Assembly: GCA_902593475.1 (NCBI GenBank)
Contig: CACJIM010000004.1
Location: 340-64,339, forward strand
DNA length: 64,000 nt
Source of the DNA: an uncultured Candidatus Actinomarina sp.
GTDB lineage: Bacteria > Actinomycetota > Acidimicrobiia > Actinomarinales > Actinomarinaceae
Direction: 5' to 3'
In this document: piece by piece, positions 1 through 64,000 of the stretch
How positions within the stretch are numbered: position 1 is the first letter of the stretch
How the letters are laid out: every line of letters starts with the position of its first letter
Notes under the pieces: model-generated
What the model was told of the DNA's origin: nothing
Databases searched by the model: none
What the model saw: only the letters and a program-made list of their open reading frames with translations
Position numbers and translations under genes: made by a program

Positions 1-580
1 TTACAAGCTCAATTGTGGCTCCTACAAGTCCAGCACCTTCTGTAATATTCTTTTCAGTGGTTGTACCAGCATTTGTACATACTCTTAGTCCATCAATGTC
101 AGCAAGAGTTGAAGATGAAGAAAGTCCATCAGAAACTCTACCCATTAATTGTTGACCGTCAAAGTAAGTTGTTGGTCCAAAATCATTACCAAGCTCAGTG
201 TCTCGGCTTTGAGTCCATGTTGTGTTTCTTATTAACACGTCGATTTCACCAGCGCTAAGTGCTGTGAATCTTTCAGCAGCAGTAAGTTGCTTAAATTCAA
301 CTTTACTGTAATCGCCGAAAACAGCAGCAGCAACTGCATAACAGTAGTCAACGTCAAATCCTGAATAAGAACCGTCGTCCCCTACTTCAGTGAATCCAGT
401 TGCACCGGTGCTAACACCGCACTTAAGGAATCCTCTTTCTTGAACTTGTTCAAGAGTTGATTCCCCTTCGTGGTCATGTTCTTCTTCAGTAGCTTCAACA
501 GCAGCTTCTTCGGTTGTGTCTCCACAAGCGACGATTACCATTGCAAATACTAAAAGAAAAACAATTGCTTTTTTATTCAA
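1..580 (-). CDS. Amino-acid ABC transporter substrate-binding lipoprotein (AapJ/BztA-like); 3' end lies outside the window
   Basis: Not in the ORF track because it runs off the window. The reverse-strand frame starts at TTG 580, 7 nt after GGAG. It reads MNKKAIVFLLVFAMVIVAC (lipobox), then GFLKCGVSTGATGF, GFDVDYCYAVAAAVFGD and LTAAERFTALSAGEIDVLIRNTTWTQSRD. These motifs are typical of general L-amino-acid binding proteins. Confidence 0.8.
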   Translation of the reverse strand, partial: MNKKAIVFLLVFAMVIVACGDTTEEAAVEATEEEHDHEGESTLEQVQERGFLKCGVSTGATGFTEVGDDGSYSGFDVDYCYAVAAAVFGDYSKVEFKQLTAAERFTALSAGEIDVLIRNTTWTQSRDTELGNDFGPTTYFDGQQLMGRVSDGLSSSSTLADIDGLRVCTNAGTTTEKNITEGAGLVGATIELV

Positions 581-780
581 TGTTTATCTCCTTTTAATTA
601 AAAGTAGACAGCTTCATTAGAAGCCGTATGTTATTAATTTAATATAGTTAGATTTTTGTATCAATGAAAAATTATGTAAATAAACAAACTGTTTGCAATT
701 TAATTTAAATTCGCTAAGAAACCCCTACTGTTTATAAGAAAACTGCATTATTATTTTATGTTGTATCTAAGGAGAAAAAA

Positions 781-2052
781 TTGTCCACTACCGTAGTTCT
801 CGGCGCCCAGTGGGGAGATGAAGGTAAGGGTAAAGTCACAGATTTTTTTGCTTCTACAGCCGATTTTGTTGTCAGATTTCAAGGTGGAAACAATGCTGGT
901 CATACAATTGTAGTTGGAGAAGACAAAATTGCTTTGTCTTTAACACCTTCTGGAGTTCTATATCCTGACTGTGTTCCAGTAATCGGTTCAGGGTGTGTAA
1001 TTGACTTGGGCTTTTTAAAACAAGAGCTCAAAATGTTAAAAGAAAAAAATATTAATATTGAGAAGTTAGCTATTTCACCCAACGCTCATTTAATTATGCC
1101 CTATCACAAATTACTTGATGAGTTAATCGAAGAAAGTTTAGGAGAAAACAAAATAGGAACGACAAAAAAAGGAATTGGCCCTTGTTATGCTGACAAAATA
1201 CAGAGGCGTGGCATAAGATTACAAGACTTGTTAGACCAAGAAGTATTTGAAAAAAAAGTAAACTCAAATATTGAAGAAACTAATCTCACGCTTACAAAAA
1301 TCTACGAACGACCTCCATTGGTAGCTGAGGAAATAATTGAAGAATTTAATGGTTATAGAGATATTGTCACTAACCATATAAAAGACACCTCACTTTTAAT
1401 TGAAAATGCTATTAAAGAGAGTAAAACAATTTTATTTGAAGGGGCCCAAGGTACACTGCTCGACATAGATCATGGAACTTATCCATTTGTAACTAGCTCA
1501 AATACATCTGCAGGAAATGCTGCTATTGGATCCGGAGTTGGTCCAAAAAATATAGACCGAATTGTTGGAGTAACAAAAGCCTATATATCTCGAGTTGGAA
1601 GTGGACCATTTATTACAGAACAAAAAAATGAGATTGGTGACTACCTAATCGAAAAAGGTGCAGAGTTTGGTGTAGTTACGGGTCGTAGAAGAAGATGTGG
1701 TTGGCTTGATTTAATTTCTTTGAAGTATTCAGTAAGAGTTAATTCATTAACTGAGCTATTTATAACTAAACTTGATGTTCTCTCTGGATTAGAAGAAATA
1801 AATTTATGCATTGGATATAAGTATGAAAATAAGCTTTTTACAGATTATCCATATAAAGAAAGTATTCATTATAAAGCTGAGCCTGTTTATAAAGCTTTTG
1901 ATGGATGGACAGAAGATATTTCCTCTGTAAAGAATTATGAAGACTTACCAAAAAACGCACAAACTTACATAAAAGCAATTGAAGACTTTATTGAAGTACC
2001 CATTACGTTCATCTCCGTTGGGCCTGAGAGAACAGAAAATATAATAATTTAA
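781..2052 (+). CDS. purA: Adenylosuccinate synthetase
   Basis: 423 aa, full length. Motifs GAQWGDEGKGK, GGNNAGHT and TTKKGIGP are present. TTG start follows AAGGAG. Confidence 0.97.
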   Translation: MSTTVVLGAQWGDEGKGKVTDFFASTADFVVRFQGGNNAGHTIVVGEDKIALSLTPSGVLYPDCVPVIGSGCVIDLGFLKQELKMLKEKNINIEKLAISPNAHLIMPYHKLLDELIEESLGENKIGTTKKGIGPCYADKIQRRGIRLQDLLDQEVFEKKVNSNIEETNLTLTKIYERPPLVAEEIIEEFNGYRDIVTNHIKDTSLLIENAIKESKTILFEGAQGTLLDIDHGTYPFVTSSNTSAGNAAIGSGVGPKNIDRIVGVTKAYISRVGSGPFITEQKNEIGDYLIEKGAEFGVVTGRRRRCGWLDLISLKYSVRVNSLTELFITKLDVLSGLEEINLCIGYKYENKLFTDYPYKESIHYKAEPVYKAFDGWTEDISSVKNYEDLPKNAQTYIKAIEDFIEVPITFISVGPERTENIII

Positions 2053-2053
2053 A

Positions 2054-3316
2054 ATGATTGAGAGATATTTAAATCCAGAAATTAATTCTATTTGGGACGA
2101 TCAAAACAAATTCGATACATGGAAATTGGTTCAAGAAAAATATGTTGAGACACTAGAAGAGTTAAATGTAGCTGAAAATGGAATCGCTAAAAAAATAAAT
2201 CAATCAGTTGTTCAAAAGAATGAAGTGTATAAACAAGAGAAGATTACAAACCATGATTTAGCTTCATTTGTTGACATATTGCAAAAAAAAGTTGGTGAAG
2301 GTTCTAATTGGATACATTACGGATTAACAAGCTCCGACATAGTTGATACTGCAAATAGCGTTTTAATTATGCAGTCACTTGATTATGTTAGAGATTTAAT
2401 AAACGATTTGCTTTCAACTTTACAGGAGAAAGCTGTGCAAGAAAAAGATACTTCGATCATTGGAAGAACTCATGGTGTTTACGCAGAAGAAACTTTTTTA
2501 GGAAATATCTTTGGCAACTGGCACCTAGAAGTTGCCCGAGGATTGAATCGACTTGAGAATTCTAAAAATAATATTTCTTTTGGTAAATTAAGTGGCCCAG
2601 TTGGAAACCACTCAGTAGTTACTTCTGAAATGGAGAAGCTTACACTTGAGAAATTAAATTTAAAGCCTGAGCAGTTTGCAAATCAGATTGTAAGTAGAGA
2701 CCGATATGCAGAGGTTGTTAGCTCACTTGGTATACTCGCATCTACTTATGAGAGGATTGCTACAAACATACGTAGCTATCAGCGTTCTGAGATATCTGAA
2801 ATATTCGAGTCATTTAAAGATGGGCAAAAAGGTTCTTCGGCAATGCCCCATAAAAAGAATCCTATTGGTAGTGAAAGAATAACCGGATTAGCAAGAATAA
2901 TGAGATCTTATGTAAGCACTAGCTTAGAGAATATGGTTTTATGGAACGAAAGAGACATTTCTAATTCCTCAGTAGAAAGGATCATGCTCCCAGATGCTTT
3001 TCACCTTATTAGTTTTATGAGTATCGAGTTGAATTCAATACTAAAACACTTAGTTATAAATTATGAACAAATAAATGTAAACCTTGAAGATGCAAAAAAT
3101 AAATCTGTAAGTCAAAAATTTCTTTCATATCTCGTGAACAACGGGGTTGATAGAGATACAGCATATAGAAAAATTCAAGAAGAAATTTTTAACAATTTAT
3201 CTGCTGAAGAATTAAAAAAAGAGCTTGAAAAAGAATTTAAATTAGAATTTCCAGATTTAGAAAATCAAGTTAATAAAAACGTCGACGAAAAAACGTTTAA
3301 AGATAAATTTCAATAA
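2054..3316 (+). CDS. purB: Adenylosuccinate lyase
   Basis: 420 aa with the fumarate-lyase signature GSSAMPHKKNP. It begins 1 nt after the purA stop. Confidence 0.95.
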   Translation: MIERYLNPEINSIWDDQNKFDTWKLVQEKYVETLEELNVAENGIAKKINQSVVQKNEVYKQEKITNHDLASFVDILQKKVGEGSNWIHYGLTSSDIVDTANSVLIMQSLDYVRDLINDLLSTLQEKAVQEKDTSIIGRTHGVYAEETFLGNIFGNWHLEVARGLNRLENSKNNISFGKLSGPVGNHSVVTSEMEKLTLEKLNLKPEQFANQIVSRDRYAEVVSSLGILASTYERIATNIRSYQRSEISEIFESFKDGQKGSSAMPHKKNPIGSERITGLARIMRSYVSTSLENMVLWNERDISNSSVERIMLPDAFHLISFMSIELNSILKHLVINYEQINVNLEDAKNKSVSQKFLSYLVNNGVDRDTAYRKIQEEIFNNLSAEELKKELEKEFKLEFPDLENQVNKNVDEKTFKDKFQ

Positions 3317-3317
3317 A

Positions 3318-3998
3318 TTGGATAAATTTAAATCAAAATTTCTTGAAATAAGAGAAGAAGTTAAAGATTTACTTCCAAACAATGAAGGTGTAATTGATGC
3401 CGTAATTGCTCCAGTGTTTTTTGTTGTGTTGGCTAACTTTGTTGATTTAAATACAGCGATCTTTAGTACAGGTGGATTACTTATTGTTTTTCTAATTTAC
3501 AGAAGACTAAGAAAACAAGATTTAAAGTTTGTTTTTTACGGATTTGTTGGATCTGCTATTGCACTACTTCTAGCAAGACTTCAAGGAAGTGCTTCTGGGT
3601 TTTTCATTCCTGGAATTGTAAGAGATGCAACAATTGCAATCTTTGGATTAATTTCGATACTAATAAGAAAGCCATTTACCATATATAGTTCAAAAGCATT
3701 TAGGAATTGGCCTAAAGGATGGTATTTTCACCCCAGAGTACGCCCTGCTTATACAAAAGTTGCTATTATTTGGACCATATATTTGTCTCTAAAGGCTGGG
3801 TTACAAATTTACTTCTTTAACAATCCTGAAATACTGGTTGTAATCAAACTTGCAACATCTAATCAAAGCACTTTGATTCTTTTAGTAATTTCATATATTG
3901 TTGGTCAAAGAAGTTTACAAAATTTAAATGGTCCAAGTGTTGACGAATTCTTAAATAATTCACCTGAACCTTGGATAAGCCAACAAAAAGGATTTTAA
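3318..3998 (+). CDS. Integral membrane protein, possibly DUF3159-like
   Basis: 226 aa with several hydrophobic helices and a TTG start. The resemblance to actinobacterial DUF3159 proteins is from memory only. Confidence 0.5.
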   Translation: MDKFKSKFLEIREEVKDLLPNNEGVIDAVIAPVFFVVLANFVDLNTAIFSTGGLLIVFLIYRRLRKQDLKFVFYGFVGSAIALLLARLQGSASGFFIPGIVRDATIAIFGLISILIRKPFTIYSSKAFRNWPKGWYFHPRVRPAYTKVAIIWTIYLSLKAGLQIYFFNNPEILVVIKLATSNQSTLILLVISYIVGQRSLQNLNGPSVDEFLNNSPEPWISQQKGF

Positions 3999-4012
3999 GG
4001 TAAAATTTAATT

Positions 4013-5233
4013 ATGAATAATTTATCAACCTCTGAACTCTCGTCTCTTGCAATAATTTTTGGGATTTTAATCATTACATATTTTGTATTGAGAAGCATAC
4101 TCTTTCCTGCTTTAAAAAAAATAGCAAAAAGAACATCAACGTTTATTGATGATTTATTTCTGGAAAAAAAATTTCTGAATCGACTTTCATATGTTCTAGT
4201 AATTATAGTTTTTACCTTTTTGACTTCATCTCCTAGATTTAATCTTGAAATATTTTCAAATCCAATAATTTCTAGACTTCTTGATTCATTACTGACTCTG
4301 TTTGTCGGTCTTACCATACTTGAAATGCTCACTGTGTTTAATAAGGTTTCTGAAAATATAGATGTATTAAAAAATAAACCTATCAAAGGATATATTCAAA
4401 TAATAAAAATAATTATCGCATCATTCATCGCGATAATTATTTTTGCAATAATAACTGGTCAATCAGTGGCTTACTACATAAGTGGTCTTGGAGCTTTGAC
4501 TGCAGTATTGTTGTTAGTCTTTCAAGATACAATTCTTTCATTTGTAGCATCAGTCCAAATTGGTCAAAATGACATAATTAAAATTGGTGACTGGATAGAG
4601 GTTCCCGAGTTTGGTGCAGATGGAGATGTTGTAGATATAGCCCTTCACACTGTAAAAGTACAAAATTGGGACAAAACAATTACAACAATACCTACATCAA
4701 AAATTGTTAATACTTCTGTGAAAAACTGGAGGGCAATGTCTGAGTATGGAGGGAGGAGAATAAAAAGATCAATATTAATAGATATTTCTAGTATAAAGTT
4801 TTTAACTGCAGAAGAAACAGTCGAACTTCAAAAGCTTTCACCAATTAAGAGCTATATTTCAGAAAAAAACGAGGAGTTAGAAGAGTTTAATAAATTAAAC
4901 AGTGAGTCTTCTAACCAATTAGAAACTAGGAGATTAACAAATATCGGAACTTATAGAGCGTATGTTGAGAACTATTTGAAACAAAGTCAAAATTTAAACA
5001 CTGACACCATGACTTTTTTAGTTCGTCAATTACCCTCTTCTCCTGAAGGAGTGCCTATAGAAATATATACATTTACGAATACAACAGAGTGGGTTGCTTA
5101 TGAAAAAATACAATCAGACATTTTTGATCACTTATTTGCAATTCTTCCAAAATTTGGATTACGAGTTTTCCAAAGTGGTGTAATAGAGGCTGTGGCTATG
5201 AAAAACTTACCATTTAACCAACTGGACGAATAA
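4013..5233 (+). CDS. Mechanosensitive ion channel, MscS family
   Basis: 406 aa. N-terminal TM helices are followed by an MscS-like core: IGDWIEVPEFGADGDVVDIALHTVKVQNWDKTITTIPTSKI. Confidence 0.85.
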   Translation: MNNLSTSELSSLAIIFGILIITYFVLRSILFPALKKIAKRTSTFIDDLFLEKKFLNRLSYVLVIIVFTFLTSSPRFNLEIFSNPIISRLLDSLLTLFVGLTILEMLTVFNKVSENIDVLKNKPIKGYIQIIKIIIASFIAIIIFAIITGQSVAYYISGLGALTAVLLLVFQDTILSFVASVQIGQNDIIKIGDWIEVPEFGADGDVVDIALHTVKVQNWDKTITTIPTSKIVNTSVKNWRAMSEYGGRRIKRSILIDISSIKFLTAEETVELQKLSPIKSYISEKNEELEEFNKLNSESSNQLETRRLTNIGTYRAYVENYLKQSQNLNTDTMTFLVRQLPSSPEGVPIEIYTFTNTTEWVAYEKIQSDIFDHLFAILPKFGLRVFQSGVIEAVAMKNLPFNQLDE

Positions 5234-6701
5234 ATCTTCTGACAAGCGTAAGAGCTCCAAATATTATAAAAATATAATTTAAATAATTTCCATATTTGCT
5301 GTATGGAGTATCTGTTTGTCTTACTTCAAGTTTTTCATTTAATGTTGTTGTTTCAAATAATTCAGTTTTAGAAATAACTTTTCCATTGTGATCTATGAAC
5401 GCTGATTTACCTGTAATTGCAGCATGTACAATTGGTCTATCATTTGAAATAGCATTTGCCCTGGACATTAATATAAATTGGTCCGACATCCCACTTTCTC
5501 CATAGCTTGCTTGGTTAGTAAGGATTACAACTAACTCTGCACCGTCCATGACACTGTTTCTAATGTATCTTTGGAAAGACCCTTCAAATGAGATAACAGT
5601 TGATATTTTTGTATCATTAACCATAAATATTTTTTGACCATCTCCCCTAATCATGTCACGAGGAACTAGTGCTAGTGATGGAATCCAATCTAAATATTTT
5701 CTAAATGGAATATACTCTCCAAAAGGAACGGGGTGCTGTTTTAAATATTGATCTACAACCTCTCCCTCTCTGTTAATAAAGATTCCATAATTTTCGAAAT
5801 ATTCTTTTTGTACAGGTCTGTCTCCCCCAATTAAAAAATATGAATCTAATCTTAGAGCTTGGGTAGAAACGTCATTTTGAACTCTACTATGTACTCCCGG
5901 ATCATTGTTAAATCCAGTTGAGCTCTCAGGCCAAACAACTAAATCAAAATTGCCTTCGAGGGATTGGGTTTGAGCTAAATGGCTATCATAAATTTTTTGC
6001 CTTTCATTGCTGCATCTGTTTTTTGCACCAGGACAAGGACTGTTTCCTTGAACGATTGTAATGTTGAGTTCTGATGTTTCTAACTGAGTGTACTGATAGT
6101 CATTAAAAACATAATTTGAAATGAATATTGTGAAAATTATTAATAAAAATATGCTGTAATCCTTTAAGTAATTTTTTGGTTTGCTTTTTGAAAAAACACC
6201 TAGTGCAATTACTAAAGGAAGAGATTGTAGTAAAAGTGAAGATCCCGTTGGTCCAAAGTTTCTGAATGTCCAAGGTACTACAAAAAATAATGGGCTATCT
6301 ATAGGGCCTGTCAGTAAAACTGTTGATGGAAAACCCCAAGGAAATCCTCCAAAAGGAAAATATGCTCTGATCAAATCGAAGACTGCTAAAGCTGCCAACA
6401 ATACATAGAAATTATTTCCAGATTTTGTATTTAGATAAGAAAATAATTTTGAGAATACTCCATACATCAACCCCATTAAAAATGTCAACGGTATCCAGGC
6501 TTCAAGTCCTATTGATTGAATTCCTAATAGAATCACGCCGTAAGCGACGCACCCAAAGATAAATCCTGACAGAAAAGATTTTTTACTTGAAAGCAATGAA
6601 TAATACAAAAGATAAAGTGCAGGAAATATTAAATACCAAAAATCATAAGGAGGAAAACTTAAGGAGTAGAGCAAGCCGGCAATAATGGCATTCATAAACA
6701 T
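5214..6701 (-). CDS. lnt: Apolipoprotein N-acyltransferase homologue
   Basis: 495 aa with a multi-TM N-terminus and a CN-hydrolase domain. It has VVWPE (Glu) and YLKQHPVPFGEYIP (Lys) motifs. The expected nucleophile motif ICYE reads ISFE (see findings). Confidence 0.85.
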   Translation of the reverse strand: MFMNAIIAGLLYSLSFPPYDFWYLIFPALYLLYYSLLSSKKSFLSGFIFGCVAYGVILLGIQSIGLEAWIPLTFLMGLMYGVFSKLFSYLNTKSGNNFYVLLAALAVFDLIRAYFPFGGFPWGFPSTVLLTGPIDSPLFFVVPWTFRNFGPTGSSLLLQSLPLVIALGVFSKSKPKNYLKDYSIFLLIIFTIFISNYVFNDYQYTQLETSELNITIVQGNSPCPGAKNRCSNERQKIYDSHLAQTQSLEGNFDLVVWPESSTGFNNDPGVHSRVQNDVSTQALRLDSYFLIGGDRPVQKEYFENYGIFINREGEVVDQYLKQHPVPFGEYIPFRKYLDWIPSLALVPRDMIRGDGQKIFMVNDTKISTVISFEGSFQRYIRNSVMDGAELVVILTNQASYGESGMSDQFILMSRANAISNDRPIVHAAITGKSAFIDHNGKVISKTELFETTTLNEKLEVRQTDTPYSKYGNYLNYIFIIFGALTLVRRFIRPVG

Positions 6702-6738
6702 ATGCTTATATGTTAATAATCCCCCTAGTTGAAATAAA

Positions 6739-7473
6739 CTAATTTATGTTTCTCAAAATAACATAAAGCCCAGAAATAATGGAAAAATAAGTTACTGACT
6801 GGGCAATAAAACTGTCTGAGACTTTTGAGAAAAGCGAGCTAGAAACTCTAATGCCTACCAAAACAACTGGAAGAAATAACATAAATAAAAGTAGGTGGTC
6901 AACATAAAGATTGCCACTAAGAATTAAAAGAGACAATGTAATCAAAATTCCTATGCTAAATACACTATTGAGAGATGGCCTAAATTCCTGAGATTTAGTA
7001 TTCCTATAAAGTAAAGCTACAGGAGGACCACCAATGGCTGCGATCATCCCAAAAATACCTGAAAAAGTACCTGCAAAAAAGGAATTCAAAGTATTTCTGT
7101 TAATTTCCCACCCAAAAAAAGAGCCTGCACCTGCTATAAAAACTATAAGCCCTACAGAGATTGATAAATATTTTTCGGATAAGTTTAATAATAACAAGAG
7201 TCCAATTGGTCCTCCTATTAATCGGCCTAAAATAAGTGGCTTGACTTTAGATAAATCAACTTCGTCTTTTTCTCGGTAAAAAACTCTTAAAGCTAGTGGC
7301 AAACCAAGTAAAGCGAGCAATTGCGGCACCAGACTAGGCTCAATTTGAACAATTATTGGTGAAGCAATAACAGCAAAACCAAAACCCAAAACGCCTTGAA
7401 CAGCAGAGCCAATAAAAAGTAGTAATGCAATAAAAATTACTTCAAATAGCGTTAAGTCAAACGGTAAATTCAA
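6739..7473 (-). CDS. TauE/SafE (DUF81) family membrane anion exporter
   Basis: 244 aa, polytopic, with Gly-rich helices. Its TTG start overlaps the stop of the upstream SelW-like frame (TTGA). Confidence 0.75.
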   Translation of the reverse strand: MNLPFDLTLFEVIFIALLLFIGSAVQGVLGFGFAVIASPIIVQIEPSLVPQLLALLGLPLALRVFYREKDEVDLSKVKPLILGRLIGGPIGLLLLLNLSEKYLSISVGLIVFIAGAGSFFGWEINRNTLNSFFAGTFSGIFGMIAAIGGPPVALLYRNTKSQEFRPSLNSVFSIGILITLSLLILSGNLYVDHLLLFMLFLPVVLVGIRVSSSLFSKVSDSFIAQSVTYFSIISGLYVILRNIN

Positions 7474-7706
7474 CCAAGATCTTCTTCAATTAATTTAAGA
7501 ATTTCTCCATCTTCTGAGTGTCTTCCAAGTTCTTTTTTTGAAAATAATAATTTTTCATCTAAATGAAATTCAAATACTCCACCACCGCTTGGAATTAATT
7601 GAATGTTTGTAACTTTGTTACCGTAAACTTCTAAGATATCTTCAATCGTGCTAACTGCACGAGGTGTGTAGTTTCAAACTACACAAAATTCAAGTTTGAT
7701 TTCCAT
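7470..7706 (-). CDS. SelW/Rdx-family thioredoxin-like protein with in-frame TGA (candidate selenocysteine)
   Basis: Not in the ORF track. The frame runs ATG 7706 to TGA 7470 and reads MEIKLEFCVV-TGA-NYTPRAVSTIEDILEVYGNKVTNIQLIPSGGGVFEFHLDEKLLFSKKELGRHSEDGEILKLIEEDLG. The TGA (7674-7676) sits at the U position of a CxxU redox motif. Two hairpins lie at and just after the TGA. Confidence 0.65.
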
Positions 7707-7743
7707 AACTAAATACTATCATATAAAAAGTTAAAGGAGTTGA

Positions 7744-9642
7744 GTGTACAACTATTCAGACATATCTTTAGGAAAATTAGAAGAAGACTTAAATAATACA
7801 ATCGAAGAATGTAAAGATTTGGTTAGTAATATTAAATCTTCTGAAAATATCGATTTATCGAATTTTAATGAGCTGGAGAGTGCAATTTATGATCTTTCTG
7901 GACGCATTGCGTTTATGGGAGATGTACATCCAGATGAAAAAATAAGAAATTTTGGAAATGAAGCAGATTCAAAAATACAAAATCTTGCACTTGAAATATT
8001 TAAAGATCAAGATCTATACAAAAAGTTTAAAGAAATAGAAACCAAAAATTTAGATGAAGAATCGAAAACATTTTATAGAGATTTAGAAATTGACTTCAAA
8101 GATGCAGGACATGGTCTATCAGATGAAAAAAAGGGTAGACTCACAGAAATCGAAAAAAAGCTTATAGATCTGAGCATTTCTTTTTCAGAAAATATTGCAA
8201 AAGACAAAACTGAAGTTATGTTTTTGGAAGATGAACTAAAAGGTCTGAGTCAAAATGAACTTAAAAACTTGAAGAAAAATAAAGATAGTTTTGTTATAAC
8301 AATGGCATATCCGGACATCAATGCTGTTATGGAAAACTGCAGTGTGAGAAAGACTAGAGAAATTGTTTGGAAAGCTTTTAACAATCGAGCTGTAAAAGAA
8401 AATAGTCCAATTCTTGAAGAAGCTGTTCAGCTTAGAAATGAAAAGGCTTTGTTGTTTGGATTTAAAACTTGGGCTGAATATAGATTGCAGAATAGGATGG
8501 CAAAGTCACCAAAAAATGTAGCTTCAATGTATGAGAGCTTGATTCCAAAATTACAAAAAGCAGCTGAAGTAGAAAAAATTGAACTTGCAATAGATAACAT
8601 CGAAATTTCTGATATAACACCTTGGGATATACGCTATTTTATTTCAAAAGAAAGAAGCAAAGTAAGCAGCATTGAGAATAGTGAATTAAAAAAATTCTTT
8701 TACATACATGATGTGAAAACTGAAATGTTTAAAGTTTGTGAAGAAGTGTTTGATTTGCATATAAAACCTGAATCGAATGAAACTGCATGGCATGAAGATG
8801 TTGAGCTTTGGTCTTTATGGGAAAAAAATGGTCAACAATTAGCCTACTTTTATTTAGACCTTTATCCAAGAGAAGGAAAATTTACACACGCTGCAGTATT
8901 CGATATATCTTCTGGTGGATCTAGCAGACAAGAGTTGCCAATATGCTCAATGGTTGCAAATTTCCCAAACCCGAACACAGGAGATGGTTTAATGACTTTC
9001 GATGAAGTTGAAACTCTTTTTCATGAATTTGGCCATGTTCTACACAACGGAGTTGGAAAATCAAAATATACGAGATTTGTTGGTGCAAACTGTGAATGGG
9101 ACTTCGTCGAAGCACCAAGTCAAATTATGGAGCATTGGGTATGGAAAGTAGAATGTATGAAAAGAATTTCAATGCATATTGAATCTGGTGAATCATTGTC
9201 TGAAGAAATATGTGAAAAATTAAATAAATCAAAAAATATTGGAGTTAGTTTACTTACACTCAGGCAGGTTTCATTTGGTCTTGCAGACCAACATTTACAT
9301 GGTGAAAACTTTAAAGACAGCCTTTTAGAAATAGAACATGCAGCACAAAAAGTTACATCAATAACATATCCGAAAGATATCAATCATCTAGCAGCTTTTG
9401 GACATTTACTTGGTGGGTATGATGCAGCTTATTATGGTTATTTGTGGGCTGAAATAATCGGTGATGACTTATTTAGTAGATTTGAAAATGAAGGAGTATT
9501 GTCTAATTCTGTTGGTGTTGACTATAAAAATAAAATTCTAAAGCCTGGAGGAACTGTACCTGCTGAAAACATGGTTCAGGACTTTTTAGGTAGAAAATGG
9601 AATGATGAGGCCTTTTTATCCCAAAAAAACTTGTCAAAATAA
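7744..9642 (+). CDS. M3-family zinc metallopeptidase (oligopeptidase A / dipeptidyl carboxypeptidase-like)
   Basis: 632 aa with the HEFGH zinc motif in the context LFHEFGHVLH. GTG start follows AAAGGAG. Confidence 0.9.
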   Translation: MYNYSDISLGKLEEDLNNTIEECKDLVSNIKSSENIDLSNFNELESAIYDLSGRIAFMGDVHPDEKIRNFGNEADSKIQNLALEIFKDQDLYKKFKEIETKNLDEESKTFYRDLEIDFKDAGHGLSDEKKGRLTEIEKKLIDLSISFSENIAKDKTEVMFLEDELKGLSQNELKNLKKNKDSFVITMAYPDINAVMENCSVRKTREIVWKAFNNRAVKENSPILEEAVQLRNEKALLFGFKTWAEYRLQNRMAKSPKNVASMYESLIPKLQKAAEVEKIELAIDNIEISDITPWDIRYFISKERSKVSSIENSELKKFFYIHDVKTEMFKVCEEVFDLHIKPESNETAWHEDVELWSLWEKNGQQLAYFYLDLYPREGKFTHAAVFDISSGGSSRQELPICSMVANFPNPNTGDGLMTFDEVETLFHEFGHVLHNGVGKSKYTRFVGANCEWDFVEAPSQIMEHWVWKVECMKRISMHIESGESLSEEICEKLNKSKNIGVSLLTLRQVSFGLADQHLHGENFKDSLLEIEHAAQKVTSITYPKDINHLAAFGHLLGGYDAAYYGYLWAEIIGDDLFSRFENEGVLSNSVGVDYKNKILKPGGTVPAENMVQDFLGRKWNDEAFLSQKNLSK

Positions 9643-9671
9643 AGTTGCCATCTAAAATAAAAGTGTTAAGC

Positions 9672-9689
9672 TTGTGAATATATTCACAA
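9672..9689. promoter_or_regulatory. Perfect 18-bp palindrome TTGTGAATATATTCACAA (CRP/FNR-type TGTGA-N6-TCACA site)
   Basis: The sequence is its own reverse complement. It lies 19 nt upstream of the ATG at 9708, next to a TATATA box at 9692-9697. Confidence 0.45.
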
Positions 9690-9707
9690 AGTATATAAAG
9701 GAATAAA

Positions 9708-9902
9708 ATGACAGACGGATTAAAAGCTAGTCAAATTAAGGGCGGAATAAGGCCATCAAAAAGTTTTGACCAGGGCAGAGTATGTAAAGATGATTCTTGC
9801 AGTACTCAACTAAGTATATATAACAAAAGAGATCATTGCTTCAATCACGCTCCAGTGAAATATCCTAGAGTTAGAGGCAGAATTCTCCAAGAAACTGCTT
9901 AA
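9708..9902 (+). CDS. Small putative zinc-ribbon protein
   Basis: 64 aa with C-x4-C-x12-C-x2-H spacing (CKDDSC...CFNH). AAGGA precedes the ATG, and terminator hairpins follow the gene. Confidence 0.55.
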   Translation: MTDGLKASQIKGGIRPSKSFDQGRVCKDDSCSTQLSIYNKRDHCFNHAPVKYPRVRGRILQETA

Positions 9903-9922
9903 GTTTTAAACTCCCCCCTAAT

Positions 9923-9978
9923 GAAATCTCCCCCATGAGATTTCCGATAAGCCCCTATGAGAATAGGGGCTTATTTTA
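9923..9978 (+). terminator. Tandem hairpins forming a rho-independent terminator
   Basis: First hairpin is GAAATCTC-CCCCAT-GAGATTTC (9923-9944). Second is AAGCCCCTA-TGAGAA-TAGGGGCTT (9949-9972), followed by ATTTTAT. Confidence 0.6.
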
Positions 9979-10005
9979 TAAATACATCATTATTATTATT
10001 TAGTT

Positions 10006-10215
10006 ATGGAAACAAAATTTACTGTACCTGAAATTAGTTGTGGACACTGTAAAGAAACAATTGAGTCAACTATAAATAGTCTCGAAAATGTTGAAGCTGT
10101 CAATGTTGATATTGATCAAAAATCAGTAGAAGTTAAGTCTTCCTCAGATCTAGATTTGTCTCTGGTTTCTAACATGCTCGATGAACAAGGCTATACAGTT
10201 GTCGAATCAAGTTAA
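10006..10215 (+). CDS. copZ: Copper chaperone, heavy-metal-associated domain
   Basis: 69 aa with an HMA fold and the CGHC metal-binding motif (EISCGHCKETIE). Confidence 0.85.
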   Translation: METKFTVPEISCGHCKETIESTINSLENVEAVNVDIDQKSVEVKSSSDLDLSLVSNMLDEQGYTVVESS

Positions 10216-12277
10216 ATCTGTCAATTTAGATATTGATGGTATGACTTGTGCGGCTTGTGCTGCAAGAGTTGAGCGTGTACTAACAAAAAACGAACACGTA
10301 TTAGACGCATCAGTGAGCTTTCCCTTAAAATCTGCAATTGTAGATATCGCAGATGATGAAAGTTTTGATTTTGATGAAATTATTAAATCAGTAAATAAGA
10401 TTGGCTATAAAGCAAAAGAAGCTTCTGAAGATAACACTAAAAAAAATATCAAATTTAAAATCTTTACCCCAATAGCTTCATTATTAATGACTGTTTCTCT
10501 TAGGTATTTTTTTGAAGCAGGTCTGGATTTAATATCCTACCTTATAGGTTTTTTTGTTATTTTAGTTCTTGGAAGAAATTTCCATATATCTGCGTTTAAA
10601 AAAATTAAAAATCTTGATTTCAATATGGACACTTTAATCTCACTTGGAAGTTTGAGCTCTTTGTTAATTTCTTTATTGCCGGCTGAGCTAGTTTCTTCAA
10701 TGAGTTCTGCATCGAGTGAAAATAAAATGTTTCTTGATACTGGAGCTTTTATCGTGTCTTTTTTACTTATTGGTAAGGCAGTAGAAGATAGGGTAATAGA
10801 AGAGTCTGTGAAAACTTCAGAGTCAATAAAAAGTCGAATGCCAAAAACTTTGTTAGTAAATAGAGATAAAGACAGAATTGAAATACCTACAAAAGATGTT
10901 AAAGAAAAAGATCGTTTCAATGTAATGGTCGGTGAAATTATTCCCGTTGATGGTGAGATTGTTGAAGGTGAAACTACTGTTGATGAAAGCCTTCTTACTG
11001 GAGAGTCTATACCTTTAACAAAAGAAGAAGGAGATCAGGTTGTTGGAGGAAGTATTAATTTACAAGGAAATATAGAGATTGAAGTAAAAGAATCTTACCA
11101 AAAATCAACTTATAACATTATCGAAGACTTAATCAGAAATGCTCAGGGAACTAAGCCAGATATTCAAAAATCACTCGACACAATCACACAGTATTTTGTA
11201 CCGGTTGTTTTATTTACTAGTTTTAGCACTTTTGTATTCAAGTATCTAATTCAAGATGTTGCCTTGATAGACGCCCTAAAAAATGCAATAGCTGTATTAG
11301 TTATTGCATGTCCATGTGCACTGGGGCTAGCAACCCCAATAGTTTTATTTAAAACTGCAACAGTCAGCAAACTAAAAGGCTTTCTTTTTAAGAATTTTGA
11401 TATTCTTCAAAAGTTTGGAGACATAAATACAATGGTTTTCGACAAAACGGGTACTCTTTCCTCCGGTATCTTTAAAATCAGGGAGATTCAGATGCCTAAT
11501 GAAACTATTCCAAGAAATACTGTTTTGCAGTTGATTGCAAGTCTTGAAAACTATTCTCAACACCCAATTGCAAAAAGTATTGTTTATCAAGCAGAGTTAG
11601 AGGATTTAACACTTCTTCCTGCTTCAAATATAAAAGAAAAACCCGGCGTTGGAATTGAGGGCATTGTTGAAGAGCAACTTATTAAAATTGAAAAAAACAA
11701 AGAGAAAAATGACTCTTCACTTAAAGTTTCAATAAATGATCTATATTATTTTTTATACCTAGAAGAAGAAGCATCCGTGTCTAACAATTTTTTAAAAGAG
11801 CTTAAAGAAGAGAAGAATATCGTAATTCTCTCTGGTGATAAAAAAGTTAATGTAGAAAAATTTGCTGAAGAACAAAACATAAAAGAATTTTATTCTGATA
11901 AAAGTCCTGAGGAAAAACTTGATTTTGTAAAAGATATCCAAAAAGATGAGAGGGTAATTTTTGTTGGTGATGGAGTTAATGATTCACCGTCAATTAAACA
12001 AGCTGATGTTGGAGTAACTACCTCTTCTAGTAGCCAGATTGCACAAGTTTCTGGAGATATATTAATCCACAAAGGAGGTTTAGAAACTCTGAGTGAAGTA
12101 TTTAGTCTTTCAAAAAAATCAAAGTATAGAATATATCAAAATCTTTTTCTCGCCTTTATTTACAACACACTAATGATACCTATTGCAGTTGTTGGCCTAA
12201 TTACACCGAATTTGGCAGCACTAGCAATGGCCCTTTCTAGTATTTCGGTAGTAATAAACTCTTCAAGAAAACTCTAA
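10181..12277 (+). CDS. copA: Copper-translocating P1B-type ATPase
   Basis: It has an N-terminal GMTCAAC HMA domain, CPC in a TM helix, DKTGT, SQHPIAKSI (HP motif) and GDGVNDSP. The ATG at 10181 overlaps copZ by 35 nt, so TTG 10199 is a possible alternative start. Confidence 0.92.
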   Translation: MNKAIQLSNQVKSVNLDIDGMTCAACAARVERVLTKNEHVLDASVSFPLKSAIVDIADDESFDFDEIIKSVNKIGYKAKEASEDNTKKNIKFKIFTPIASLLMTVSLRYFFEAGLDLISYLIGFFVILVLGRNFHISAFKKIKNLDFNMDTLISLGSLSSLLISLLPAELVSSMSSASSENKMFLDTGAFIVSFLLIGKAVEDRVIEESVKTSESIKSRMPKTLLVNRDKDRIEIPTKDVKEKDRFNVMVGEIIPVDGEIVEGETTVDESLLTGESIPLTKEEGDQVVGGSINLQGNIEIEVKESYQKSTYNIIEDLIRNAQGTKPDIQKSLDTITQYFVPVVLFTSFSTFVFKYLIQDVALIDALKNAIAVLVIACPCALGLATPIVLFKTATVSKLKGFLFKNFDILQKFGDINTMVFDKTGTLSSGIFKIREIQMPNETIPRNTVLQLIASLENYSQHPIAKSIVYQAELEDLTLLPASNIKEKPGVGIEGIVEEQLIKIEKNKEKNDSSLKVSINDLYYFLYLEEEASVSNNFLKELKEEKNIVILSGDKKVNVEKFAEEQNIKEFYSDKSPEEKLDFVKDIQKDERVIFVGDGVNDSPSIKQADVGVTTSSSSQIAQVSGDILIHKGGLETLSEVFSLSKKSKYRIYQNLFLAFIYNTLMIPIAVVGLITPNLAALAMALSSISVVINSSRKL

Positions 12278-12320
12278 AAATTAATCTTAAATAAATCTAT
12301 CACAACATTATTCTTCAAAT

Positions 12321-13169
12321 ATGGAAGATGTAGTTTGGTATAGAAAGCCACTTTTATCAGAACCTGTTGCAATACTTGCATTCGAAGGCTGGAGTGATGC
12401 TGGCAACACTGCCACCGGTTGTGTTGAGAACTTAAGCAGTACGTATGATGTTGAACCGTTTGCAGAATTAAATTCGGATTCATATTATAACTACCAAATG
12501 AGAAGGCCAATTGTTGAAGTTAAAGACTTTGGAGAAAGAAACTTTCACTGGCCCCAAACATCTTTTTACTCAATTGAAGACTACAAGTTGAAAAGTGATT
12601 TAATATTAGTTTTTGGTGAAGAGCCATCAATGAAGTGGAAAGATTACTCAAGAAACATTTCGGATACGCTGCTTGAGCTTGGAGTTAAAAAAGCGGTAAC
12701 TTTAGGTGCTTTTTTTGGACAAGTTGCGCACACGCTTCCTGTACCAATATTTGGTGTTAGTGGAGATCCAACATTTCATTCAAGATACAATGTCTTAAAT
12801 CCAAATTATTCTGGACCTACAGGTATCACTAGTGTTGTTGGGCAAACACTCAGAGATAATGGTATCGAGACTGCAGGACTTTGGGCAGCTGTTCCTCATT
12901 ACCTAAGTAGTGGTGGTTATCCTAAAGGAATGAGTGCACTGTTAAATAAAACTTCCGATATCTTAAAAATTGATATTGATGATTCTGGAATTCAAAGTGA
13001 AGGACAACAGTTTGAACTAAAAATTAACAAGGCTATGGAAAACTCTCAAGATTTAGCAGAGTACGTTTCTAAATTAGAAGAAGCTGATGTTAGTATCGAA
13101 GATAATTTTTCAGAAGATAATCTTGTTCAACAAATCGAAGATTTCTTAAATGAAGAGAGAGAAATTTAA
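12321..13169 (+). CDS. PAC2 (proteasome assembly chaperone 2-like) family protein
   Basis: 282 aa. The N-terminal LAFEGWSDAGN motif and an acidic C-terminus are typical of actinobacterial PAC2 proteins. Confidence 0.75.
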   Translation: MEDVVWYRKPLLSEPVAILAFEGWSDAGNTATGCVENLSSTYDVEPFAELNSDSYYNYQMRRPIVEVKDFGERNFHWPQTSFYSIEDYKLKSDLILVFGEEPSMKWKDYSRNISDTLLELGVKKAVTLGAFFGQVAHTLPVPIFGVSGDPTFHSRYNVLNPNYSGPTGITSVVGQTLRDNGIETAGLWAAVPHYLSSGGYPKGMSALLNKTSDILKIDIDDSGIQSEGQQFELKINKAMENSQDLAEYVSKLEEADVSIEDNFSEDNLVQQIEDFLNEEREI

Positions 13170-13265
13170 CTAAACGGTTTTCTTCTTATGTCTATTTGAT
13201 TTACGACGTTTACGGTATTTATGTTTTGACATTTTTTTACGTCTTTTTTTTATCAAAGATCCCAT
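13170..13265 (-). CDS. Ribosomal protein bS22 (actinobacterial small basic protein)
   Basis: Not in the ORF track because it is only 31 aa: MGSLIKKRRKKMSKHKYRKRRKSNRHKKKTV. The MGS-IKKRRK-MSK-KHRK pattern matches bS22. Confidence 0.8.
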   Translation of the reverse strand: MGSLIKKRRKKMSKHKYRKRRKSNRHKKKTV

Positions 13266-13336
13266 AAATTAAATTTTTATCCTTTTTTCCTAACTGCGAA
13301 AGTCTAACGGATTTTCATGATTATTTGAAAATCTTT

Positions 13337-14194
13337 TTAAAGTTTTTTATCAGTACCGCGATTTATTGCTTTTAATAAAGCATTTTTTCCATCATTGTCC
13401 TCTGGAGAACGTTTTAATGCCCATAATCCCCAAGTAATCATTGATAGTATTTCAAAATATTCAAACTTTTCGATTTCATCTTTTTTTTGAATATTAATTT
13501 CATTGAGTACCTGTTGACGCATATTCTTATCTAAGTCGAACTCATTTTGCCAAAATAAGTCTGCGTAATCAAAATACTTGTCTCCCATCGATGAATATTC
13601 CCAGTCAATTAGGTATGTTTGGTCATCATATACTACAAAATTACCTGAATAAAGATCTTGGTGACAAGGTTCATTATTAATACCAATTTCTTTAATTTTT
13701 TTTATAATCTCAAAACCAACTTCTTTTGCATCTCTCTCGATTGAGTTAGAAATATCAGCAATTTCGCTAAATACATTGAGTGGTGAAAAATTATTTTCAA
13801 AAACTAAATCTGAATTGTGTAAATCAAACAGCTTTTTGAAAGCTTCCTTTCTCATATTTTCGTTTTTAAAATCAGAAGATTTATATGTGTATATATCAAA
13901 ATATTTGGAAATTTTAACACCTGTATTTTCATCAAAAATTATATAAGGTAAAGTCAATCCATATTCCTGTGCCTTTAATGTATTTTGTTTTTCAGATTTT
14001 CTATTAATTACATCTGGGTTATCACCAGGTATTCTTAAAACGTACTTTTCATTATCCAGATCTACTACATAGCTTGTATTTGTAATGCCATCTAGTTTTG
14101 AAATTTCATATTTACTTTCATCTTTTGAATTTGAAATGCCATACTTTAAAAATATTTCAATCACTTCACTAGCTTTGATCATATTCATTATCAT
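13337..14194 (-). CDS. Choline/ethanolamine kinase-like phosphotransferase (APH fold)
   Basis: Contains CHQDLYSGNFV (catalytic loop) and LIDWEYSSMGDKYFDYADLF. The track start at 14302 adds an implausible extension that overlaps the divergent small ORF. Starts at 14194, 14188 or 14182 (MIMNMIKAS) are more likely. Confidence 0.75.
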   Translation of the reverse strand: MIMNMIKASEVIEIFLKYGISNSKDESKYEISKLDGITNTSYVVDLDNEKYVLRIPGDNPDVINRKSEKQNTLKAQEYGLTLPYIIFDENTGVKISKYFDIYTYKSSDFKNENMRKEAFKKLFDLHNSDLVFENNFSPLNVFSEIADISNSIERDAKEVGFEIIKKIKEIGINNEPCHQDLYSGNFVVYDDQTYLIDWEYSSMGDKYFDYADLFWQNEFDLDKNMRQQVLNEINIQKKDEIEKFEYFEILSMITWGLWALKRSPEDNDGKNALLKAINRGTDKKL

Positions 14195-14204
14195 AATATA
14201 AGTT

Positions 14205-14405
14205 ATGAATGATCCATTTGCACTTGATTTAACAATTATTCTTCTTTTGCTAGGTGTTGGAGCAGCTATGGTTGCAGGAAACCTCGCAGCTTTTTTTAAC
14301 AAGAATCATAAAAGAGAAAATATGTATTTAAGAAGAACTGTTTTTTTAACTGGTGTTGGTCTTTTAATAACTATCTGGTCTATTGCATCTTTAATAAACA
14401 GATAA
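14205..14405 (+). CDS. Small two-TM membrane protein
   Basis: 66 aa with two clear hydrophobic helices separated by KNHKRENMYLRR. No obvious SD. Confidence 0.4.
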   Translation: MNDPFALDLTIILLLLGVGAAMVAGNLAAFFNKNHKRENMYLRRTVFLTGVGLLITIWSIASLINR

Positions 14406-14448
14406 TTTTTAATAAAACGATTATTATATTCAAAGAGTAAGGGGAAAA

Positions 14449-15012
14449 ATGTTATCAGATATAGACATAAAAAACTCAATTAAAAATAATGATATTGAAA
14501 TATCTCCATTGATTGAGGATTATATCCAACCTTCAAGTGTAGATCTAAGAGTAGGAGATGATTTTAGAGTCTTTGAAAACCACAAATATTCACATATTGA
14601 CCCAAAAGCTCAACAAGATGATCTAACTTCGCTAGTAACTGCAACGATTGAAGAACCATTTGTACTTCATCCTGGTGAATTTGTACTTGGAACTACGTTT
14701 GAAAAAGTTTCTCTTTCAAATAAAGTTGTTGCCAGACTCGAAGGAAAAAGTTCACTTGGAAGAATTGGTTTATTAATTCACTCTACTGCAGGTTTTGTTG
14801 ATCCAGGATTTTCTGGATACTTAACACTTGAACTTTCAAACGTAGCAAATCTTCCGATAAAAATTTACCCTGAGATGAAGATTGGTCAAATTTCTTTTTA
14901 TTATCTGAATTCGCCTTCAGAGTCTGAATATGGATCAGAAACTTATGGTAGTAAGTACCAAGGGCAAGAAGGACCCACTCCAAGTAGAAGTCATACTGAC
15001 TTTAAAAAATAA
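14449..15012 (+). CDS. dcd: dCTP deaminase (possibly the bifunctional dCTP deaminase/dUTPase type)
   Basis: 187 aa. Motifs [25 protein letters not shown] and [12 protein letters not shown] are present. SD is AAGGGG. Confidence 0.92.
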
Positions 15013-15695
15013 TGATTCCAGGAATAGGTACACTAATAAATTCCTTTGCTGTAATTGGTGTTGGAATTTTAACAAGGTTTTTCGTAAAAAAAGAAATTAA
15101 AAATTTCGAAAACAATTTATTACCACTTGGTCTTCTTGTTCTAACACTTGGAATAAGGGAGTCGCTAAAAAGTCCCGAGTTTTTACTGACATTAGTAGCA
15201 GTATTAATTGGTGCAATTATAGGTTCTTTCTTAAAAATAGAAGAAAGAATAAAAAGTTTTGGAGAGTATCTACATAATAAATTTGAAAAAGATAGTTCAG
15301 AAAAAAGTAAGTTTATTGAAAGCTATTTAACTGCATCTTTAATAGTAGTTACTGGGCCGCTTGCTATCGTTGGCCCCTTTCTCGATGTAGTCGAAGGGAA
15401 TATAGAGTTACTTTTAATTAAAACAGCACTCGATTGTTTTCTTGTGCTTTTTCTAACTTCAAGTGGTGGAAAAGGAGCCGGATACTCCGGAATTTCTATT
15501 CTAATCTATCAAGGATTTTTTACGTTGTGCGCATTAGGTCTTGGGGGTTCTATAGACCAAGTTGTAGCAGATTCAATTGCAGGTATTGGTGGAGTTTTGC
15601 TTGTAGGTGTTGGAATTAATCTATTAGGATTAAAGCAAATACCAGTTGGTAACTATATATTGAGTCTATTTGTTCCCTTCTTTATAACATTTTAA
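15012..15695 (+). CDS. DUF554-like membrane protein
   Basis: 227 aa, polytopic. The N-terminus [18 protein letters not shown] resembles the YdfK/YqgA family. Its ATG overlaps the dcd stop (TAATG). Confidence 0.6.
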   Translation: MIPGIGTLINSFAVIGVGILTRFFVKKEIKNFENNLLPLGLLVLTLGIRESLKSPEFLLTLVAVLIGAIIGSFLKIEERIKSFGEYLHNKFEKDSSEKSKFIESYLTASLIVVTGPLAIVGPFLDVVEGNIELLLIKTALDCFLVLFLTSSGGKGAGYSGISILIYQGFFTLCALGLGGSIDQVVADSIAGIGGVLLVGVGINLLGLKQIPVGNYILSLFVPFFITF

Positions 15696-16332
15696 AAGTT
15701 CTAGTTGCTCCTTCAACTCCACTAAATAAACTTGCTATTTTTTCTGATTCTTGTTCAAACGTTCCAGTTATATATTTAGGCTCTTGTATTGCAAAACACC
15801 TATTTTTAAAATCAATTTCAATTGGTACGTAAGGAATATTTAATCCTTTTGCTAAATAGTAAAAGCCACTTCTAAATTGCTTAACAGGTTCAACTCCCCC
15901 TTCTGGAGCTATAACTAAAATGTAGTTATTAATAGTTTTAAATTCTTCAACAGCTCCTCTAATTAGCCCTTTGGAGTTAACACGATAAACAGGTATACCA
16001 CCGAGCTTTAGCATCAAGTACTTTTGTAACCACCAGAATGGCCAGGGAATTCCCTGCCTATCTAAATTTTTAGATATAGTAAATAAACTTGGAAGCCTAG
16101 TAAATACCCAAGCTGCTCCAAAAAAATTTACTTTTAAATCTAATGCCCATACAGCGAGTAACGCATACCAGGCATCTCTCATAGCTGTATGGGGAATGCC
16201 TATAAGTATCATTTTTTCCAAATCAGGAATTTTTCCTTTAATTTCCCATCTAAAAACTTTTAGTAACAACCTTCCTAGAGGACCTAATATTTTTCTTTGT
16301 TTTTTTGCTAGTTTTTCATTCGTAGAAATCAT
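15682..16332 (-). CDS. Lysophospholipid (PlsC-type) acyltransferase
   Basis: 216 aa with an HxxxxD motif (PHTAMRD) and APEGG. It is a paralogue of 44292-44960, sharing the QGIPWPxxWLQ block. Its start overlaps the asd stop (ATGA). Confidence 0.7.
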   Translation of the reverse strand: MISTNEKLAKKQRKILGPLGRLLLKVFRWEIKGKIPDLEKMILIGIPHTAMRDAWYALLAVWALDLKVNFFGAAWVFTRLPSLFTISKNLDRQGIPWPFWWLQKYLMLKLGGIPVYRVNSKGLIRGAVEEFKTINNYILVIAPEGGVEPVKQFRSGFYYLAKGLNIPYVPIEIDFKNRCFAIQEPKYITGTFEQESEKIASLFSGVEGATRTFKML

Positions 16333-17315
16333 AATTTTTCCACAAACTTAGCTATCTGCACTGCATTTAAAGCAGCACCTTTTAAAAGGTTGTCAGAGAC
16401 TACCCAAAAGTTTAAAATATTTTTTGATGAAAGACCTTGTCTAAGTCTTGAAACTAAGACCTCGTCTTTGCCTTCTACATCTATTGGTGTTGGTAATGAA
16501 TCATTCCAGACTTCTACACCTTCAAAATTATTTAGTAAATCGTTGCATTCCTCCAGGTCAACTTCATTTTCAAACACTGCAGAGCAAAAAGTTCCATGAC
16601 CTGTTCTTACTCCAACCCTTGCATTAGATGGTTCAACAACTAAATCTGGAATCGATAGTATTTTTCTTGATTCGTGGACAAATTTCATTTCTTCATCAGA
16701 GTATCCGTTATCAGTTAAGCTTCCTGCAAGAGGAATAACGTTCCTAGCTATTGGATTTGAATAATAAGTCTGTTGATAATTTGCATCTAACTTATCACCT
16801 AATAAAGTCTCTTTTTCTAATGATTTTATAGCTTCAGATCCTGATCCAGATACTGCCTGATAAGCAACAGGGGTCATGGAAGATAAAGTGTACTTATCAT
16901 GTAGGGGCTTTAAAGCCATTACTAATCCCATTGTTGTACAGTTTGGATTAGATATCAACTTTGATTTTTTTGTGATTATGTTTTCATTAATTCCATACAC
17001 AACAAGAGGAACTTCATCGTTCATTCGAAAAACAGATGAGTTGTCTATTACAAATGAACCATTATCTATGAAAGTAGGTGCGTAATTTTCAGACCTTTCA
17101 CCACCAGCTGAAAATAGTGAAATGTTGTATTCTCCAATATTTTCTTTATTAAGTTCTTTAACGGTTATATCTTTGTCATTAACTCTAATCTTTTTTCCTT
17201 CTGAGGATTTTGAAGCAAATAGCGAGTATTCAACATCTACATCGAAATACTGCTCACATAAATTTATAATATTTGTGCCAACAAGGCCTGTTGCACCAAC
17301 AATTGCTATCTTCAT
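16329..17315 (-). CDS. asd: Aspartate-semialdehyde dehydrogenase
   Basis: 328 aa with the N-terminal GATGLVG Rossmann motif and active-site NPNCTT. Overlaps ask by ATGA. Confidence 0.95.
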   Translation of the reverse strand: MKIAIVGATGLVGTNIINLCEQYFDVDVEYSLFASKSSEGKKIRVNDKDITVKELNKENIGEYNISLFSAGGERSENYAPTFIDNGSFVIDNSSVFRMNDEVPLVVYGINENIITKKSKLISNPNCTTMGLVMALKPLHDKYTLSSMTPVAYQAVSGSGSEAIKSLEKETLLGDKLDANYQQTYYSNPIARNVIPLAGSLTDNGYSDEEMKFVHESRKILSIPDLVVEPSNARVGVRTGHGTFCSAVFENEVDLEECNDLLNNFEGVEVWNDSLPTPIDVEGKDEVLVSRLRQGLSSKNILNFWVVSDNLLKGAALNAVQIAKFVEKL

Positions 17316-18532
17316 TCTTTTTCTATGAATTCCTTATGTAAAGCTTCCAAAGCAGCGTTTATATCTTTACTGTCAATTACACAAGAAACTCTGATGGGGG
17401 ATGTTGAAATCATTGAAATATTTATTGAGTTTTCCCCTAGTATTTTAAACATTTTCGATGCAACCCCTGATTCTGATTTCATCCCAGCACCGATTATTGA
17501 AACTCTTCCGACATTTTCATCAACATCATAACCTTTGGCTTTAAGTTCTATAGCAATATTTTTTAACATATCCTCAACAGCATCCTTTTGTTCAGTAGGT
17601 GCGGTAAATGAAATATCAGTTATTGAGTCTTTGGACACATTTTGGACAATCATATCTACGTTGATGCCTATCTCGGATAATGAACCAAAAACTGTTCCTG
17701 CAATTCCAGGTTGATCTGGTACCTCAAAAAGAGTAAATTTAACTTCTTTAGTATTATGAGTAACTCCGCTAACTAATGCTTCTTCCATAACTTTCTCTTT
17801 TACTTCGGTACCTTCATTATTTGTAAACGTTGATTTTACAATTATTGGTACATTATACCTTCTGCCGAATTCTACAGACCTAGCCATTAAAACTCCAGCG
17901 CCTGAAGAAGCCATTTCCAACATTTCTTCATAAGTAATTTCTGTAATTAATTCAGCAGAGTTGACTACTCTCGGATCTGCAGTAAATACTCCTTCTACAT
18001 CAGTAAATATTTCGCACCTCTCTGCTCCAAGAGCAGCAGCAAGTGCAACTGCAGTCGCATCAGAACCTCCTCTGCCTAAAGTTGTTATTTCTTTAGTGTC
18101 TCTGTTAAACCCCTGAAACCCAGCAACAATTACAATGTCGCCGTTCTCTAAGCCTTCTTTTACTCTTTCTCCAGTTATTTCCTCTATTTCAGCTTGTCCG
18201 TGTCTAGATGTTGTAATTATTCCAGCTTGTGAACCAGTAAGAGAAAAAGAGCTATATCCAAGACTGTTTAGATGCATAGATAATAAAGACATTGTAATTC
18301 TCTCACCTGCTGACAGGAGCATATCCAGTTCCCTTGGTGTTGGGTTTTCTGAGAGATCGTTAGCAAGTTTAATTAATTCATCTGTGCTGGAACCCATTGC
18401 AGAAGGCACAACTACTACGTCATTACCATTTTTCTTGCAATCGATAATTCTCTCAGCAACAATTCTGAGTGAATCTGTATCTGCAACACTCGTGCCGCCA
18501 AATTTTTGTACTATTAAACTCATTGGAAACAT
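17312..18532 (-). CDS. ask: Aspartate kinase
   Basis: 406 aa. It has VQKFGGTS, GRGGSDATAVALAAAL and a C-terminal pair of ACT domains. A candidate in-frame internal start for a beta subunit lies at 17788. Confidence 0.95.
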   Translation of the reverse strand: MFPMSLIVQKFGGTSVADTDSLRIVAERIIDCKKNGNDVVVVPSAMGSSTDELIKLANDLSENPTPRELDMLLSAGERITMSLLSMHLNSLGYSSFSLTGSQAGIITTSRHGQAEIEEITGERVKEGLENGDIVIVAGFQGFNRDTKEITTLGRGGSDATAVALAAALGAERCEIFTDVEGVFTADPRVVNSAELITEITYEEMLEMASSGAGVLMARSVEFGRRYNVPIIVKSTFTNNEGTEVKEKVMEEALVSGVTHNTKEVKFTLFEVPDQPGIAGTVFGSLSEIGINVDMIVQNVSKDSITDISFTAPTEQKDAVEDMLKNIAIELKAKGYDVDENVGRVSIIGAGMKSESGVASKMFKILGENSINISMISTSPIRVSCVIDSKDINAALEALHKEFIEKE

Positions 18533-18578
18533 TCTAATTAATTTATTAAAGAATTAAAGACCCTAGTACTCTTGTTTT

Positions 18579-19457
18579 ATGAGTATAGATTTACATGTTC
18601 ACTCAGTAAATTCTGACGGAACCGATTCAACTGAAGCTATTATTGAATCTTCTGTAGAACTTCAATTAGAGGCTATTTGTATTTCAGACCATGAATACCT
18701 CACTAAGGTTCCTCAACAAAACAATATAGAGATAATCCAAGGTGTAGAAATAAGTGTAAGTTGGGATCTTCTTGATGATACTAATAAATTTGGTGGTACT
18801 CATTTGTTGGTATATTTTCTTAATGAAGAGTCTCCCTTAGATAAAAAACTCCATGAATTGAGGCAAAATAAAATTGAAAGAAATTATTCAATTATTGATA
18901 ATTTGGAAGAATTTGAAATTTATATCGATAAAAAAGATCTTGATAGTTTAGAGACAAAAGTACCTGGAAGGCCTCATATTGCAGAACTTATGGTTAAAAA
19001 AAATTATGTTTCAAACATTTCTGAGGCTTTTTCAAAATATCTTGGTAATGGAAAAATAGACGGGATTGATAATCACCAGTTGAGCATCAAAGAAATTATA
19101 AATTTAGCAAAACAATCAAAATCTTTAGTGTTTCTTGCTCATCCTCATACTCTTATGAGTAATAAGTTATATTCCAAGTCAGACAACTGGATAGATAATA
19201 AATTTCATAATTACATTCAGACACTAAAAGATATGGATATTGACGGAATTGAAGTTTATTATCCAGGATACTCTCATAACACCATCAATACATTGCTAGA
19301 AGTATGTGAAAATCAAAATCTTTTAGTATCAGGTGGTAGTGATTTCCATGGAAGTAGGAAACCAAACAATCTATTAGGTATAGGATACGAAAATTCTCCT
19401 ATAAAGGTTCCCTATGAATTACTATCTAAAATGAAAGAGTTGCATGCAAAATTATAA
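18579..19457 (+). CDS. PHP-domain metal-dependent phosphoesterase (TrpH/YciV-like)
   Basis: 292 aa with N-terminal DLHVHS, internal ISDHE and C-terminal GGSDFHG motifs. Confidence 0.8.
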   Translation: MSIDLHVHSVNSDGTDSTEAIIESSVELQLEAICISDHEYLTKVPQQNNIEIIQGVEISVSWDLLDDTNKFGGTHLLVYFLNEESPLDKKLHELRQNKIERNYSIIDNLEEFEIYIDKKDLDSLETKVPGRPHIAELMVKKNYVSNISEAFSKYLGNGKIDGIDNHQLSIKEIINLAKQSKSLVFLAHPHTLMSNKLYSKSDNWIDNKFHNYIQTLKDMDIDGIEVYYPGYSHNTINTLLEVCENQNLLVSGGSDFHGSRKPNNLLGIGYENSPIKVPYELLSKMKELHAKL

Positions 19458-20922
19458 AAAATTAATTGGATCTATCTCAGTAATAACTTTTTCTTATGCA
19501 GCAAGTAGAGTGCTTGGATTTTTTAGAGAAATACTCCTGGCTAATTGGGCAGGAGTATCTGAAGCTACAGATACATTGGACTTAGCATTTATAATTCCTG
19601 ACTTTCTTTTCTATCTTTCTGCTGGAGGCTATCTAGCAATCACATTGATACCAATAATGAGTAAGAAAGACAAAGAAGAGTTAGAAAAATATTTCCTTTC
19701 AATTCTTTACGGTCTTTCAATAGTTTTTGTACTTTTTTCACTAATTACGTATTCTTTTAGATTTCAATTTGCAGAGTTTTTAGAGATCGAGTCATTAGAT
19801 TTTTTTACAAAGGTATTTACTCCAATTATTTTTAGCCAAGTATTTTTCTTTATTGGAGCAATACTTATGTCATATCAATATTTTCATGACAGCTTTAAAT
19901 ATGCTGCACTTGCACCAATAATTTATAACTCAACAATTATTTTATTTGGGTGGGTAAATTCATCATCCCCCGAAGAAACTGTTGAAGGTTTTGCTTTTGG
20001 AACATTAATTGGTTCAATAATAGGTCATTTTATAATTCAGGTTTATGGTGCAAAAAAATCGGGATTAAACTTCTATTTTCTTATTCCAAAAATAAAACAC
20101 TTGAAAGAATACATTGTTATTTCATTCCCATTAATTATTGGTCAATCAATTGCAGTAATAGATGAGCAGCTATTTAGAATTTTTGGTACATTTCTTACCG
20201 CTGGAAGTGTTGCAACGTTTAGATACGCAAGAAGGATAGCCCTTCTTCCGGTTGGTATTATTGCTCAGGCGGTTGGGGTGGCAAGCTATCCGTTGCTTTC
20301 TAGGCTTTATCAAAAAAACGAAATTGATGAATTATCTAAACTAGTAAAAAAACAGCTATCTTATTTGTTTCTAATTGGTGGGTCATTGATGGTTGGTGCA
20401 ATTGTAAATGCAGATTACTTAATAAAAATAATTTATGAACGAGGAGCTTTTACAAGTTCAGATACAGCTCGAGTTAGCGGAGTATTTGTTATTATTTCTC
20501 TTGCAATAATTCCTTGGTCTATCAACCAGATTCTTACAAGATCGTATTATGTCCAGCAAAAATTTTGGTTTCCTGTAATAACGGGTAGCTTTATTACTCT
20601 TTTAACATCAATAATACTTTTTAATGCTGCAAGTAATTCTCAAACATATGCATGGATTATAATTTCCTCCTTATACATATACTGCATAGTGTTACTCGCA
20701 TCGATTAAATTTAATTCAGAAAAAATTTTTAATAAAAATTTAGTAGTTGAGTTTTCTAAAATTACCTTGATTCTTGTTTTAGTTTATTTTGTTTTTGGAA
20801 TCGCAGTTTCACTTTCTGGAATATTAAACTTAATTTTTAGCTTATTACTTATACCTGTAGTGATTTTTGTCTCATTAAGCTTGCTAAACTTTGAGTATAT
20901 TAATATAGCTAAAAGAAGATAA
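19444..20922 (+). CDS. murJ: Lipid II flippase MurJ/MviN
   Basis: 492 aa with about 14 TM segments. It carries the N-terminal SRVLGFFRE motif and an internal RYARRIALLPVGI segment. Confidence 0.85.
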   Translation: MQNYKKLIGSISVITFSYAASRVLGFFREILLANWAGVSEATDTLDLAFIIPDFLFYLSAGGYLAITLIPIMSKKDKEELEKYFLSILYGLSIVFVLFSLITYSFRFQFAEFLEIESLDFFTKVFTPIIFSQVFFFIGAILMSYQYFHDSFKYAALAPIIYNSTIILFGWVNSSSPEETVEGFAFGTLIGSIIGHFIIQVYGAKKSGLNFYFLIPKIKHLKEYIVISFPLIIGQSIAVIDEQLFRIFGTFLTAGSVATFRYARRIALLPVGIIAQAVGVASYPLLSRLYQKNEIDELSKLVKKQLSYLFLIGGSLMVGAIVNADYLIKIIYERGAFTSSDTARVSGVFVIISLAIIPWSINQILTRSYYVQQKFWFPVITGSFITLLTSIILFNAASNSQTYAWIIISSLYIYCIVLLASIKFNSEKIFNKNLVVEFSKITLILVLVYFVFGIAVSLSGILNLIFSLLLIPVVIFVSLSLLNFEYINIAKRR

Positions 20923-21263
20923 TGCAAAAATTTCCATTAAAAAAAGGTCTCTCTAGTGCCCAAGATTTGCACAATGAAATCAAAGAGTACATTGATGTTC
21001 TTATGGGACACATCAATCCACCAATAGCTGATGGGGTAGATACTTTATTCGAGGTTAGTAGTACTTACCTTGCCAGAGCAAAAGAGATAGAAATAAAACT
21101 TTTAGAAAGAGAAAGAAACACAAAAATCGAATCTGGTGATGAGTTAAAGAAATTTCGAACTGGTGAATTAAGAAGCTTTATTGAATTATGTAAAAGTGCT
21201 CAAAATCAAGGCTCAAGAAGAATAACAGTTGCATTAAGTGAACTAAATCTTAAAGAAAATTAA
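20922..21263 (+). CDS. Hypothetical protein
   Basis: 113 aa, helical and charged, with no family recognised. Its ATG overlaps the murJ stop, and its stop overlaps the convergent dnaX stop. Confidence 0.5.
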   Translation: MQKFPLKKGLSSAQDLHNEIKEYIDVLMGHINPPIADGVDTLFEVSSTYLARAKEIEIKLLERERNTKIESGDELKKFRTGELRSFIELCKSAQNQGSRRITVALSELNLKEN

Positions 21264-22801
21264 TCAATACTCTCAACATCAAAAATTTCACTGATGTTAC
21301 TTTGCACATCTTTACTTGTTTGATTATTATTTTGAAGCCCTTCATGCGGTTGAATCGCAACAGTTACTTCTACTCCCATTTTCTGGGTAACATTTGATTT
21401 AATTAACTCAATAATTTCATCCGACTTACGAAGTTCAGATATCAAATATTCGTTTTCACTATCTATATATAGAGTTAAATTATTTGAATCTATAACCTCA
21501 GGTTTTACAAGTGTTAAGTAAGAGTATTTTCTTGGTGAAAGAATCGCCTTAGCCTCCTCTAGGATTTTTGGCCAATATACATCGAAGTTCTCAATATCAT
21601 TTTTAACAATTGGTTTCTTAGTATTCTCTTTTGTTGGTTTATCTTTAGCTACTTTTTCATTACCTAGTTTTTTTTTATCTGAAGATGTTTGTTGCTTTTT
21701 AGAAATTTTTTCTGTTACACCATGCTCTTCTAGCATATCAACTCTTCTACTCACAGACTTAATATCCGTCGCTAATTGTGGTTTAATAAGTTTTACTAAA
21801 AATAGTTCTAATTTTAATTCTTGTGATGGTGAAGTTTTAATACTTTGATTAATCTCATCAAGCATATCTAAAATTCTTGATAAATCTTTTGCAGAAATAA
21901 TATCATTACAATTTTTAATTAACTCTTTTTCAGAATCACTTAATGAAGTGAAGTTTTCATCTTCAGGCAGATACTTAAAGTAAAATAAATTTCTAAAAAG
22001 ATCTGTTATTGAATTTAAGATATCAATTGCCTGTAATCCATTTTTATAATTAGCTCTTAGCACTTTGAGAACAGTTGCAGTGTCCTGAGTTCCCATAGCT
22101 TCTAATATTTGAAGTAAATCAGTTATCGTAACCTTTCCTAAAATACTATAAAGTTGTTCCATGGTGGCTTTATTGCCAAAGGTTGAAAAAGTCTGTTCAA
22201 AAAGATTAATGGCATCTCTTAGTGAACCATCACTTTGATTGGCAATGTACTCTAAAACATCTTTAGATAACTTAATCTTTTCAGCCTTACTGATCTTTTC
22301 AAGTGAAGTTGTAATGTCAGTATTTTTTATTCTTTTAAATGCTATCTGTGTTGTTCTGCTTCTAATTGTCTCAATAACTCTTTCTGGTTCAGTTGTTGCA
22401 AGTATAAAAATTACATGCTCAGGTGGCTCTTCAAGAGTTTTTAAAAATGCATTCGAAGCAGCATTGGAAAGCATATGCACTTCATCTAGGATGAATACTC
22501 TTTTCTTTCCTGGACTACTTGCAATAAAATTAACACTATCGTTAAGCTCTCGAACATCATCTACTTTATTGTGAGAAGCTGCATCTATTTCAGTAATATC
22601 AAATACTGGGTCACATCCAATTGTTGTTGCAATAATGCGTGCTAAAGAAGTTTTGCCAACCCCTCTTGGTCCTGAAAATAAGTACGCATGACTCAAATTA
22701 CTGTTTTTTATTTGTTCACTAATAAGTTGTACAGCATCAGATTGACCAACTAACTCCTCTAGAGAGCTGGGTCTATATTTTCTGTAAAGTGCTTCTTGCA
22801 T
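21260..22801 (-). CDS. dnaX: DNA polymerase III subunit tau (gamma/tau)
   Basis: 513 aa with Walker A GPRGVGKTS, DEVHMLS and the SRT sensor (IRSRTT). An A9 run lies at 21668-21676 (see findings). Confidence 0.95.
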   Translation of the reverse strand: MQEALYRKYRPSSLEELVGQSDAVQLISEQIKNSNLSHAYLFSGPRGVGKTSLARIIATTIGCDPVFDITEIDAASHNKVDDVRELNDSVNFIASSPGKKRVFILDEVHMLSNAASNAFLKTLEEPPEHVIFILATTEPERVIETIRSRTTQIAFKRIKNTDITTSLEKISKAEKIKLSKDVLEYIANQSDGSLRDAINLFEQTFSTFGNKATMEQLYSILGKVTITDLLQILEAMGTQDTATVLKVLRANYKNGLQAIDILNSITDLFRNLFYFKYLPEDENFTSLSDSEKELIKNCNDIISAKDLSRILDMLDEINQSIKTSPSQELKLELFLVKLIKPQLATDIKSVSRRVDMLEEHGVTEKISKKQQTSSDKKKLGNEKVAKDKPTKENTKKPIVKNDIENFDVYWPKILEEAKAILSPRKYSYLTLVKPEVIDSNNLTLYIDSENEYLISELRKSDEIIELIKSNVTQKMGVEVTVAIQPHEGLQNNNQTSKDVQSNISEIFDVESID

Positions 22802-22861
22802 ATAAATAAATGTTACTATCTTTTACTTTCCATAATGCATCATACAATTAGACTAAGTCAA

Positions 22862-23413
22862 ATGAGAATAGGTGTTGATTTAGATGGGGTTGTAGCAGAC
22901 TTTACTTACGGATGGACATCTCAATACAAAAAAGACTTCGGTAAAGATATTCTAGAAAAAGATATTACCGAATGGGGCTTATCAAAACCTCTCACTCACT
23001 TCGAGGAAGAAATTGATTTTTGGAATTGGGCAAAAGATTTTAATGGTTCTTCTATATTTAGAAATTTAAGAACATACGACAATGCAGTTGAGGTATTAGT
23101 TGAGTTGTCTATGGCAGGTCATGAAATTGTAATCTTGTCCTCTAAACCATGGTGGTCAATTCACGATACACTTATTTGGCTAGGAGAAAAAAAAGTTCCT
23201 TCTAAAGAAATTCATTTTATTGAAGATAAGTGGAATATAAACTGTGATGTATATATTGATGATGCCCCTCACCAGTTAGAAAACTTTGTTAAACATGTGC
23301 CTGAAAAATTAATTCTTAGATTTGTTCGCCCTTACAATAGACCAGTTTCTGGAACAAAAGATTTAAATGACTGGATGGAATTAAGCTCTTTACTAGAGAG
23401 CTACAACTTGTAA
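22862..23413 (+). CDS. 5'(3')-deoxyribonucleotidase (HAD family)
   Basis: Start is placed at MRIGVDLDGVVADF, the HAD DxDxV motif. The track start at 22796 adds 22 implausible residues that overlap the dnaX start. Confidence 0.75.
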   Translation: MRIGVDLDGVVADFTYGWTSQYKKDFGKDILEKDITEWGLSKPLTHFEEEIDFWNWAKDFNGSSIFRNLRTYDNAVEVLVELSMAGHEIVILSSKPWWSIHDTLIWLGEKKVPSKEIHFIEDKWNINCDVYIDDAPHQLENFVKHVPEKLILRFVRPYNRPVSGTKDLNDWMELSSLLESYNL

Positions 23414-23422
23414 AGTAATTGT

Positions 23423-24403
23423 ATGAACGATTCATTTATCCTTAGAGATAGGATATGGAGAGAGCAGAATGAACGTGTTACTCTATCCAGCAATGCTACT
23501 TTTGCTTCCAAGTCTTTAGGAAGATACTTGGATGAAGAACCAGATGCATTCAGAACATGTTTTGAGAGAGATCGAGATAGAATTATTCACTCAAAAACTT
23601 TCAGAAGATTAAAACATAAAACACAAGTTTTTATCAATCCTGATGGAGATCATTTTATAACAAGAATGACTCATACACTCAATGTAACCCAAATTGGTAG
23701 GTCTATTGCTAAGACATTAGGTTTAAATCCAGATTTGACTGAAGCAATTTGCTTAGGACATGATGTAGGTCACTCACCCTTCGGACATACTGGAGAAGAT
23801 GTATTAAATGAAATGCTAGACGGTGGCTGGAGCCACTCTGAAAACTCCGTAAGAATGCTGTCTGTAATTGAGCCTCTTAACCTAACAAAAGAAACTATAA
23901 ATGGTATTGAAAAACATCCTTGGAGATATAAAGAACCACCTTTTTCTCCCGAAGGATTAATCTGTAGATTTGCTGATAGAATTGCATATCTGTCTCACGA
24001 TGTAGAAGATGCAATTAGAGCTGGTGTTTTAAGAGAATCTGATATACCAAAAAGCATTACTTCTGTTTTAGGTTCACCAGGAAAAACATGGATAAATTCA
24101 TTAATCTCTGGTGTTTTTAAGGCTTCTTCAGGTGGTAGTTTACAAATGGACGATGAAATATTAAAAGTGATGCATGAATTAAGAGAGTTTATGTTTGACA
24201 AAGTCTATTTGAGAGAAGAAACCTTGGCTCAGAGGTCTGAAGCAAAAAATATTGTCGAAGCTTTAGTAATATATTACGAAAAAAATCCTGATAAACTTCC
24301 AGGAAATTATGTTCAAAATCAAAGCGACATTGCAAACTCGGTAGACTACGTTGCAGGAATGACCGATAGGTTTGCTATTTCAACCTATAATTCTATTCAT
24401 TAA
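23423..24403 (+). CDS. dgt: dGTP triphosphohydrolase-like HD-domain protein
   Basis: 326 aa with FERDRDRIIHSKTFRRLKHKTQVF and HD motif GHDVGHSPFGH. Confidence 0.88.
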   Translation: MNDSFILRDRIWREQNERVTLSSNATFASKSLGRYLDEEPDAFRTCFERDRDRIIHSKTFRRLKHKTQVFINPDGDHFITRMTHTLNVTQIGRSIAKTLGLNPDLTEAICLGHDVGHSPFGHTGEDVLNEMLDGGWSHSENSVRMLSVIEPLNLTKETINGIEKHPWRYKEPPFSPEGLICRFADRIAYLSHDVEDAIRAGVLRESDIPKSITSVLGSPGKTWINSLISGVFKASSGGSLQMDDEILKVMHELREFMFDKVYLREETLAQRSEAKNIVEALVIYYEKNPDKLPGNYVQNQSDIANSVDYVAGMTDRFAISTYNSIH

Positions 24404-25205
24404 ATTTAGGATCTCTTTTTTCAAGGAATGCCGTTACGCCTTCTCTAAGATCTTCTGAAACTAAGAATGAAGTACTCCAAAGCTTTGCATATTCAAGTCC
24501 TTGGTCAACTGTTAAATTAGCACTTTTTTCTAATGCTTGTTTGGTTGCCTGTACAATTCTTTTGGAGTTGGATGAAATTTCATTGGCAAGCTTCTCTCCT
24601 GCTTCAAATAACTCATCTGAGTTTTCATATGCCTTGCTAACAAATCTAATTCTTTCAGCGTGTTCACCATCAAAAATTCTTCCCGTAAGTGCAAGCTCAT
24701 TCATATCTCCACTTGATACAATTTTTGGCATCCTCTGAATAACTCCTACATCAGCAACTAAACCTAGTTTTGTTTCGCCTATAGAAAACTTTGTGTCTTT
24801 GGTGGCTAATCTAATATCGCAAGCGGATACTAAGCTTGTAGCACCACCTATACAAAACCCATGAGCAAGTGCAATTGTTGGTATTTTAGATTTAGCTATA
24901 GTTGTAAATGCATCTTGCATCCTTTCGACAAGTTCCATTAATTCACGCCTGTCCTGAGGTGTTGAAGATAAATTTTCATTCAAGCTCATATCAGACATAA
25001 ACATTGTTATGTCTATACCAGCGGAAAAGCTATCTCCTTTACCAGATATGACAATGCAGCTAGCTTCCTCTTTTTCGTTTATTTCTTCAATAATTTTTGG
25101 TAGCCCAAACCAAACATCAGAATCAAGGGCATTTTTTTTATCTGGTCTGTTTATCCAAATATACGCAACATTACCTTTAATTTCTTTAATTAATTTATCA
25201 TCCAT
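24393..25205 (-). CDS. Enoyl-CoA hydratase/isomerase (crotonase) family
   Basis: 270 aa with INRPDKKNAL and a GFCIGGATSL oxyanion-hole region. Confidence 0.85.
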   Translation of the reverse strand: MDDKLIKEIKGNVAYIWINRPDKKNALDSDVWFGLPKIIEEINEKEEASCIVISGKGDSFSAGIDITMFMSDMSLNENLSSTPQDRRELMELVERMQDAFTTIAKSKIPTIALAHGFCIGGATSLVSACDIRLATKDTKFSIGETKLGLVADVGVIQRMPKIVSSGDMNELALTGRIFDGEHAERIRFVSKAYENSDELFEAGEKLANEISSNSKRIVQATKQALEKSANLTVDQGLEYAKLWSTSFLVSEDLREGVTAFLEKRDPKFNE

Positions 25206-25228
25206 TTAATTAATTTTAGTATGATTGT

Positions 25229-25894
25229 TTGATGGATGTATTCGAAGCTTTATATACAACACGTGCAATGCGAAGAGTTAGTGAAGATCCAATTCCTGAT
25301 GATGTTTTAAAACAAATGGTTGATGCTGGTATTCGGGCACCTAGTGGTTCTAATCGTCAAGGTTGGAAATTTATTGTAGTAACTGATCCAGAAATAAAAA
25401 ATCAACTTGGAGATTCGTACAGAGAGGCTTGGGATTTTTATGTTAAAGAATTTTATGGAGGTACTTCAGACATGGGAGCATCTAATGTCCTTGATGATGA
25501 AAAGGCTCAGCAAGTAGTTCGAATTAGTAAATCAGCAGCATGGCTTTCTGAAAATTTTCACAAAGTGCCTGCAATGTTTGTCGTATTATCAAGAAATGAT
25601 CCAACTGGTTCTTCTATATATCCTGCAATTTGGAGCATAATGCTTGCTGGAAGAGCACATGGTGTAGGTACTTGCTTGACAACCGTTTTAGGAATGTTTA
25701 AGCCTGAAAAAGCCTTTGAAATTTTAAGTATTCCAAACGACAAAGGATGGAAGATAGATGCTGTCATAACTGCAGGTTATCCTTTAGGTAAATGGGGTGT
25801 CGCAAAAAGAAATCCTGTGGATGAAGTTACTTATTTAAACACATGGGGCAATGAAACTAATTGGAATTTAAAAGAGCCCCTCTGGAATTACTAA
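25229..25894 (+). CDS. Nitroreductase family protein
   Basis: 221 aa with N-terminal TTRAMRR and PSGSNRQGWKF motifs. The ATG at 25232 is an equally plausible start. Confidence 0.8.
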   Translation: MMDVFEALYTTRAMRRVSEDPIPDDVLKQMVDAGIRAPSGSNRQGWKFIVVTDPEIKNQLGDSYREAWDFYVKEFYGGTSDMGASNVLDDEKAQQVVRISKSAAWLSENFHKVPAMFVVLSRNDPTGSSIYPAIWSIMLAGRAHGVGTCLTTVLGMFKPEKAFEILSIPNDKGWKIDAVITAGYPLGKWGVAKRNPVDEVTYLNTWGNETNWNLKEPLWNY

Positions 25895-25910
25895 TTTAAT
25901 AAAAATAGAG

Positions 25911-25984
25911 CACGCCCGGAGGGAGTCGAACCCCCAACCTTCTGATCCGTAGTCAGATGCTCTATCCAGTTAAGCTACGGGCGC
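25911..25984 (-). tRNA. tRNA-Arg (anticodon ACG)
   Basis: Reverse complement is GCGCCCGTAGCTTAACTGGATAGAGCATCTGACTACGGATCAGAAGGTTGGGGGTTCGACTCCCTCCGGGCGTG. It forms a cloverleaf with anticodon loop CTACGGA and T-loop GGTTCGA. Confidence 0.93.
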
Positions 25985-25988
25985 ATTG

Positions 25989-26075
25989 CGGAGAGGGAGG
26001 GATTCGAACCCTCGAGGGAATTTCTTCCCCACTCGCTTAGCAGGCGAGCACTTTAGGCCACTCAGTCACCTCTCC
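25989..26075 (-). tRNA. tRNA-Ser (anticodon GCT)
   Basis: Reverse complement begins GGAGAGGTGACTGAGTGG. The anticodon stem-loop is CTCGC-CTGCTAA-GCGAG, with a long variable arm and T-loop GGTTCGAATCC. Confidence 0.92.
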
Positions 26076-26082
26076 AAGTCAG

Positions 26083-26168
26083 CGGAGGGAGTGGGATTCG
26101 AACCCACGGTATGGAATACATACAATAGTTTTCAAGACTATCGCCTTCGTCCGCTCGGCCATCCCTCC
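26083..26168 (-). tRNA. tRNA-Ser (anticodon TGA)
   Basis: Reverse complement begins GGAGGGATGGCCGAGCGG. The anticodon stem-loop is ATAGT-CTTGAAA-ACTAT, with a long variable arm and T-loop GGTTCGAATCC. Confidence 0.92.
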
Positions 26169-26188
26169 AGATGGTTTCTTTCTTTTTG

Positions 26189-26277
26189 CGGAGGGAGAGG
26201 GATTCGAACCCTCGAAGGGGATAAACCCTTACACGCTTTCCAAGCGTGCGCACTAGGCCAGACTATGCGATCCCTCC
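26189..26277 (-). tRNA. tRNA-Ser (anticodon GGA)
   Basis: Reverse complement begins GGAGGGATCGCATAGTCTGG. The anticodon stem-loop is CACGC-TTGGAAA-GCGTG, with a long variable arm and T-loop GGTTCGAATCC. Confidence 0.92.
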
Positions 26278-26304
26278 GAAAAAAAACCTGAGATTCTATT
26301 TTAG

Positions 26305-26763
26305 TTATCTCTTACTGTCAAAGAAAGAGGATAATATAGCTTCAGATTCATGGGAAAGAATATTATCTTTTATCTCGACATGATGGTTAAGTCGAGGGTC
26401 TTGTGGAATATTATATAATGAATATGCTGCTCCCGCTTTAAGGTTAGGTGCTCCATAAATAAGTTTGCTAATTCTAGCATTTAAAATTGCACCCGCACAC
26501 ATGGCGTCTGGTTCTAAAGTTACTACTATTGTTGCCTCTTCAAGTCTCCAAGTACCTAGGATTTGTGAGGCTTCTTCTAAAACTAGTATCTCCGCATGAG
26601 AGATTGGATTTTGGTCTATTTCTCTTCTGTTGTGATTTGCACAAATTAAATTATCTTCCTTATCAAATATTGCTGCACCCACAGGGACCTCATCAATATC
26701 ATACGCTTTCCTTGCTTCCCTAAGAGCTACCCTCATCTTGTCTTCGTCTGATTTATATTTCAT
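26305..26763 (-). CDS. tadA: tRNA adenosine(34) deaminase
   Basis: 152 aa that aligns end to end with TadA (VPVGA, SHAEIL, TLEP-AMCAGA, KLIYGA). The first Cys of the PCxxC zinc motif is Asp here (see findings). Confidence 0.88.
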   Translation of the reverse strand: MKYKSDEDKMRVALREARKAYDIDEVPVGAAIFDKEDNLICANHNRREIDQNPISHAEILVLEEASQILGTWRLEEATIVVTLEPDAMCAGAILNARISKLIYGAPNLKAGAAYSLYNIPQDPRLNHHVEIKDNILSHESEAILSSFFDSKR

Positions 26764-26803
26764 CTTATTTAATTATCTCAAGTGTTGATGTTAATATAAC
26801 CAA

Positions 26804-27358
26804 ATGTTTGAGTTTTTCATTTTTGCATTTGTAACTGCAATCACACCAGGGCCAAACAATTCCATGCTTATGGCCTCTGGAATAAAGTTCGGTAGAAAAG
26901 CGTCAATACCCCATTTTCTTGGTATCTGGTTAGGATTTACTTTCTTATTTTTTGTTGGTGGATTTTTACTTTCATATGTACCTGCTCAAATTTTTGATTA
27001 CCTTCAGTATGTTGGTTACGCAGTTATTACGTATATTGCCTATAGAATCGCCACAACTTCATTGGATACAAATAAAGAAAGTTCTTCAGTAGATAAGCCT
27101 TTTACTTTTGTACAAGCATGTCTTTTTCAGTGGATAAACCCAAAAGGGGTTGTCATGGCTGTATCAGGACTTACTGCGTTTAATATTACAAACAACCAAG
27201 GCGCTTTGATATATTTCTTAGTTCTACCTTTTTGTGTGGGAATATGGTTAATACTTGGAGAACAACTTCAAAATAGTTTAGAAAAAAATAAAACAGTTGC
27301 TCGTGCAACATACGTGGTGCTCGGCATAAGCATGATTGCTAGTTTGTTATTAGCCTAG
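26804..27358 (+). CDS. LysE/RhtB family amino-acid exporter
   Basis: 184 aa with about 5-6 TM segments. The N-terminal ITPGPNN motif is present. Confidence 0.8.
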   Translation: MFEFFIFAFVTAITPGPNNSMLMASGIKFGRKASIPHFLGIWLGFTFLFFVGGFLLSYVPAQIFDYLQYVGYAVITYIAYRIATTSLDTNKESSSVDKPFTFVQACLFQWINPKGVVMAVSGLTAFNITNNQGALIYFLVLPFCVGIWLILGEQLQNSLEKNKTVARATYVVLGISMIASLLLA

Positions 27359-28600
27359 GTTTTTAACTCCAATAATCTCAGCAACTTTATCAGAGAACTC
27401 AACTTTTCCATCTTCAGTTTGATTATTTTCAATTAAAGCAATTAAAATTCTTCCAACTGCAATGGCTGTTCCATTTAGAGTGTGTAATATACTAGTTTCT
27501 CCTTCTGACTTTGCTCTTATGTTTAACCTTCTTGCTTGAAAGCTTGTTGTGTTGGAGCAAGAAGTGACCTCTCTATACGTATTTTGACTTGGTATCCATG
27601 CTTCAATATCGTATTTTTTAGCAGCAGAAGCACCTAGATCTCCTGCGCAAACATCTACTACTCTATATGGAATTTCCAAAGACTGTAGCAGTTCTTCTTC
27701 TACTGATAGAATAAATTCATGTTCCTCTTCAGACTTTTCAGGATTACAGAAGGAGAACATCTCAACTTTATCAAACTGATGGACTCTAAATATTCCTGTT
27801 GTGTCTTTTCCGTAAGTTCCAGCTTCTCGTCTAAAACATGTTGAAAAACCAGCATATCTTATAGGCAATTCTTCTATATTGAGAATCTCATTGGTGTGCA
27901 GTGCAGCAAGGGGAACTTCAGAAGTACCCACTAGATATAAATCATCATTTGGAATTTCATAAACTTGCTCTGCATCATCTGGAAAGAAGCCTGTACCGTA
28001 CAAAGCATTTTCTCTTACCAAAACTGGTGGGACTGTAGGAGTAAATCCTTTTTCTGATAATTTATTTAATGCCCAAGAGACTAAATTAAACTCAATTTTT
28101 ACCAAATCTCCAAATAGATATGCAAACCTAGAGCCTGATACTTCAGAAGCTTTTTCGACATCTATTAAATTTAATTTAGAAGCAATTTCTAAGTGATCTT
28201 TTGGATTAGATATATCTTTTATATTTCCAACTTTTTTAATTTCTAAATTATCTTTGTCAGATGTACCATCTGGAGAAGTTTTTGAAATTAAATTAGGAAT
28301 TTTTACCCATAGATTTAAGAACTCTTCATCTTTTTTATCAACTTGTTCAAACAACAACTTGACCTCGTTACTTAATTCTGAAGCACTGTTTAATAATCTC
28401 TCTTTTTCACTTTCATCGGCATTTGCAATTTGCTTACCTAATTCCTTTTGTTGAGAACGTTTTTGTTCTGCATCGAATCGTAATGACTTTCTTTCTTCAT
28501 TTAAAGTAATTAAATGATTTACGTCTATTTCTAAATTTCTTCTGGAAATATTTGTTTCTAATATATCTAAATTATCTTTTAATATTGCGGGATCTAACAT
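27350..28600 (-). CDS. serS: Serine--tRNA ligase
   Basis: 416 aa with an N-terminal coiled-coil arm and class II motifs (FRREAG, TSEVPL, GTAIAVGR). Confidence 0.96.
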   Translation of the reverse strand: MLDPAILKDNLDILETNISRRNLEIDVNHLITLNEERKSLRFDAEQKRSQQKELGKQIANADESEKERLLNSASELSNEVKLLFEQVDKKDEEFLNLWVKIPNLISKTSPDGTSDKDNLEIKKVGNIKDISNPKDHLEIASKLNLIDVEKASEVSGSRFAYLFGDLVKIEFNLVSWALNKLSEKGFTPTVPPVLVRENALYGTGFFPDDAEQVYEIPNDDLYLVGTSEVPLAALHTNEILNIEELPIRYAGFSTCFRREAGTYGKDTTGIFRVHQFDKVEMFSFCNPEKSEEEHEFILSVEEELLQSLEIPYRVVDVCAGDLGASAAKKYDIEAWIPSQNTYREVTSCSNTTSFQARRLNIRAKSEGETSILHTLNGTAIAVGRILIALIENNQTEDGKVEFSDKVAEIIGVKNLG

Positions 28601-28603
28601 AAG

Positions 28604-29584
28604 TTATCCTTCTGGAGGAATGAAACCAAAGATACTATATAAATTGTCATTAAGGTCTTCCTCTTTTTCTACTTCTTCTAATTTAATAAACCATTCATGC
28701 AATACACCTGCTTCTATATTAATTGGGTCACTGTAAAATATTCTGCTTTCTTGTGGGCCTATAAAATCAATTTTAGATTGTTGTTCGTAAATAGTTTCTC
28801 CATATTCATCAGTTACTAAAAGTAAAATAACAACGTCGTAAGCATCGACGTTTCCTTCATTTGTAAGAACAATTTGAAGTTCTATTTTTTCATTAAGGAG
28901 AACTAAATAATCCTCCTCTGTTACCGCAATTGGATTTGGTTTAAACTCAGCACCTGAAATTGATAAATTTCTTCTTAAAAATAAACCTCCCGTGCTTGAT
29001 TTTGCTTTCTCAACAAGCAAATCTGCAAATCTAAATGAATTATCTTCAAGGCCAACATACTCTATTGGATAAAGTACTGGCAGAAATGTACCTTCTGTTG
29101 TTGAATTTTGCTTTAATAGAAATAAGAATTCGGAATAAGACCTGTCACCAATTGATAGATCAGATATGCTTTGAGCAATAGAATCTTGAATTTTTTCTGA
29201 ATTAGGATTATCAATCAGAGTAATTATAGAAACTTCAAACATCTCAAGGCCCTGAAGCCAATAAGATGTAGCTAAAGATAGAAGTTCTTTTTCTTTAAGA
29301 GTTAGCGATGTATCAGTGTTGTTCATTATTTCATATGCTTCTTTTGAGTTTGAAACTACTTTGCCAATCTTGTTTTCAAATTGCTCTCGACTAATTTCAG
29401 AAAAATCTAAAATATTTTTAAACTCTTCTGATGCTTCGAGGTGAAGCGAGGACACTAAAGCAGCGCTTTCTAAAAAATTATTAAATGATCTAGCCTCGTT
29501 ATAGTTTTGATAATATTGATATACCCCCAATGAAATGATTGAAGCTATAACTACTAACAAAATATTTTTTATACTATTTCTCAT
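28604..29584 (-). CDS. Membrane-anchored hypothetical protein
   Basis: 326 aa with a single N-terminal TM helix (ILLVVIASIISLGVY) and an extracytoplasmic domain. No family recognised. Confidence 0.55.
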   Translation of the reverse strand: MRNSIKNILLVVIASIISLGVYQYYQNYNEARSFNNFLESAALVSSLHLEASEEFKNILDFSEISREQFENKIGKVVSNSKEAYEIMNNTDTSLTLKEKELLSLATSYWLQGLEMFEVSIITLIDNPNSEKIQDSIAQSISDLSIGDRSYSEFLFLLKQNSTTEGTFLPVLYPIEYVGLEDNSFRFADLLVEKAKSSTGGLFLRRNLSISGAEFKPNPIAVTEEDYLVLLNEKIELQIVLTNEGNVDAYDVVILLLVTDEYGETIYEQQSKIDFIGPQESRIFYSDPINIEAGVLHEWFIKLEEVEKEEDLNDNLYSIFGFIPPEG

Positions 29585-29664
29585 TTAAAACTACTTTTTT
29601 GACATTCTACTTCTTTATTAAGTGTAAGAAAACAAATACATTACACAACTAAGATTGTTGATAA

Positions 29665-30318
29665 GTGGAAAAGATAAAAGTTGTTTGGTCTGTTAAAAGT
29701 GAATGTGGACCAGTGAGAAAAAAGAATGAAGATTCCGTGTTTCCAGATGCGTCTGGAAATGGTTTTGTGCCTTTCAAAGCAGGTGTGTTTGATGGTATGG
29801 GTGGTCATAAAAAAGGTGAGGTAGCTAGTGAGTTAGCTTCTTCAGTAATGAAAGAAAACTTGGAAGATCTTATTTCTTATGTAGAAAAAGCTAATAAAGC
29901 AATTTATAACTATCAGGAGACCAATAAAGACTCAGAGGGTATGGGAACAACAATGACAGCAATCGAGATTGATGAAAGTGGTGTTTTACATGTCGCGCAT
30001 GTAGGAGATTCTAGGTGCTATGTTCTCTCAAAAAGAAATTTAATTAAACTTACAGAGGATGAAAATGTTCCAGGTTTTCAAAACGTCTTACTCCAAGCCT
30101 TGGGTACGAAAAAGAAACTTTCTATCCAGACAAAAGATCTTAAGTTAGTTAGTGGGGATGTAGTTCTACTGTGTACAGACGGGCTTTACAATGAATTGGG
30201 TGAAGAATATCTTAAGAAAAAATTACAAGAAGGAATTAGTGCAGAAACACTAGTTAGCGAGGTTTTACTACAAGAACCTAAAGATAACATTACTGCCATA
30301 ATTATAAATATAATTTAA
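29665..30318 (+). CDS. pstP: PP2C-family Ser/Thr phosphatase
   Basis: 217 aa with FDGMGGH, VGDSR and CTDGL motifs. GTG start. It lacks the C-terminal TM segment seen in mycobacterial PstP. Confidence 0.85.
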   Translation: MEKIKVVWSVKSECGPVRKKNEDSVFPDASGNGFVPFKAGVFDGMGGHKKGEVASELASSVMKENLEDLISYVEKANKAIYNYQETNKDSEGMGTTMTAIEIDESGVLHVAHVGDSRCYVLSKRNLIKLTEDENVPGFQNVLLQALGTKKKLSIQTKDLKLVSGDVVLLCTDGLYNELGEEYLKKKLQEGISAETLVSEVLLQEPKDNITAIIINII

Positions 30319-30320
30319 TT

Positions 30321-32090
30321 ATGAAAATTGGACAGATAGTAAAAGAAAGGTACGAAATCCTCGAAATTTTAGGAGAGGGTGGAATGGCATTTGTTTATAA
30401 AGCTCGTGATATGCAGCTTGAGAGATTTGTTGCAATCAAAACATTAAAACCAAATTATGTAAATCAAGAAACTTTTGTAGATCGTTTTAAAAGAGAAGCG
30501 AAAACAGCAGCTAACTTAAATCATCCAAATATTGTACAAATTTTTGATTGGGGAATTGAAGGTGAACCATACTTTGTAATGGAATACATAGAGGGAAAGA
30601 CATTAACCTCAATTATTGCTAAAAATAGAACTATTAGCTTAAGTGATGTTTTATTTATTGGTGCTCAGGTTTCTAGTGGTTTGCATGCTGCTCATCAAAA
30701 AGGTCTTGTTCACAGAGATATCAAGCCAGGAAATATAATGATTACTCCAAATGGAAAAGTTAAAGTTACAGATTTTGGTATTGTTTCACTTCAAAATGAA
30801 GAAAGTGATATTACAAAAACTGGCTCTATCCTCGGTACTGCAAGTTATATTTCACCAGAACAAGCACAAGGAAAACCAGTTTCCATTGAGTCAGATCTTT
30901 ACTCTTTAGGTACAGTTCTTTACGAACTAATTACTGGAAAAGCTCCTTTTAGTGGTGATTCTCCAATTTCAACAGCAACAAAGCACCTAACAGAAAAACC
31001 AGAAAAGCCATCATTGTATAGGCGAGATCTACCAAAGGGTATTGAAAATGCAATTTTAAAGCTTCTTGAAAAAGCTACCTATGATAGGTTTAAATCTGCT
31101 GAAGACCTAAGAGCAATGCTTCTTCAGCAAAGAAAATTGCTTCAGTCTGAACAAACAAGGGAAAATTTAGTTGACCTTACTAATCCAAAGGTCAAACTAA
31201 GATTTACGTTACCAGCTCTAATTATGTCTATTGGAGTTGTCTTAGGAACAATTTGGACTTTAACACAAGTTTTTGACGGACTTCCAGTTGATGGAGGCTC
31301 TACGACTCTTATTGAAATACCTGACTTAACTGGTAGTGACCAGGCGCAAGCATTAGAAGACCTGCAAAATCTTGGATTTAAGGTAGGAATTGAAAATTCT
31401 GCTGATGCTTCTGTGCCGGCTGGTTCTGTAATTCGAACCCAGCCTCCATCAAATACAATTATTAATCCTGATTCTCTAGTTACGATTATTGTGTCTGTTG
31501 GTCCTGAAGCATTTCCAATTCCATATGTGTTAGATATTGAAACTGAAAGAGCAATTTATGTTATTGAAGAAAGTGGTTTCACATTAGGTCAGCTTCTTGA
31601 AGTAAATGACGAAAACGTACCAAGAGGGTTTGTTATATCTCAAAATCCTGTAGCTGGAACAAAAATGAGTCCTGGTATTACTGTTGATCTAGTTGTCTCT
31701 AAAGGTCCTAGTCTTATAGAAATAAGCGACCTTTCAAGAAAATCACCCGAGGATGCAATTCAAATTTTAGAGACTTTAGGGTTTGAATATGAGTTAATTG
31801 AAGAATATTCAGAGGATATAGAAATTGGATTAGTTTCAGGTACATTGCCTGAAGCTGGAGAAATCGTAACTCCAGATCAGTTAATTCAAGTAATTGTATC
31901 CCTTGGAATAAGAATTGAAGTTCCTGAAGTCGAGGGGTTGAACTACGAAGATGCAATAATTATTCTCGAAGAACTTGGCCTAGTAGTAACGGTGAGCGGT
32001 GATACTAACGGTTTAGTTAGAAAGCAAATACCTAGAAAAGGTGAATTCTTAGAACCAGAAGGTATTGTAGAGTTGACTTTTGGAAGCTAA
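30321..32090 (+). CDS. pknB: Ser/Thr protein kinase with four PASTA domains
   Basis: 589 aa. The kinase domain has GEGGMAFVYKA, HRDIKPGN, DFG and SPEQ. A TM helix and four PASTA-like repeats follow. Confidence 0.93.
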   Translation: MKIGQIVKERYEILEILGEGGMAFVYKARDMQLERFVAIKTLKPNYVNQETFVDRFKREAKTAANLNHPNIVQIFDWGIEGEPYFVMEYIEGKTLTSIIAKNRTISLSDVLFIGAQVSSGLHAAHQKGLVHRDIKPGNIMITPNGKVKVTDFGIVSLQNEESDITKTGSILGTASYISPEQAQGKPVSIESDLYSLGTVLYELITGKAPFSGDSPISTATKHLTEKPEKPSLYRRDLPKGIENAILKLLEKATYDRFKSAEDLRAMLLQQRKLLQSEQTRENLVDLTNPKVKLRFTLPALIMSIGVVLGTIWTLTQVFDGLPVDGGSTTLIEIPDLTGSDQAQALEDLQNLGFKVGIENSADASVPAGSVIRTQPPSNTIINPDSLVTIIVSVGPEAFPIPYVLDIETERAIYVIEESGFTLGQLLEVNDENVPRGFVISQNPVAGTKMSPGITVDLVVSKGPSLIEISDLSRKSPEDAIQILETLGFEYELIEEYSEDIEIGLVSGTLPEAGEIVTPDQLIQVIVSLGIRIEVPEVEGLNYEDAIIILEELGLVVTVSGDTNGLVRKQIPRKGEFLEPEGIVELTFGS

Positions 32091-32913
32091 GGCTGAAAAA
32101 TTAAAAATTGATTTAATTAATTGGTATCAAAAAAATAAACGAGATTTTCCATGGAGAAATACTTCTAACCCTTGGAAAATATTATTAATCGAAATATTGT
32201 CTCAGCAAACACAGTTAGAAAGAGCTAATAAGTATTATAAAAATTTTATAAAAGAATTTCCATCACCGAAAGCTATGTCTAATTCTTCATTTGAGAAAAT
32301 TTTAAAGATGTGGACCGGGTTAGGCTACAATAATCGAGCTAAAAGACTTCATCAAGCCTCTAAAATAATTGAAAAAAATGGATTTAAAAAAATCTACCCA
32401 AATTTTGAAGTTTTACCTGGAGTTGGTCCTTATACAAAAAATGCGCTTCTTTCATTTGCTTATGGGGAAAAAGTTCTTGCAGTGGATACAAACCTGGAAA
32501 GAATAATTAAGAGATATTTTGGTATAGATAGTACAACCGATTTTTTAAAAGTAAATTCTAAATATTTACTAAAGCAAGTAGATTCGAGAGATGTTAATCA
32601 AGCATTTATGGACTTTGGTAGCTCTATCTGTAGAAATTCAAACCCAAAATGTAGTATTTGCCCAATAGAAAAAAACTGTCAAAAATATTTTTCTAAACTA
32701 AAAAATCATAATGAAAAATTTAAAGGTTCAAATAGAGAGGTTAGAGGAAAAATAATAAAGGCACTTGTAAAAAATAATCATATTAAATATCAGAAGTTGC
32801 TTGAAGAAATTGAATATGACAAAACCAAGGTCAAAAAAGCATTAATTGGCTTAGAAAAAGATAAATTAATAAATATTAAGAAAAAGAATATTATTGAAAT
32901 AAATTCGAATTAA
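32080..32913 (+). CDS. mutY: Adenine DNA glycosylase (MutY-like HhH-GPD enzyme with a 4Fe-4S cluster)
   Basis: 277 aa with FPWR, EILSQQTQ, GLGYNNRAKRL, VDTN and the cluster loop C-x6-C-x2-C-x5-C. It is short, so the C-terminal NUDIX-like domain is reduced or absent. Confidence 0.75.
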   Translation: MEAKAEKLKIDLINWYQKNKRDFPWRNTSNPWKILLIEILSQQTQLERANKYYKNFIKEFPSPKAMSNSSFEKILKMWTGLGYNNRAKRLHQASKIIEKNGFKKIYPNFEVLPGVGPYTKNALLSFAYGEKVLAVDTNLERIIKRYFGIDSTTDFLKVNSKYLLKQVDSRDVNQAFMDFGSSICRNSNPKCSICPIEKNCQKYFSKLKNHNEKFKGSNREVRGKIIKALVKNNHIKYQKLLEEIEYDKTKVKKALIGLEKDKLINIKKKNIIEINSN

Positions 32914-32929
32914 TACTATTTTGTAAACT

Positions 32930-33184
32930 ATGCCAGTTTCAAAAAAGAGAAAGCAAAATAATAGGCCTACTAAATCTAAAAATATATCAAGCCAAATGTC
33001 ATCAAACAATGCTCCTTCTCCTAGATGGTATATTGTTTTAATGTCATCTTTAATGATTGTTGGTGTCTTACTAATTGTTTTAAATTATTTAACTTTATTA
33101 CCAGGTTCTGTTTCAAGATGGTACCTCTGGAGTGGCCTAGGGTTAATTGGTGTGGGTTTCTTGATGACCACAAATTATAACTAA
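32930..33184 (+). CDS. crgA: Cell division protein CrgA
   Basis: 84 aa with a basic N-terminus, SPRWY and two TM helices. This is the characteristic actinobacterial CrgA layout. Confidence 0.85.
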   Translation: MPVSKKRKQNNRPTKSKNISSQMSSNNAPSPRWYIVLMSSLMIVGVLLIVLNYLTLLPGSVSRWYLWSGLGLIGVGFLMTTNYN

Positions 33185-33198
33185 TTTTAGAGTAGTAG

Positions 33199-34221
33199 AT
33201 GCAAGACTGGATAAAAACGATACCAAAAGCAGTTCTTCACGATCATTTAGACGGTGGATTAAGAATTGAGACTTTGATTGAACTTGCAAATGACCAGGGA
33301 TATCAAAACCTACCTTCAAACAATCACAATGAATTAAAAAAATGGATTCAACCAAAACCTGACAAATCTCTAGCAATAAATTTAGAAGCGTGGGATCACA
33401 CTATTGGTGTCATGCAAGATCAAGATTCAATTTATAGAGTCACTATGGAAGCCCTAGAGGATTTATCTAATGATGGAGTAGTTTATGCAGAACTTAGGTT
33501 TGCACCTTTGGTACACACTTTTAAAGGTTTAAGTACTGCAGAGATAATTAATTCGGTAGTAAACGGAATAAAAGATGGCATGGAAAAGTTTGATATTGTT
33601 GCTGGAGTTATTTTATGCGCAATGAGGCAAGAACAAAATTCTTTAGAGGTAGTTAATTTATGTATTGAGCATAAAGATGTTGTTGGTTTTGATCTTGCTG
33701 GCCCTGAGGTAGGATTTTCGGTACTCAACCATAAAGAAGCATGTGCTTTAGCAGTTGAAAACAATATTAATGTAACTCTCCATGCTGACTGGGAAGTACC
33801 TGAGGGGATTAAGGAAGTAGTTTTGGACTCAAAAGCAAAAAGAGTTGGGCATGGTTCTCAAATTATTAATGATATATCTTTTGATAACGGAGCTATTACT
33901 TTCAATACTGATGCTGCAAAATATGTTTTTGATAACAGAATTGCTCTTGAGATTTGTCCAACTTCGAACGTACAGTGTGGTGCATATTCTAGTGTTTCAG
34001 AACACTCTTTTGGTGAGCTATACAATATAGGCTTTAATGTAACAATCAATACAGATAATCGACTCATGAGTGATATAACTATGTCAGAAGAAGTAAGTAA
34101 TGTAGTTGAATCATTTGGTTTGGGTGAAAAAGATATTCTCAGTATCACTAAAAATACTATTGAAGCTGGTTTTGTAGAGCCAAAGTTAAGATCAGGATTG
34201 TTAGAAAAATTAGATAATTAA
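33199..34221 (+). CDS. add: Adenosine deaminase
   Basis: 340 aa with the N-terminal LHDHLDGG metal motif, VYAELRFAP and a C-terminal TINTDN motif. Confidence 0.92.
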   Translation: MQDWIKTIPKAVLHDHLDGGLRIETLIELANDQGYQNLPSNNHNELKKWIQPKPDKSLAINLEAWDHTIGVMQDQDSIYRVTMEALEDLSNDGVVYAELRFAPLVHTFKGLSTAEIINSVVNGIKDGMEKFDIVAGVILCAMRQEQNSLEVVNLCIEHKDVVGFDLAGPEVGFSVLNHKEACALAVENNINVTLHADWEVPEGIKEVVLDSKAKRVGHGSQIINDISFDNGAITFNTDAAKYVFDNRIALEICPTSNVQCGAYSSVSEHSFGELYNIGFNVTINTDNRLMSDITMSEEVSNVVESFGLGEKDILSITKNTIEAGFVEPKLRSGLLEKLDN

Positions 34222-34316
34222 TTCTTTTTAAGTAATTGCCAAATAATAATAGGAATGATAATGAGCAAGATCTCCCATGTATCCCAGTACTTTTCTAACG
34301 TTTCTATCACATTCAT
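34218..34316 (-). CDS. Tiny hydrophobic ORF (32 aa)
   Basis: MNVIETLEKYWDTWEILLIIIPIIIWQLLKKN. Its ATG overlaps the stop of the preceding small ORF (ATGA). Below the track length cutoff. Confidence 0.25.
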   Translation of the reverse strand: MNVIETLEKYWDTWEILLIIIPIIIWQLLKKN

Positions 34317-34486
34317 TTTTTTCTATTAAGAATTCTCTTTCCAAACAATATCCAAATAAAGAAGATAATCCAAAACACTAAAAATAAATAAGATTCGGTG
34401 ATGTTTAGGTAATCTAAAACCTGCTCTAACAGAAGTACTCCTAGAACTAGTGCCCCGATACCAAGTAAATATTGCTTATTCTTCAT
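34313..34486 (-). CDS. Small two-TM membrane ORF (57 aa)
   Basis: MKNKQYLLGIGALVLGVLLLEQVLDYLNITESYLFLVFWIIFFIWILFGKRILNRKK. ATGA overlaps occur at both ends. Below the track length cutoff. Confidence 0.35.
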   Translation of the reverse strand: MKNKQYLLGIGALVLGVLLLEQVLDYLNITESYLFLVFWIIFFIWILFGKRILNRKK

Positions 34487-34668
34487 TTCTTAAGTAGTGA
34501 GATAAACCCAAGTACAGATGAGGAAACAAAAACAATTAAAAAGAGATAGTTTATAAATAAATTTGAATTTTCAAATATGTACATGAGAGGGTAAGAAACA
34601 TAAGCAGAGAAAAAATATATAAAAGTTTTGTTTTTTAACCGATACATGTCAAGCAATGGACCATCCAC
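34483..34668 (-). CDS. Small membrane ORF (61 aa)
   Basis: Two hydrophobic segments. Its stop overlaps the next ATG. Confidence 0.3.
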   Translation of the reverse strand: MDGPLLDMYRLKNKTFIYFFSAYVSYPLMYIFENSNLFINYLFLIVFVSSSVLGFISLLKK

Positions 34669-34859
34669 TTTTCATTTATATCATTTTCTATATTCAAAAG
34701 AGCGATAAAGCCAAGAATGGCTGTTATCAATAAAAAAGAAATGTTTTTAATGGACATATTGAATAATAAACATATTCGACTTGTTTTTGTTCTCGAATAT
34801 GCATAGATTGTAAATAGAGCAATTATGTTAAGCGAAAAAGCTGAAAAAACTAAAAACAT
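34635..34859 (-). CDS. Small membrane ORF (74 aa)
   Basis: Two hydrophobic segments. It overlaps the next small ORF by 34 nt and the annotated start of the divergent esterase. Confidence 0.25.
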   Translation of the reverse strand: MFLVFSAFSLNIIALFTIYAYSRTKTSRICLLFNMSIKNISFLLITAILGFIALLNIENDINEKWMVHCLTCIG

Positions 34860-35790
34860 CTACAAAAGAATGAGCTTTTTGCTGTCTTTGGGTGTTGCTG
34901 AACCAGGTAATGTTTCAAAGTTCATGGCTGGTTTTGTTAGATATAACTTCAACAATATAGCAAAATTTTTTAGTCTTGCAAAAGGTGCAAAATACGAAGA
35001 GCTTGTTTTAGGTGGAGTACCAACATGGAAAGTAACAACACCAAACTCTGATCCAAAAAAAATCTTACTTTTCTTTCATGGTGGAGCGTATATGGTGGGA
35101 TCTCCAAAAGCGTACTATCCAATGATGTCTTATATGGCAGATATAACAGGGTTCACTATTTTTGTTCCAGATTACAGGCTTGCTCCAGAGAACCTATTTC
35201 CATCACAGTTGGAAGATGGTGTTGCCACTTATAAAGCATTAATTAATGACCATGGTTACTCAAGTGATGAAATCGCAATAGGTGGTGACTCTGCAGGTGG
35301 TAATCTATCTTTAGTTACTTTCTTAAAATTGAGAGAGCTTAATGAAGCCCTTCCTGCTGCGATAATTTGTATTTCCCCATGGGCAGATCCAGGCGCAACT
35401 GGAGAATCCTACAATGAGGAAATGGCTGATAAAGACCCCTTGATAGGACCTCTATTCAAAAAAATTTGGAACAAATTTAATATGAAAAGCGCAATTGGAT
35501 ACTATGTCAAAAAAGAAGATGTTGATCAATCCAACCCACTTATCTGTCCAATAAACGGTGATTTTTCTGGGTGTCCTCCTGTAATGATTCAGGTAGGTGC
35601 TGATGAACTTTTGCTCTCAGATTCTCGTTCAATGATCAAAGTATTCGAGAGAGATGGAGTTGTTCATGAATACAAAGAATGGGAGAATCTTTGGCATGTG
35701 TTCCAGCTTGATGGTGAAATGGAAGAATCTACAAAATCTTTTGAAATGTTTAGAGATTTCCTAAATTCGTATATTGGAACTAAAGTTTAA
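34825..35790 (+). CDS. Alpha/beta hydrolase, hormone-sensitive-lipase-type esterase
   Basis: Contains the HGGAY oxyanion motif and the nucleophile elbow GDSAGG. An alternative start at ATG 34870 would remove the overlap with the divergent small ORF. Confidence 0.85.
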   Translation: MLSEKAEKTKNIYKRMSFLLSLGVAEPGNVSKFMAGFVRYNFNNIAKFFSLAKGAKYEELVLGGVPTWKVTTPNSDPKKILLFFHGGAYMVGSPKAYYPMMSYMADITGFTIFVPDYRLAPENLFPSQLEDGVATYKALINDHGYSSDEIAIGGDSAGGNLSLVTFLKLRELNEALPAAIICISPWADPGATGESYNEEMADKDPLIGPLFKKIWNKFNMKSAIGYYVKKEDVDQSNPLICPINGDFSGCPPVMIQVGADELLLSDSRSMIKVFERDGVVHEYKEWENLWHVFQLDGEMEESTKSFEMFRDFLNSYIGTKV

Positions 35791-35796
35791 AACTAA

Positions 35797-36786
35797 ATGA
35801 GCCTCGCACTAATTACAGGTAGCTCAGGTCATGTTGGCTCAAATCTAATTAGAGAACTTACAAAACAAAATTACAAAATTAGATGTATCGATTTTGATGG
35901 AGACCACAGAGCATACGAGGGTTTTGATGTCGAGGTAATTAAAGGAGATATCACTGAAAAAGATTCTTTGGTGCCAATTTTTAAAGATGTCGAGATTGTA
36001 TTTCATACAGCAGCATTAATAAACCTGGACAGGCGATACAGAGACCAAATACGTCTTGTAAATGTTTCGGGTACAGAAAATGTATGTCAAGCATCCTTAA
36101 ATGCTGGAGTAAAAAAACTAATTCACTTTTCGTCTGTTGATGCTTTTTATAGATTCCCAATAGAGGAGCCTCTGCTTGAAGATCGTAAGCTGATCGATGA
36201 CCCAAATGCAGTTCCTTATGATTTGTCTAAAGCAGACGGACAAAAAATTGTTTTAGATTATTGTAAGCAAGGTTTAGATGTAAGCATTATTCATCCGACT
36301 TCAATAGTTGGACCAAATGACTTTAAGCCTGGACTTCCAATGCAAGAAATGGTCAACCTTGCAAATGGTAAGAGAAAAGTCCTTCCAAATTGGGGGTACA
36401 ACTTTGTAGATGTGAGAGATTTATGCATAACAGCTATATCTGCTGTAAGTAAAGGAAATACGGGGCAAAACTATATCGTTGGTGGTGAGTATCATATGTA
36501 TTCTTATATTGCCGAATTAATGGAAGAACAACTTGGAAGAACCGTTCTACTTGGAACTATTCCAAATTTTGTTTCTTACCTTGGGCTGCCTTACGAATAT
36601 ATAAAATCTCTTATTACTAAGAAACCACGGGTACTAACAGTAGACACTCTTCATACTGGTAAAACTGGAAATAAAGTCGTTCCAAGTACCCTTGCACGTT
36701 CAGAACTTGGTCACAACCCAAGGCCTCTAGAAGAAACTATTCATGACATGGTTTCTTTTTTTCAAAAAAGAGGTCTTATTAAGTAA
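35797..36786 (+). CDS. NAD(P)-dependent epimerase/dehydratase (extended SDR)
   Basis: 329 aa with GSSGHVGSNL (GxxGxxG) and YDLSK (YxxxK). Confidence 0.85.
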   Translation: MSLALITGSSGHVGSNLIRELTKQNYKIRCIDFDGDHRAYEGFDVEVIKGDITEKDSLVPIFKDVEIVFHTAALINLDRRYRDQIRLVNVSGTENVCQASLNAGVKKLIHFSSVDAFYRFPIEEPLLEDRKLIDDPNAVPYDLSKADGQKIVLDYCKQGLDVSIIHPTSIVGPNDFKPGLPMQEMVNLANGKRKVLPNWGYNFVDVRDLCITAISAVSKGNTGQNYIVGGEYHMYSYIAELMEEQLGRTVLLGTIPNFVSYLGLPYEYIKSLITKKPRVLTVDTLHTGKTGNKVVPSTLARSELGHNPRPLEETIHDMVSFFQKRGLIK

Positions 36787-36803
36787 GGTTTAAGATATAC
36801 AAT

Positions 36804-37640
36804 ATGGCTGTGAATAAAAACTCAGTAGTAAACATTGCTGGCTATAAGTTTGAGCCTTTGGTTGATCCGATTGACCTAGTATCTGTTTATCAACGAAAGT
36901 GTGATGAACTTGAGTTAAAAGGAACAATGCTAATTAGTAAAAACGGTATTAACTTTTCTCTTGCTGGTACTCAGCAAGCTACAGACACCATTGTTGCTTT
37001 TCTTGAAGAAGACAATAGATTTTTAAATATTCCACTTAAAGTTACTTATAGTGAGACCCAGCCATTTAGAAGAATGAAAGTTCGACTAAAAAAAGAGATT
37101 ATCTCACTCGGTCGTAAAGACATTAATCCAAGAGAGCTTACTGGTGAGAGAATATCACCACAAGACTTGAAAAATCTTTTAGACAACAAAGAAGATGTGC
37201 TTGTGCTCGATACTAGAAATGAGTACGAAACTAGAGTAGGTAAGTTTGAAAATGCTATTGATCTTAATCTTGATACTTTTAGAGATTTCCCTAAAGCAAT
37301 TGAGTCACTTCCTGAAGAGTACAAAGATAAACAAATCGTCATGTACTGTACAGGTGGAATTCGCTGTGAAAAAGCCTCTGCTGTAATGTTGAAAGCAGGG
37401 TTTGCAGATATAAAACAACTAGAGGGTGGTGTCCTAGATTATTTTAAAGAGACTGGTGGTGCATACTGGGAGGGTGATTGTTTTGTTTTTGATGAACGAG
37501 TTGCTCTAGACACAGAATTAAACGAGACAGATTACATTTATTGTTACATATGTAGAGAGCCGCTATCAGCTGAGGAAAAGGCTTCTCCAGATTTTAAAAT
37601 TAACGAGTACTGTCCGTACTGCGTAAAAAAGACGGTTTAG
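36804..37640 (+). CDS. trhO: Rhodanese-domain tRNA uridine(34) hydroxylase (UPF0176/YceA family)
   Basis: 278 aa with an N-terminal UPF0176 domain, a rhodanese active-site loop CTGGIRCEKAS and a C-terminal Cys cluster. Confidence 0.8.
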   Translation: MAVNKNSVVNIAGYKFEPLVDPIDLVSVYQRKCDELELKGTMLISKNGINFSLAGTQQATDTIVAFLEEDNRFLNIPLKVTYSETQPFRRMKVRLKKEIISLGRKDINPRELTGERISPQDLKNLLDNKEDVLVLDTRNEYETRVGKFENAIDLNLDTFRDFPKAIESLPEEYKDKQIVMYCTGGIRCEKASAVMLKAGFADIKQLEGGVLDYFKETGGAYWEGDCFVFDERVALDTELNETDYIYCYICREPLSAEEKASPDFKINEYCPYCVKKTV

Positions 37641-37822
37641 TCGTCACCGAAGAACATTTGATTTCCACCATATGGAATATGTTCATCTTTTTCATAAATT
37701 TCAACAAATCTAGCTTTTAACTCGATTACTTTATCGATTATGCCTTTTTCTTTTAAATAGTTATACGGAGCTCTAAAAACTCTGTCTTCTATCTCTAGAA
37801 ATTTATTTACTTTATCTTTCAT
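37637..37822 (-). CDS. Hypothetical protein
   Basis: 61 aa, charged, no family recognised. Convergent 4-nt overlap with trhO. Confidence 0.4.
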   Translation of the reverse strand: MKDKVNKFLEIEDRVFRAPYNYLKEKGIIDKVIELKARFVEIYEKDEHIPYGGNQMFFGDD

Positions 37823-37953
37823 AGTGTTATAAAAATACAGTGTTTAGAGATTTATCAGTAATTTTTAGTGTTAAATTTTCGTTAACAAAGGTTTAACAAC
37901 TAAATATGCAAGGTTTTTGGGGTTTTGATATCCTAAAAAAAAGGAGGTAAATA

Positions 37954-38307
37954 ATGGAAGCAATGACAGTATCAGTTAGCAAATTTAAGGAACATAGTGC
38001 TGAAAATTATGAAGCATGGAAAGAAATCTGGAGTGAATACTCCAAAGAGTTTGTTGAAGCAACAGATGTTAAATATTACTGGGGCTATCAAGAGCAAGAA
38101 GACGGTGTGTATTATTTCTCAATAAATATGTTCCCCTCAGTTGAAAAACGAGAGGCCTGGGGAGCTACATATGACTTAGAAGAAGGTCAAAAAGAGTTCA
38201 ACAGACTGTTTGAAGAAAAAACCGGTATTAGTGCTGAGGAAGCAGAAGAAGGTAAAGAAATGGAAATTAATCTTTATGGAATGGCTGTTTCTTTAACTAA
38301 TGAATAA
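37954..38307 (+). CDS. Hypothetical protein
   Basis: 117 aa, acidic. A strong AGGAGG SD lies 6 nt upstream. No family recognised. Confidence 0.6.
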   Translation: MEAMTVSVSKFKEHSAENYEAWKEIWSEYSKEFVEATDVKYYWGYQEQEDGVYYFSINMFPSVEKREAWGATYDLEEGQKEFNRLFEEKTGISAEEAEEGKEMEINLYGMAVSLTNE

Positions 38308-38310
38308 CTT

Positions 38311-38703
38311 ATGAAGCTATTTATACGAGTCAATGTAATTGGTATTTCAGTATTTGGATTTACTGTTGCAGTTGCATTGCTCGTATTTAATAATCAGTTT
38401 TTTGACTTTCTTGGCATCACTGTCTTCGAAAACTATATATTAAATCAAATTAAAGCAGATCTTGGTGGTCTTTGGCTAATAGTTGGTGTTGCACCACTTC
38501 TCTGGCTTAGAACAAAAGATAATTTCTGGATAAGAATTCTTTTTGTCACTTTAGGGTTTGTAATGTTTGCTAGAGTTATTAGCTTTCTGCAAGAAGGGTT
38601 TCATCCAATTTCTATTGTGTTACTGATTGGTGAAATGTGGCTATTTTTATTTTCTAGATATATCTTGAAAAAATACCCAGAGGGATTATTTTTTAAACTT
38701 TAG
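38311..38703 (+). CDS. Hypothetical four-TM membrane protein
   Basis: 130 aa with four hydrophobic helices. Confidence 0.55.
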   Translation: MKLFIRVNVIGISVFGFTVAVALLVFNNQFFDFLGITVFENYILNQIKADLGGLWLIVGVAPLLWLRTKDNFWIRILFVTLGFVMFARVISFLQEGFHPISIVLLIGEMWLFLFSRYILKKYPEGLFFKL

Positions 38704-39107
38704 CTCAAACTTAATAAGTAAAGTGTTCGGCTGTTTACCTCTGATATTTCTTCAAGAATATTTTCTATATCGTCAAACGAATTTGATTCATTTAGTTCTG
38801 CGACAAATCCAGATAACTGTGTTACTTGATTTTTAAAGTCATTGATCATATTTTTAGTCTCTTCTTTAGAAAAATAATTTTGTAAAGAATACGGACCCTC
38901 GCTGAACTTAAGCCTAGTATTTTGATTTCCTTGCCAAGACTCTACGAATTTGTCATTTAAATCTGTAAGACTTTCATAATACTCACCTAATGCTTGATGT
39001 TCAGCATAAGACTGTGTCTGCCAATGGAATACTTGAATGTTGTTCAAGAAACTCATTGTATAAGATACGAATTCATCAATTTTTGTATTTAATATTTTTA
39101 CATTCAT
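38700..39107 (-). CDS. Hypothetical protein, possibly a Dps/ferritin-like helical bundle
   Basis: 135 aa. VFHWQTQSYAEHQALGEYYESLTDLNDKFVESW resembles the first helices of Dps. This is a weak assignment. Confidence 0.4.
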   Translation of the reverse strand: MNVKILNTKIDEFVSYTMSFLNNIQVFHWQTQSYAEHQALGEYYESLTDLNDKFVESWQGNQNTRLKFSEGPYSLQNYFSKEETKNMINDFKNQVTQLSGFVAELNESNSFDDIENILEEISEVNSRTLYLLSLS

Positions 39108-39169
39108 GAGATTATTAAAACAAAAATGTGGTTTTATGAGAAATTTTTATCTTATAAATTTAGAACCAC

Positions 39170-40438
39170 TTAAAGGTCGTTAATAAACGTATCTTGAAAA
39201 CTCTGTCTATTAACTAACTCAACTACACCCCTACTAGTTACTGCAACTACTCCGGATTTAGGTACTCGGTTATAGTTACTTGCCATAGCAAAGGTGTAGG
39301 CACCAGTAGAAGTAGACATTAAAATATCTCCAGACACAGTGTCACTTGGTAACATGGCATCTTTCACTAATAAATCTCCACTTTCACAGTGTCTACCAGA
39401 GACTGCATGCACCACATCTTCTCCAGCTTTTCCACCAGAGATATTAAAGAGCTTATGTTCACTTCCATACAATGCTGGCCTTGGATTATCAGACATACCA
39501 CCATCCACCAAAATATATGGTTTCTCGCCTCGGTCATCTTTTATAGCTCCAGCAGTATATAAAATGACTCCTGGATTATTGACTAAGGCTCTTCCTGGTT
39601 CAATCATGACTTTATAGGATCCACTCCAGTGTTCTTTAATGCCTTCATGAATAGCATCAGCATACACTTTTAATTCATGGTCTACTTCATCACCAGCATA
39701 AGGTGAAAAGAATCCACCACCGGCATCAAAGACTATCTCTCTTTCTACACTTGCAGGATGAGCATTAAGAAAATCTGCACACTCACTCATTGCTTTTCTG
39801 TAGCGATCCGGGTCTTTAATCTGGCTTCCAATATGTACATGGACTCCAGAAAAGAGTAAATGTTTTGAGTTATAGATCTGTTGTAATGCCTCTTCAGCAA
39901 ACCCAATAGAGATTCCAAACTGTTGGTCATATCCAGAAGTCAACACCATTGGATGGGTCTCTGCTCCAACATCTAAATTTATACGCATAATCACTGGTTG
40001 TTTTCTGTCTAATTTTGCTGCAACCTCTTCTAACATTGGAATCTCAAAACGATTATCGACAGAGATGTGGCCTCCGTTATGTTGCATAAAGAACTCAATC
40101 TCATCTTTATGCTTAAAGGTTCCATTAAATAAAGAGTTTTCTAGGGTTCCAGTAACAGCTTGCACTGTTGCCATCTCCCCACCAGAGACAACATCTACTC
40201 CCCAGCCTTTCTTATCTAATTCTTTGACTAATGCTTTACAGATAAACGCTTTTGCTGCATATCTAAAGTACGTATCCTCACCAAACGCATTTGTAAAATG
40301 ATCAATATTATCTCTGAGATGTTCCCAGTCATAAACATACAGGGGAGTGCCGTACTCATTGGCAACATCAAGTAGTGACGTCTCTCCAATAAAAGCGACT
40401 CCATCCCTAAATTCGAGGTTGGATGGTAAGTAATTCAT
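39170..40438 (-). CDS. lysA: Diaminopimelate decarboxylase
   Basis: 422 aa, PLP-dependent, Orn/DAP/Arg decarboxylase group IV fold. Motifs YAAKA, HVHIGSQ, GGGF and CESGD are present. Confidence 0.9.
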   Translation of the reverse strand: MNYLPSNLEFRDGVAFIGETSLLDVANEYGTPLYVYDWEHLRDNIDHFTNAFGEDTYFRYAAKAFICKALVKELDKKGWGVDVVSGGEMATVQAVTGTLENSLFNGTFKHKDEIEFFMQHNGGHISVDNRFEIPMLEEVAAKLDRKQPVIMRINLDVGAETHPMVLTSGYDQQFGISIGFAEEALQQIYNSKHLLFSGVHVHIGSQIKDPDRYRKAMSECADFLNAHPASVEREIVFDAGGGFFSPYAGDEVDHELKVYADAIHEGIKEHWSGSYKVMIEPGRALVNNPGVILYTAGAIKDDRGEKPYILVDGGMSDNPRPALYGSEHKLFNISGGKAGEDVVHAVSGRHCESGDLLVKDAMLPSDTVSGDILMSTSTGAYTFAMASNYNRVPKSGVVAVTSRGVVELVNRQSFQDTFINDL

Positions 40439-41202
40439 TTCTTTAAACGACGCTTAATCCAGGCAATATCTTTCTTCTGCGCTTCAAGTCCTCCTGGTGT
40501 TTCTACAACAATATCAGATTTACAATTATTAATAACATATTCAAGTTCTGCTTTTGGAATATTTCCTTTTCCTAGGTTTTCATGACGATCTCTTGAGCTT
40601 TCAAATCCATCTTTAGAGTCATTAAAATGAACAAGGTCTATATTTTTTACCAATTTCTTAAAACCTTTTACTGCCTTTTCTGTTGGAATACCACCAGCCC
40701 ATGTGTGGCAAGTGTCTAAACATAATCCAACATTTAAGTGTCCAATAACTTCCCATAGTCTTTCAATGGAGTCCATATACCTTGCAACAGAGTTTTTTCC
40801 ACCAGCTGTATTTTCTACTAAAACTCTCATACCTGTATCTTCAACATGTTCTATAGCTTTTCTCCAGTTGTCATAACCTACTCCTATATCTCCGCCTTCA
40901 CCAACAGACCCTCCGTGTACAATGACTCCTTTAGCTCCGAAACTAGCTGCTACTTTACAAGTGTCTTTAAGCAGTTTCCTGCTTGGATGACGTACTTTAT
41001 TATTGGGTGTTGCAACGTTTATTAAATAAGGTGCATGAACATATATAGGACCACCATAATCTTGTAATTCTTCCAGATCTTCTCGTGGTTTTGGGCTCTT
41101 CCACATCTGCGGACTTGAGACAAAAATCTGAAAAGTATCGCCTTTTCTCATTTTTATCTCTTCAACCGCATTTTTTGAAGGTATGTGTGCGCCAATATTC
41201 AT
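40435..41202 (-). CDS. nfo: Endonuclease IV (AP endonuclease family 2)
   Basis: 255 aa with HAPYLIN, VHGG, ENTAGG, CLDTCH and HFNDS...RDRHENLG motifs. Confidence 0.9.
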   Translation of the reverse strand: MNIGAHIPSKNAVEEIKMRKGDTFQIFVSSPQMWKSPKPREDLEELQDYGGPIYVHAPYLINVATPNNKVRHPSRKLLKDTCKVAASFGAKGVIVHGGSVGEGGDIGVGYDNWRKAIEHVEDTGMRVLVENTAGGKNSVARYMDSIERLWEVIGHLNVGLCLDTCHTWAGGIPTEKAVKGFKKLVKNIDLVHFNDSKDGFESSRDRHENLGKGNIPKAELEYVINNCKSDIVVETPGGLEAQKKDIAWIKRRLKK

Positions 41203-41246
41203 GGGTTAAGTATAAATGAAAAAGAGATTATTTAGATTTATAAATT

Positions 41247-42530
41247 TTAGGGAAGAATTAATTCTGCAGTAAATAATTGATATATCCTATCTCCCATAGC
41301 ATTTGGGGCTCCACCCATGACTATTAAGTAAGATTTTTCATCTATTGGAATTCCTGTTGGGTCTAAGTAACTATAGTCTTTTGGAGTAATCCTCTCTTCG
41401 ATAAACTCCCAAGTTAAACCATCTTTGGAAGTTGCATAAAATAAACTCTGTGGAGTTGAAGGTAAATAATGTGGGGTATAAGACATTAATGCTTTCCAAT
41501 CGCCATCTTCAGCTTTCAGTACTTCAAAATCTACGTAACCGTTATCAACTCTATAACCAGGGTCGATTGTAAACTCTGTTCCTTTTTCAGTTTTTGAAGT
41601 TGCACTTACTATTTTTTCTGGGGAAGTTCTATCTTCTGTGTATACCCAGTAAACCCTAACGAGGCCATTTGGCATAACTACTGCATCAGGTACTCCCCAG
41701 GCAATTTCATCTTTTTGAGCGGTAATTCCTAATGGTGTCTTATTTGAATAAGATAGTCCATCCTCAGAAAAAGTAGCTGTAAAAATACCACTCTCTCTTG
41801 TGTTTGGGTTCAACTCAACAAAGTATCCCCTTCTCTCGCCAGCTTTAGTTTGAACTATCGTAAGGTCTGTGATGAATTGGATACTTCCCTGGGTTTCACA
41901 ATTTAAATCATTACTGCAAAGCAATACGGCAACTCCTCCTAAATCGTTATAAAATAATCTCACTGTTGAATCATTTACTCTCTCAAGGTGAGGACTTGTA
42001 CCAAAAAATTCTAAAGATGTTAAATTTTCAATTTTAGCAAGTGGTCCGATATTGCTTGTTGAATCAGAGCTGTTGTTTTTGTTAGATCTAGGTGCTTCTT
42101 TTATGCCAATCCCAGGTGGGGAGGGTATATTACAGTTAGTAAAATAATCCATTTGTTGTTGAAGAATTGCACCCTCTTGTATTAAGTTTTTTTCCATATC
42201 TTTTAGTGACTCTGTAGAAGAAATTTCAGCAATACATTCTTGTTCTTTTGTAGATAAGAAGGAAAGAGCACCTTCTGGAAACTCTTTAAGGACTTCATCA
42301 ATATTGGCCTTGTTTTTACTAGATTGTTCATCCTTCTCTTTTTCAGATTCTTTATTTGAATTAGTTAATGGCTCGTCTTGGGTTTTATTTTCTCCTTGAG
42401 GTGAAGGTTTGTTAATAGGTGTATTTTCTTGTATTAAATCACCAGAGGCCTGATTTTCAACATTTTCATTACCAGTACAAGATTGAAGCAGCAAAAATAG
42501 AATAATGCCTATTTTTATTGACTTATTCAT
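41247..42530 (-). CDS. Secreted lipoprotein of unknown function
   Basis: 427 aa with signal peptide and lipobox LLLQSC. A low-complexity acidic linker is followed by a beta-rich C-terminal domain. No family recognised. Confidence 0.6.
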   Translation of the reverse strand: MNKSIKIGIILFLLLQSCTGNENVENQASGDLIQENTPINKPSPQGENKTQDEPLTNSNKESEKEKDEQSSKNKANIDEVLKEFPEGALSFLSTKEQECIAEISSTESLKDMEKNLIQEGAILQQQMDYFTNCNIPSPPGIGIKEAPRSNKNNSSDSTSNIGPLAKIENLTSLEFFGTSPHLERVNDSTVRLFYNDLGGVAVLLCSNDLNCETQGSIQFITDLTIVQTKAGERRGYFVELNPNTRESGIFTATFSEDGLSYSNKTPLGITAQKDEIAWGVPDAVVMPNGLVRVYWVYTEDRTSPEKIVSATSKTEKGTEFTIDPGYRVDNGYVDFEVLKAEDGDWKALMSYTPHYLPSTPQSLFYATSKDGLTWEFIEERITPKDYSYLDPTGIPIDEKSYLIVMGGAPNAMGDRIYQLFTAELILP

Positions 42531-42694
42531 ACTCGTAAGTATATGAATTATTTCTTATTTTTAAAAGAAAATGGAAAAATTATTACAATTAAAGGTAAGA
42601 CTTCCTTTCGTGCTTTAAGCCACTTTTGAAGACGATAAAACAAAAATTTACAGCCACAGGGAGTCTTTTTGCTATTTTTAATAAAAAAGGGTCA

Positions 42695-42782
42695 TAAAAA
42701 GTGAAAATCCCGATTGATCTTGCGACCTTCCGGGATTTTCTTACTATCTTCTATTCGGTCTTGCGACTTCATTTCTTATAGT
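42695..42782 (-). ncRNA. Candidate small RNA, copy A (own promoter and intrinsic terminator)
   Basis: On the reverse strand, TTGTCA (42812-42817), a 17-nt spacer and TATTTT (42789-42794) form a promoter. An 85-90 nt unit follows, with two UCGCAAGA motifs. It ends in hairpin AAAATCCCG...CGGGATTTT (42704-42739) followed by CACTTTTT. Confidence 0.45.
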
Positions 42783-42907
42783 TATTTAAAAATAGTATGT
42801 TTTTGATACTTTGACAAGATTTTTTGTTTAGTTTTTTTCGCGAACTTTTATACATAAATTTTATAAATTGGAAGCTTTGGAAGTATAAAGATTATAAAAA
42901 CTTTCGT

Positions 42908-42997
42908 AAAAAGCAAAAATCCCGATTGATCTTGCGACCCTTCGGGATTTTCTATTCTATCTTCTTTTCTATCTTGCGATTTCTTTTCCGATAGTGT
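42908..42997 (-). ncRNA. Candidate small RNA, copy B (paralogue of copy A)
   Basis: On the reverse strand, TTGCAT (43027-43032), a 17-nt spacer and TATATT (43004-43009) form a promoter. The unit has two UCGCAAGA motifs and a hairpin at 42916-42951 followed by TGCTTTTT. The architecture is collinear with copy A, about 215 nt away. Confidence 0.45.
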
Positions 42998-43070
42998 TCT
43001 ATAAATATACGTTAGTTTCTGTTCTTATGCAAGAAAGTTACTAATGTATTTTTCGCGAGGTTTTTATGAG

Positions 43071-43601
43071 TTATTCCTCTTCATAAAAATTAAAGGAATT
43101 GAAAGCCTGTTGAATCTCTTTAATAGAGACGTCATCTACTTGGACATTATATATTTCTTCACCAAATGAAAACTGTAAGAAATTATCCTCAACAAGTTCC
43201 AAATTAGTAATGTCAAAAGTGTTTTTTATTACAGAAAGCGTTCTCTCTTTAGTTCGAAGAATAACTTTTGTATCAATTATCTCAATAACCGGTTGGAATG
43301 CACTTTGTAATGTTACAAGAAGTTGTAGAAGACCAAAAAACAAAAGCAAGTAATATAGATACTCTTCCCTTGCGTTAGATCCAAAATCTCCAAGTCTAAA
43401 ATATTTAATCATTAATTGTCTAAAGGGACCAGTAATAATATTGTCTATTCCAACATACGTAAGCACACTTCCTCTTAAGAATGGAAGAAACAAACTACTT
43501 CTATCACGATAAAATTTCATATATTTTTCTCTTAAGCTATCAGAATAACCTAATTTAGCTATTGTTTTTGTATGGAAATTGTATTGATTAGACATGGCCA
43601 A
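43071..43601 (-). CDS. Hypothetical membrane-associated protein
   Basis: 176 aa with two central hydrophobic helices. The start may be the internal ATG at 43520, because 43601 overlaps the divergent phosphatase start. Confidence 0.5.
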   Translation of the reverse strand: MAMSNQYNFHTKTIAKLGYSDSLREKYMKFYRDRSSLFLPFLRGSVLTYVGIDNIITGPFRQLMIKYFRLGDFGSNAREEYLYYLLLFFGLLQLLVTLQSAFQPVIEIIDTKVILRTKERTLSVIKNTFDITNLELVEDNFLQFSFGEEIYNVQVDDVSIKEIQQAFNSFNFYEEE

Positions 43602-44267
43602 CCTGAATGGATGCCAGGAGATGTATATACAAAAAACCCAGGTTTAACCTCACTTGGAAAACTACAATCTGAAAAGTCATCTTCAGAGTTTGAGGAAAAT
43701 AGTGTTGATGAAATATGGGTTTCCCCACTAAAGCGTGCGCAAGAAACCTTTACTCCCTTCAAGGAAAAAAGTATTGGAAAATCTATCCATGTTTATGACT
43801 GGCTACAGGAAATGCAAGACGACGAGGAAGAAGCCTTATACGGAAAAGGTACAGAAGAAGTAATGGCTTTTTTTGCTAAAAGAAACTCTCAATCATTTGA
43901 AGAGTGGAGTGAAGCTAGTCATGGCAAATATATGGAAGTATTTAGTAAAAACATTGTTTCGAATTTAGAGATAGAACTTGGCAACAGGGGAATTGTTGCT
44001 TTAGATGCAGAATACGATAGAAGGTTTGATTTAAGTGAATCAAGTATTGAAAAGCTTATGATAATTTCTCATGCAGGAACAATGTCAGTCTTGTTATCAT
44101 ATTTTTTAAATATGCCTCTTTATGCTTGGACTTGGAGAAAGTTTCTTCCAAGACACACTGGCCATACGACGTTAAAATCTACTCAGATTTCAGGTGGTCA
44201 CTTTTTTAGACTTAAAGAGTTTAATAATGTCTCTTTTACCGATAGTGACGAAGAACAAACATACTAA
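43572..44267 (+). CDS. Histidine phosphatase (phosphoglycerate mutase-like) family
   Basis: 231 aa with the N-terminal RHG motif (MEIVLIRHGQPEW) and a distal SHAGT. Confidence 0.8.
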   Translation: MEIVLIRHGQPEWMPGDVYTKNPGLTSLGKLQSEKSSSEFEENSVDEIWVSPLKRAQETFTPFKEKSIGKSIHVYDWLQEMQDDEEEALYGKGTEEVMAFFAKRNSQSFEEWSEASHGKYMEVFSKNIVSNLEIELGNRGIVALDAEYDRRFDLSESSIEKLMIISHAGTMSVLLSYFLNMPLYAWTWRKFLPRHTGHTTLKSTQISGGHFFRLKEFNNVSFTDSDEEQTY

Positions 44268-44291
44268 GATAATTTTAACTACAAAAAAATT

Positions 44292-44960
44292 ATGCCTTAT
44301 ACAAGAGTTTTACCTGAGGTAACGATAAGCGAGCTTACGCCAAGAAAAAGAAGGTTCTTTTTAAAATATCTCGCAAGATTTTTACTTTTGTTTGAGAGCG
44401 TAAAAGCAAAAGGGTCCTTCCTAGATAATAAAAGAGTTATTGTAACTGCTGCACCACATCAGTCCGGCAAAGATGAATATTTGATGATTCTGATGATCTT
44501 AGCTCTAGATATAGATGTCTGTTATCTCTCTGCAAAGTGGACAATGAGAAGAGTTCCCATTCCATTTATAAAACCAGAAGATATTGATAATCAAGGAATT
44601 CCCTGGCCTCTAGGTTGGCTGCAAGAAATAGTATTTAGAAAATTTGGTGCTATCCCTGTAGATAGAAAAGGGAACAGTGGGCAGTATGACTCTGTAGTTC
44701 ATGAGCTTATTAACAGAGATAGCTTTTTATTAATTATTACACCTGAAGGTAGGTTTGATGCAACGAGGTTTAGAAGTAGTTTTTTATATTTAGCCAAAGA
44801 ACTAGAAGCTGAAGTGATGCCAGTACAAATCGATTATGAACATGACACTCTGCAGTTTTTAGATAGTTTAAATCTTGATGGTTCTGAGGAGGAGGTAATA
44901 CAAAGGCTTCGTTCCTGTTTTGATGGAATTAAGGGAAGAAAAAGCAGGTTTAAGGCTTAA
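44292..44960 (+). CDS. Lysophospholipid (PlsC-type) acyltransferase, paralogue of 15682-16332
   Basis: 222 aa with HxxxxD (PHQSGKD) and TPEGR. It shares the QGIPWPLGWLQ and GAIPVDR blocks with the other copy. Confidence 0.7.
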   Translation: MPYTRVLPEVTISELTPRKRRFFLKYLARFLLLFESVKAKGSFLDNKRVIVTAAPHQSGKDEYLMILMILALDIDVCYLSAKWTMRRVPIPFIKPEDIDNQGIPWPLGWLQEIVFRKFGAIPVDRKGNSGQYDSVVHELINRDSFLLIITPEGRFDATRFRSSFLYLAKELEAEVMPVQIDYEHDTLQFLDSLNLDGSEEEVIQRLRSCFDGIKGRKSRFKA

Positions 44961-45811
44961 TGGAAGTAAAAATCTATCAACTCATAAAAGAAAGGAACCC
45001 GTGGTTGTTAAAAGACAGCTTCCTATCAAAAATATTTTATAATTTGTTGAAAAAATATCTTAGATATGATGAAACTATTTTTGTTGGAGATCATATCCAA
45101 AGTATGACTGGCGAAGAGGCTTTTAATTGGTTGGGCAGTGAATATACAAGCAACTCTTCTATTGAGGGTCTTGAAAATATACCAAAAGATGGAAAGTTTT
45201 TGATTGTATCGAATCATCCTATGGGAGCCGCAGATGCTATTGCTTTATATCATAAAATTTATCCAGTCCGTAATGATCTTTTCTTTTTTGCAAATGAACT
45301 TTTTGTATATCTTTTGGGTGCTTTCCATGATCTACTAGCACCTGTTGTTTGGAATAAAGAAAAAGAAACTCATTCAGCAAGCAAAGTAACACTTGAACGG
45401 CTTAGTGTTTTTTTTGGTGATGGTAGGCCTGGTATTATTTTCCCCTCTGGTCGTCTCTCTAGACTTACTTTTTTTGGTTTATGGGATAGGCCTTGGGAGA
45501 AAACTCCAATCGCACTCGCAAAAAAATATAATTTCCCGTTAATTCCTGTCTATGTAGAGGGAAGAAATTCTTGGTTCTTTTATTTTGCCTCATACGTAAA
45601 CAAACAACTCAGAGATGTTTCGCAATTAAACGAGCTATTTAATAAAAGAGATAAAAATATATCTATAAAGATTGGTAAACCAGTAAATATTAGTTCGTTA
45701 AGTGATAATAGCGATATTGCAATAAATCAGTTGCGATACAAATCAGAGAGTTTAAGAAAAAAGGCTTTATTGAAGTTAAATAGGTTTATTTACCTAAGAA
45801 ATTTGAGATAA
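44960..45811 (+). CDS. Acyltransferase of the glycerolipid acyltransferase superfamily
   Basis: 283 aa with SNHPMGAADA and FPSGRLSR motifs. Its ATG overlaps the preceding stop (TAATG). Confidence 0.6.
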   Translation: MEVKIYQLIKERNPWLLKDSFLSKIFYNLLKKYLRYDETIFVGDHIQSMTGEEAFNWLGSEYTSNSSIEGLENIPKDGKFLIVSNHPMGAADAIALYHKIYPVRNDLFFFANELFVYLLGAFHDLLAPVVWNKEKETHSASKVTLERLSVFFGDGRPGIIFPSGRLSRLTFFGLWDRPWEKTPIALAKKYNFPLIPVYVEGRNSWFFYFASYVNKQLRDVSQLNELFNKRDKNISIKIGKPVNISSLSDNSDIAINQLRYKSESLRKKALLKLNRFIYLRNLR

Positions 45812-45813
45812 GC

Positions 45814-46791
45814 TCACTCTACAACTTCACCGGTGCTTGGGCTAACACCTAAGTTTCCAACCATATATCCAAATAAAAGTGGTGTAGTAACTAAACCGCC
45901 AAGTCCATAAAATCTCCAAGTTAGCTCATAATCGCTCTGTGCTTGGTTTATAAGCAGGTATAAAACAAAAAATAATCCATATAGTGAAGCAATTGCAGCT
46001 GCACTTACTTGTATTTTTCTATCATGATCAGTGGTGTAATACCAGTTTGTTACTCTAAATACCCAGAAACTAAAAAGACTTCCTATACCAATAATCAACA
46101 TCATTAATCTTATGTTTCCCAAAGAAGCGTGTACCGATACATATAAGAACGAAAGGAAATAAAGTAAGAACATTTGCTTTGGTGACATTTTAAATCGTAT
46201 CGCATAAACATATACAACGCTTGCAAGCATAGACTGAAAAAATAAAGTTCCTGCCGCAAAAGCATCATCGTAGCCAAAAAACACTCCGTACTGTAAATAT
46301 GGATGAAGGAACTGCGTGATAAACATGACTAAAGCATAGATTGTTGATACCGCTACAACTGAAGCTGTATCTAATTCGTCTTTGCTAGGTCTTGTTGTAA
46401 AGACATAATCTAACATTAAAAATGCACCAAGAAATAACATTAGGTGTGATGGAGAAACTAGTGGCTCTACACCTGTTTCGATACCAAGTAAAGTATGCCA
46501 CACAGCATCTGATGCTCCACCAACTCCAAAAATAACTGCACCTAAAACTCCGACATCAAACTTGTAGTCTTTCATTTTATTTTTTACATACATTGCAACT
46601 AAAACTGAAAAAGCATAACCCGAATATAAAACACCGTGCCAAGGTGTGAAAAAAGTTTCTATATCATCGATTAAATATGTATGAGCGCTCGAATCTATCC
46701 ATGCGCCAATAAAAAACCAAAGCATTGCGACGATAAACAGTTTTCTATCTTTTTCATCTGTAATTACAACGGGCGATAATTTATTGAACAT
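45814..46791 (-). CDS. Polytopic membrane protein of unknown function
   Basis: 325 aa with about 9-10 TM helices. No family recognised. Confidence 0.6.
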   Translation of the reverse strand: MFNKLSPVVITDEKDRKLFIVAMLWFFIGAWIDSSAHTYLIDDIETFFTPWHGVLYSGYAFSVLVAMYVKNKMKDYKFDVGVLGAVIFGVGGASDAVWHTLLGIETGVEPLVSPSHLMLFLGAFLMLDYVFTTRPSKDELDTASVVAVSTIYALVMFITQFLHPYLQYGVFFGYDDAFAAGTLFFQSMLASVVYVYAIRFKMSPKQMFLLYFLSFLYVSVHASLGNIRLMMLIIGIGSLFSFWVFRVTNWYYTTDHDRKIQVSAAAIASLYGLFFVLYLLINQAQSDYELTWRFYGLGGLVTTPLLFGYMVGNLGVSPSTGEVVE

Positions 46792-46859
46792 ATAAATAGT
46801 ATAAACCCAAAGGTTTCTTGGTATTTACAAAATGAAGTCACACAAGATAAAATAATTCT

Positions 46860-48026
46860 GTGGAAAACAAAGAGTTCAACCGTACACTTACTTTAAAAAG
46901 TTCTATTTATTTGGGCTTAAGCTCAATGATCGGAGCTGGACTTTTTAATAATATTGCCCCTACAGCAAAAATAAGTTCTTACAGTACAGTCCTTGGATTA
47001 CTTTTAGCTTCAACATTAGCAATAGCAAACGCTTCTTCCTCTGCTCAACTCTCATCACTGTTTCCTAAGACTGGTGGTACATATCTGTATGCAAATGAAG
47101 TACTAGGAAAACCTTATGCAATTATCGCTGGCTCAGTGTTCATTATTGGTAAAACAATTAGCTGTGTTGCAATAGCGTTAACCGTAGGAAACTATCTCTC
47201 TCCTGTGTATGGAAAAGAGATTGGTGTTGTTTTATGTCTTTTAGTATTTTTGTTAAGTTTTACTGGAATTCACAAAACCGCAGAAATTGCTAAATGGTTT
47301 GTTTGGATAATTTTTGGACTACTTTTATTTTATGCTGTCTCTGTCCTCTCAACACCAAATGTTGATTTACGTATTCCAGTCTTTGAGGGGGTTTCAATTG
47401 ATAGTATATTGTTATCTGCAAGTATATGGTTTTTTGCTTTTACCGGATATTCCAGACTTGCGACATTTGGGGAGGAAATAAAAAACCCGAAAGAAATTAT
47501 ACCTACAGCAATTTTTACTGGTCTGGGGGTAACAATCTTATTGTATTTTGGAATTACTTGGTTAACGCTATCAATAATCCGTCCCGAACTAATTATGAAC
47601 TCTAATACACCTCTTCTTGTTGCCATGGACGTAAGTAGGTTTTCAGAATTTTCGTTTTTAATTGTTTTTGCTTCTTCTATTGCGATGGTTTCTGTATTTC
47701 TTGCACTGATGCCTGGGATTAGCAGAATATATGTTGCGCTTTCTAGAGACAGAGTGCTTCCAAAAGTTTTTTCAAAAATTCATAAAAAATTTAACTCTGC
47801 TTATTTCTCAGAAGGCTTTGTACTCATCTCTGTGATAGTAGGTATTTATAGTTTTGATGTTGTTGGATCTATAAAACTAAGTTCCTTTTTTATTTTGATA
47901 TATTATACGATTACGAACTTGTGTGTAATCAAGCTGAAAAAAGATGATCGACTTTATTCTGTCGCAATTGCTCTCTATGGAGTTTCAGCCTGTCTTGTTT
48001 TTGCACTTGCTTTATTAGTTCTTTAA
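46860..48026 (+). CDS. APC-superfamily amino acid/polyamine permease
   Basis: 388 aa, GTG start. The N-terminal SSMIGAGLF motif and about 11 TM helices are present. Confidence 0.8.
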   Translation: MENKEFNRTLTLKSSIYLGLSSMIGAGLFNNIAPTAKISSYSTVLGLLLASTLAIANASSSAQLSSLFPKTGGTYLYANEVLGKPYAIIAGSVFIIGKTISCVAIALTVGNYLSPVYGKEIGVVLCLLVFLLSFTGIHKTAEIAKWFVWIIFGLLLFYAVSVLSTPNVDLRIPVFEGVSIDSILLSASIWFFAFTGYSRLATFGEEIKNPKEIIPTAIFTGLGVTILLYFGITWLTLSIIRPELIMNSNTPLLVAMDVSRFSEFSFLIVFASSIAMVSVFLALMPGISRIYVALSRDRVLPKVFSKIHKKFNSAYFSEGFVLISVIVGIYSFDVVGSIKLSSFFILIYYTITNLCVIKLKKDDRLYSVAIALYGVSACLVFALALLVL

Positions 48027-48034
48027 CAAACAAA

Positions 48035-48050
48035 CCGGGATTGCTCCCGG
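48035..48050. terminator. GC-rich hairpin CCGGGA-TTGC-TCCCGG (possibly bidirectional)
   Basis: It lies 9 nt after the permease stop. The T-rich tract (TTTGTTTGTT) is on the reverse strand, while the forward side is followed by CTTGCTATC. Confidence 0.5.
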
Positions 48051-48350
48051 CTTGCTATCAGTGACCTGTGAAAATTTCCCCCAAAATGTTTCACGAAGTT
48101 CATGAGAAGTTTTATTTCTCCCTATTTCATTATATAAATAAGAGGGTGAGAAATCTTTAGAAGTGCTATTTTCACAAATAAATATGCTTTGTGAAATAAA
48201 TATCACAATCTTGCAGGGTTGTGAAATAAGAATTATAATGATTTTATTGGTCAATCACGTGTATGCGTTGAAAATCACTCAAACACACTTCCATAAGTGG
48301 TTGACCTATGCCTGATTTTATATATACCCTAAAATATTTATTCTTAATTT

Positions 48351-48842
48351 ATGCAAAGATTTAAAACCTCAAATAGTTTGACTTATGATTGCTCTGTGGA
48401 AAGCTTATGGGAAATTGTTTCATCCCCTAATTACTTAAACAATGTACACCCTTTTTGTAAAGATAACTCAATTATCCAATGGAACAACGAGCATCACGAA
48501 GACAAAATAATCTATTTAAATGAGAGAACTTATATTAGAAGATTTGTAAGTTGGAGAGATTTAGAGGGGTACGATCTCTGGATTGGTGATAATAATAAAA
48601 ATCAGTCTTTTGTTGAGTGGAAGTTAGAAAAGGTAGATACTGGATCAAAGCTTACAATTACGGTTTATCCATTTTTGTTAAGTTCTTGGCCAAAGGTGTT
48701 TTCTTTTTTACCTTATTTTTTATATATAAATATTAAATTGAAGTCTTACCTGTTCTCAGTGCTCAGTGGTATTGAATGGTATGTAAAAGAGAAAACTCCT
48801 GTTCCAAAAAATCAATTTGGTAGACACAGTTGGTTTTCTTAA
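48351..48842 (+). CDS. SRPBCC (START/polyketide cyclase-like) family protein
   Basis: 163 aa. The length and the N-terminal pattern (VESLWEIVSSPNYLNNVHPF) suggest the SRPBCC fold. Weak assignment. Confidence 0.5.
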   Translation: MQRFKTSNSLTYDCSVESLWEIVSSPNYLNNVHPFCKDNSIIQWNNEHHEDKIIYLNERTYIRRFVSWRDLEGYDLWIGDNNKNQSFVEWKLEKVDTGSKLTITVYPFLLSSWPKVFSFLPYFLYINIKLKSYLFSVLSGIEWYVKEKTPVPKNQFGRHSWFS

Positions 48843-48843
48843 A

Positions 48844-49344
48844 TTAATGTTCTCTTGATCTAGACGAGTTAGACATTGTCTTTTCTAGAGAGCCATTAGA
48901 AAATATATAAGATTCAACACTGTCTACTAAATGTTTTCCATTTTGTGATTTTTGCATAATTACGTCTACAGTCATGCCCTCATAAGGTGAGATTAGAGTT
49001 ATTGAATGTTGCCTAAATTTTTTTGAGGATTGATCTCTTCGGATTACATCACTAATCATATTGCTTGACTCCCAGGACCAATCCTCACCAACAGCAACAA
49101 ACTTACATATGTGTTTTGTCTGTGATTTGTCTATTCTTGCTCCAGGGCAAACCAGCATTGATCCCTCAACCCACGGGTTTAAACCTAGGCCGTCGATTTT
49201 TGGAAAAGCTATATTAAATGAATCGTCAACAATTGCCTCAATATCACCTTTTTTAAAATTTCGCTCTTTTATGATTTCAGAAATTGTGTTTTGAATCTGA
49301 AATAGTGATTCCTCGTCTAGGTTTTCAAGATTTTCTCTGTCCAT
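48844..49344 (-). CDS. Hypothetical protein
   Basis: 166 aa, soluble, no family recognised. Confidence 0.55.
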   Translation of the reverse strand: MDRENLENLDEESLFQIQNTISEIIKERNFKKGDIEAIVDDSFNIAFPKIDGLGLNPWVEGSMLVCPGARIDKSQTKHICKFVAVGEDWSWESSNMISDVIRRDQSSKKFRQHSITLISPYEGMTVDVIMQKSQNGKHLVDSVESYIFSNGSLEKTMSNSSRSREH

Positions 49345-49377
49345 AATTACATATAAACAGTCAAGTAAGACAAATTG

Positions 49378-49533
49378 CTACTCTTCTTCTAAAGCGAGCT
49401 TTTGACCAGCTGTTTGCTTTCCTCTTAAATCTCGAATGTCTACTCGAATTAGACCAATTACAAAGATAGTTAACGTTCCCACCGGAAAAAGTAGGATTAA
49501 AAATAATGGAGATGAAGTTAATGTCTCTATCAT
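49378..49533 (-). CDS. Small single-TM membrane ORF (51 aa)
   Basis: MIETLTSSPLFLILLFPVGTLTIFVIGLIRVDIRDLRGKQTAGQKLALEEE. Below the track cutoff. Confidence 0.4.
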   Translation of the reverse strand: MIETLTSSPLFLILLFPVGTLTIFVIGLIRVDIRDLRGKQTAGQKLALEEE

Positions 49534-49583
49534 GTTTTTATATTAACAAATTTATATACTATAATTAATCACAGAGGAGAAAT

Positions 49584-49739
49584 ATGGTAAAACTTGGTTT
49601 GTACGCAAGCATGGTGTCTGTAATAGCATCAGTGCTTATTTATATTGTTTTAGATGATTCTCAACTTGCGATTTATGTAGGTCTATGGGCACCAACGTTA
49701 ATTCTTTATAGCCAGGCTTACGAACAAGCAAATAAGTAA
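49584..49739 (+). CDS. Small two-TM membrane ORF (51 aa)
   Basis: MVKLGLYASMVSVIASVLIYIVLDDSQLAIYVGLWAPTLILYSQAYEQANK. A GGAGA SD lies 4 nt upstream. Below the track cutoff. Confidence 0.5.
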   Translation: MVKLGLYASMVSVIASVLIYIVLDDSQLAIYVGLWAPTLILYSQAYEQANK

Positions 49740-49865
49740 CTTGGTTTAGGTATAAATTTAAACCTTACTAGTATTTGATTGTGAATAAAGTTGAAAAGAA
49801 ATCATTTTTTGGATTCCTTGCTATTGCATTTGTCTTACATTTGTACTTAGTCATTTCCCTTCTCG

Positions 49866-50321
49866 GTGGTTAAAAAAACTTTACTTCTTTTTATATTCTT
49901 AATTTCTTGTACAGGTAGTGAATCTGCAATTGAGGAATCAAAATCTTTAAATTCTGAAGAAGTGCTTAATCAAATATTGGAAAGCTATAAAAACTTTTCA
50001 GACAACCCAGAAGAAGCTGTTGATCTAATTTGGGGCTTCGCACATGAAGATAATAAGGAAATCACGGGACCAAAAGAGAGGTTTGGTCAAATGTTGGTTA
50101 GCGAACCATACGACTCCATTATTGATCTTAAAGAGTACTCATATGAAGTAACGTATGAAAATGAAACAAATGTACATTATGAAGTTAAGGTACTTGCTAA
50201 AACTAATAATTATTTTGTAATTACATGGGTTTTTGAGAAAACGGATTGTCCGGAATTAGAACAGCAGTGTTGGCTAACAATTGCTGTGACTGCACCAGAA
50301 TATTTTCAATCAGGTATTTAA
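49866..50321 (+). CDS. Small lipoprotein of unknown function
   Basis: 151 aa with GTG start, signal peptide and lipobox FLISC. Confidence 0.6.
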   Translation: MVKKTLLLFIFLISCTGSESAIEESKSLNSEEVLNQILESYKNFSDNPEEAVDLIWGFAHEDNKEITGPKERFGQMLVSEPYDSIIDLKEYSYEVTYENETNVHYEVKVLAKTNNYFVITWVFEKTDCPELEQQCWLTIAVTAPEYFQSGI

Positions 50322-50839
50322 TCGTCTAAATTTTCTAAAGGATTTTCTGGCTGGCAAATTTCAAAAGCTTCTTGTACTGCCTCCGAGCTAAAATCTATAT
50401 CTGCATCTCTAAATGCAAAGAACCCAAACTCCCCGGGTTTTGGATCTGGAAAGTCAATTCCTTGGTCTCTCATACACTGCGAAAACTCTAAAGAAGCATC
50501 AACTAAAGCCGCTTCAACTTCTGGATCTAAATCAAATTGCTCTGGGAGAGCATTTCTCAAAATATCTTCACAATTTTCAAAAGCACTCTCAAACTCTTCT
50601 TCATTTTCAATTTCTAAATTATCGAACTGTGGATTTCCATCTATATCAAATTTTGGGTCAGGAAAATTAATACCTTCTTCTCGCATGCATTGAGCAAACT
50701 CGAGGACACCCTCTTCAAAAGTTGTCTCCTCATCAACAACTGTTGTAGCGGTGGTAGATTCAATAGTTACAACTCCTTGGGATTCTTCTCCGCCGATAGT
50801 GCATGCAGTAAATATAGCTACAAAGACTAGGATTTTTAT
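50318..50839 (-). CDS. Acidic two-module Cys-motif lipoprotein, paralogue P1 (start uncertain)
   Basis: Signal and lipobox read KIKILVFVAIFTAC. Two modules are present: EFAQCMREEGINFPDP...FENC and EFSQCMRDQGIDFPDP...FEIC. The only canonical start (ATG 50947) overlaps the permease gene by 112 nt. ATA 50839 and ATC 50833 are the only codons near the signal peptide. Confidence 0.6.
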   Translation of the reverse strand: MKILVFVAIFTACTIGGEESQGVVTIESTTATTVVDEETTFEEGVLEFAQCMREEGINFPDPKFDIDGNPQFDNLEIENEEEFESAFENCEDILRNALPEQFDLDPEVEAALVDASLEFSQCMRDQGIDFPDPKPGEFGFFAFRDADIDFSSEAVQEAFEICQPENPLENLDD

Positions 50840-52023
50840 TTTCGAACTGCCTCTGCTGGTTGAATTTTTGAAGCTTTTATAGCTGGATATACACCAGAAA
50901 TAGCTCCGATTAATAATGCTAAAAGTACTGCTCCAAATATTTGCCATACAGGTATTGAGAATACAATATTTGTGTAATTAGTATAACCCAGGGTAATAGC
51001 TGTTCCGAGAAGCACTCCAACTAAACCCCCTATTCCTGACAAAACAATACTTTCTAATAAAAATTGGTACCTAATTTCTCTTCTAGTAGCACCAATAGAT
51101 CTTCTAACTCCAATTTCCATTCTTCTCTCTAGCACAGACATCACCATGACATTTGCAATAGCGACACCACCAACAAGAAGTGCAACTGAACCAAGCCCTA
51201 AAAGTAGATTAGTAAATGCTTCTTCAGCTGCCTGTTGGGCTTCGAGTGCATCTGATGGACGGGTAACCTCAACTTGATCTGGGTTTTCAGGATTCATTGA
51301 GGGCGCCAGTACTTCGACAACGTCCTCGATAAATGTCGGGTTAGCTCGTAAATAAATTGTTGTTGGCTCTTCATCAATATCAAATAATGTTTTTGCTACA
51401 CCATATCCAATGAACACAGATCTGTCTAAGTCTGGATGAATTTTGAGCTCTTCTAGTATTCCAACTACACCAAACCATTCTTTTTCAATAAGTATCTTTG
51501 TGGGTGTTGATAAGTTGTTAATTCCTAATCGCTGTGCAGTTACGTTACCTAAGACTGTTACTGGAATATCAGAGAGCCCGTCCTCAATAAACCTACCATC
51601 AATTAAATTGCCTCCTATAACATCTAGCAGTTCAGCACTAGTAACAATTGTTGAAATACCACCGCCTTCAAATTCTGAAATAAAATTACTTCTCCTTACC
51701 AGAAGGTCTGTTTGGGTTGTAGAAGTAACTTCTTGAACTGGACCTATCCTTTCAACCATGCCTAAAACTCCTTTTGGGAGTTCTTCCTGGGTTCCAAAAA
51801 AACCAGCCTGGGGTGATGCTTTAACTAAGTTTGTACCTAAAGATTCTAGTGTTGAGAGAAGGTCTGCCCTTCCTGAAGCTGAAATTCCAGATACTGCAAC
51901 AATTGCAGCGATTCCAATACCAATACCAATTGAAGTAAGTGTTGCTCTACCTTTTCTTGCTCTAACACCGTATAAAGCTACAAAAAACAAGTCTTTGATT
52001 TTAAGTCTATTTCTTTTCATCAA
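50836..52023 (-). CDS. MacB/FtsX-type ABC transporter permease
   Basis: 395 aa. One N-terminal TM helix is followed by a large extracytoplasmic domain and three C-terminal TM helices (FtsX topology). Confidence 0.88.
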   Translation of the reverse strand: MMKRNRLKIKDLFFVALYGVRARKGRATLTSIGIGIGIAAIVAVSGISASGRADLLSTLESLGTNLVKASPQAGFFGTQEELPKGVLGMVERIGPVQEVTSTTQTDLLVRRSNFISEFEGGGISTIVTSAELLDVIGGNLIDGRFIEDGLSDIPVTVLGNVTAQRLGINNLSTPTKILIEKEWFGVVGILEELKIHPDLDRSVFIGYGVAKTLFDIDEEPTTIYLRANPTFIEDVVEVLAPSMNPENPDQVEVTRPSDALEAQQAAEEAFTNLLLGLGSVALLVGGVAIANVMVMSVLERRMEIGVRRSIGATRREIRYQFLLESIVLSGIGGLVGVLLGTAITLGYTNYTNIVFSIPVWQIFGAVLLALLIGAISGVYPAIKASKIQPAEAVRK

Positions 52024-52700
52024 TTCACTATTTTTCCATCAACTAGTTCTATAACTTTTTTGAACATACTTGCATGTTCCTGGTTGTGGGTAATCATTAT
52101 CACTGTTTTACCCTGATTGTTTAAGTCTTTCAGAATATTGAGTATGTTGATGCCGGATTCTTTATCTAAATTTCCTGTTGGTTCATCTGCTAGTACGAAT
52201 GCCGGATCTTGCACTAGAGCACGAGCAATTGCGACTCTCTGTTGTTGACCGCCGGACAATTCTTTGGGTAAATGGGTCAACCTGTCACCAAGGCCAACTT
52301 GTTCTAAAACTTCTTTCGCTTTTTCTAATCTCTCTGATCTTGAAATACCTTGGTATAAAAGACCTTCTGCAACATTTTCTTGAGCAGTTAATCCTGGAAG
52401 AAGGAAGAAGCTTTGAAATATGAATCCAATCTTTTCACCTCTAAACTTTGATAGCTCATTGTCTGAAAGTTCTGATACGTCTTTGCCCTCAATTTCTATA
52501 GAGCCATCGGTTATGCTGTCTAATAATCCAATCATATTTAAGAAAGTGGATTTACCACTTCCTGATTGACCGACTATTGAGACAAAATCTCCTTCTTTAA
52601 TTTCAAGTGAGACACCATCTAAAGCTCTTACTGGCGGAGGGCCTTCGTATACTTTGGAGATGTTATTTATAGAGATGACAGTTTTTGTACTGGTTTTCAT
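52020..52700 (-). CDS. ABC transporter ATP-binding protein (MacB/LolD-type)
   Basis: 226 aa with Walker A GQSGSGKST, signature LSGGQQQRVAIARAL and Walker B LADEPTGNLD. Confidence 0.93.
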   Translation of the reverse strand: MKTSTKTVISINNISKVYEGPPPVRALDGVSLEIKEGDFVSIVGQSGSGKSTFLNMIGLLDSITDGSIEIEGKDVSELSDNELSKFRGEKIGFIFQSFFLLPGLTAQENVAEGLLYQGISRSERLEKAKEVLEQVGLGDRLTHLPKELSGGQQQRVAIARALVQDPAFVLADEPTGNLDKESGINILNILKDLNNQGKTVIMITHNQEHASMFKKVIELVDGKIVN

Positions 52701-54283
52701 CTTGGTACAACTACTATTTGACCCTCTGAGATATTTCCTTTTACTTCCACAAAACCGTCAGTAAATACTCCTATTTCAACAGCAACGTAACTTGTGTCAA
52801 TGCCAGACTCTCCTTCAAATGTTCCAGTATCAAGCGCTCCGTCATAAACTTCTAAAGCATATCCTCCTTCTGCTAAAGCAAGGAGGGCGTTGACTGGAAC
52901 ATAAAGAACATTTTCAGAAATCTCTGTTGTAACAAATACTTTTACAGGAGCTTGGTCGTATGCTTCAATCTCTTCTGGGTTAAGAACTTCTAAAGTAACT
53001 TCTATAAATTCTCCAGCTTGAGTTTGTGTTACAACCTGGTCAATAAAGGTAATGACTGTTGGGACTCTTTCATCTGTAGGAAGTTCTATTTCAACACTAT
53101 CACCAAGTGAAACTGTTTCCTGGTCGGTAGCATCAACTTGAAAGACAACTTCAATTCCAATAGAAGAAATGTTGTACAGTGGTGAATTTAGTACAACAGC
53201 AGAACCAACGTCATTAACATAAGAGCCAACAATTATTGGTGTTTTAGATGCATACGCATTTGTTGGACTAAAAGTTTCTGACTTTGAGGCAAGCTCTAGC
53301 TCTTCAAGCTCTTCTTTGGCTTTTGCTAACTCAGCTACTTGATCAACACCTTCGTTATAGCTTTCTAGGGTATCGTCATATGCTTTTTGAGCTGTTTCAA
53401 TAGCCAAAGCTTCTGTTGCATCAATTCCTGACTCTTTGCCTTTTTCTAAATCTTTAATTCTTTTTTGTTTTTCAATTTCTTGCTCTAGGTCTTCAATTTC
53501 AGAGTCTCTGGTGCCATTTGCAATTTTGTCTTTTGTTTCAGGTATTGTATCGTCTTGAAGTAAGGTAATGCTTTGTTCAGCATTTTCAATAGCGGTGTCG
53601 GCTGCTTTCCAAGCTGCACTTTCTTCATTAGCAGCCTCTTTTGCATCATCTAGCTTTTTCTTTTTGTCGTTTACCTGTGCCAATGTGGTTCCGCCATCTG
53701 AAATTGTCTCTTCAATATTTTCGACTTCGGTCTTTTTTAAATTTATAGCAACCTGTTCTGCTGGTGTAATTTCAGATTTTGTATCAATTTTGTAATCAAC
53801 GTAAAGTGCATTAAGCATATTAGAAGTAGTCTCATCAAAGATTTCATCAGGTACAAAGTCTTCTGATGCGTAACCCAAGAACACAAGAGCTTCTTCAAGT
53901 TGTAAAACATCAGGACCAGCATCAGAGTTTAAATCTAAAGTTCTATAAAAGGGCGTCACTCCTTCAACTAAAATTACAGGTTTATTGTCCACGGCAAATA
54001 AGACTTCTCCAAAATTAATAATGGTTCCCTCTTTAGGAACAAAGGTAACAACCCCCGACATTGGTGAGTTGAGCACTTTACTGTCAGTCTGTCTTAAGGT
54101 TCCGTTATACTCTTCTTTCTTTGCTAAGTCACCTTTTTGTATAGCAACAGTGGTAAGTTCTAGGGTTTTGTTGTTTGTAGATGATTCTGTGTTCTGAGTA
54201 CCAAAATAATAACCACCATAACCTAGTGCAATGACTGCAATTAAAATGTACAGATTTTTTAATTTAAATATATTTTTCATCAT
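52697..54283 (-). CDS. Membrane-fusion (HlyD/MacA-like) adaptor with an inserted peptidoglycan-binding-like domain and a long coiled coil
   Basis: 528 aa with an N-terminal TM helix and a lipoyl-like hairpin (SPMSGVVTFVPKEG). A PG-binding-like segment follows (GPDVLQLEEALVFLGYASEDFVPDEIFDETT). Then comes an acidic coiled coil of roughly 170 aa and a C-terminal beta-barrel. Confidence 0.8.
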   Translation of the reverse strand: MMKNIFKLKNLYILIAVIALGYGGYYFGTQNTESSTNNKTLELTTVAIQKGDLAKKEEYNGTLRQTDSKVLNSPMSGVVTFVPKEGTIINFGEVLFAVDNKPVILVEGVTPFYRTLDLNSDAGPDVLQLEEALVFLGYASEDFVPDEIFDETTSNMLNALYVDYKIDTKSEITPAEQVAINLKKTEVENIEETISDGGTTLAQVNDKKKKLDDAKEAANEESAAWKAADTAIENAEQSITLLQDDTIPETKDKIANGTRDSEIEDLEQEIEKQKRIKDLEKGKESGIDATEALAIETAQKAYDDTLESYNEGVDQVAELAKAKEELEELELASKSETFSPTNAYASKTPIIVGSYVNDVGSAVVLNSPLYNISSIGIEVVFQVDATDQETVSLGDSVEIELPTDERVPTVITFIDQVVTQTQAGEFIEVTLEVLNPEEIEAYDQAPVKVFVTTEISENVLYVPVNALLALAEGGYALEVYDGALDTGTFEGESGIDTSYVAVEIGVFTDGFVEVKGNISEGQIVVVPR

Positions 54284-54346
54284 TGTTCCAATTAAAGTAT
54301 TTTATTAAACCTGTGTGTATTCTGAGAAATTTTTTTACTTAGTTTT

Positions 54347-54946
54347 TTATGCATCCCACTCCTCATCTTTTAGCTCTTCTGGTAACTTATCTTCACATGC
54401 CTGCCATGTCTTAACTAAAGGATCGTCTTCTCTAAGCTCCCAGTCTTCATCAATATAAGCGTCTAATCTAACTTCTCTATTGAAATAATCTGGATCTGGT
54501 ACTTTTGGATATCCACTTTCTCTAAAACACTTCGCCATAAACAGTGATCTATCAATTTCTTTCGATACTTGTGCTGGATCTTCAAATTGATTTTCGTCTG
54601 CTACACCCCATAAATTATATTTCAAAGCGCATTCTTCGATTATATCCCATAGTTCCTCGGCCTCTTGTTCAGTTATTGTTTCAAAATATGAAGCAATTGT
54701 GGTGTAGAGATCTAAAAAGTTTTTTGGTTCTTTAAATTTATAACCAGATTCATTAACACACTGAACAAGTACTAAAGGTGCGTCCTCATCTGAGATTTCT
54801 TCTCGTTCATCTGTAAGCTGTACACCAGAAGCAATTGCCTCTTTACCTTTGTCAGTATCCGCAACAGAGACAACAGCTTGCTCATCTTGTTGAAAAAAAG
54901 AGCATGCTGTTAAAAAAATGAGTATTACTGAAGCTTTTTTATACAT
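54347..54946 (-). CDS. Acidic two-module Cys-motif lipoprotein, paralogue P2
   Basis: Start placed at MYKKASVILIFLTAC (ATG 54946); the track start at 55108 overlaps the upstream gene. Modules are VLVQCVNESGYKFKEP...IEECALKYNLW and MAKCFRESGYPKVPDP...WQAC. Confidence 0.7.
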   Translation of the reverse strand: MYKKASVILIFLTACSFFQQDEQAVVSVADTDKGKEAIASGVQLTDEREEISDEDAPLVLVQCVNESGYKFKEPKNFLDLYTTIASYFETITEQEAEELWDIIEECALKYNLWGVADENQFEDPAQVSKEIDRSLFMAKCFRESGYPKVPDPDYFNREVRLDAYIDEDWELREDDPLVKTWQACEDKLPEELKDEEWDA

Positions 54947-54971
54947 AGAAAAATTATAAAGTAACCTAGTC

Positions 54972-55562
54972 TTATCCTCCACCTTGTTGTGGTGGTTCAA
55001 GTCCAAGGTCGTCAAAACACTCCCCAGCTGCTTCCCTAACTTGATCTTCAAGATACTGTCCAGACTGCACAAGGCTAATAAGAATAGATCTAAGAGGTCT
55101 TTCAGCATTCGGATCTTCCACTTCTATCCCTTTTTCCCGTAAGCATTGTGCAAATTCCAACTCAGTGTCCAATGTATCAGCAACTTCTTCAGGATTCTCA
55201 AAGTCTGCTGTGCCACCAAGTGGAATATCGTTTTCGTCAGCACATGTTTGAATTGTCTCAAAAAGTTCTTCTCTACCTTTTTGATCAGAAGCTAAAAATA
55301 CTGGACGTAAAACACTCTGTAAACTCTCATCGTTTTTAGGATCTGAAACATCATATCCATTCTCTCTTAAGCACTTAGCTAGTAAAAGTTGTGCATCTTC
55401 TATTGAAACTACTTCTTCAGCAACTTCCTCTGCAATTGTTGTAACTGTTGTATCACTTGATAAATCTTTTGTAGAAACAACTCCTTGTGATTCATCTGAT
55501 GATGAACAAGCCGAGAAAAGAACAAATAGAAGTAATAAGAAGATATTTAAATATTTTTTCAT
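54972..55562 (-). CDS. Acidic two-module Cys-motif lipoprotein, paralogue P3
   Basis: 196 aa with signal and lipobox LFVLFSAC. Modules are LLAKCLRENGYDVSDP...IQTC and EFAQCLREKGIEVEDP...AGEC. Confidence 0.75.
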   Translation of the reverse strand: MKKYLNIFLLLLFVLFSACSSSDESQGVVSTKDLSSDTTVTTIAEEVAEEVVSIEDAQLLLAKCLRENGYDVSDPKNDESLQSVLRPVFLASDQKGREELFETIQTCADENDIPLGGTADFENPEEVADTLDTELEFAQCLREKGIEVEDPNAERPLRSILISLVQSGQYLEDQVREAAGECFDDLGLEPPQQGGG

Positions 55563-55566
55563 AATT

Positions 55567-56007
55567 TTAATTGTTTACCCTTATTGAAATAAAAAAGAAA
55601 ATTAAAGTCACTAAACCTATTAAAGGGGTAAGTGCTCCTGGAGGAGCTGAGTCAATGATTAAAGACTTGTATTGACCGATTCCTGCTCTGAGTATGTTTT
55701 CTAAAGCAATAATTAGCAACATAAGCGGAATAAGTTCTCTAATTTTTAAAACAATAAGAAGCAAAATGCAAGCCAAAACTAGCTGTGAAAAACCCCACTG
55801 AGCAAATATTGAAACAATGTTGTTTGCAGCTTCCGGTGAATAGCTGCTTAGTGGAATGCCTGCAATAGTTTCGGCTCCACCATCTTCAGCAAATATGTGT
55901 TCAAGGCTTCTAAATAAATTGAACCCAATTAGTAACCAACAATAGTAATAGACAATTTTGTTGCTTGGTATTTTGTTTTCAATTGTTTGGGGTATTAATT
56001 TTTTCAT
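55567..56007 (-). CDS. Small four-TM membrane protein of unknown function
   Basis: 146 aa with four hydrophobic helices. It lies between lipoprotein paralogues P4 and P3. Confidence 0.6.
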   Translation of the reverse strand: MKKLIPQTIENKIPSNKIVYYYCWLLIGFNLFRSLEHIFAEDGGAETIAGIPLSSYSPEAANNIVSIFAQWGFSQLVLACILLLIVLKIRELIPLMLLIIALENILRAGIGQYKSLIIDSAPPGALTPLIGLVTLIFFFISIRVNN

Positions 56008-56061
56008 AAGATGTTTCTATGTTTTTAATTTCTTTATTTTTTTATTATACAAATCTAATAC

Positions 56062-56553
56062 TTATTTTTGCCAACCACATTCTTGTAATAACGGCATAAC
56101 GTCATCTTTGGATTCCTTGAGCCCACTTAAATCAACCTTAGGTTCTTGTTGGTTTGGATCAGGAACATTTAACCCTTTTTCTCTTAGGCATTTAGCTAAT
56201 TCAAGATTTTCATCATAAATTTTGGCAAGCTCTTCAGGATTCAATGAAGATGTTTCTGACCAGAGATTATATTTACTTATGCAGTAATCGACATCTTCTC
56301 TTAGTTGCAGCTGTTCATCTTTGCTATTGCTTAACTGACTAATTGTTGTTTTTAAATCTTCAATATCAAACGGTGTTGCTATGTTATATCCCATTTCTTC
56401 GTTTAAGCATTGTGTTAAAACAATTGGATAGTCCTCTTCCGCTATAACCGAAGTGGTGGTTGTGTCATTTGATAAAGAGGCTACTCCGTCATCGTTAGAA
56501 GTTGAACATAAATTAAAGAGAAGAGTAAAAATTATTAAATATATTTTTTTCAA
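56062..56553 (-). CDS. Acidic two-module Cys-motif lipoprotein, paralogue P4
   Basis: Start placed at TTG 56553, 9 nt after GAGGAA, giving MKKIYLIIFTLLFNLC. Modules are VLTQCLNEEMGYNIATP...DYCISKYNLW and ELAKCLREKGLNVPDP...LQEC. The track start at 56637 overlaps the upstream gene. Confidence 0.7.
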   Translation of the reverse strand: MKKIYLIIFTLLFNLCSTSNDDGVASLSNDTTTTSVIAEEDYPIVLTQCLNEEMGYNIATPFDIEDLKTTISQLSNSKDEQLQLREDVDYCISKYNLWSETSSLNPEELAKIYDENLELAKCLREKGLNVPDPNQQEPKVDLSGLKESKDDVMPLLQECGWQK

Positions 56554-56555
56554 TT

Positions 56556-57647
56556 TTATTTGTTCCTCAAACCAAACAAAGGCCTTAATGACTTGATGTT
56601 TTTTATGGCGTGATAAATCGTTAAAGAAAAAAAGCAAATCAAGAACAGAGCAATTGGGAATTTAATGATTGGATGGATATTTATACCAGCAAAAAAATAC
56701 ATTACTGCCATTTGTACTGGTAAGTGAACGATGTAAACAGGATATACAGCTGTTTTGTAATAGGTAAGCTGTGGTGAGTCTTTGTTTAAATACACTGCAG
56801 CAAGGCCTAACAGCGCAAAAATAAAATTAAAGGATTCAAAAGCTATGAGCCTATTGTCCAAGGCATAGTCTTCTATAAAATTGTTAAAAAGTCTATAAAA
56901 ATATGATGTCATACCTAAAGCTAGGTGTAATCGCCAGTTCTTTTTATTTGATTCCCAAAAGGCATCACCTTGAGAAGTAAGAATTATACCTATAGCAAAC
57001 CATATGAGGCCAAGAATAAAACCATGCTCCGTAAGAGCGTAAGTAGTGTAATAATCTCCGTATGTTTCTGTTTTAAACCTAATTGAATTAAGCAGATGTC
57101 CCTCAGCTATTATGGGTATTGCAAATATAAATATTCCTCCCGGTCTTTTGAGCAATAAAGAAATAAAATTTTCTTTTGATATAAAATTCAAAATCGGAAC
57201 AAAAAGCCAACAGTAGATAAAAATATTTATTAAAAACCACAAGTGTAATCCCTGATATTGGAAGGAAAATAAGGCTGCTTCATTTATCTCATCTAAGAAC
57301 CAGTAATCATAATATTTGCCCACAATAAAAACCGAGGAAGTTGAAAATACAAGAGTTCCAAACAACCACGGAAGGCCAAGAACTTTTGCTCTCTCTTTAA
57401 ATATTTGCATCTTAGTTCTTTTTCTAAATGAAAGTCTTAAAGCAACCCCCGCAATCAAGAAAACAAGCGGGATTCTCCAGCTATTCATAAGGTTTAGTAG
57501 TGGCCATATACCCTCTACTACTCTTTTGTTCTGAATGAAAAGGGTTTGTCTAGCAAGAGACGTGAATGAGACACCAAGATGATAAAAAATAAGAAGAAAC
57601 ATTGCTATAGATCGCAACGCGTCAATATCATATCTTCTTTGATTCAT
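56556..57647 (-). CDS. Acyltransferase family 3 (OafA/OpgC-like) membrane protein
   Basis: 363 aa with about 10 TM helices. The N-terminal YDIDALRSIAMFLLIFYHL motif is typical of acyltransferase_3. Confidence 0.8.
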   Translation of the reverse strand: MNQRRYDIDALRSIAMFLLIFYHLGVSFTSLARQTLFIQNKRVVEGIWPLLNLMNSWRIPLVFLIAGVALRLSFRKRTKMQIFKERAKVLGLPWLFGTLVFSTSSVFIVGKYYDYWFLDEINEAALFSFQYQGLHLWFLINIFIYCWLFVPILNFISKENFISLLLKRPGGIFIFAIPIIAEGHLLNSIRFKTETYGDYYTTYALTEHGFILGLIWFAIGIILTSQGDAFWESNKKNWRLHLALGMTSYFYRLFNNFIEDYALDNRLIAFESFNFIFALLGLAAVYLNKDSPQLTYYKTAVYPVYIVHLPVQMAVMYFFAGINIHPIIKFPIALFLICFFSLTIYHAIKNIKSLRPLFGLRNK

Positions 57648-57675
57648 ATGAATAATGTTAGTGCGTACGTTTTGA

Positions 57676-58110
57676 TTAATTAAACTGTAGCTTTTCTTTA
57701 AGATCTTCTGTGATTGGTGTGGGCTTCATTGTCGTTTGGTCTGTATATACGTGAACAGCCTCACAAGAACTCACTAATTCATCAGAATCTTTTAAGAACA
57801 TACCCATTACCCATGTGATGCTAGAGTTTCCTATTTCTTTAATTTTTGTTCCTATTTCTATTTCGTTACCGTACTGGAGAGGTTTGTTGTATTGAACTTT
57901 TACTTGAACTGTATGAAAATCTTTTCTTGTCTCTTCAATATCTGTCCAGTAGTCATAATTTACATATTTAAAATAACCAGTAATTGCCTCGTCAAAAAAC
58001 GATACGTAATTAGCATTGTGCACCACACCTTGTGGGTCAAGCTCATAGTATCTTATGCTCACAGACCAAAAAGCCTGAAAATCATTCCTTGATAAAGTGA
58101 TTTTTGACAT
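57676..58110 (-). CDS. Acyl-CoA thioesterase, hotdog fold (YbgC/4HBT-like)
   Basis: 144 aa. The early YYELDPQGVVHNANY motif (catalytic Asp region) is typical of the 4HBT class. Confidence 0.8.
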   Translation of the reverse strand: MSKITLSRNDFQAFWSVSIRYYELDPQGVVHNANYVSFFDEAITGYFKYVNYDYWTDIEETRKDFHTVQVKVQYNKPLQYGNEIEIGTKIKEIGNSSITWVMGMFLKDSDELVSSCEAVHVYTDQTTMKPTPITEDLKEKLQFN

Positions 58111-59313
58111 CTAGACAAATATTTGTGTTTTAGGTTCTATTCCACCAGTTAGTGGCATAGCGTATTCAAAGAATTCATTGGTAACATATGGTTTACTTTC
58201 ATTTAAAAATTCTTGTGGCATGTCTTTTGTGTGCTTAGCAACTTTCTTAAGCTCTACAACATCAACATCGCAACTATATGTTTCTGACAATTGTCTTTTA
58301 AGAATTACGGAACCGCTTTGAATTTCTTTTGACGCAACAACAGCATGTTGACCAACTCTCTCTGCTTCTTCTGCGTCTACCTCGGAGACGTCGGCTAGGA
58401 AAGACCTTTGCAAGTATCCAAATGTATCAGCTCTAACTCTTGCTCCGTCAATGTGTTCTGAAACAATATTTGTTAGCGTATCACCCAATGCCCCTGAGCC
58501 TGATAGTTGAATGTTTCCATGACTATCTTTTTTTCCAGCTAGGCCAGATCCTGTTTCGCTTGCATATGTTTGTAAAAAGTATTCTCCTTCTTCGTTATGA
58601 ATACCTTCCGAGACAGCAACTACACATCTTCCAAGTGAATCATAAACCTCTTTGACTTCCTTTAAAAATTCATCAATTTTGAATACTTTTTCAGGAACAT
58701 ATACTAAATGCGGTCCATCTTCTTCAGTAGATTTTCCTAAGGTGCTCGCAGCGGTAAGCCACCCAGCATGTCTTCCCATTAAAACATTTATCTTGATTCC
58801 TTTTAGACTTCTATTATCCGCATCATCTCCTTGAAAGGCGTGAGCCACAAAACGAGCAGCTGAACCATAACCTGGACAGTGGTCTGTTTCAAGTAGATCG
58901 TTATCAATAGTTTTTGGTATATGAAATGCTTTCATGTCATATCCGATAGATTTTGCTCCTTCAGAAACTAAGTTTGCTGTTTCAGCAGAATCGTTACCTC
59001 CTATATAAAAGAAGTTTCTAATATTTTGTTTTTCAAATATTGATACAAGCTGTTCTATGTCAGAGTCTGTTGGTTTTTTTCTTACTGAACCAAGCGCTGC
59101 AGCAGGCGTTTTACCAATTCCATAAAGCTGGGCTTCCGATAAGTTTGATAAATCAACAAAATCTTCATTGAGCATGCCCGCTAACCCATGTCTTGCACCA
59201 AGAATCTCATCGAAATCTGATTTAGTAGCCTCCTTAATAAACCCAACTAGTGATTTATTTATAACAGCTGTCGGACCTCCCGACTGTCCAATTACTGCTT
59301 TGCCTTGTGGCAT
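58111..59313 (-). CDS. pfp: 6-phosphofructokinase, PfkA family, with PPi-type specificity residues
   Basis: 400 aa with N-terminal GQSGGPTAVIN. It has GGNDS where ATP enzymes have GGDGS, and PKTIDND where they have PGTIDND. Confidence 0.8.
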   Translation of the reverse strand: MPQGKAVIGQSGGPTAVINKSLVGFIKEATKSDFDEILGARHGLAGMLNEDFVDLSNLSEAQLYGIGKTPAAALGSVRKKPTDSDIEQLVSIFEKQNIRNFFYIGGNDSAETANLVSEGAKSIGYDMKAFHIPKTIDNDLLETDHCPGYGSAARFVAHAFQGDDADNRSLKGIKINVLMGRHAGWLTAASTLGKSTEEDGPHLVYVPEKVFKIDEFLKEVKEVYDSLGRCVVAVSEGIHNEEGEYFLQTYASETGSGLAGKKDSHGNIQLSGSGALGDTLTNIVSEHIDGARVRADTFGYLQRSFLADVSEVDAEEAERVGQHAVVASKEIQSGSVILKRQLSETYSCDVDVVELKKVAKHTKDMPQEFLNESKPYVTNEFFEYAMPLTGGIEPKTQIFV

Positions 59314-59316
59314 TTT

Positions 59317-60225
59317 TTAACTCCCGTTTTGATATACAGATATAAAACTTAGATAAGAGTTTGCTATTTCTGAAACAGCCTCTTCTCGTGATTTCTCACC
59401 AGCATGCCATCCTTTAAGAGAATCCCAAAAGATAGATCTTCCAATAGCAAAACCTTTGTAGCCGTCAACTGATGATCCCGCTCTTAACCATTCATTCACT
59501 TTTTCATCATTGGCTCCTCTACCAAGAACGACTGCTATTACATCTTCTCTGCCTCCATCTTTGATTACCTTGGAAACATTTTCACAGTCATCAGTGGTGT
59601 CTAGTCCTTCAATCTTCCAAATATCTGGATCAGCTCCTCGCTCTCTCATTTCTTCAACTACCTGAACAGCAAGTTTTGGTCTAATTTCTGAATCATATCG
59701 AGCTTGATCACCGCCAACACTTTCTAACTGTTGTTCTGATGCAGGAACTAAAAATTCTAAAAGAAATTTTCTTTCGTTTTCATTAAGCCAATCAGACAGT
59801 GTTTTAATTCTTTCACCCTGAATTTGTCTTGTGTCTGCATCATCTTCAGGGTTCCAACGAACTAAAATTTTTACAAAGTCTGCATTGACCTCTTTTATTT
59901 TCTCACCAAAGTTATCACCGTATTCGAAGTCGAATACTTTTTGTCCAGACTTTTCTACAGGAGCAGCAAATTTAATTCCCATTTCTTTTGCTTTTTCTTG
60001 TACTTGTAATCCAAAAGCTTCATCAACTAATATTGCCGGATCTCCACCCTCGATGCCTTGATTTTTTGCCTCAAGAAAGCCATCAAAAATAATATCTTTC
60101 ATGGAGGATACTCTTGCAATCTCGTCACTATTAGGTGGTCTTCCCTCAACACCCAAAAGCCCTTTGGTTAAGGTACCTCTGTGGTCAAATGCAAGAATGT
60201 ATAAATCGCTTGAGTATCCTTTCAT
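59317..60225 (-). CDS. Class I aldolase-like (beta/alpha)8 protein (LacD/DUF2090-like)
   Basis: 302 aa. The N-terminal LAFDHRGT resembles the LacD/YihT LALDQRGS motif, and the length fits a TIM barrel. Assignment is by motif memory only. Confidence 0.5.
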   Translation of the reverse strand: MKGYSSDLYILAFDHRGTLTKGLLGVEGRPPNSDEIARVSSMKDIIFDGFLEAKNQGIEGGDPAILVDEAFGLQVQEKAKEMGIKFAAPVEKSGQKVFDFEYGDNFGEKIKEVNADFVKILVRWNPEDDADTRQIQGERIKTLSDWLNENERKFLLEFLVPASEQQLESVGGDQARYDSEIRPKLAVQVVEEMRERGADPDIWKIEGLDTTDDCENVSKVIKDGGREDVIAVVLGRGANDEKVNEWLRAGSSVDGYKGFAIGRSIFWDSLKGWHAGEKSREEAVSEIANSYLSFISVYQNGS

Positions 60226-60234
60226 AAATCTCCT

Positions 60235-61158
60235 TTAAATTTTTTCTTTTGTTGTTCTTCTAGTAAACACGAACAACATTATTACTAAAACCAATAATGA
60301 TAGTAATAGTAAATAATCTGAATAAACGTTGGTTTGAGCACTTTCTTCGAAGACATCAGTAAGCGAACTGACTAACTCAACAGTGGTGGTACCCCAGTTG
60401 CTAGCTAATGTGTCATCAAGAAAATAAACATTAGAATTTTGAACTGCAGTTAAATTACCCCAACCATCTCTTATAGACAAGTCTTTATTCAAGTAGTCAG
60501 AATGTCCGACAACTATAAAATCGGGGTTAGATTCAATTACAGCTTCTTCGCTAAGCGCAGGATAACCACTACCAAATGGGTCTTCTTCTTGACCAGCAAT
60601 GTTTTCAACTCCTATTAAGTTATAAATCTCTCCAATCAGTGAGTCATTGTTTACGCTGTAGATACCATATGTGTAACCGATTTCATGATAAACAGAAACG
60701 TTTCCAAAGTTTGAATTATCAAGTATTCGATTAATCTCAAGCTTCATGTCTCTGACCTTTGCGCTTGCTTCACTGCGTTTATTTATAATGTCACCAACTG
60801 TTTCTATTTGTGAATAAACGTCTTCAAGTGTTTTAGCAGGTGGTAAAAGAACATAGTTAAGTTCTTGACTTTCTAGGCCTTCAACTATTCCATTAAAATC
60901 AAAAGCTACGATTACTACATCTGGCATTAGTGGAGCCAATTCTTCAGCTGTGACAGTATATGCGTCAATTCTTTCAACTGGAAAATCAACTTCAGAGAAT
61001 GCGTCTATAGCTACTAAAGTGTCTTGTCCACCTAATGCTTTAATAACTTCGGTGTGGGTTGTTGATAATGAGATCACCCTAATCTCTTCATTGCTTTCTT
61101 GTGTTACATTCGTGCACATCGAAAATAACAAGGCAAGAAAAATTAGTTTATATTTCAT
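60235..61158 (-). CDS. BtuF-like (cluster A/class III) periplasmic binding protein, putative cobalamin-binding
   Basis: 307 aa with an N-terminal signal and Cys (LLFSMC). RVISLSTTHTEVIKALGG and PDFIVV are typical of BtuF/FhuD-type binding proteins. A cobalamin riboswitch lies upstream, and an extra C-terminal TM helix is present. Confidence 0.7.
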   Translation of the reverse strand: MKYKLIFLALLFSMCTNVTQESNEEIRVISLSTTHTEVIKALGGQDTLVAIDAFSEVDFPVERIDAYTVTAEELAPLMPDVVIVAFDFNGIVEGLESQELNYVLLPPAKTLEDVYSQIETVGDIINKRSEASAKVRDMKLEINRILDNSNFGNVSVYHEIGYTYGIYSVNNDSLIGEIYNLIGVENIAGQEEDPFGSGYPALSEEAVIESNPDFIVVGHSDYLNKDLSIRDGWGNLTAVQNSNVYFLDDTLASNWGTTTVELVSSLTDVFEESAQTNVYSDYLLLLSLLVLVIMLFVFTRRTTKEKI

Positions 61159-61204
61159 ATTTTCCTTTCTTACCTTGAGAAAATGTAAGAAATTTTAGAA
61201 ACTT

Positions 61205-61330
61205 CATTCCTTCTCTCGAGGATTGTTGTCTTATAAATATTGAAGGCGACCTGACTTATCTTTCGAATCACAGTTGCGGGACAGCGTTAGACTCTCACTA
61301 ACTTCGCTTCAGTATTCTTTTAAGATGTTA
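61205..61330 (-). ncRNA. Cobalamin riboswitch (compact form)
   Basis: The reverse strand reads GAAGCGAAGUUAGUGAGAGUCUAACGCUGUCCCGCAACUGUGA...AAGUCAGGUCGCCUUC. This matches the conserved core (GGGAA-stem-UGAnAAU loop-stem-GC-G-CCCGC-ACUGU) and a B12-box-like AGUCAGG..GCC. It sits in the 5' leader of the BtuF-like gene. Confidence 0.7.
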
Positions 61331-61335
61331 GCAGG

Positions 61336-61935
61336 TTAAAGTGAATCGTCTTCTTCGTTTTCTTCATTTTTTAAAACATCCATCAGTGTAGGCTCTTCGA
61401 TATCCCTTGGTACATCTGGTCTTGGAAGGTCTGATGTCGATGGTGTTTGTTCTGCTGTTCTATCTGCCCTTGCTTTTTTTATAGAGTTAACAAATGACAT
61501 CATGACAGTTTCTTTAGACTCATTGTTTGGAGCATTCTTAATTTTTTGTGGTTTTTCTGGAGTGTCCAAATGTGATTCTTCCAAGACAACAACCTCAATA
61601 CCTCCGACTAAATCTGAAACTAAATTGTAAAAGAACGCACCTACCGTGGCGATCGCGGTCTGGGTCAACATGTATACAACTGCAAGGGAAACTAAACCAG
61701 TAAATAGTGGCTCTATGTTTCCAACAAGAGAAGCGTTTTGATCTAATAGTGCAAGTCGTCTTGCAATATCCTCTAGTCCTTGTGGAACCCCGGCGTTTAC
61801 TAATAACACCCACATAATTGAGAAACCAAGAACAACAGTTAATCCGACGACAAAGTTAAGCACAAGAGTGACTTTTAAAACTGTCCACGGGTCAATTTTT
61901 CGAATTATTCTTCTAACTCTATTTACACGAACCAT
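61336..61935 (-). CDS. DUF3566-like transmembrane protein (conserved gyrA-downstream gene in Actinobacteria)
   Basis: 199 aa with N-terminal RRIIRKIDPWTVLKVTLVLNFV and two or three TM helices. It lies immediately downstream of gyrA. Confidence 0.7.
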   Translation of the reverse strand: MVRVNRVRRIIRKIDPWTVLKVTLVLNFVVGLTVVLGFSIMWVLLVNAGVPQGLEDIARRLALLDQNASLVGNIEPLFTGLVSLAVVYMLTQTAIATVGAFFYNLVSDLVGGIEVVVLEESHLDTPEKPQKIKNAPNNESKETVMMSFVNSIKKARADRTAEQTPSTSDLPRPDVPRDIEEPTLMDVLKNEENEEDDSL

Positions 61936-61937
61936 AA

Positions 61938-64000
61938 TTAACTTTTTATTGGTATGAAAGCTGATATTTCTTCTTCGGAAGAAAGCTTCATGATCCTAAC
62001 TCCTTGTGCTGCTCTACTCATTTGTTTAATTTGTTTCACTGCACATCTTATTGCAGTTCCACCTGTACTCATAAGCATAACCTCTGTATCTTCATCTACA
62101 GACCTTGCACCTACTAAATTTCCTTTAGTTTCTGTAACTTTTAGAGCTTTTACTCCCATGCCTCCTCTTCCGGCTCTTCTAAATTCATCTAACTTAGTAC
62201 GTTTTCCGTATCCTTTTGCAGTAATAAATAAAAGCGTTTCATCTCTTGAGGTTGCGGCACCAACTACTTTGTCTCCTTCTCGAAGTTTGATTCCTCTAAC
62301 TCCCATTGCTGATCTACCTTGAGCTTTAAGATTTGTTTCGTCAAACCTTATGGCCTGGCCCTTTTGCGAAACAAGTATCACATCTTCTTTACCTGAAGTT
62401 GTTTTAACGGAGACAACCTTGTCATCATCCTTAAGCTTTATAGCTTGTAGAGATTTGTAGTTAGAGTCGAAATCTTTAAACTTAGATTTTTTGACAGTGC
62501 CCTTTTCTGTCATGATTAATAAGAATTTTTCTGTCTCGTAATCTCTGGTGTCTATGATTGCCTGTACTTTTTCATCTTGACTCATTGACAATACGTTTTG
62601 AATTAGAGAACCTCTTGCGGTTCTGTTGGTTTTTGGAATCTCGTGAGCTTTAGCCCTATAGACTTTTCCTTGATCAGTAAAAAAGAGTAGGTAAGAGTGT
62701 ACTGAAGTAGAAAGAAGGTGTTCTATCACGTCTTCGTCTGATGAAGCAGCTTTCACTCCTTTTCCGCCCCTGCCTTGTTTCTTGTAAGAGGTGGAAGGTA
62801 CAGATTTAACATATCCATTTGATGAAACAGATACGATAATTTCTTCGTCTTCTATAAGGTCTTCTATAGAAACCTCTCCTACATCTGGAACAATTCTTGA
62901 TCTTCTCTCATCGCCGAATTTGTCAGTAATAGCTTCTAATTCTTCGATTAATATTGTGTTTTGCTTGGCTCTGCTTTTCAAAATCGCTGCTAATTCTTTA
63001 ATTGTTTCCTTTAACTCTTTCTTTTCCTCTTCGAGTTTTTCCATTTCCAGTGCTGTAAGTCTTCTGAGGGGCATATCCAAAATGTGTGAAGCCTGAACTT
63101 CTGATAATTTAAATTTTGTCATCAAAGATTTTCTCGCTGTATCGACATCTTTAGATGCTTTAATGACTTTAATAATTTGATCGATTTTGTTTAGTGCTAA
63201 AAGAAGACCTTCGACAATATGGAGTCTATTTTCAGCTTTGTCTAGTCTGTATTTTGTTCTTCTTTGTATTACATCAATTTGATGATCGATGTAGTAGTTT
63301 ATCAACTCAGGAACAGAGAGAACCTTAGGAACACCGTCCACAAGAGCAACTGAGTTAACAGAGAAGGTGTCTTGTAGTTGTGTTTGTTTGAAAAGTTGAT
63401 TTAGAACAACCTGTGGAACCGCATCTCTCTTAAGCTCAACAACCAACCTTGTACCATTTCTATCGCTGCTTTCATTTCTCAGATCAGATATTCCCTGTAG
63501 TTTTTTATCTTGCACAAGTGTGGCAATTTTCTCCATAATACGATCTGTAGAAGCTTGGTAAGGAAGTTCTTTTACGACAATCGCAGACCGACCTCTTCCG
63601 AGTTCTTCCACGTCTGCAACTGCTCTAATTTTTATAGAGCCTCTTCCTTTCAAAATTGCATCTTTGATAGTTGGAGTGTCGACGACCAAACCTCCTGTAG
63701 GGAAGTCCGGTCCTGTAATTATTTTCAAAAAGTCTCTTGGCTTTGCGTCCTTATTTGCGATTGCAAACTTAACAGCCTCTGTAACTTCACGTAAATTATA
63801 TGGTGGCATGTTAGTAGCCATTGCAACTGCGATGCCTTCTGCTCCATTAACTAAGAGGTTTGGAAACCTTGCTGGAAGAACTTTTGGTTCTGAAGTTTCT
63901 CCCGAATAGTTTGGTTCAAAATTTACAGTATCTTCATCAATGCCATCTAGAAGTTGGGATGAGAGTGAAGACATTCGAGACTCTGTGTACCTCATCGCTG
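61938..64000 (-). CDS. gyrA: DNA gyrase subunit A; 5' end lies outside the window
   Basis: The frame is open to the window edge. RYTE, PARFPNLLVNGAEGIAVAMATNMPP and the C-terminal beta-pinwheel repeats are present. The GyrA box QGRGGKG distinguishes it from ParC. Confidence 0.93.
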   Translation of the reverse strand, partial: AMRYTESRMSSLSSQLLDGIDEDTVNFEPNYSGETSEPKVLPARFPNLLVNGAEGIAVAMATNMPPYNLREVTEAVKFAIANKDAKPRDFLKIITGPDFPTGGLVVDTPTIKDAILKGRGSIKIRAVADVEELGRGRSAIVVKELPYQASTDRIMEKIATLVQDKKLQGISDLRNESSDRNGTRLVVELKRDAVPQVVLNQLFKQTQLQDTFSVNSVALVDGVPKVLSVPELINYYIDHQIDVIQRRTKYRLDKAENRLHIVEGLLLALNKIDQIIKVIKASKDVDTARKSLMTKFKLSEVQASHILDMPLRRLTALEMEKLEEEKKELKETIKELAAILKSRAKQNTILIEELEAITDKFGDERRSRIVPDVGEVSIEDLIEDEEIIVSVSSNGYVKSVPSTSYKKQGRGGKGVKAASSDEDVIEHLLSTSVHSYLLFFTDQGKVYRAKAHEIPKTNRTARGSLIQNVLSMSQDEKVQAIIDTRDYETEKFLLIMTEKGTVKKSKFKDFDSNYKSLQAIKLKDDDKVVSVKTTSGKEDVILVSQKGQAIRFDETNLKAQGRSAMGVRGIKLREGDKVVGAATSRDETLLFITAKGYGKRTKLDEFRRAGRGGMGVKALKVTETKGNLVGARSVDEDTEVMLMSTGGTAIRCAVKQIKQMSRAAQGVRIMKLSSEEEISAFIPIKS

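Follow-up and report, generated by a model that had tools for sequence, protein, structure and literature searches.

The 64,000-nt stretch of Candidatus Actinomarina DNA that we analysed (hereafter, the window) carries on its minus strand a short gene of the Rdx (SelW/SelT/SelH) family, which contains an in-frame TGA and overlaps the gene of a TauE/SafE membrane transporter. The features of the locus are as follows.

7713..7721, minus strand: extended −10-like box TGATAGTAT, a putative promoter, with TAGTAT at −12..−7 from the ATG and TG before it
7470..7706, minus strand: Rdx/SelW-like gene of a predicted selenoprotein, 78 codons, ATG at 7706..7704, stop TGA at 7472..7470
7665..7685, minus strand: hairpin 1, 9-bp stem UGUGUAGUU/AACUACACA with the UGA as the 3-nt loop; accessory or incidental
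7674..7676, minus strand: predicted Sec codon UGA, codon 11, the second redox position of C8-V-V-U11
7646..7662, minus strand: hairpin 2, the putative core of a bacterial SECIS (bSECIS), 6-bp stem UCGUGC/GCACGA, 5-nt loop AGUUA
6739..7473, minus strand: TauE/SafE (TSUP) membrane transporter gene, Pfam TauE 78.1 bits, profile positions 2-236 of 237
5214..6701, minus strand: lnt (apolipoprotein N-acyltransferase), TIGR00546 177 bits, 37 nt after TauE

An earlier note on this DNA had described an unannotated minus-strand frame with one internal TGA. Translation of 7706..7470 indeed gave MEIKLEFCVV*NYTPRAVS...EEDLG*, the single internal TGA being at 7676..7674. The product passes the cut-off of the Rdx profile against which that note had proposed to score it (Pfam PF10262; 59.2 bits versus 22.6), with residues 3-74 aligned to profile positions 2-73 of 74 across the TGA, and also that of TIGR02174 CXXU_selWTH (44.8 bits versus 34.2). 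The NCBIfam equivalog NF041051 SelTWH_Campy, at 81.4, remained under its cut-off of 88. Sequence matches in the PDB were 3DEX (SAV_2001) and 2FA8 (Atu0228), and in both the TGA lies opposite the second Cys of YCTQC, the CxxC motif, as expected from the claim that it occupies the CxxU position. An AF2 model, built from database proteins of the family that bear W at residue 11, had a pLDDT of 88 and a pTM of 0.79, with strands at 2-8, 34-40, 45-49 and 52-56 and helices at 14-31 and 68-82. Residue 11 is thus located between strand 2-8 and helix 14-31, as the thioredoxin-like fold requires. The best 21 Foldseek matches of this model were all bacterial SelW-related structures (TM ~0.80), and its superposition on 2FA8, 2OBK and 3DEX gave a TM of 0.80 and 1.4 Å. 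By analogy with the family, the Actinomarina protein would serve as a thiol/selenol oxidoreductase.

The window matches Ca. Actinomarina SAGs and the MED-G97 MAG at 96-97% nucleotide identity across 17.7 kb. Orthologues were searched for with the patterns M[ED]IKLEFC and NYTPRAV[SG]T; because both leave out the Sec codon, Cys forms would have been caught. Whether the position is TGA or TGT/TGC in relatives, and whether their frames carry additional disruptions, had been put forward as a check, and the answer was uniform: codon 11 is TGA in 63 of 63 sequences (62 species-level genomes; 37 unique local contexts), also in two distant relatives with high GC, with neither a Cys form nor any further frame disruption among the 63. 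No Cys form was therefore seen within the order Actinomarinales in the sequences examined, and the PDB homologues carry Cys at the aligned column, forming a Sec/Cys pair. pN/pS is 0.13 (0.128) for codons 1-10 and 0.28 (0.283) for codons 12-78, indicating that purifying selection acts on both sides of the TGA.

These results bear on the possibility that we are looking at a former CxxC Rdx gene whose TGA arose as a disabling mutation or as a sequencing artefact. Standard gene callers do skip or shorten the gene (the 42-aa calls P0109 and P0113, the 58-aa call P0083). However, the identical TGA recurs in every one of the 63 sequences, which come from independent SAGs, MAGs and metagenomes and diverge to ~68% flanking nucleotide identity; the frames are otherwise intact, their pN/pS values are low upstream and downstream of the TGA, and a conserved, covarying hairpin follows it (see below). 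The assembly error that had been raised earlier as a possibility is excluded because dozens of independent assemblies share the TGA, and a pseudogene has in our view a negligible probability.

A different explanation would be genome-wide reassignment of UGA to Trp (code 4) or Gly (code 25), in which case residue 11 would not be Sec. More than 100 database proteins of the family are in fact recorded with W at residue 11. These records, however, are code-4 calls on short contigs, in which the true stop is also read as W and translation runs into non-conserved sequence; at the DNA level both positions are TGA, and translation of these loci under code 11 does not reproduce the query. In the window TGA terminates 6 of 50 long ORFs, including the Rdx gene itself as well as asd (16329-16331) and ask (17312-17314), which are labelled by Pfam and had been cited for their TGA stops, and under code 11 the TauE ORF and the other genes fit together properly. 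At the second CxxC position, where W or G is, to our knowledge, not a known Rdx variant, Cys is found in the PDB homologues. We give reassignment hardly any credence, and take UGA-11 as the predicted Sec codon in what follows.

The element that would direct selenocysteine insertion at UGA-11 is hairpin 2. It had been described earlier as a 5-bp stem starting 12 nt after the UGA, with the loop 17 nt downstream. The stem-loop (as folded by ViennaRNA) and the position of the loop both stand; the stem, however, has 6 bp and begins 11 nt after the UGA, which places the loop at 17 nt. Among 40 distinct sequences, pairing in hairpin 2 is complete (100% of 240 cells). The outer pair is U-A in 22 of them, C-G in 17 and G-C in 1, and the fifth pair is G-C in 12 and G-U in 28. 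There are at least two independent double changes, the split between U-A and C-G and the G-C of L039 as against the U-A of its sister L037. The covariation score was matched by none of 500 shuffles, slid controls paired at 16-54%, and RNAalifold on its own predicted a single helix, which is hairpin 2. The downstream hairpin thus covaries, a property that the earlier note had wished to see examined. Two rare codons are frozen within it, Arg CGT (37 of 37) and Thr ACG (36 of 37), each of which makes up 7% of its codon family in the window, while the synonymous sites neighbouring them in the gene vary freely; pS is 0.23 in the hairpin versus 0.61 elsewhere in the gene. A search of the window for the SECIS-core pattern CGTGCNGTNNGYACG gave a single match, where chance would give 0.03.

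The published bSECIS consensus has a loop of 3-9 nt, a stem of 4-16 bp, a UGA-to-loop distance of 16-37 nt, a G at loop position 1 or 2 with a U after it, and an MFE of −7.5 kcal/mol or lower (PMC13188914). Hairpin 2 of the window (−7.8 kcal/mol alone, −8.7 with flanks; G at loop position 2, then U) lies within these limits, in agreement with the fit to bacterial SECIS geometry claimed for it. The loop consensus is AGUUR. Across all 40 sequences the MFE ranges from −5.7 to −8.7 kcal/mol, and roughly half of the orthologues have a hairpin that, taken in isolation, reaches only −5.7 to −5.9, weaker than the −7.5 cut-off. Loop positions 1 and 5 are A/A or A/G, and the N1-N2 pair of 'most' consensus elements is absent. 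None of the Rfam SECIS models scored at its gathering threshold, and a permissive scan of 7400-7800 returned noise only (E ≥ 1.7). The pattern of substitution nevertheless supports the view that hairpin 2 is the SECIS of the Rdx gene, maintained by selection. The family assignment, the orthologues and the covariation together support the earlier reading of a candidate selenoprotein, and we consider it very likely that the product of the locus is a cytoplasmic oxidoreductase of the Rdx family, 78 residues long and with a thioredoxin fold, in which the in-frame UGA specifies a predicted selenocysteine directed by the downstream hairpin.

The earlier note had spoken of SECIS-like hairpins in the plural. 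Hairpin 2 behaves as a SECIS, whereas hairpin 1 is not conserved where the TGA is. ViennaRNA folded hairpin 1 as it had been described, a perfect 9-bp stem with the UGA as a triloop, and in the window its stability (−8.7 kcal/mol) equals that of hairpin 2. It might accordingly be viewed as a functional recoding element that shields the UGA from RF2 or pauses the ribosome, making a two-hairpin variant of the SECIS. Its four synonymous-dependent pairs are formed in 78-93% of sequences, versus 40-71% from window codon usage alone; one G-C to A-U double change is seen (V9I + TAC>TAT, 8 sequences); and the Asn codon within it is AAC in 33 of 37 sequences, AAT being 68% of Asn codons in the window. 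On the other hand, pairing amounts to 90.6% of cells, 4 of the 9 pairs depart solely through broken cells, and RNAalifold does not predict the helix. The hairpin is abolished or nearly so (MFE 0 to −2.2) in L047, L050/51, L062/67 (a clade of ~10 genomes) and L073/74, all of which keep hairpin 2 and the TGA; since it is lost in several lineages that retain the TGA, it is not required. Shared ancestry inflates its pairing counts, and its complementarity comes largely from the conserved peptide C-V-V-U-N-Y-T written in AT-rich codons. Furthermore, the 5′ arm consists of codons 8-10, which are in the ribosomal P and E sites when the UGA is in the A site. Given the geometry of the ribosome footprint, codons in the P and E sites cannot be held in a hairpin at decoding, and hairpin 1 therefore cannot exist at that step. 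A recoding function of hairpin 1 is thus unlikely, and hairpin 2 is the candidate SECIS that we retain.

ARAGORN and Rfam revealed four ordinary tRNAs and no tRNA-Sec in the 64-kb window, and among its 20 suitably sized ORFs NCBIfam models identified no SelA, SelB or SelD, only housekeeping genes (murJ, dnaX, serS, pknB, lysA, gyrA, add, pfp and others). ARAGORN found no tRNA of any kind in 60 related 20-kb loci. Separately, a crude scan of the uncovered stretches of the window returned five other TGA-interrupted frames as candidates for further selenoprotein genes; all were of low complexity and not protein-like, and on that basis were rejected. At the level of the genus, and not of this genome, one preprint reports selC, selA and selD together with a divergent selB, scoring under its profile threshold, in 84 of 84 complete Actinomarina genomes (bioRxiv 10.64898/2026.04.03.716425). 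The same preprint, using deep-Sep, places a 78-aa 'uncharacterized' family at the top of its ranking as the most widespread predicted Actinomarina selenoprotein (59 + 35 of 113 genomes). Judging from length and distribution, this family is very probably the Rdx gene described here: the genus, the 78 aa, the single U and the omission or shortening by gene callers are all alike. In contrast to the preprint, we assign it as Rdx/SelW-like by HMM and fold, and define its SECIS with covariation.

Upstream of the gene, both the lack of an SD and the TAGTAT box pointed out previously were found. The motif TGnTAnnnT is conserved 6-7 nt upstream of the ATG in most Actinomarinales clades, without an SD, and 37 nt in all separate the Rdx gene from the M3 peptidase gene that diverges from it. 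A two-hexamer sigma-70 scan did not report the TAGTAT box, which lacks a −35, so that the promoter call comes from the conservation of the extended −10 alone. This arrangement suggests that the Rdx mRNA is leaderless or near-leaderless. Across this genome, genes that lack an SD and probably have a leaderless start are commonplace, and the Rdx gene is not special in this respect.

At its other end the gene overlaps TauE by TTGA, which joins the Rdx stop to the TTG start of TauE as claimed in the earlier note. Each of the 61 Actinomarinales sequences has an intact TauE ORF of ~244 aa with this overlap (58-100% identity). TauE is absent downstream of Rdx in the high-GC relatives L073 and L074, which lie outside Actinomarinales. 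The P0111 contigs, where the adjacency of Rdx and TauE was looked at beyond Actinomarinales, are shorter than 1 kb. The order Rdx-TauE-lnt also occurs in L001-L012, no terminator-like site was detected within 6600-7900, and lnt is possibly the third gene of an operon, co-transcribed with the other two. A bolder proposal is that Rdx and TSUP/TauE form an obligate, translationally coupled two-gene module, in which the oxidoreductase would act directly with the transporter, either by reducing or handing over a sulfur or selenium oxyanion carried by the transporter (sulfite, selenite, thiosulfate) or by redox-gating the channel. We regard this proposal as unlikely. If true, it would open, for the first time, a way to the function of bacterial Rdx proteins, and would point to Actinomarina as one of the chief sources of the selenoprotein family most abundant in the ocean. 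A literature search found no paper joining selenoprotein W, TauE and bacteria.

Decoding of the gene may be envisaged as follows. The mRNA would begin at or very near the ATG. With UGA-11 in the A site, the 6-bp/5-nt hairpin, 11 nt downstream, would stand at the mRNA entrance of the ribosome, where SelB·GTP·Sec-tRNA(Sec) could bind it through the G-U-containing apical loop and deliver selenocysteine in competition with RF2. The UGA at codon 79, which has no such hairpin, would terminate translation, and the TTGA overlap would couple translation of TauE/TSUP to that of the selenoprotein.

The protein can be compared with several known systems. The Cys-form Rdx structures 2FA8 (Atu0228), 3DEX (SAV_2001), 2OBK (P. 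fluorescens), 2OJL (B. parapertussis), 2OKA (P. aeruginosa) and 2P0G (V. cholerae) have the same fold (TM 0.80, rmsd 1.4-1.7 Å), and their YCTQC aligns with FCVVU of the Actinomarina protein; they differ in having CxxC instead of CxxU, are 17-26% identical to it and ~20 residues longer, and their function is likewise uncharacterised. The SECIS of E. coli fdhF is also a stem-loop in the coding region with G-U in the apical loop, and its upper hairpin starts 11 nt after the UGA. For the minimal SECIS of E. coli, a spacing of 11 nt was reportedly given as the rule by Liu et al. in NAR in 1998. The Actinomarina hairpin, in contrast to that of fdhF, has no bulged U and no lower helix pairing the UGA, has the 5-nt loop AGUUR, and is unrelated in its stem sequence. 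Mammalian selenoprotein W (2NPB) and MIEN1 (2LJK) belong to the same Rdx fold family and carry CxxU/CxxC at the same structural position (TM 0.65), but the sequence relationship is distant and the eukaryotic SECIS resides in the 3′ UTR. We know of no bacterial counterpart of the 14-3-3-type partners of mammalian selenoprotein W.

The closest likeness is to the prokaryotic SelW-like selenoproteins of the Sargasso Sea and GOS surveys, where SelW-like is the commonest selenoprotein family in ocean metagenomes (PMC1088965, PMC2398784). These share the thioredoxin fold of ~80 aa, in which CxxU follows strand 1 and precedes helix 1, the UGA immediately followed by a bacterial-type SECIS with an apical-loop G, the origin in marine surface waters and the predominance of the Sec over the Cys form. 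Those surveys could not name the hosts, whereas here the host is Ca. Actinomarina; here, in addition, no Cys form turned up in the order, and the TTGA overlap with TSUP/TauE is a constant feature.

The Actinomarina Rdx gene is real and very probably an ordinary selenoprotein gene of a long-known family, and little changes in principle because marine SelW-like CxxU selenoproteins with a coding-region SECIS have been known since 2005. The analysis does give a family name, a fold and a covariation-backed SECIS to the most widespread 'uncharacterized' selenoprotein of Actinomarina, whose cells rank with the smallest and most abundant bacteria living free in the sea. It also supplies a host for some of the anonymous SelW-like signal by which the GOS and Sargasso selenoproteomes were dominated. 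The order-wide link to a TSUP/TauE transporter offers a testable lead on the function of bacterial Rdx proteins. A SECIS for a divergent actinobacterial SelB could also seed a covariance model to find the other ~4 selenoprotein genes per genome. Finally, the locus flags annotation artefacts: over 100 database clusters show Trp where Sec belongs and read through the stop, further calls are shortened, and the 'K07090 selenoprotein' grouping is probably spurious.

Missing from the list of ORFs solely because of one internal TGA, a 237-nt frame lies on the minus strand of the window:

7470-7706, minus strand: Rdx reading frame, with an internal TGA at 7676..7674 and a terminal TGA at 7472..7470

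The strand reads ATG GAA ATC AAA CTT GAA TTT TGT GTA GTT TGA AAC TAC ACA CCT CGT GCA GTT AGC ACG ... GGT TGA, and its translation, MEIKLEFCVV*NYTPRAVSTIEDILEVYGNKVTNIQLIPSGGGVFEFHLDEKLLFSKKELGRHSEDGEILKLIEEDLG*, bears out the single interruption described in the earlier note. For profile searches the product was used with U swapped for C. This readthrough protein passed the Pfam Rdx cut-off (59.2 bits versus 22.6) over profile positions 2-73 of 74, spanning the TGA, and that of TIGR02174 CXXU_selWTH (44.8 bits versus 34.2); its score with the narrower equivalog SelTWH_Campy (81.4) was slightly below the cut-off of 88. A PDB sequence search matched six bacterial 'selenoprotein W-related' structures, to whose second Cys of CxxC the TGA aligned. 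An AlphaFold2 model made from database homologues (pLDDT 88) placed the Sec site between strand 2-8 and helix 14-31, and the top 21 Foldseek matches to it were the same bacterial Rdx structures (TM ~0.80, 1.4-1.7 A), followed by MIEN1, mouse SelW and thioredoxins. Since the profile and PDB sequence matches and the predicted fold agree, we regard Rdx family membership as established at the level of sequence and modelled structure.

Orthologues were sought in one genome per GTDB species using peptide patterns that flank codon 11 and exclude the codon itself, so that Cys forms were recoverable as well. The scan returned 62 loci, titled nearly all as Candidatus Actinomarina, Actinomarinales or OCS155, with a lowest flanking identity within the set of ~68%; over 17.7 kb, the window shares 96-97% identity with single-cell genomes of Actinomarina and with the MED-G97 MAG. 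Actinomarina-type copies also occur on the contigs of two loci, L071 (NYXO01000052.1) and L072 (NZKG01000031.1), and in protein cluster P0083, from sources labelled 'Methanobacteriota archaeon ARS96', 'Marinoscillum sp. MED1001' and 'Flavobacteriaceae bacterium TMED206', probably as a result of mis-binning.

Codon 11 was TGA in 63/63 sequences (37 unique local contexts), with TGT or TGC in none of them; the 63 include two high-GC distant relatives (L073 and L074), with the context FCRT-U-NYTPRAVS. No further frame disruptions were found in the orthologues, and pN/pS was 0.13 in the ten codons 5' of the TGA and 0.28 3' of it, hence both sides are translated in the Rdx frame. A pseudogene was rejected on the grounds of the invariant TGA, the otherwise intact frame and the constraint on both sides, and an assembly error because the TGA is identical in all 63 sequences. 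Over 100 public protein clusters resemble full-length homologues of 84 aa in which residue 11 is Trp, but the DNA behind them (loci L007-L012) has TGA at this residue and TGA again at the true stop. These Trp-bearing clusters stem from gene calling under code 4 on short metagenome contigs; they are no evidence for reassignment, and are independent evidence of wide TGA conservation. The clusters (P0001-P0108) are 84-91 aa long and carry a second 'W' in place of the true stop, and on the same short contigs the place of the TauE gene is taken by a predicted antisense ORF of 190 aa. Code reassignment was rejected because the Trp records are such calls over TGA, which also terminates 6 of the 50 long ORFs in the window; the stops of asd and ask are real TGA stops, as had been claimed.

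ViennaRNA folded both hairpins as the earlier note described them, one with the UGA in its triloop (hairpin 1) and one downstream; the length of the second stem and its offset from the UGA needed correction, as follows:

7662..7646, minus strand: hairpin 2, 6 bp (UCGUGC/GCACGA), starting 11 nt after the UGA, with its loop 17 nt after the UGA

Among 40 distinct 75-nt segments, hairpin 2 was paired in 100% of cells and covaried. Its outermost pair, between the third base of Pro15 and the first base of codon 21, was U-A in 22, C-G in 17 and G-C in one, without exception; the G-C pair is in L039, whose sister L037 has U-A, and therefore at least two independent double substitutions took place here. 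The fifth pair switches between G-C and G-U, and RNAalifold, given no structure, predicted the hairpin 2 helix alone. Codon choice is also restricted: Arg16 is CGT in 37/37 and Thr20 is ACG in 36/37, each only 7% of its own codon family in the window genes, and the lone exception at Thr20 (ATG) retains a G-U pair. Synonymous divergence was 0.23 in codons 15-21 versus 0.61 in codons 22-78. Loop positions 2-3 are always G-U (AGUUA or AGUUG; CGUGA in the high-GC relatives). Hairpin 2 resembles the minimal E. coli fdhF SECIS in its 11-nt offset and G-U loop, but has neither the bulged U nor the lower helix. The 11-nt spacing rule for that element is said to come from Liu and colleagues in 1998. 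In the window, hairpin 2 lies within the published bSECIS constraints (stem 4-16 bp, loop 3-9 nt, G within the first two loop positions, UGA-to-loop 16-37 nt, MFE <= -7.5; PMC13188914), its MFE being -7.8 kcal/mol. It is weaker in some orthologues, the range over all 40 sequences being -5.7 to -8.7 kcal/mol; stability appears buffered, because a weaker inner G-U pair (AGU) is mostly offset by a stronger C-G outer pair. Rfam SECIS models gave no match here, and likewise detected no SECIS in an April 2026 bioRxiv preprint on Actinomarina selenoproteins (10.64898/2026.04.03.716425). Family, conserved TGA and covarying hairpin support the initial reading of a candidate SelW/Rdx selenoprotein, and the Rdx gene very likely does encode Sec, with hairpin 2 serving as the SECIS.

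Hairpin 1, perfect in the window, might have a weak accessory role, and its pairing is indeed somewhat above codon-usage expectation and includes one G-C to A-U change. However, its energy is only 0 to -2.2 kcal/mol in orthologous loci L047, L050/51, L062/67 and L073/74, which without exception retain both hairpin 2 and the TGA. Four of the nine pairs in hairpin 1 change only by breaking, and most of its complementarity derives from the conserved peptide CVV-U-NYT. Hairpin 1 is also unable to act at UGA decoding, since its 5' arm (codons 8-10) then sits within the ribosome. We consider such a role quite improbable.

With hairpin 2 as its SECIS, the gene would function in the manner usual for bacterial selenoprotein genes. 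The Sargasso Sea had already yielded SelW-like CxxU proteins whose genes carry bacterial SECIS hairpins (PMC1088965), and these are the most abundant selenoprotein family of the GOS marine samples (427 Sec versus 56 Cys; PMC2398784); neither study could name the source organisms. The Actinomarina gene adds to this known family a member whose host is identified; new are the assignment of that gene to the family, a SECIS backed by covariation, and a coupling to a TSUP transporter that extends across the order.

No Sec machinery was found in the window or the fetched flanks of related loci. A tight cluster of tRNA-Arg(ACG) and three tRNA-Ser genes (GCT, TGA, GGA), with no tRNA-Sec among them, sits near serS (25910-26277 and 27350-28600, minus strand). 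A gyrA homologue (872 bits; 61938-63995, minus strand) extends past the right end of the window. In Actinobacteria gyrA usually adjoins dnaA, and if so here, the window may lie near the replication origin. The preprint reports selC, selA and selD in 84/84 complete Actinomarina genomes, a selB homologue that narrowly misses the profile threshold, and roughly five selenoprotein predictions for each genome; measured from dnaA, it locates selA at 91-92% of the chromosome, outside the window. Judged by length and distribution, the 78-aa 'uncharacterized' selenoprotein family that it predicts is very probably the Rdx gene.

Directly downstream, the TauE/TSUP gene (Pfam, 78 bits) begins at a TTG overlapping the terminal TGA of the Rdx frame, the TTGA junction noted earlier. 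An intact ORF of ~244 aa with this overlap is present in 61/61 Actinomarinales sequences, down to 58% identity, and TauE is absent downstream of the Rdx gene in both high-GC relatives. We found no paper treating selenoprotein W and TauE together in bacteria in the literature searched. The boldest reading, in which Rdx(Sec) and the TSUP protein form a functional module of their own, seems unlikely. The third 'selenoprotein' grouping of the preprint (deep-Sep; 49 genomes) matches K07090, a TSUP transporter in its supplement, and predictions were assigned to genes by same-strand overlap. This grouping may be an artefact in which the 78-codon Rdx ORF is credited to its neighbour, because TauE has no in-frame TGA in 61/61 loci and shares a 4-nt same-strand overlap with the Rdx ORF. 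The next gene on that strand is lnt, 37 nt beyond TauE, and no terminator-like site separates the two.

Upstream, 37 nt separate the Rdx ATG from the divergent M3 peptidase start. The absence of an SD and the presence of a TAGTAT box were both correctly recognized: no SD precedes the ATG, and TGATAGTAT, an extended -10-like box whose TAGTAT spans -12..-7, is kept 6-7 nt before the ATG in most clades. Of 47 long ORFs across the window, an SD-like motif precedes only 10, and in several a TAnnnT box lies 6-7 nt ahead of the start codon (e.g. 21260-22801, 45814-46791 and 40435-41202, minus strand; 25229-25894, plus strand), which on sequence grounds suggests that leaderless starts are routine in this actinobacterium.

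On the divergent side (9708-12277, plus strand, and L007-L012) lies a conserved neighbourhood made up of a 64-aa ORF with no Pfam match, a 69-aa CopZ-like HMA protein and a CopA-like P-type ATPase. The M3 oligopeptidase gene (7744-9642) separates this block from the Rdx gene in the window's clade; the L007 clade lacks it, and there the Rdx gene and the 64-aa ORF face each other directly. Elsewhere in the window, an AdoCbl (cobalamin) riboswitch (61196-61329, minus strand; 56.6 bits, exceeding the Rfam gathering score) lies upstream of the ORF at 60235-61158 (minus strand), the first of a same-strand run that includes a PPi-dependent phosphofructokinase.

Follow-up and report, generated by a model that had tools for sequence, protein, structure and literature searches.

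The window analysed here is a 64,000-nt stretch of genomic DNA from an uncultured Candidatus Actinomarina sp. Its longest ORF-free gap, at 42531-43070, measures 540 nt compared with a median gap of 9 nt, in agreement with a preliminary description that had singled out this spacer as unusually long. That description had also proposed two tandem, collinear reverse-strand units within the spacer, and all of the features that it listed for them were present in the sequence. The two units, called A and B below, are 83-84% identical to each other. The spacer and the genes at its borders contain the following features.

43071-43601, minus strand: upstream gene encoding a 176-aa protein with no Pfam match; it ends 11 nt before the box of unit A
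43059-43049, minus strand: upstream box of unit A, CTCGCGAAAAA, 19 nt from the -35 hexamer
43032-43004, minus strand: promoter of unit A, with TTGCAT (43032-43027), 17 nt and TATATT (43009-43004)
42997-42908, minus strand: RNA A, about 88-90 nt, both ends predicted
42994-42990 with 42961-42957, minus strand: helix P1 of RNA A, CUAUC with GAUAG
42980-42971, minus strand: helix P2 of RNA A, AUC-GCAA-GAU
42952-42915, minus strand: 3' hairpin and terminator of RNA A, then GCUUUUU
42844-42832, minus strand: upstream box of unit B, TTCGCGAAAAAAA, which is TTCGCGAA followed by an A-tract
42817-42789, minus strand: promoter of unit B, with TTGTCA (42817-42812), 17 nt and TATTTT (42794-42789)
42782-42696, minus strand: RNA B, about 87 nt, both ends predicted
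42782-42778 with 42747-42743, minus strand: helix P1 of RNA B, ACUAU with AUAGU
42767-42758, minus strand: helix P2 of RNA B, GUC-GCAA-GAC
42740-42703, minus strand: 3' hairpin and terminator of RNA B, then ACUUUUU
42584-42679, plus strand: third candidate RNA gene, RNA C, unrelated to A and B and convergent with unit B
42584-42589, plus strand: -10 element of RNA C, TACAAT
about 42596 to about 42679, plus strand: predicted transcript of RNA C, from UAAGACUUCCUUUCGUGC... to the U-run after GGGAGUCUUUUUGCUAUUUUU
42565-42538, minus strand: promoter of the lipoprotein gene, with TTTAAA, 16 nt and TATACT
41247-42530, minus strand: lipoprotein gene, 427 aa, no Pfam match; a neighbour outside the RNA units

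Each unit is laid out as a box TCGCGAAAAA, 19 nt, a -35 element TTGNNN, 17 nt and a -10 element TANNNT, and the RNA is predicted to start 6-8 nt further on. The boxes coincide with the A-rich upstream tracts of the preliminary description, and the -35 and -10 hexamers that it had named, with their 17-nt spacing, were found in both units. Two UCGCAAGA motifs had been reported per unit; both are there, and each forms the apex of a C(GCAA)G hairpin. The RNA is about 88 nt long. In its 5' domain, helix P1 encloses two purine-rich strands and the GCAA-capped mini-hairpin P2. The 3' hairpin is followed by a U-run as described, but the stem of 9-10 bp attributed to it was too short: the hairpin has 11 bp, a 2x2 purine internal loop and a further 4 bp (15 bp in all) below a GCAA cap. 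A 36-nt pattern describing this hairpin occurred twice in the window and in none of 100 shuffles, and units A and B folded far below their shuffled controls (z = -3.7 and -4.3).

The units had also been placed directly upstream of the lipoprotein gene. This was not the case, since two elements intervene, RNA C on the opposite strand and a promoter that belongs to the lipoprotein gene itself. The -10 element of that promoter ends 7 nt before the ATG at 42530, and a leaderless mRNA is therefore predicted. RNA C is conserved across 46-53 distinct copies; its start is conserved too, as is a TANNNT lying 6-7 nt ahead of it, and its closing helix contains invariant U.G pairs that are valid on the plus strand only; it had no match in Rfam. 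On the other side of the spacer, the transcript of the 176-aa gene probably ends at the unit A hairpin, and relatives of this protein are the commonest upstream neighbour of family copies in other genomes. A second long gap in the window (9643-10180, 538 nt) contained two small protein genes and no RNA.

Both kinds of covariance-model search suggested in the preliminary description gave a clear outcome, with no Rfam family on the one side and matches of a custom model across the genus on the other. Units A and B had no match in Rfam 15 down to a permissive E <= 10, where the best minus-strand scores were 12.6-17.8 bits (E >= 5.8) against cut-offs of 197-208 bits. At gathering scores, the whole window returned only tRNAs and an AdoCbl riboswitch. 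Covariance model R1 scored unit A at 117.6 bits (42905-43002) and unit B at 106.4 bits (42693-42789), and was positive in 12 of 12 high-quality genomes. The anticipated presence of the motifs in related genomes was borne out, with 1-7 copies in 57 of 63 Actinomarina species by covariance model and further copies in the sister genus; the genome studied here has two copies only. BLAST detected the family in 33 of 36 species of the same genus and in none of the 24 genomes taken from other families. When 185,579 species genomes were scanned for the exact motif, 92 stretches matched; each bore the label Actinomarina or Actinomarinales, or a less specific name from this lineage (Acidimicrobiia, Acidimicrobiaceae, OCS155 cluster, Actinomycetota), the sole exception being a 7-kb contig of a 'Methanosarcinales' MAG that was probably mis-binned. 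A literature search found no paper linking Actinomarina with small RNAs. From these searches the family appears to be uncatalogued and specific to the order Actinomarinales, that is, Candidatus Actinomarina and its sister genus.

The secondary structure was conserved throughout the family. Paired cells amounted to 96.5%, compared with 30.8-50.2% when the partners were slid, and RNAalifold recovered identical helices. Compensatory changes were seen in five pairs, and the observed values were reached by none of 500 shuffles; with a mean column identity of 88%, however, the family varies so little that covariation provides modest evidence. Helix P2 alternates between A-U and G-C (34 versus 25 copies), and in the sister genus P1 reads ACUUA/UAAGU and P2 reads UAUA-GCAA-UAUA. 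Both tetraloops stay GNRA, with a change from GCAA to GAAA seen in either loop. The apex stem of the 3' hairpin, GGUC/GAUC, is essentially invariant in 57-59 of 59 copies, at positions where covariation would be tolerated, and the only other place in this genome with the 10-mer of this apex, GGUCGCAAGA, is the helix 27 apex of 16S rRNA. The hairpin and its U-run are present in every copy. In copy 2 of the sister genus, the purine-rich strands are replaced by a 10-bp helix and both capped hairpins are kept.

The preliminary description had reasoned that conserved promoters, motifs and terminators separated by diverged filler reflect selection on an expressed RNA. The wider comparison strengthened this argument. 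A TTGNNN-17-TANNNT promoter ending 6-8 nt before the first helix was present in 132 of 134 copies, compared with a background of 2.2%; the hexamers are conserved while the sequence of the promoter spacer drifts, and the helices carry the compensatory changes described above. A YYCGCGAA box accompanies 129 of the 132 promoter-bearing copies and lies exactly 19 nt from the -35 element in 121. TTCGCGAA occurs only three times in the 837-kb assembly. The single-contig genome G009 has six TTCGCGAAAA sites, three of which belong to sRNA promoters and one of which falls inside a coding region; the other two are paired at a distance of 20 bp, within a spacer that, judged by sequence layout alone, resembles the rpmH-dnaA spacer of G000. 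In the rpmH-dnaA spacer the box recurs as a phased pair. The box also precedes a whiB-like gene in G000, G033, G062 and G082, where it sits one helical turn nearer to the -35 element. The TTCGCGAAAA pattern was no commoner in whole genomes than a reversed control, and the case for a regulator site comes from the conserved positions, not from site counts. We infer that the box, whose sequence can also be written TTCGCGAAAAA, is a candidate site of a DNA-binding regulator. WhiB7-type autoregulation through an AT-hook was rejected for the box, as the 84-aa whiB-like protein has no AT-hook, and LexA, ClgR and RecA-NDp were rejected as binders on half-site spacing. A Bacteroidota-type promoter (TAnnTTTG) was also rejected, because the -10 element varies as TANNNT instead.

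The copies occupy syntenic sites, and the paralogue types follow genomic position across species, which indicates old copies that have been maintained separately. Paired copies bracket swappable genes, and their spacing falls into three classes, about 210 nt at empty sites, about 675 nt around a GNAT gene and about 1468 nt around a P450 gene. By this comparison, the tandem arrangement of A and B in the window is the 'empty' state of a variable site that elsewhere holds a P450 or GNAT gene between the copies. Several Actinomarina copies adjoin DNA-repair genes (AP endonuclease, 5'-3' exonuclease, AlkD-like).

The explanation that we favour overall, and regard as fairly probable, is that A and B are paralogous genes, each transcribed on its own, and belong to a family of small structured RNAs confined to the Actinomarinales. 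The reading of the two units as sRNA genes is supported by the finding of several conserved paralogues per genome, each of which has, by its sequence, its own promoter and intrinsic terminator, as is the case for sibling sRNAs. We infer that the RNAs act in trans. For their mode of action, our first choice, made tentatively, is that a partner, either a protein or another macromolecule, would recognise the invariant GNRA-capped hairpins, and that the RNA would then act as a decoy, as a scaffold or as the subunit of a ribonucleoprotein. The 3' hairpin would serve as a common handle, and the more variable 5' domain would give each paralogue its character. In a secondary role, the hairpins would terminate the upstream gene and, where one is convergent, the gene on the opposite strand. 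We lean towards partner recognition because the apex stem of the 3' hairpin is invariant, the GNRA identity of the loops is kept, copy 2 of the sister genus lacks the purine-rich strands, and there is no excess of targets.

A close second to partner recognition, and possible at a somewhat lower probability, is that the RNAs are trans-acting sRNAs that act by base pairing. The purine-rich strands on either side of P2 are GGAAAAGAAA and AGAAAAGAAG in unit A and AAGAAAUGAA and CGAAUAGAAG in unit B. They would pair with pyrimidine-rich stretches in mRNAs or in another sRNA, the targets would differ from paralogue to paralogue, and the 3' hairpin would do no more than terminate and stabilise. Base pairing is the commonest mode among sRNAs with a promoter and a terminator of their own. 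The strands are strongly conserved within each paralogue type, near-invariant over dozens of species in which the promoter spacers drift, and this also fits seed pairing; the tracking of genomic position by the types also agrees with it. In addition, CUUCCUUUC of RNA C is complementary to GAAANGAAG of A and B save for the central base. However, the CUUCC of RNA C is itself paired in the closing helix, and duplexes of A or B with RNA C or with the 16S 3' end gave low-complexity or weak pairings only. The search for targets by complementarity that had been proposed showed no signal above shuffles when exact-complement k-mers were counted over the whole genome: complementary 10-mers numbered 293 for A and 234 for B, compared with 148-603 for shuffled RNAs, and matches of 12-15 nt lay within genes or antisense to them and not at their starts. 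Duplexes so rich in A/U would be weak, copy 2 of the sister genus has lost the strands, and the most invariant nucleotides sit in closed hairpins. The UCGCAAGA motif, which had been suggested to pair with targets, is unlikely to do so, as it is the closed apex of the two GNRA hairpins.

It is improbable that the units are cis-acting leaders, either riboswitches or attenuators, in which read-through of the hairpin would be regulated and A and B would resemble tandem riboswitches on a lipoprotein or AP-endonuclease operon. About 90% of the copies run in the same direction as the gene that follows them, and in many cases the distance to its start is only about 30 nt. The U-run of B-type copies is interrupted (UUUUCACUUUUU) and hence may be leaky, and the stretch of about 20 nt that separates one B-type copy from a downstream tRNA-Thr gene contains no obvious promoter. 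On the other hand, the downstream genes are functionally unrelated (P450, 5'-3' exonuclease, AP endonuclease, lipoproteins, a tRNA), and a separate -10 element precedes them at leaderless distance: a TANNNT was found 5-8 nt before the start codon in 16 of 17 exonuclease genes and 8 of 8 nfo-like genes, compared with a background of 10%. Genes with leaderless promoters of their own argue that the units are not leaders or riboswitches, and at the locus studied here RNA C and the lipoprotein promoter separate unit B from the gene. Some copies point at a convergent gene (GNAT) or at RNA C, and thus have nothing downstream to regulate. No conserved anti-terminator pairing was found, and the terminator is the most conserved part of the RNA, the opposite of a riboswitch expression platform. 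Some effect in cis, by read-through or promoter occlusion, may still occur.

An equally slim chance was given to a passive DNA module with no function as a free RNA, namely a bidirectional terminator cassette or a recombination site bordering swappable cassettes, in the manner of REP, MITE or attC elements. The bracketing of variable genes with discrete spacing classes fits such a module, as do the U-rich tract that follows the hairpin on both strands and the stop codons of upstream and convergent genes that abut it. The preliminary description had set the units apart from a generic REP/MITE-like repeat, and rightly so, since the copies number two here and 1-7 elsewhere at syntenic sites, and the alignment showed no terminal inverted repeats or target duplications. 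A terminator or recombination site would have no use for a fixed promoter geometry and a regulator-like box, and P1 and P2, which termination does not need, are kept by compensatory changes even in the sister genus.

A more specific form of partner recognition, which we consider very unlikely, starts from the apparent loss of the whole SRP pathway in this order. The RNA would belong, as subunit or decoy, to a ribonucleoprotein peculiar to the lineage and connected with the ribosome or with protein targeting, and contact would be made through the 3' apex GGUCGCAAGA. Ffh and FtsY are missing from all 65 genomes of the order, and SRP RNA was not found in the five genomes checked. A literature search returned nothing on loss of SRP in Actinomarina and, among the papers listed, nothing relevant on bacteria lacking Ffh, FtsY or SRP. 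Identity with, or descent from, SRP (4.5S) RNA was ruled out for the units on motif, partner and synteny. Searches with RF00169 and RF01854 gave no match and the domain IV pattern was not found either; in relatives ffs lies between tadA-tRNA and dnaX, but the tadA-tRNA region of the window has no ffs and the units are 16 kb away. Finally, there is hardly any prospect that unit B is a tiny protein-coding gene instead of an RNA gene, since the ATG-started 26-codon frame MKSQDRIEDSKKIPEGRKINRDFHFL that is open in unit B of this window has no ATG in unit A or any A-type copy and has ATT in one B-type copy, differs between the types through a one-base indel 5' of the 3' hairpin, and carries mostly non-synonymous substitutions among B-type copies (CGA, CTA, CAA; AAG, ACG, TCG).

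Compared with known RNAs, the family is new but of a familiar kind. Sibling sRNA genes with a shared regulator site include the csRNAs of Streptococcus (CiaR box), Qrr1-5 of Vibrio, PrrF1 and PrrF2 of Pseudomonas, OmrA and OmrB of E. coli and LhrC1-5 of Listeria. Like these, the Actinomarina family has several paralogues of about 90 nt per genome, some as tandem pairs, with near-identical 3' ends; here too, each gene has a promoter and an intrinsic terminator to itself, and a conserved box precedes the -35 element at a constant distance. It has no sequence or Rfam relationship to them, and where their hallmark is a conserved single-stranded seed, the Actinomarina RNA is most invariant in closed GNRA-capped hairpins and gave no target signal. 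Yfr2 is a multi-copy sRNA family of about 90 nt in marine picocyanobacteria, and Yfr1 carries a motif nearly complementary to it (PMC6778093, PMC6191309, PMC2518516). The resemblance lies in the multi-copy state and the length of about 90 nt, in the host, which in both cases is an abundant, streamlined marine organism poor in regulators, and in the complementarity between CUUCCUUUC of RNA C and GAAANGAAG. However, the phylum is another one, the sequences are unrelated, and the A/U-rich complementarity is not perfect and lies in part within helices. Any crosstalk between RNA C and the two units in the manner of Yfr1 and Yfr2 is only a conjecture.

Among Actinobacteria, 6C RNA (RF01066) has two hairpins with C-rich loops and a terminator, is SOS-linked and is usually single-copy (PMC5014011). 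The Actinomarina RNA is likewise a conserved actinobacterial sRNA of similar size with copies near DNA-repair genes, but its loops are GNRA (GCAA) and it is multi-copy. RF01066 had no match in five Actinomarina genomes; five other Acidimicrobiia and the Corynebacterium control gave none that reached the cut-off. Identity with 6C RNA was rejected on the GCAA loops and on the missing RF01066 match, the latter a weak test as the control was negative too. Identity with 6S RNA was also rejected: RF00013 was negative in Actinomarina, although the control gave a signal in just 5 of 14 genomes, and the RNA has neither the length nor the shape of 6S, being too short. A further parallel is with RNAs that sequester proteins or form RNPs and are recognised through repeated hairpin motifs, such as CsrB/RsmZ and domain IV of SRP RNA with its GNRA loop and purine-rich internal loops. 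The Actinomarina RNA shows one short motif, UC-GCAA-GA, on two hairpin apices; its stem bases are invariant, and beneath a 4-bp stem capped by GNRA it has a purine 2x2 internal loop. In contrast to CsrB/RsmZ, the RNA has no GGA motifs, and in contrast to domain IV it lacks the AGG/AGCA symmetric loop and the asymmetric loop. CsrA is not known from Actinobacteria.

In the surface ocean, Candidatus Actinomarina ranks with the smallest free-living bacteria and with the most abundant ones. Its genome of about 1 Mb encodes very few regulators, and the organism has, to our knowledge, no cultured representative. A non-coding family kept at 1-7 copies in a genome of this size must matter to the organism. 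The RNA family is more conserved than most Actinomarina proteins, and its box is common to a whiB-like gene and the dnaA region. The covariance model, the predicted transcript ends and the candidate regulator site provide a handle on regulation in this lineage, and the RNA should be a specific marker of Actinomarina activity in metatranscriptomes.

The spacer at 42531-43070 (540 nt) is the longest ORF-free gap of the window, in which the median gap is 9 nt. The preliminary description had placed two collinear minus-strand units here, and both were recovered from the sequence, about 213 nt apart. As described, each unit has a CGCGAAAAA tract, -35 and -10 hexamers with exactly 17 nt between them, and a body of about 88 nt in which the UCGCAAGA motif occurs twice, followed by a long hairpin and a U-run. 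The terminator hairpin is present, but its proposed length of 9-10 bp did not hold: 11 bp lead up to a 2x2 purine internal loop, and 4 further bp to a GCAA tetraloop at the tip. The spacer also contains a third, unrelated candidate gene:

~42997-42908, minus strand: RNA A (unit A)
~42782-42696, minus strand: RNA B (unit B)
~42596-42679 (42584-42679 with its -10), plus strand: RNA C, candidate gene between unit B and the lipoprotein promoter, convergent with unit B

A 36-nt hairpin pattern gave two matches in the window and none in 100 shuffles. Units A and B aligned with 83-84% identity, and both folded much more stably than shuffled controls (z = -3.7 and -4.3). The lipoprotein gene of the window has its own promoter (TTTAAA, 16 nt, TATACT), with the -10 ending 7 nt before the ATG. 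The second-longest apparent gap, 9643-10180, proved to be coding after all, and the two genes inside it stand just before a P-type ATPase gene:

9708-9902, plus strand: 64-aa Cys-rich ORF
10006-10215, plus strand: 69-aa CopZ-like metal-binding protein (CGHC)

Members of Candidatus Actinomarina (Actinomarinales, Acidimicrobiia; OCS155 cluster) are marine actinobacteria with a free-living habit and a genome size of about 1 Mb. The assembly that holds the window is a MAG of 837 kb (60% complete, 33% GC) and contains these two copies of the unit and no others. BLAST found the unit in 33 of the 36 other Actinomarina species and in none of 24 genomes that represent 15 further families of the class. 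A custom covariance model, which the preliminary description had proposed for related genomes, was built from 59 distinct copies and bore out the family's presence there, with 1-7 copies each in 57 of the 63 Actinomarina species. The sister genus, represented by a single genome, was matched too, as were 12 of 12 high-quality genomes; Actinomarinales is an order of one family. When one genome per species was scanned for exact GTCGCAAGATCARYYGGGATTTT across 185,579 species, 92 stretches were found, and all but one were labelled Actinomarina, Actinomarinales or, more broadly in the same lineage, Acidimicrobiia, Acidimicrobiaceae, OCS155 cluster or Actinomycetota. The exception, a 7-kb contig of a 'Methanosarcinales' MAG, is probably mis-binned. 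A search of the units against Rfam 15 returned nothing similar even at E <= 10, and a literature search on Actinomarina small RNAs found no paper.

The promoter is conserved with the RNA. TTGNNN, 16-18 nt and a TANNNT ending 6-8 nt before P1, the first helix of the RNA, were present in 132 of the 134 copies with enough upstream sequence, compared with 2.2% of random genomic windows, and the spacing was exactly 17 nt in 131 of these 132. The variation in the hexamers (TTGCCA, TTGCAT, TTGCGT; TATATT, TAAATT, TATTTT), with a free spacer sequence, fits a sigma-70/SigA promoter.

In the proposed fold of three elements, two purine-rich strands and the GCAA-capped mini-hairpin P2 lie inside P1, and the 3′ hairpin comes next. 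In the 59-copy alignment 96.5% of cells were paired, against 30.8-50.2% with the partners slid, and compensatory changes occurred at five pairs, with values reached by 0 of 500 shuffles. RNAalifold independently returned the same helices. P2 has A-U in 34 copies and G-C in 25, P1 changes from CUAUC/GAUAG to CUAAA/UUUAG or CUAUU/AAUAG, and both tetraloops switch only between GCAA and GAAA, so that GNRA is retained. The sister genus has the same design in other letters (P1 ACUUA/UAAGU or a 10-bp ACUAGAUAAC/GUUAUCUAGU; P2 GAUUC-GCAA-GAAUC or UAUA-GCAA-UAUA). Because conservation is high (mean column identity 88%), the covariation is real but limited. Judged from sequence, units A and B very probably represent a real, strongly conserved and uncatalogued small-RNA gene family, familiar in kind, and we consider this reading well supported.

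How these RNAs would act is a more tentative matter. We lean towards a model in which a protein or another partner recognises the hairpins, although this is somewhat short of an even chance. The 3′ hairpin apex, GGUC-GCAA-GAUC with AA beneath, shows no change in 57-59 of 59 copies, stem positions free to covary included; GNRA identity is kept in both loops; the UC-GNRA-GA apex is shown twice per RNA; and copy 2 of the sister genus has lost the purine-rich strands and kept both capped hairpins. Seed pairing via the purine-rich strands comes close in likelihood, given their strong conservation within each paralogue type. However, a search for complementary sites gave no more of them than shuffled RNAs did, and none lay at a gene start.

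The 3′ hairpin apex GGUCGCAAGAUCAA (42939-42926 and 42727-42714) shares 12 of 14 bases with the apex of 16S rRNA helix 27, GGUCGCAAGACUAA (contig C1:2305-2330 of the same assembly). Both have a purine-rich internal loop under a 4-bp stem, and the 10-mer GGUCGCAAGA occurs in the assembly only at these apices and in helix 27. Stable GNRA hairpins may match in this way by coincidence.

Copies of the family occupy a few kinds of site:

after a gene for a 151-176-aa protein without Pfam match, and before a cytochrome P450 gene, a convergent GNAT gene or another copy
after P450, before lipoprotein genes
between metX, metY or metK and a 5′-3′ exonuclease gene
before an AP-endonuclease (nfo-like) gene
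before tRNA-Thr

The paralogue type (P2 pair and 3′ tail) tracks position across species, which argues for old, separately maintained copies. Paired copies fall into three distance classes, ~210 nt (empty), ~675 nt (GNAT) and ~1468 nt (P450), so the tandem pair of the window represents a variable site in its empty state. In about 90% of cases the next gene runs in the same direction as the copy, frequently at a distance of just ~30 nt. The next genes nevertheless carry their own -10 right before the start codon, the leaderless arrangement common in Actinobacteria: a TANNNT 5-8 nt ahead was found for 16 of 17 exonuclease, 8 of 8 nfo-like, 16 of 23 lipoprotein and 10 of 22 P450 genes (first ATG used), against a background of 10%. 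Since some copies also face a convergent gene and have no downstream gene to regulate, a leader role was rejected. The hairpins would probably also terminate the upstream gene, and the opposite-strand gene wherever a site is convergent. A dispersed repeat of the REP/MITE kind, raised in the preliminary description as a refuting outcome, was not what we found, as the copies sit at few conserved places with position-bound types. A tiny ORF was dismissed because the 26-codon frame of unit B is not conserved.

At three loci (L050, L082, L118) a tRNA-Thr(CGU) gene starts ~20-25 nt after a B-type copy, and no promoter can be recognised in the interval, so the two may be co-transcribed by read-through of the interrupted U-run. 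Recurrent immediate neighbours in other genomes include the nfo-like AP endonuclease, the 5′-3′ exonuclease and an AlkD-type DNA alkylation repair enzyme; this may reflect function or merely a compact genome.

The SRP pathway was considered as a test of whether A/B RNA is a missing housekeeping RNA. A/B RNA was rejected as SRP RNA, since the domain IV signature is missing from it and it shares no synteny with ffs. The SRP RNA models RF00169 and RF01854 found nothing in five Actinomarinales genomes, one of them single-contig, and matched 5 of 5 class relatives, adjoining tadA-tRNA and dnaX. In relatives ffs lies between these two, and the tadA-tRNA region of the window (25911-26763) has neither ffs nor dnaX. 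The SRP54 GTPase domain scored above cut-off in none of 65 Actinomarinales genomes (that of the window and 64 others) and in 24 of 24 genomes of 15 other class families, with two strong matches each (Ffh and FtsY). The Ffh M domain was searched for and not found, and a motif scan of a closed genome gave no Ffh/FtsY-like ORF. The whole order appears to lack the SRP pathway; a literature search on Actinomarina and SRP loss found no paper.

RNA C has a conserved TANNNT 6-7 nt ahead of a conserved start UAAGACUUCCUUUCGUGC. Its 5′ end is rich in pyrimidines (CUUCCUUUC), it carries the AGCCAC motif twice, and its 10-bp closing helix (AAGACUUCCU/AGGGAGUCUU) has a U-run next. The invariant U.G pairs of this helix are valid on the plus strand only, so RNA C is most likely a separate gene of ~75-85 nt. 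Its promoter is back to back with that of the lipoprotein gene. RNA C occurs in many Actinomarina genomes, also apart from A/B copies, and had no match in Rfam. Its 11-mer CCACAGGGAGT (42651-42666) is also found just downstream of a box pair in the rpmH-dnaA spacer (C2:93478-93500), with a near copy, CCACAAGGGGT, in genome G082; this may be chance, a binding site common to both places, or another relative of RNA C.

In 129 A/B copies the -35 is preceded by a YYCGCGAA box with an A-tract after it, and in 121 of these the box is exactly 19 nt from the -35. In the window's own assembly TTCGCGAA has three sites: unit B, upstream of a whiB-like gene, and the rpmH-dnaA spacer. In the last (C2:93440-93480) TTCGCGAAAA forms a pair, with the second copy exactly 20 bp off. 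The whiB-like site (C2:19889) stands before a leaderless gene with an 84-aa product, and three further species have it as well; its distance to the -35 is ~10 bp shorter than that of the box in the sRNA genes. The single-contig genome G009 has six TTCGCGAAAA sites, namely three sRNA promoters, two paired and one in a coding region; the pair is 20 bp apart, in a spacer likened to the rpmH-dnaA spacer by layout only. Such recurrences outside sRNA genes (the dnaA-spacer pair and the whiB-like site) are also listed for G009, G033, G062, G082 and G086. The box pattern was not over-represented against a reversed control. A WhiB7-type AT-hook role was rejected, as the WhiB-like protein has no AT-hook. 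The phasing of the box at the sRNA, whiB-like and dnaA sites makes it a candidate regulator site and suggests that the sRNA genes, the whiB-like gene and the rpmH-dnaA spacer may share one common regulator.

Follow-up and report, generated by a model that had tools for sequence, protein, structure and literature searches.

In an uncultured Candidatus Actinomarina sp., a MacB-type pump is encoded among four lipoprotein genes (P1 to P4), raising the question of whether these lipoproteins belong with the pump and what they might do for it. The window (the whole stretch of DNA analysed, 64,000 nt) carries at 50318-57647 nine open reading frames, all on the minus strand, which encode, besides the four lipoproteins, the three pump proteins (adaptor, MacB/LolD-like ATPase and MacB permease), an acyltransferase-3 and a four-TM protein. 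The nine co-oriented genes of the first-pass annotation were thus found in their places; upstream, the same-strand run goes on with thioesterase, PFK, DUF2090 and binding protein genes, so the number nine marks no natural boundary. The features are as follows.

50318..50947, minus strand: P1, the paralogue nearest the canonical P family (137 bits)
50836..52023, minus strand: MacB-type permease (Pfam FtsX 2.2e-21 and MacB_PCD 1.9e-14)
52020..52700, minus strand: ABC ATPase of MacB/LolD/FtsE type (ABC_tran, E 2.9e-35)
52697..54283, minus strand: membrane-anchored periplasmic-adaptor-like protein, 528 aa (end-to-end alignment with the adaptor family)
53159..53761, minus strand: acidic coiled-coil insertion of ~195 aa (adaptor residues ~175-375), missing from the canonical family
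53768..53932, minus strand: degenerate PG_binding_1-like segment (adaptor residues ~118-172; E 0.009, under cut-off)
54347..54946, minus strand: P2, immediately before the adaptor gene, the canonical place of P
54972..55562, minus strand: P3 (2160 homologues, none named)
55567..56007, minus strand: four-TM protein, 146 aa; strain-variable, non-core
56062..56553, minus strand: P4, starting with TTG 2 nt past the end of the acyltransferase gene; its lipobox, FNLC, is atypical
56556..57647, minus strand: acyltransferase-3 family membrane protein (Acyl_transf_3, E 5.7e-14; MdoC-like, 2.6e-16); strain-variable, non-core

As read from the sequence, the acyltransferase gene is followed after 2 nt by P4 (start TTG at 56553), P4 after 54 nt by the four-TM gene, the latter after 4 nt by P3, and P3 after 25 nt by P2 (start ATG at 54946). 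Of the 4-nt overlaps claimed earlier within the pump genes, that between adaptor and ATPase (ATGA) stood, whereas that between ATPase and permease is either 4 nt (TTGA) or, if the start is the ATG at 52020, 1 nt. P1, said to abut or overlap the permease stop, does overlap the permease gene.

The pump itself was rightly assigned to the MacB type, as it combines a permease carrying MacB_PCD and FtsX with a MacB/LolD-like ATPase. In the permease (395 aa, four TM helices), TM1 and TM2 enclose a periplasmic core domain and an FtsX three-helix bundle forms the C-terminal part, and the ATPase translation contains Walker A (GQSGSGKST), signature (LSGGQQQR) and Walker B (LADEPT) motifs. The best NCBIfam matches of the ATPase (DarD, 2.7e-70; MacB, 4.3e-69; LolD, 5.5e-68) are all under the equivalog cut-offs, and the permease is far under those of the MacB, ADOP, LolCE and FtsX models: MacB gave 84 bits for the permease and 233 bits for the ATPase against a cut-off of 966, the LolC/LolE models 19-39 bits against 362-540, and the FtsX models 29-35 bits against 225-255.

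Searched alone, the 528-aa adaptor had no Pfam match; it aligns end to end with the ~350-aa adaptors of 39 other loci. Among the 40 family members, Pfam detected PG_binding_1 in 39 and HlyD_3 in 12; the family profile matches the MexJ adaptor (1.2e-8) as well as PG_binding_1 proteins, and the adaptor of one relative has a weak YknX_C match. In the canonical adaptor, PG_binding_1 occupies the place of the alpha-hairpin of classical adaptors. The corresponding segment in the window scored 16.6 bits, the cut-off being 23; in the alignment, each of its columns matches one of the clear PG_binding_1 domains in other family members. None of the 39 other aligned sequences has the coiled-coil insertion; acidic residues in it number 45 and basic ones 22 (pI 4.3), and long helices at residues 174-334 are the sole confident part of the AF2 model. 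Both adaptor features described earlier, the segment resembling a PG-binding domain and the long, acidic coiled coil, were thus borne out. Adaptor lengths among Actinomarina homologues range from 514 to 574 aa.

That the four lipoproteins form one family was confirmed: P1 to P4 are paralogues (24-40% identity) in which the lipobox Cys and four further Cys are invariant, and a P profile search of the 64-kb window returned exactly these four. The P family consists of 3145 clusters and had no relative in Pfam, NCBIfam or PDB. Among 129 P proteins, 97% have the lipobox Cys and 95-98% the four other Cys; a 'VAS' motif, ~10 residues past the lipobox Cys, is conserved in 77-93%, and C-M-R-x-x-G-x-D-M-P-D-P is present twice. 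In the canonical repeat (C-M-R-[DE]-H-G-x-D-M-P-D-P), Met is conserved in 96-98%, His in 77% and the second Met in 76-78%; the window paralogues have lost His and the second Met in all four and the first Met in three. The fold, predicted with confidence (AF2 of P3, pLDDT 85), consists of two three-helix repeats with four conserved cysteines, for which a Foldseek search of PDB found no match. The canonical profile of the 129 proteins scored P1 at 137 bits, P3 at 91, P2 at 52 and P4 at 48. P1 to P4 evolve under purifying selection (dN/dS 0.02-0.22): P2, whose first motif has diverged (CVNESG...KEP), is 95% identical across all relatives (dN/dS 0.03-0.07), and P4 is 91% identical to a 163-aa gene of relative L086 (dN/dS 0.12-0.19). 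The mature P1 to P4 carry an acidic excess of 18-39 residues, which may partly reflect general proteome composition.

To determine whether P accompanies such pumps elsewhere, two scans were made. The P alignment fetched 80 species-level genome loci and the adaptor alignment, independently of P, 80 metagenome loci; both sets are the best 80 of more than 560 matches per scan, so that weaker P relatives elsewhere would be missed. Among the best 80 P-fetched loci, P was followed by the adaptor in 75 of 77, by the ATPase in 71 of 74 and by the permease in 72 of 72; conversely, P lay directly upstream of the adaptor in all 60 adaptor-fetched loci with at least 700 nt of upstream sequence. The synteny test proposed for the P family and MacB-like pumps was therefore strongly positive in both directions (72/72 for the permease, 60/60 for P). 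In most loci the last 4 nt of the P gene are also the first 4 of the adaptor gene, an arrangement of translational coupling. A response regulator and a sensor kinase gene were found within 2.8 kb upstream of P in 67 of 71 P-fetched loci (48 divergent, 19 co-directional). The extracytoplasmic loops of the module kinases measure roughly 50-150 aa, and the NCBIfam matches of kinases and regulators are all under cut-off (for example, 189 against 292 bits), including the heavy-metal sensor/regulator subfamilies that are the best match, in high-GC loci, for three of four kinases and for one of four regulators. The module was also found on Streptomyces linear plasmids, where it has only generic annotation, and at five places each in two actinomycete chromosomes.

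Thus P, adaptor, ATPase and permease are a widespread conserved module rather than a local curiosity: nearly all of the sampled loci from Actinobacteria and Chloroflexota pair P with the pump, and in the canonical form a single P gene immediately precedes that of the adaptor, a two-component system usually being present as well. In line with the first-pass annotation, no account of the module was found in the literature searched, and neither Pfam nor NCBIfam has a model for P. The flanking of the pump on both sides by several P copies, described in the first-pass annotation, is an Actinomarina peculiarity. The window is a derived form, in which P has expanded to four diverged paralogues, the most canonical of them (P1) now lies downstream of the permease, and the two-component system is missing; the window and its relatives L082-L085 keep four P genes and an intact pump with no two-component system at the locus.

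We put at about an even chance the reading that the core of the locus is an instance of a monoderm four-gene exporter module in which P, on the extracytoplasmic side, is a partner dedicated to the pump; the evidence favours P as partner over cargo or stress component only moderately. In most lineages the module would presumably be induced by the OmpR-type response regulator and the sensor kinase with its extracytoplasmic loop. The ATPase/permease dimer would work by MacB-like mechanotransmission, the adaptor would serve as a conduit from membrane surface to wall, in which its PG-binding domain would fix it, and in Actinomarina the coiled coil may lengthen this conduit. With its lipid anchor keeping it at the outer leaflet, P would associate physically with the pump and most likely capture or present the substrate, or gate the adaptor. 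The module would export rather than signal, and as a detoxifying exporter it might clear the outer leaflet or the wall zone of a compound that acts on membrane or wall and expel it; since the P proteins are strongly acidic, a cationic substrate is a reasonable guess. Gram-positive MacB-type pumps with an adaptor and a fourth membrane component guard against membrane-active peptides (YknWXYZ; Sp0785-0787/Spr0693-0695), and purified YknX binds peptidoglycan (PMC8277102, PMC5985334). Two observations in the window count against this explanation. A gap of 63 nt, instead of a coupling overlap, lies between P2 and the adaptor gene. Furthermore, P1, the most canonical copy, has an ambiguous start: its ORF begins at a conserved ATG 112 nt within the permease gene, whereas its lipobox Cys codon is at 50801-50803 (mature part 50321-50803) and no ATG, GTG or TTG lies between permease stop and lipobox, so that no canonical start codon adjoins the signal peptide. 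The frame is open and the ATG conserved in five distinct relatives, and when the permease tail is recoded synonymously the frame survives in only 6.6% of cases.

Among known systems, YknWXYZ of Bacillus, a four-component MacB-type transporter acting against the SDP peptide, shares with the module a monoderm host, the order adaptor, ATPase, permease, a fourth non-ABC membrane-associated component just upstream and an adaptor tied to peptidoglycan (PMC8277102, PMC5985334), besides the YknX_C match noted above. However, where YknWXYZ has a Yip1-like four-TM protein as fourth component, the module has a lipoprotein whose family is unrelated and undescribed (the four-TM protein of the window has no detectable family and is missing in close relatives), PG_binding_1 replaces the hairpin, and a two-component system is usually attached. 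MacAB-TolC and pneumococcal Spr0693-0695 have in common with it the MacB_PCD plus FtsX permease, the LolD/MacB-type ATPase and the barrel and membrane-proximal regions of the adaptor, and their mechanotransmission on extracytoplasmic substrates is the natural model (PMC5985334), yet the module has separate ATPase and permease genes, no outer-membrane duct, PG_binding_1 for the hairpin, an obligatory lipoprotein partner gene and MacB scores far under cut-off. BceRS-BceAB of Firmicutes likewise locks a two-component system genetically to a MacB-superfamily ABC transporter, with several paralogous modules per large genome and a plausible role in sensing or removing envelope-active compounds (PMC5985334), but its permease has ten TM helices rather than four in 395 aa, its kinases are intramembrane-sensing whereas those of the module have sizeable extracytoplasmic loops, and the module adds an adaptor and a lipoprotein.

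Other roles for P can be weighed against that of a pump partner. P might be cargo, extracted from the outer leaflet as by LolCDE and passed via the adaptor to the wall, or released. LolCDE, a lipoprotein extractor, belongs to the MacB family, so that a MacB-type fold with lipoproteins genetically or functionally involved has a precedent (PMC5985334); the lipobox of P is conserved, an extractor could grip the short motif ~10 residues past the lipid-modified Cys, which lies in a variable linker, and several paralogues surround one pump. This is nevertheless doubtful, as the hosts are monoderm and lack a target outer membrane, the loci hold one permease gene instead of a LolC/LolE pair, an adaptor and no LolA- or LolB-like gene, and the Lol models stay far under cut-off. 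That P and adaptor genes are paired one to one and coupled by a 4-nt start/stop overlap also fits subunits of a complex better than substrates. Away from the pump, no function is evident for the small, all-helical domain of P, which likewise speaks against cargo. A role in Cu/Ag-type metal detoxification, with P as a CusF-like metallochaperone and the MacB-type pump in place of RND, is unlikely. The layout does match CusRS-CusCFBA (divergent OmpR-type two-component system, small extracytoplasmic protein, adaptor, pump), the canonical P has its twice-repeated Met/His motif, P is very acidic, and heavy-metal subfamilies head the kinase matches; those matches, however, are well under cut-off and generic for the kinase class, P is unrelated to CusF, no outer-membrane factor is present, the four invariant Cys are most likely structural disulfides of an extracytoplasmic protein, and the loss of Met and His leaves a metal substrate poorly supported for the window paralogues. 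There is no established MacB-type metal exporter, and the part that YbbAP has been suggested to play in heavy-metal export has been called poorly understood (PMC8277102).

It is quite improbable that P is instead an accessory lipoprotein of the neighbouring kinase, a co-sensor or modulator rather than a pump subunit. The two-component system adjoins in nearly all loci and the kinase loops could bind a partner; kinase-associated lipoproteins such as CseA and LpqB exist in Actinobacteria. P is, however, part of the pump operon in the divergent arrangement, its 4-nt overlap is with the adaptor and not the kinase, and in the window and L082-L085, where the two-component system has been lost from this locus, four P genes under purifying selection persist together with the pump, which argues that P works with the pump. 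Least probable, and very much so, is a role like that of FtsEX, in which nothing is transported and ATP-driven movement of the extracytoplasmic domain of the ABC complex switches a wall-bound adaptor and P to control a cell-wall process. FtsEX has the MacB architecture and acts via coiled-coil partners (PMC5985334), the adaptor would by its sequence bind peptidoglycan and the window adaptor has a long coiled coil; but the canonical adaptor lacks a coiled coil, hydrolase or activator domain, its barrel and membrane-proximal regions match MexJ, HlyD_3 and YknX_C, and the periplasmic domain of the permease matches MacB_PCD while the FtsX models fall short.

The acyltransferase-3 and the four-TM protein, earlier counted in the conserved unit, each proved to be a clean insertion/deletion relative to close relatives and, judging from sequence comparison, are accessory insertions in a recombining locus of variable gene content. 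Window positions 56558-57675 (acyltransferase) are missing in L082-L085 and L088-L090 and present in L086 and L087, and positions 55565-55997 (four-TM) are missing in L082-L085 and present in L086-L090. The four-TM protein had no family in Pfam, NCBIfam or PADLOC; the best 120 of its 315 homologues are all 146 aa long at 77-96% identity, two of these 120 being named (from Actinomarina/Actinomarinales), and its dN/dS is 0.14-0.17.

All nine open reading frames that the first-pass annotation had placed at 50318-57647 lie on the minus strand of the window, which has a G+C content of ~35% and whose close homologues, where a source is named, come from Candidatus Actinomarina, Actinomarinales or Acidimicrobiaceae; its host is accordingly a marine member of the Acidimicrobiia with a small genome. 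In order of transcription, with P1 to P4 denoting four paralogous lipoproteins, they are:

56556-57647, minus, acyltransferase-3 (Pfam and NCBIfam)
56062-56553, minus, lipoprotein P4
55567-56007, minus, four-TM protein
54972-55562, minus, lipoprotein P3
54347-54946, minus, lipoprotein P2
52697-54283, minus, adaptor of 528 aa
52020-52700, minus, ABC ATPase of the MacB/LolD/FtsE type (Pfam and NCBIfam)
50836-52023, minus, permease with MacB_PCD and FtsX domains (Pfam and NCBIfam)
50318-50947, minus, lipoprotein P1

The junctions also agree with that annotation: the adaptor and ATPase genes overlap by ATGA, the ATPase and permease genes by TTGA, and P1 overlaps the end of the permease gene, while the other intergenic gaps measure 2, 54, 4, 25 and 63 nt. 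Upstream, the same strand continues into genes for a thioesterase, a phosphofructokinase and further proteins, thus the nine genes are not bounded by strand changes. A promoter and terminator scan gave no sites in excess of shuffled sequence.

The permease carries MacB_PCD at residues 28-230 (1.9e-14) and FtsX at residues 278-389 (2.2e-21), both above the Pfam gathering scores, and has the layout of the MacB type, namely an extracytoplasmic core between TM1 and TM2 and a C-terminal FtsX-type helix bundle. The ATPase (ABC_tran, 2.9e-35) belongs to the MacB/LolD/FtsE clade, with DarD, MacB, LolD and FtsE as its top NCBIfam matches (217-236 bits); as it falls below every equivalog cut-off, it is an orthologue of none of these named ATPases. 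Judged by domain content, the pump is a predicted member of the MacB (type VII) ABC superfamily, whose pumps work by mechanotransmission, in that ATP drives movements of the periplasmic domain and no substrate path crosses the membrane. A search with a defence-system library gave just a generic LolE-TM match, on the permease.

Taken alone, the 528-aa protein has no match in Pfam, NCBIfam or PDB sequences, and shows a sub-threshold PG_binding_1 at residues ~118-172 and HlyD_2 at a mere E of 0.3. It aligns end to end with the same-position proteins of 39 other loci, and among the 40 members of this family PG_binding_1 is clear in 39, HlyD_3 in 12 and HlyD_D23 in 3 (Pfam). A profile of the 40 aligned members matches the MexJ periplasmic adaptor in its C-terminal half (positions 186-360; 1.2e-8), and its middle part matches many PG_binding_1 proteins. 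The barrel-sandwich/lipoyl, beta-barrel and membrane-proximal domains of an adaptor are thus recognizable at the level of the family, through which the 528-aa protein is identified as a putative adaptor. In the canonical family the alpha-helical hairpin of adaptors is replaced: PG_binding_1 occupies the classical hairpin site, with one half of the lipoyl-like region on either side. In the window adaptor this site holds a degenerate PG-binding segment followed by an acidic, predicted helical insertion of ~195 residues, and the Actinomarina homologues measure 514-574 aa as against ~350 aa in canonical members. From an AlphaFold2 model of the window adaptor (25 sequences, mostly >80% identical; pLDDT 49, pTM 0.24), the helical segment alone was used. 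Pfam detected no hydrolase or LytM-like domain in the 40 members, and by its domains the family is predicted to be built for wall binding.

The lipoproteins belong to a large family (P). A profile of P1-P4 retrieved 3145 clusters at 50% identity (E up to 0.001) from Actinomycetota and Chloroflexota; sampled members are ~200 aa long, come from high-G+C hosts, share the consensus F-A-x-C-M-R-E-H-G-I-D-M-P-D-P and in most cases have a lipobox. Among the 129 P proteins of the fetched loci, the lipobox cysteine is found in 97% and four further cysteines in 95-98%, and a 'VAS' motif ~10 residues past the lipid-modified cysteine is 77-93% conserved within a variable linker. The predicted fold (AlphaFold2 with an 80-sequence alignment; mean pLDDT 85, core >93) consists of two three-helix repeats after a disordered tether of ~35 residues. 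That P might be a characterised family with an unrelated role, a possibility that would have told against the earlier proposal, was not borne out, as it has no relative in Pfam, NCBIfam, PADLOC or the PDB: 13 diverse members gave no Pfam or NCBIfam match below E 0.001, nor any that approached a cut-off, the defence library PADLOC gave no match, the sequence profile matched PDB chains by signal peptide alone, and a Foldseek search of the PDB with the model found nothing similar (best E 0.5, TM ≤0.24). Of ten P clusters looked up, those with a named source are all labelled 'hypothetical protein', bar one stray SecD label. Two homologues, P0289 and P0329, are without a lipobox and sit in the same module; as they may be either anchored by a TM helix or cleaved and secreted, they were left out of the case against P as cargo. 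Lipoproteins of the MibQ/PspQ type, from lantibiotic clusters, adjoin ABC pairs in actinomycetes. A relation of P to CHCH/Cx9C/COX17 proteins was rejected, as matches at E 0.05-0.2 are not significant and are at most compatible with disulfide-pinned helix-loop-helix units.

The profile finds four copies in the 64 kb, P1-P4, and no more. They are paralogues of 24-40% identity, each with a lipoprotein signal peptide and predicted lipidation at a lipobox (FTAC in P1, LTAC in P2, FSAC in P3 and an atypical FNLC in P4). Mature P1-P4 consist of an internal duplication, in which a unit made up of C-[ML]-R-E-x-G-x-x-x-x-D-P, ~40 further residues and a second cysteine occurs twice, and all four are strongly acidic (18-39 acidic residues in excess). 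Scored with a profile built from the 129 canonical P proteins, P1 reaches 137 bits, P3 91, P2 52 and P4 48; C-M-R is kept in both repeats of P1. P2 holds the canonical place upstream of the adaptor, yet is the most diverged in motif 1; among Actinomarina strains it is the most conserved P, at 95% in every comparison.

P and the adaptor-bearing pump co-occur near-obligately and in both directions. GTDB genomes, one for each species, were scanned with six aligned high-G+C P proteins, which yielded 80 loci from Acidimicrobiia, Solirubrobacterales/Thermoleophilaceae, Nitriliruptorales, Nocardioides, Amycolatopsis, Planotetraspora and Actinocrispum, and also from Chloroflexota (Limnocylindrales and Chloroflexia). 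Partners were identified by searching six-frame ORFs with the window proteins, and only loci with enough flank were counted: the adaptor was found downstream of P in 75 of 77 loci, the ATPase in 71 of 74 and the MacB-type permease in 72 of 72, all adjacent and on the same strand, with the adaptor start codon overlapping the P stop codon by 4 nt in most. Conversely, metagenome contigs scanned with a canonical-adaptor alignment independent of P yielded another 80 loci, where the adaptor is directly preceded by P in every one of the 60 with at least 700 nt of upstream sequence (66 of 67 if 300 nt is taken as the minimum). For each direction, the best 80 of more than 560 matches were inspected. 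The synteny of P genes with MacB-like pumps, which the first-pass annotation had put forward for checking, is thus seen from P to pump as well as from adaptor to P.

The same P-adaptor-ATPase-permease unit is borne by Streptomyces linear plasmids, where its genes are labelled by NCBI as hypothetical protein, peptidoglycan-binding protein, ABC transporter ATP-binding protein and ABC transporter permease; these 'hypothetical proteins' are P members (1e-25 to 3e-31). The module is present on 45 Streptomyces plasmid records, and one chromosome each of Embleya and Nonomuraea gerenzanensis has five module places. Three loci (L069, L141 and L168) show multiplication, one from Chloroflexia having two tandem P genes before the adaptor and two from metagenomes having two adaptor and two P matches each. 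A P-adaptor fusion, P0390, was considered as a Rosetta-stone candidate and rejected, its contig being full of fragmented genes and its locus not translating to the query. A single P-plus-adaptor reading frame occurs at L001:10001-11658 and L013:9749-11671, in two long-read assemblies with many broken genes. As the lipoprotein domain would precede the adaptor's single signal-anchor helix, fusion would leave the adaptor in the cytoplasm, an inconsistent topology; the fused frames are probably sequencing indel artefacts rather than natural fusions, and adjacency alone was taken from them.

In 67 of 71 loci, the 2.8 kb that precede P contain genes for a histidine kinase and a response regulator of the OmpR type (divergent in 48, co-directional in 19). 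The kinases are all below the NCBIfam cut-offs, with top matches that vary by locus (heavy-metal, MtrB, VanS-O and RstB), and a crude hydropathy estimate gives their extracytoplasmic loops a median of 84 aa, mostly about 50-150 aa. The two-component system is part of the general module and is missing from the window, the whole 64 kb of which contains neither response regulator nor kinase.

Comparison with Actinomarina relatives of the window (loci L082-L090) separated conserved from variable genes. L082-L085, in which P3 is 90% identical, align over the whole region bar two clean gaps, at 56558-57675 (acyltransferase-3) and 55565-55997 (the four-TM gene) of the window. In L086-L090 the four-TM gene is present and the acyltransferase occurs in some, and the same site holds extra genes: a divergent kinase/regulator pair, a helical secreted protein of 159-191 aa, a membrane protein of 546 aa and, in some, also a small membrane protein and an HTH_3 regulator. 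Acyltransferase-3 and the four-TM protein, which had been counted as parts of the cluster, are thus passengers of a flexible site. P1-P4, adaptor, ATPase and permease are present in every relative examined and are under purifying selection (dN/dS of 0.02-0.22 for P1-P4), so that the conserved Actinomarina unit consists of P4, P3, P2, adaptor, ATPase, permease and P1. Window P1, ATPase and permease are nearest to L086 (96-98% at the amino-acid level), and adaptor (94%) and P3 (90%) to L082; this mosaic relatedness suggests recombination within the locus. The top 120 of 315 homologues of the four-TM protein are all 146 aa long and 77-96% identical, and the two with a name are both from Actinomarina/Actinomarinales; among these 120, the family appears confined to close Actinomarina relatives, and Pfam at E up to 10 returned noise alone.

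The site is a hotspot of gene content among otherwise collinear Actinomarina genomes. In L086, the N-terminal part of the 546-aa protein (9047-10687) is a multi-TM region similar by eye to the window four-TM protein (W-x-[IL]-F-x-[AS]-L-x-H), and a helical, His/Lys-tailed secreted protein (7372-7947) lies beside the response regulator; the two belong to no Pfam family, the sole match being sub-threshold and SHOCT-like.

Adaptor-bearing MacB-type pumps of bacteria without an outer membrane are poorly understood, and what purpose an adaptor serves there is a question posed in review (PMC5985334). Gram-positive relatives with adaptors, YknWXYZ and the pneumococcal Sp0785-0787/Spr0693-0695, guard against membrane-active peptides; the YknX-type and pneumococcal adaptors are regarded as channels spanning the membrane-wall zone (PMC8277102, PMC5985334), and YknX binds peptidoglycan (PMC5985334). 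By analogy, the system described here is expected to work like a Gram-positive pump of the MacAB/YknWXYZ type. It shares with YknWXYZ the gene order adaptor, ATPase, permease, the monoderm host and a peptidoglycan-associated adaptor, but the fourth component of the latter, YknW, is a four-TM protein of the Yip1 family, in place of which a P lipoprotein is found here; the window four-TM protein, without a family and missing from close relatives, is no YknW counterpart. BceAB-BceRS combines a ten-TM permease, which has a large extracellular domain, with an intramembrane-sensing kinase, whereas the permease here, of 395 aa, comprises a single MacB_PCD and a single FtsX bundle, and the module kinases differ from Bce-type kinases by their extracytoplasmic loops. 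As curated models score far below cut-off and defining features fail, the pump is no orthologue of MacB, LolCDE, FtsEX, DevCA or BceAB. What is new is the combination of a PG_binding_1 domain at the hairpin site of the adaptor, an obligatory partner lipoprotein whose family is undescribed and without a known fold relative and, usually, a dedicated two-component system, of which no description was found in open-access papers and preprints. The window form, with four P copies, no regulator and an adaptor extended by a coiled coil, is in turn a derived variant.

From the near-obligate synteny, the translational coupling of P and adaptor, the predicted tether, the wall-binding domain, the frequent two-component system and the retention of P after the loss of that system, we infer a role for P as an extracytoplasmic partner dedicated to a MacB-type exporter that is anchored in the wall. 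In the most economical model, the pump would remove a membrane- or wall-active compound from the outer leaflet and expel it through the wall or past it, with P capturing or presenting the substrate or gating the adaptor. A cationic substrate would fit the acidic P proteins, which is a weak argument. Tentatively, and with a probability well below even, P may be an obligatory fourth subunit class of monoderm MacB-type pumps, a lipid-tethered, disulfide-stapled helical-repeat receptor on the export side, the four window paralogues being interchangeable specificity modules of one motor; P would then bind substrate at the membrane surface and pass it to the extracytoplasmic domain of the permease or to the wall-anchored adaptor, mirroring the solute-binding proteins of ABC importers.

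Other roles for P appear less probable. It is unlikely that P is cargo released by the pump in the manner of Lol substrates; the locus has a single permease gene, unlike LolCDE with its LolC/LolE heterodimer (or LolF), and the lolCE, LolE and LolC models give it 39, 27 and 25 bits against cut-offs of 362, 439 and 473. A CusF-like metallochaperone is a less likely reading again, as histidine and methionine are gone from the P motifs of the window, which counts, for this organism at any rate, against a role in metal handling. There is little to be said for P as an accessory of the sensor kinase, a role difficult to reconcile with P being retained with the pump where the two-component system has been lost. 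Least probable is an FtsEX-like role without transport: FtsX models reach 29-35 bits against cut-offs of 225-255, and the adaptor family is without the hydrolase or LytM-like domain.

As a wall-binding adaptor with a dedicated lipoprotein, the module offers a concrete and testable answer to the question of adaptor purpose. A large family that is multicopy in actinomycetes known as antibiotic producers, is found on linear plasmids of Streptomyces and usually has its own two-component system follows the pattern expected of inducible resistance or immunity modules. To define what is transported and what P does would establish a new component class for type VII ABC systems, and could expose unrecognised resistance determinants in actinomycetes. 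In Actinomarina, which is abundant in the sea and has a very small genome, the keeping of four P copies at a variable locus suggests strong strain-specific selection at the cell surface.

The start of P1 is unusual. Its 5′ end (50801-50947) overlaps the 3′ end of the permease gene at 50836-50947, and no ATG, GTG or TTG lies between the permease stop and the P1 lipobox cysteine in the window or in four of five distinct Actinomarina relatives, the exception, L085, having two TTGs 4-5 codons before the cysteine, too near to encode a signal peptide. The frame is open for 56-58 codons upstream in the window and the five relatives, and 112 nt inside the permease gene it has a conserved ATG (at 50947 in the window); the permease stop is overlapped by an ATA or GTA codon (ATAA/GTAA/GTAG), likewise conserved. 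When the permease tail was recoded synonymously, the P1 frame remained open in just 6.6% of the recodings. P1 therefore has either a 36-aa N-terminal extension in a long overlap or a near-cognate start; public gene calls truncate it to 122-123 aa. On the plus strand, a convergent 151-aa ORF (49866-50321) with a lipoprotein-like signal peptide (LISC) overlaps P1 by 4 nt at the stop codon of the latter; it has neither a Pfam nor an NCBIfam family, and its DNA can be aligned to L082 and L085, where a gene of 154-155 aa takes the same place. In relatives (L082:1-5706), the cluster lies ~4-8 kb from dnaN, gyrB and gyrA, near the presumed replication origin region.
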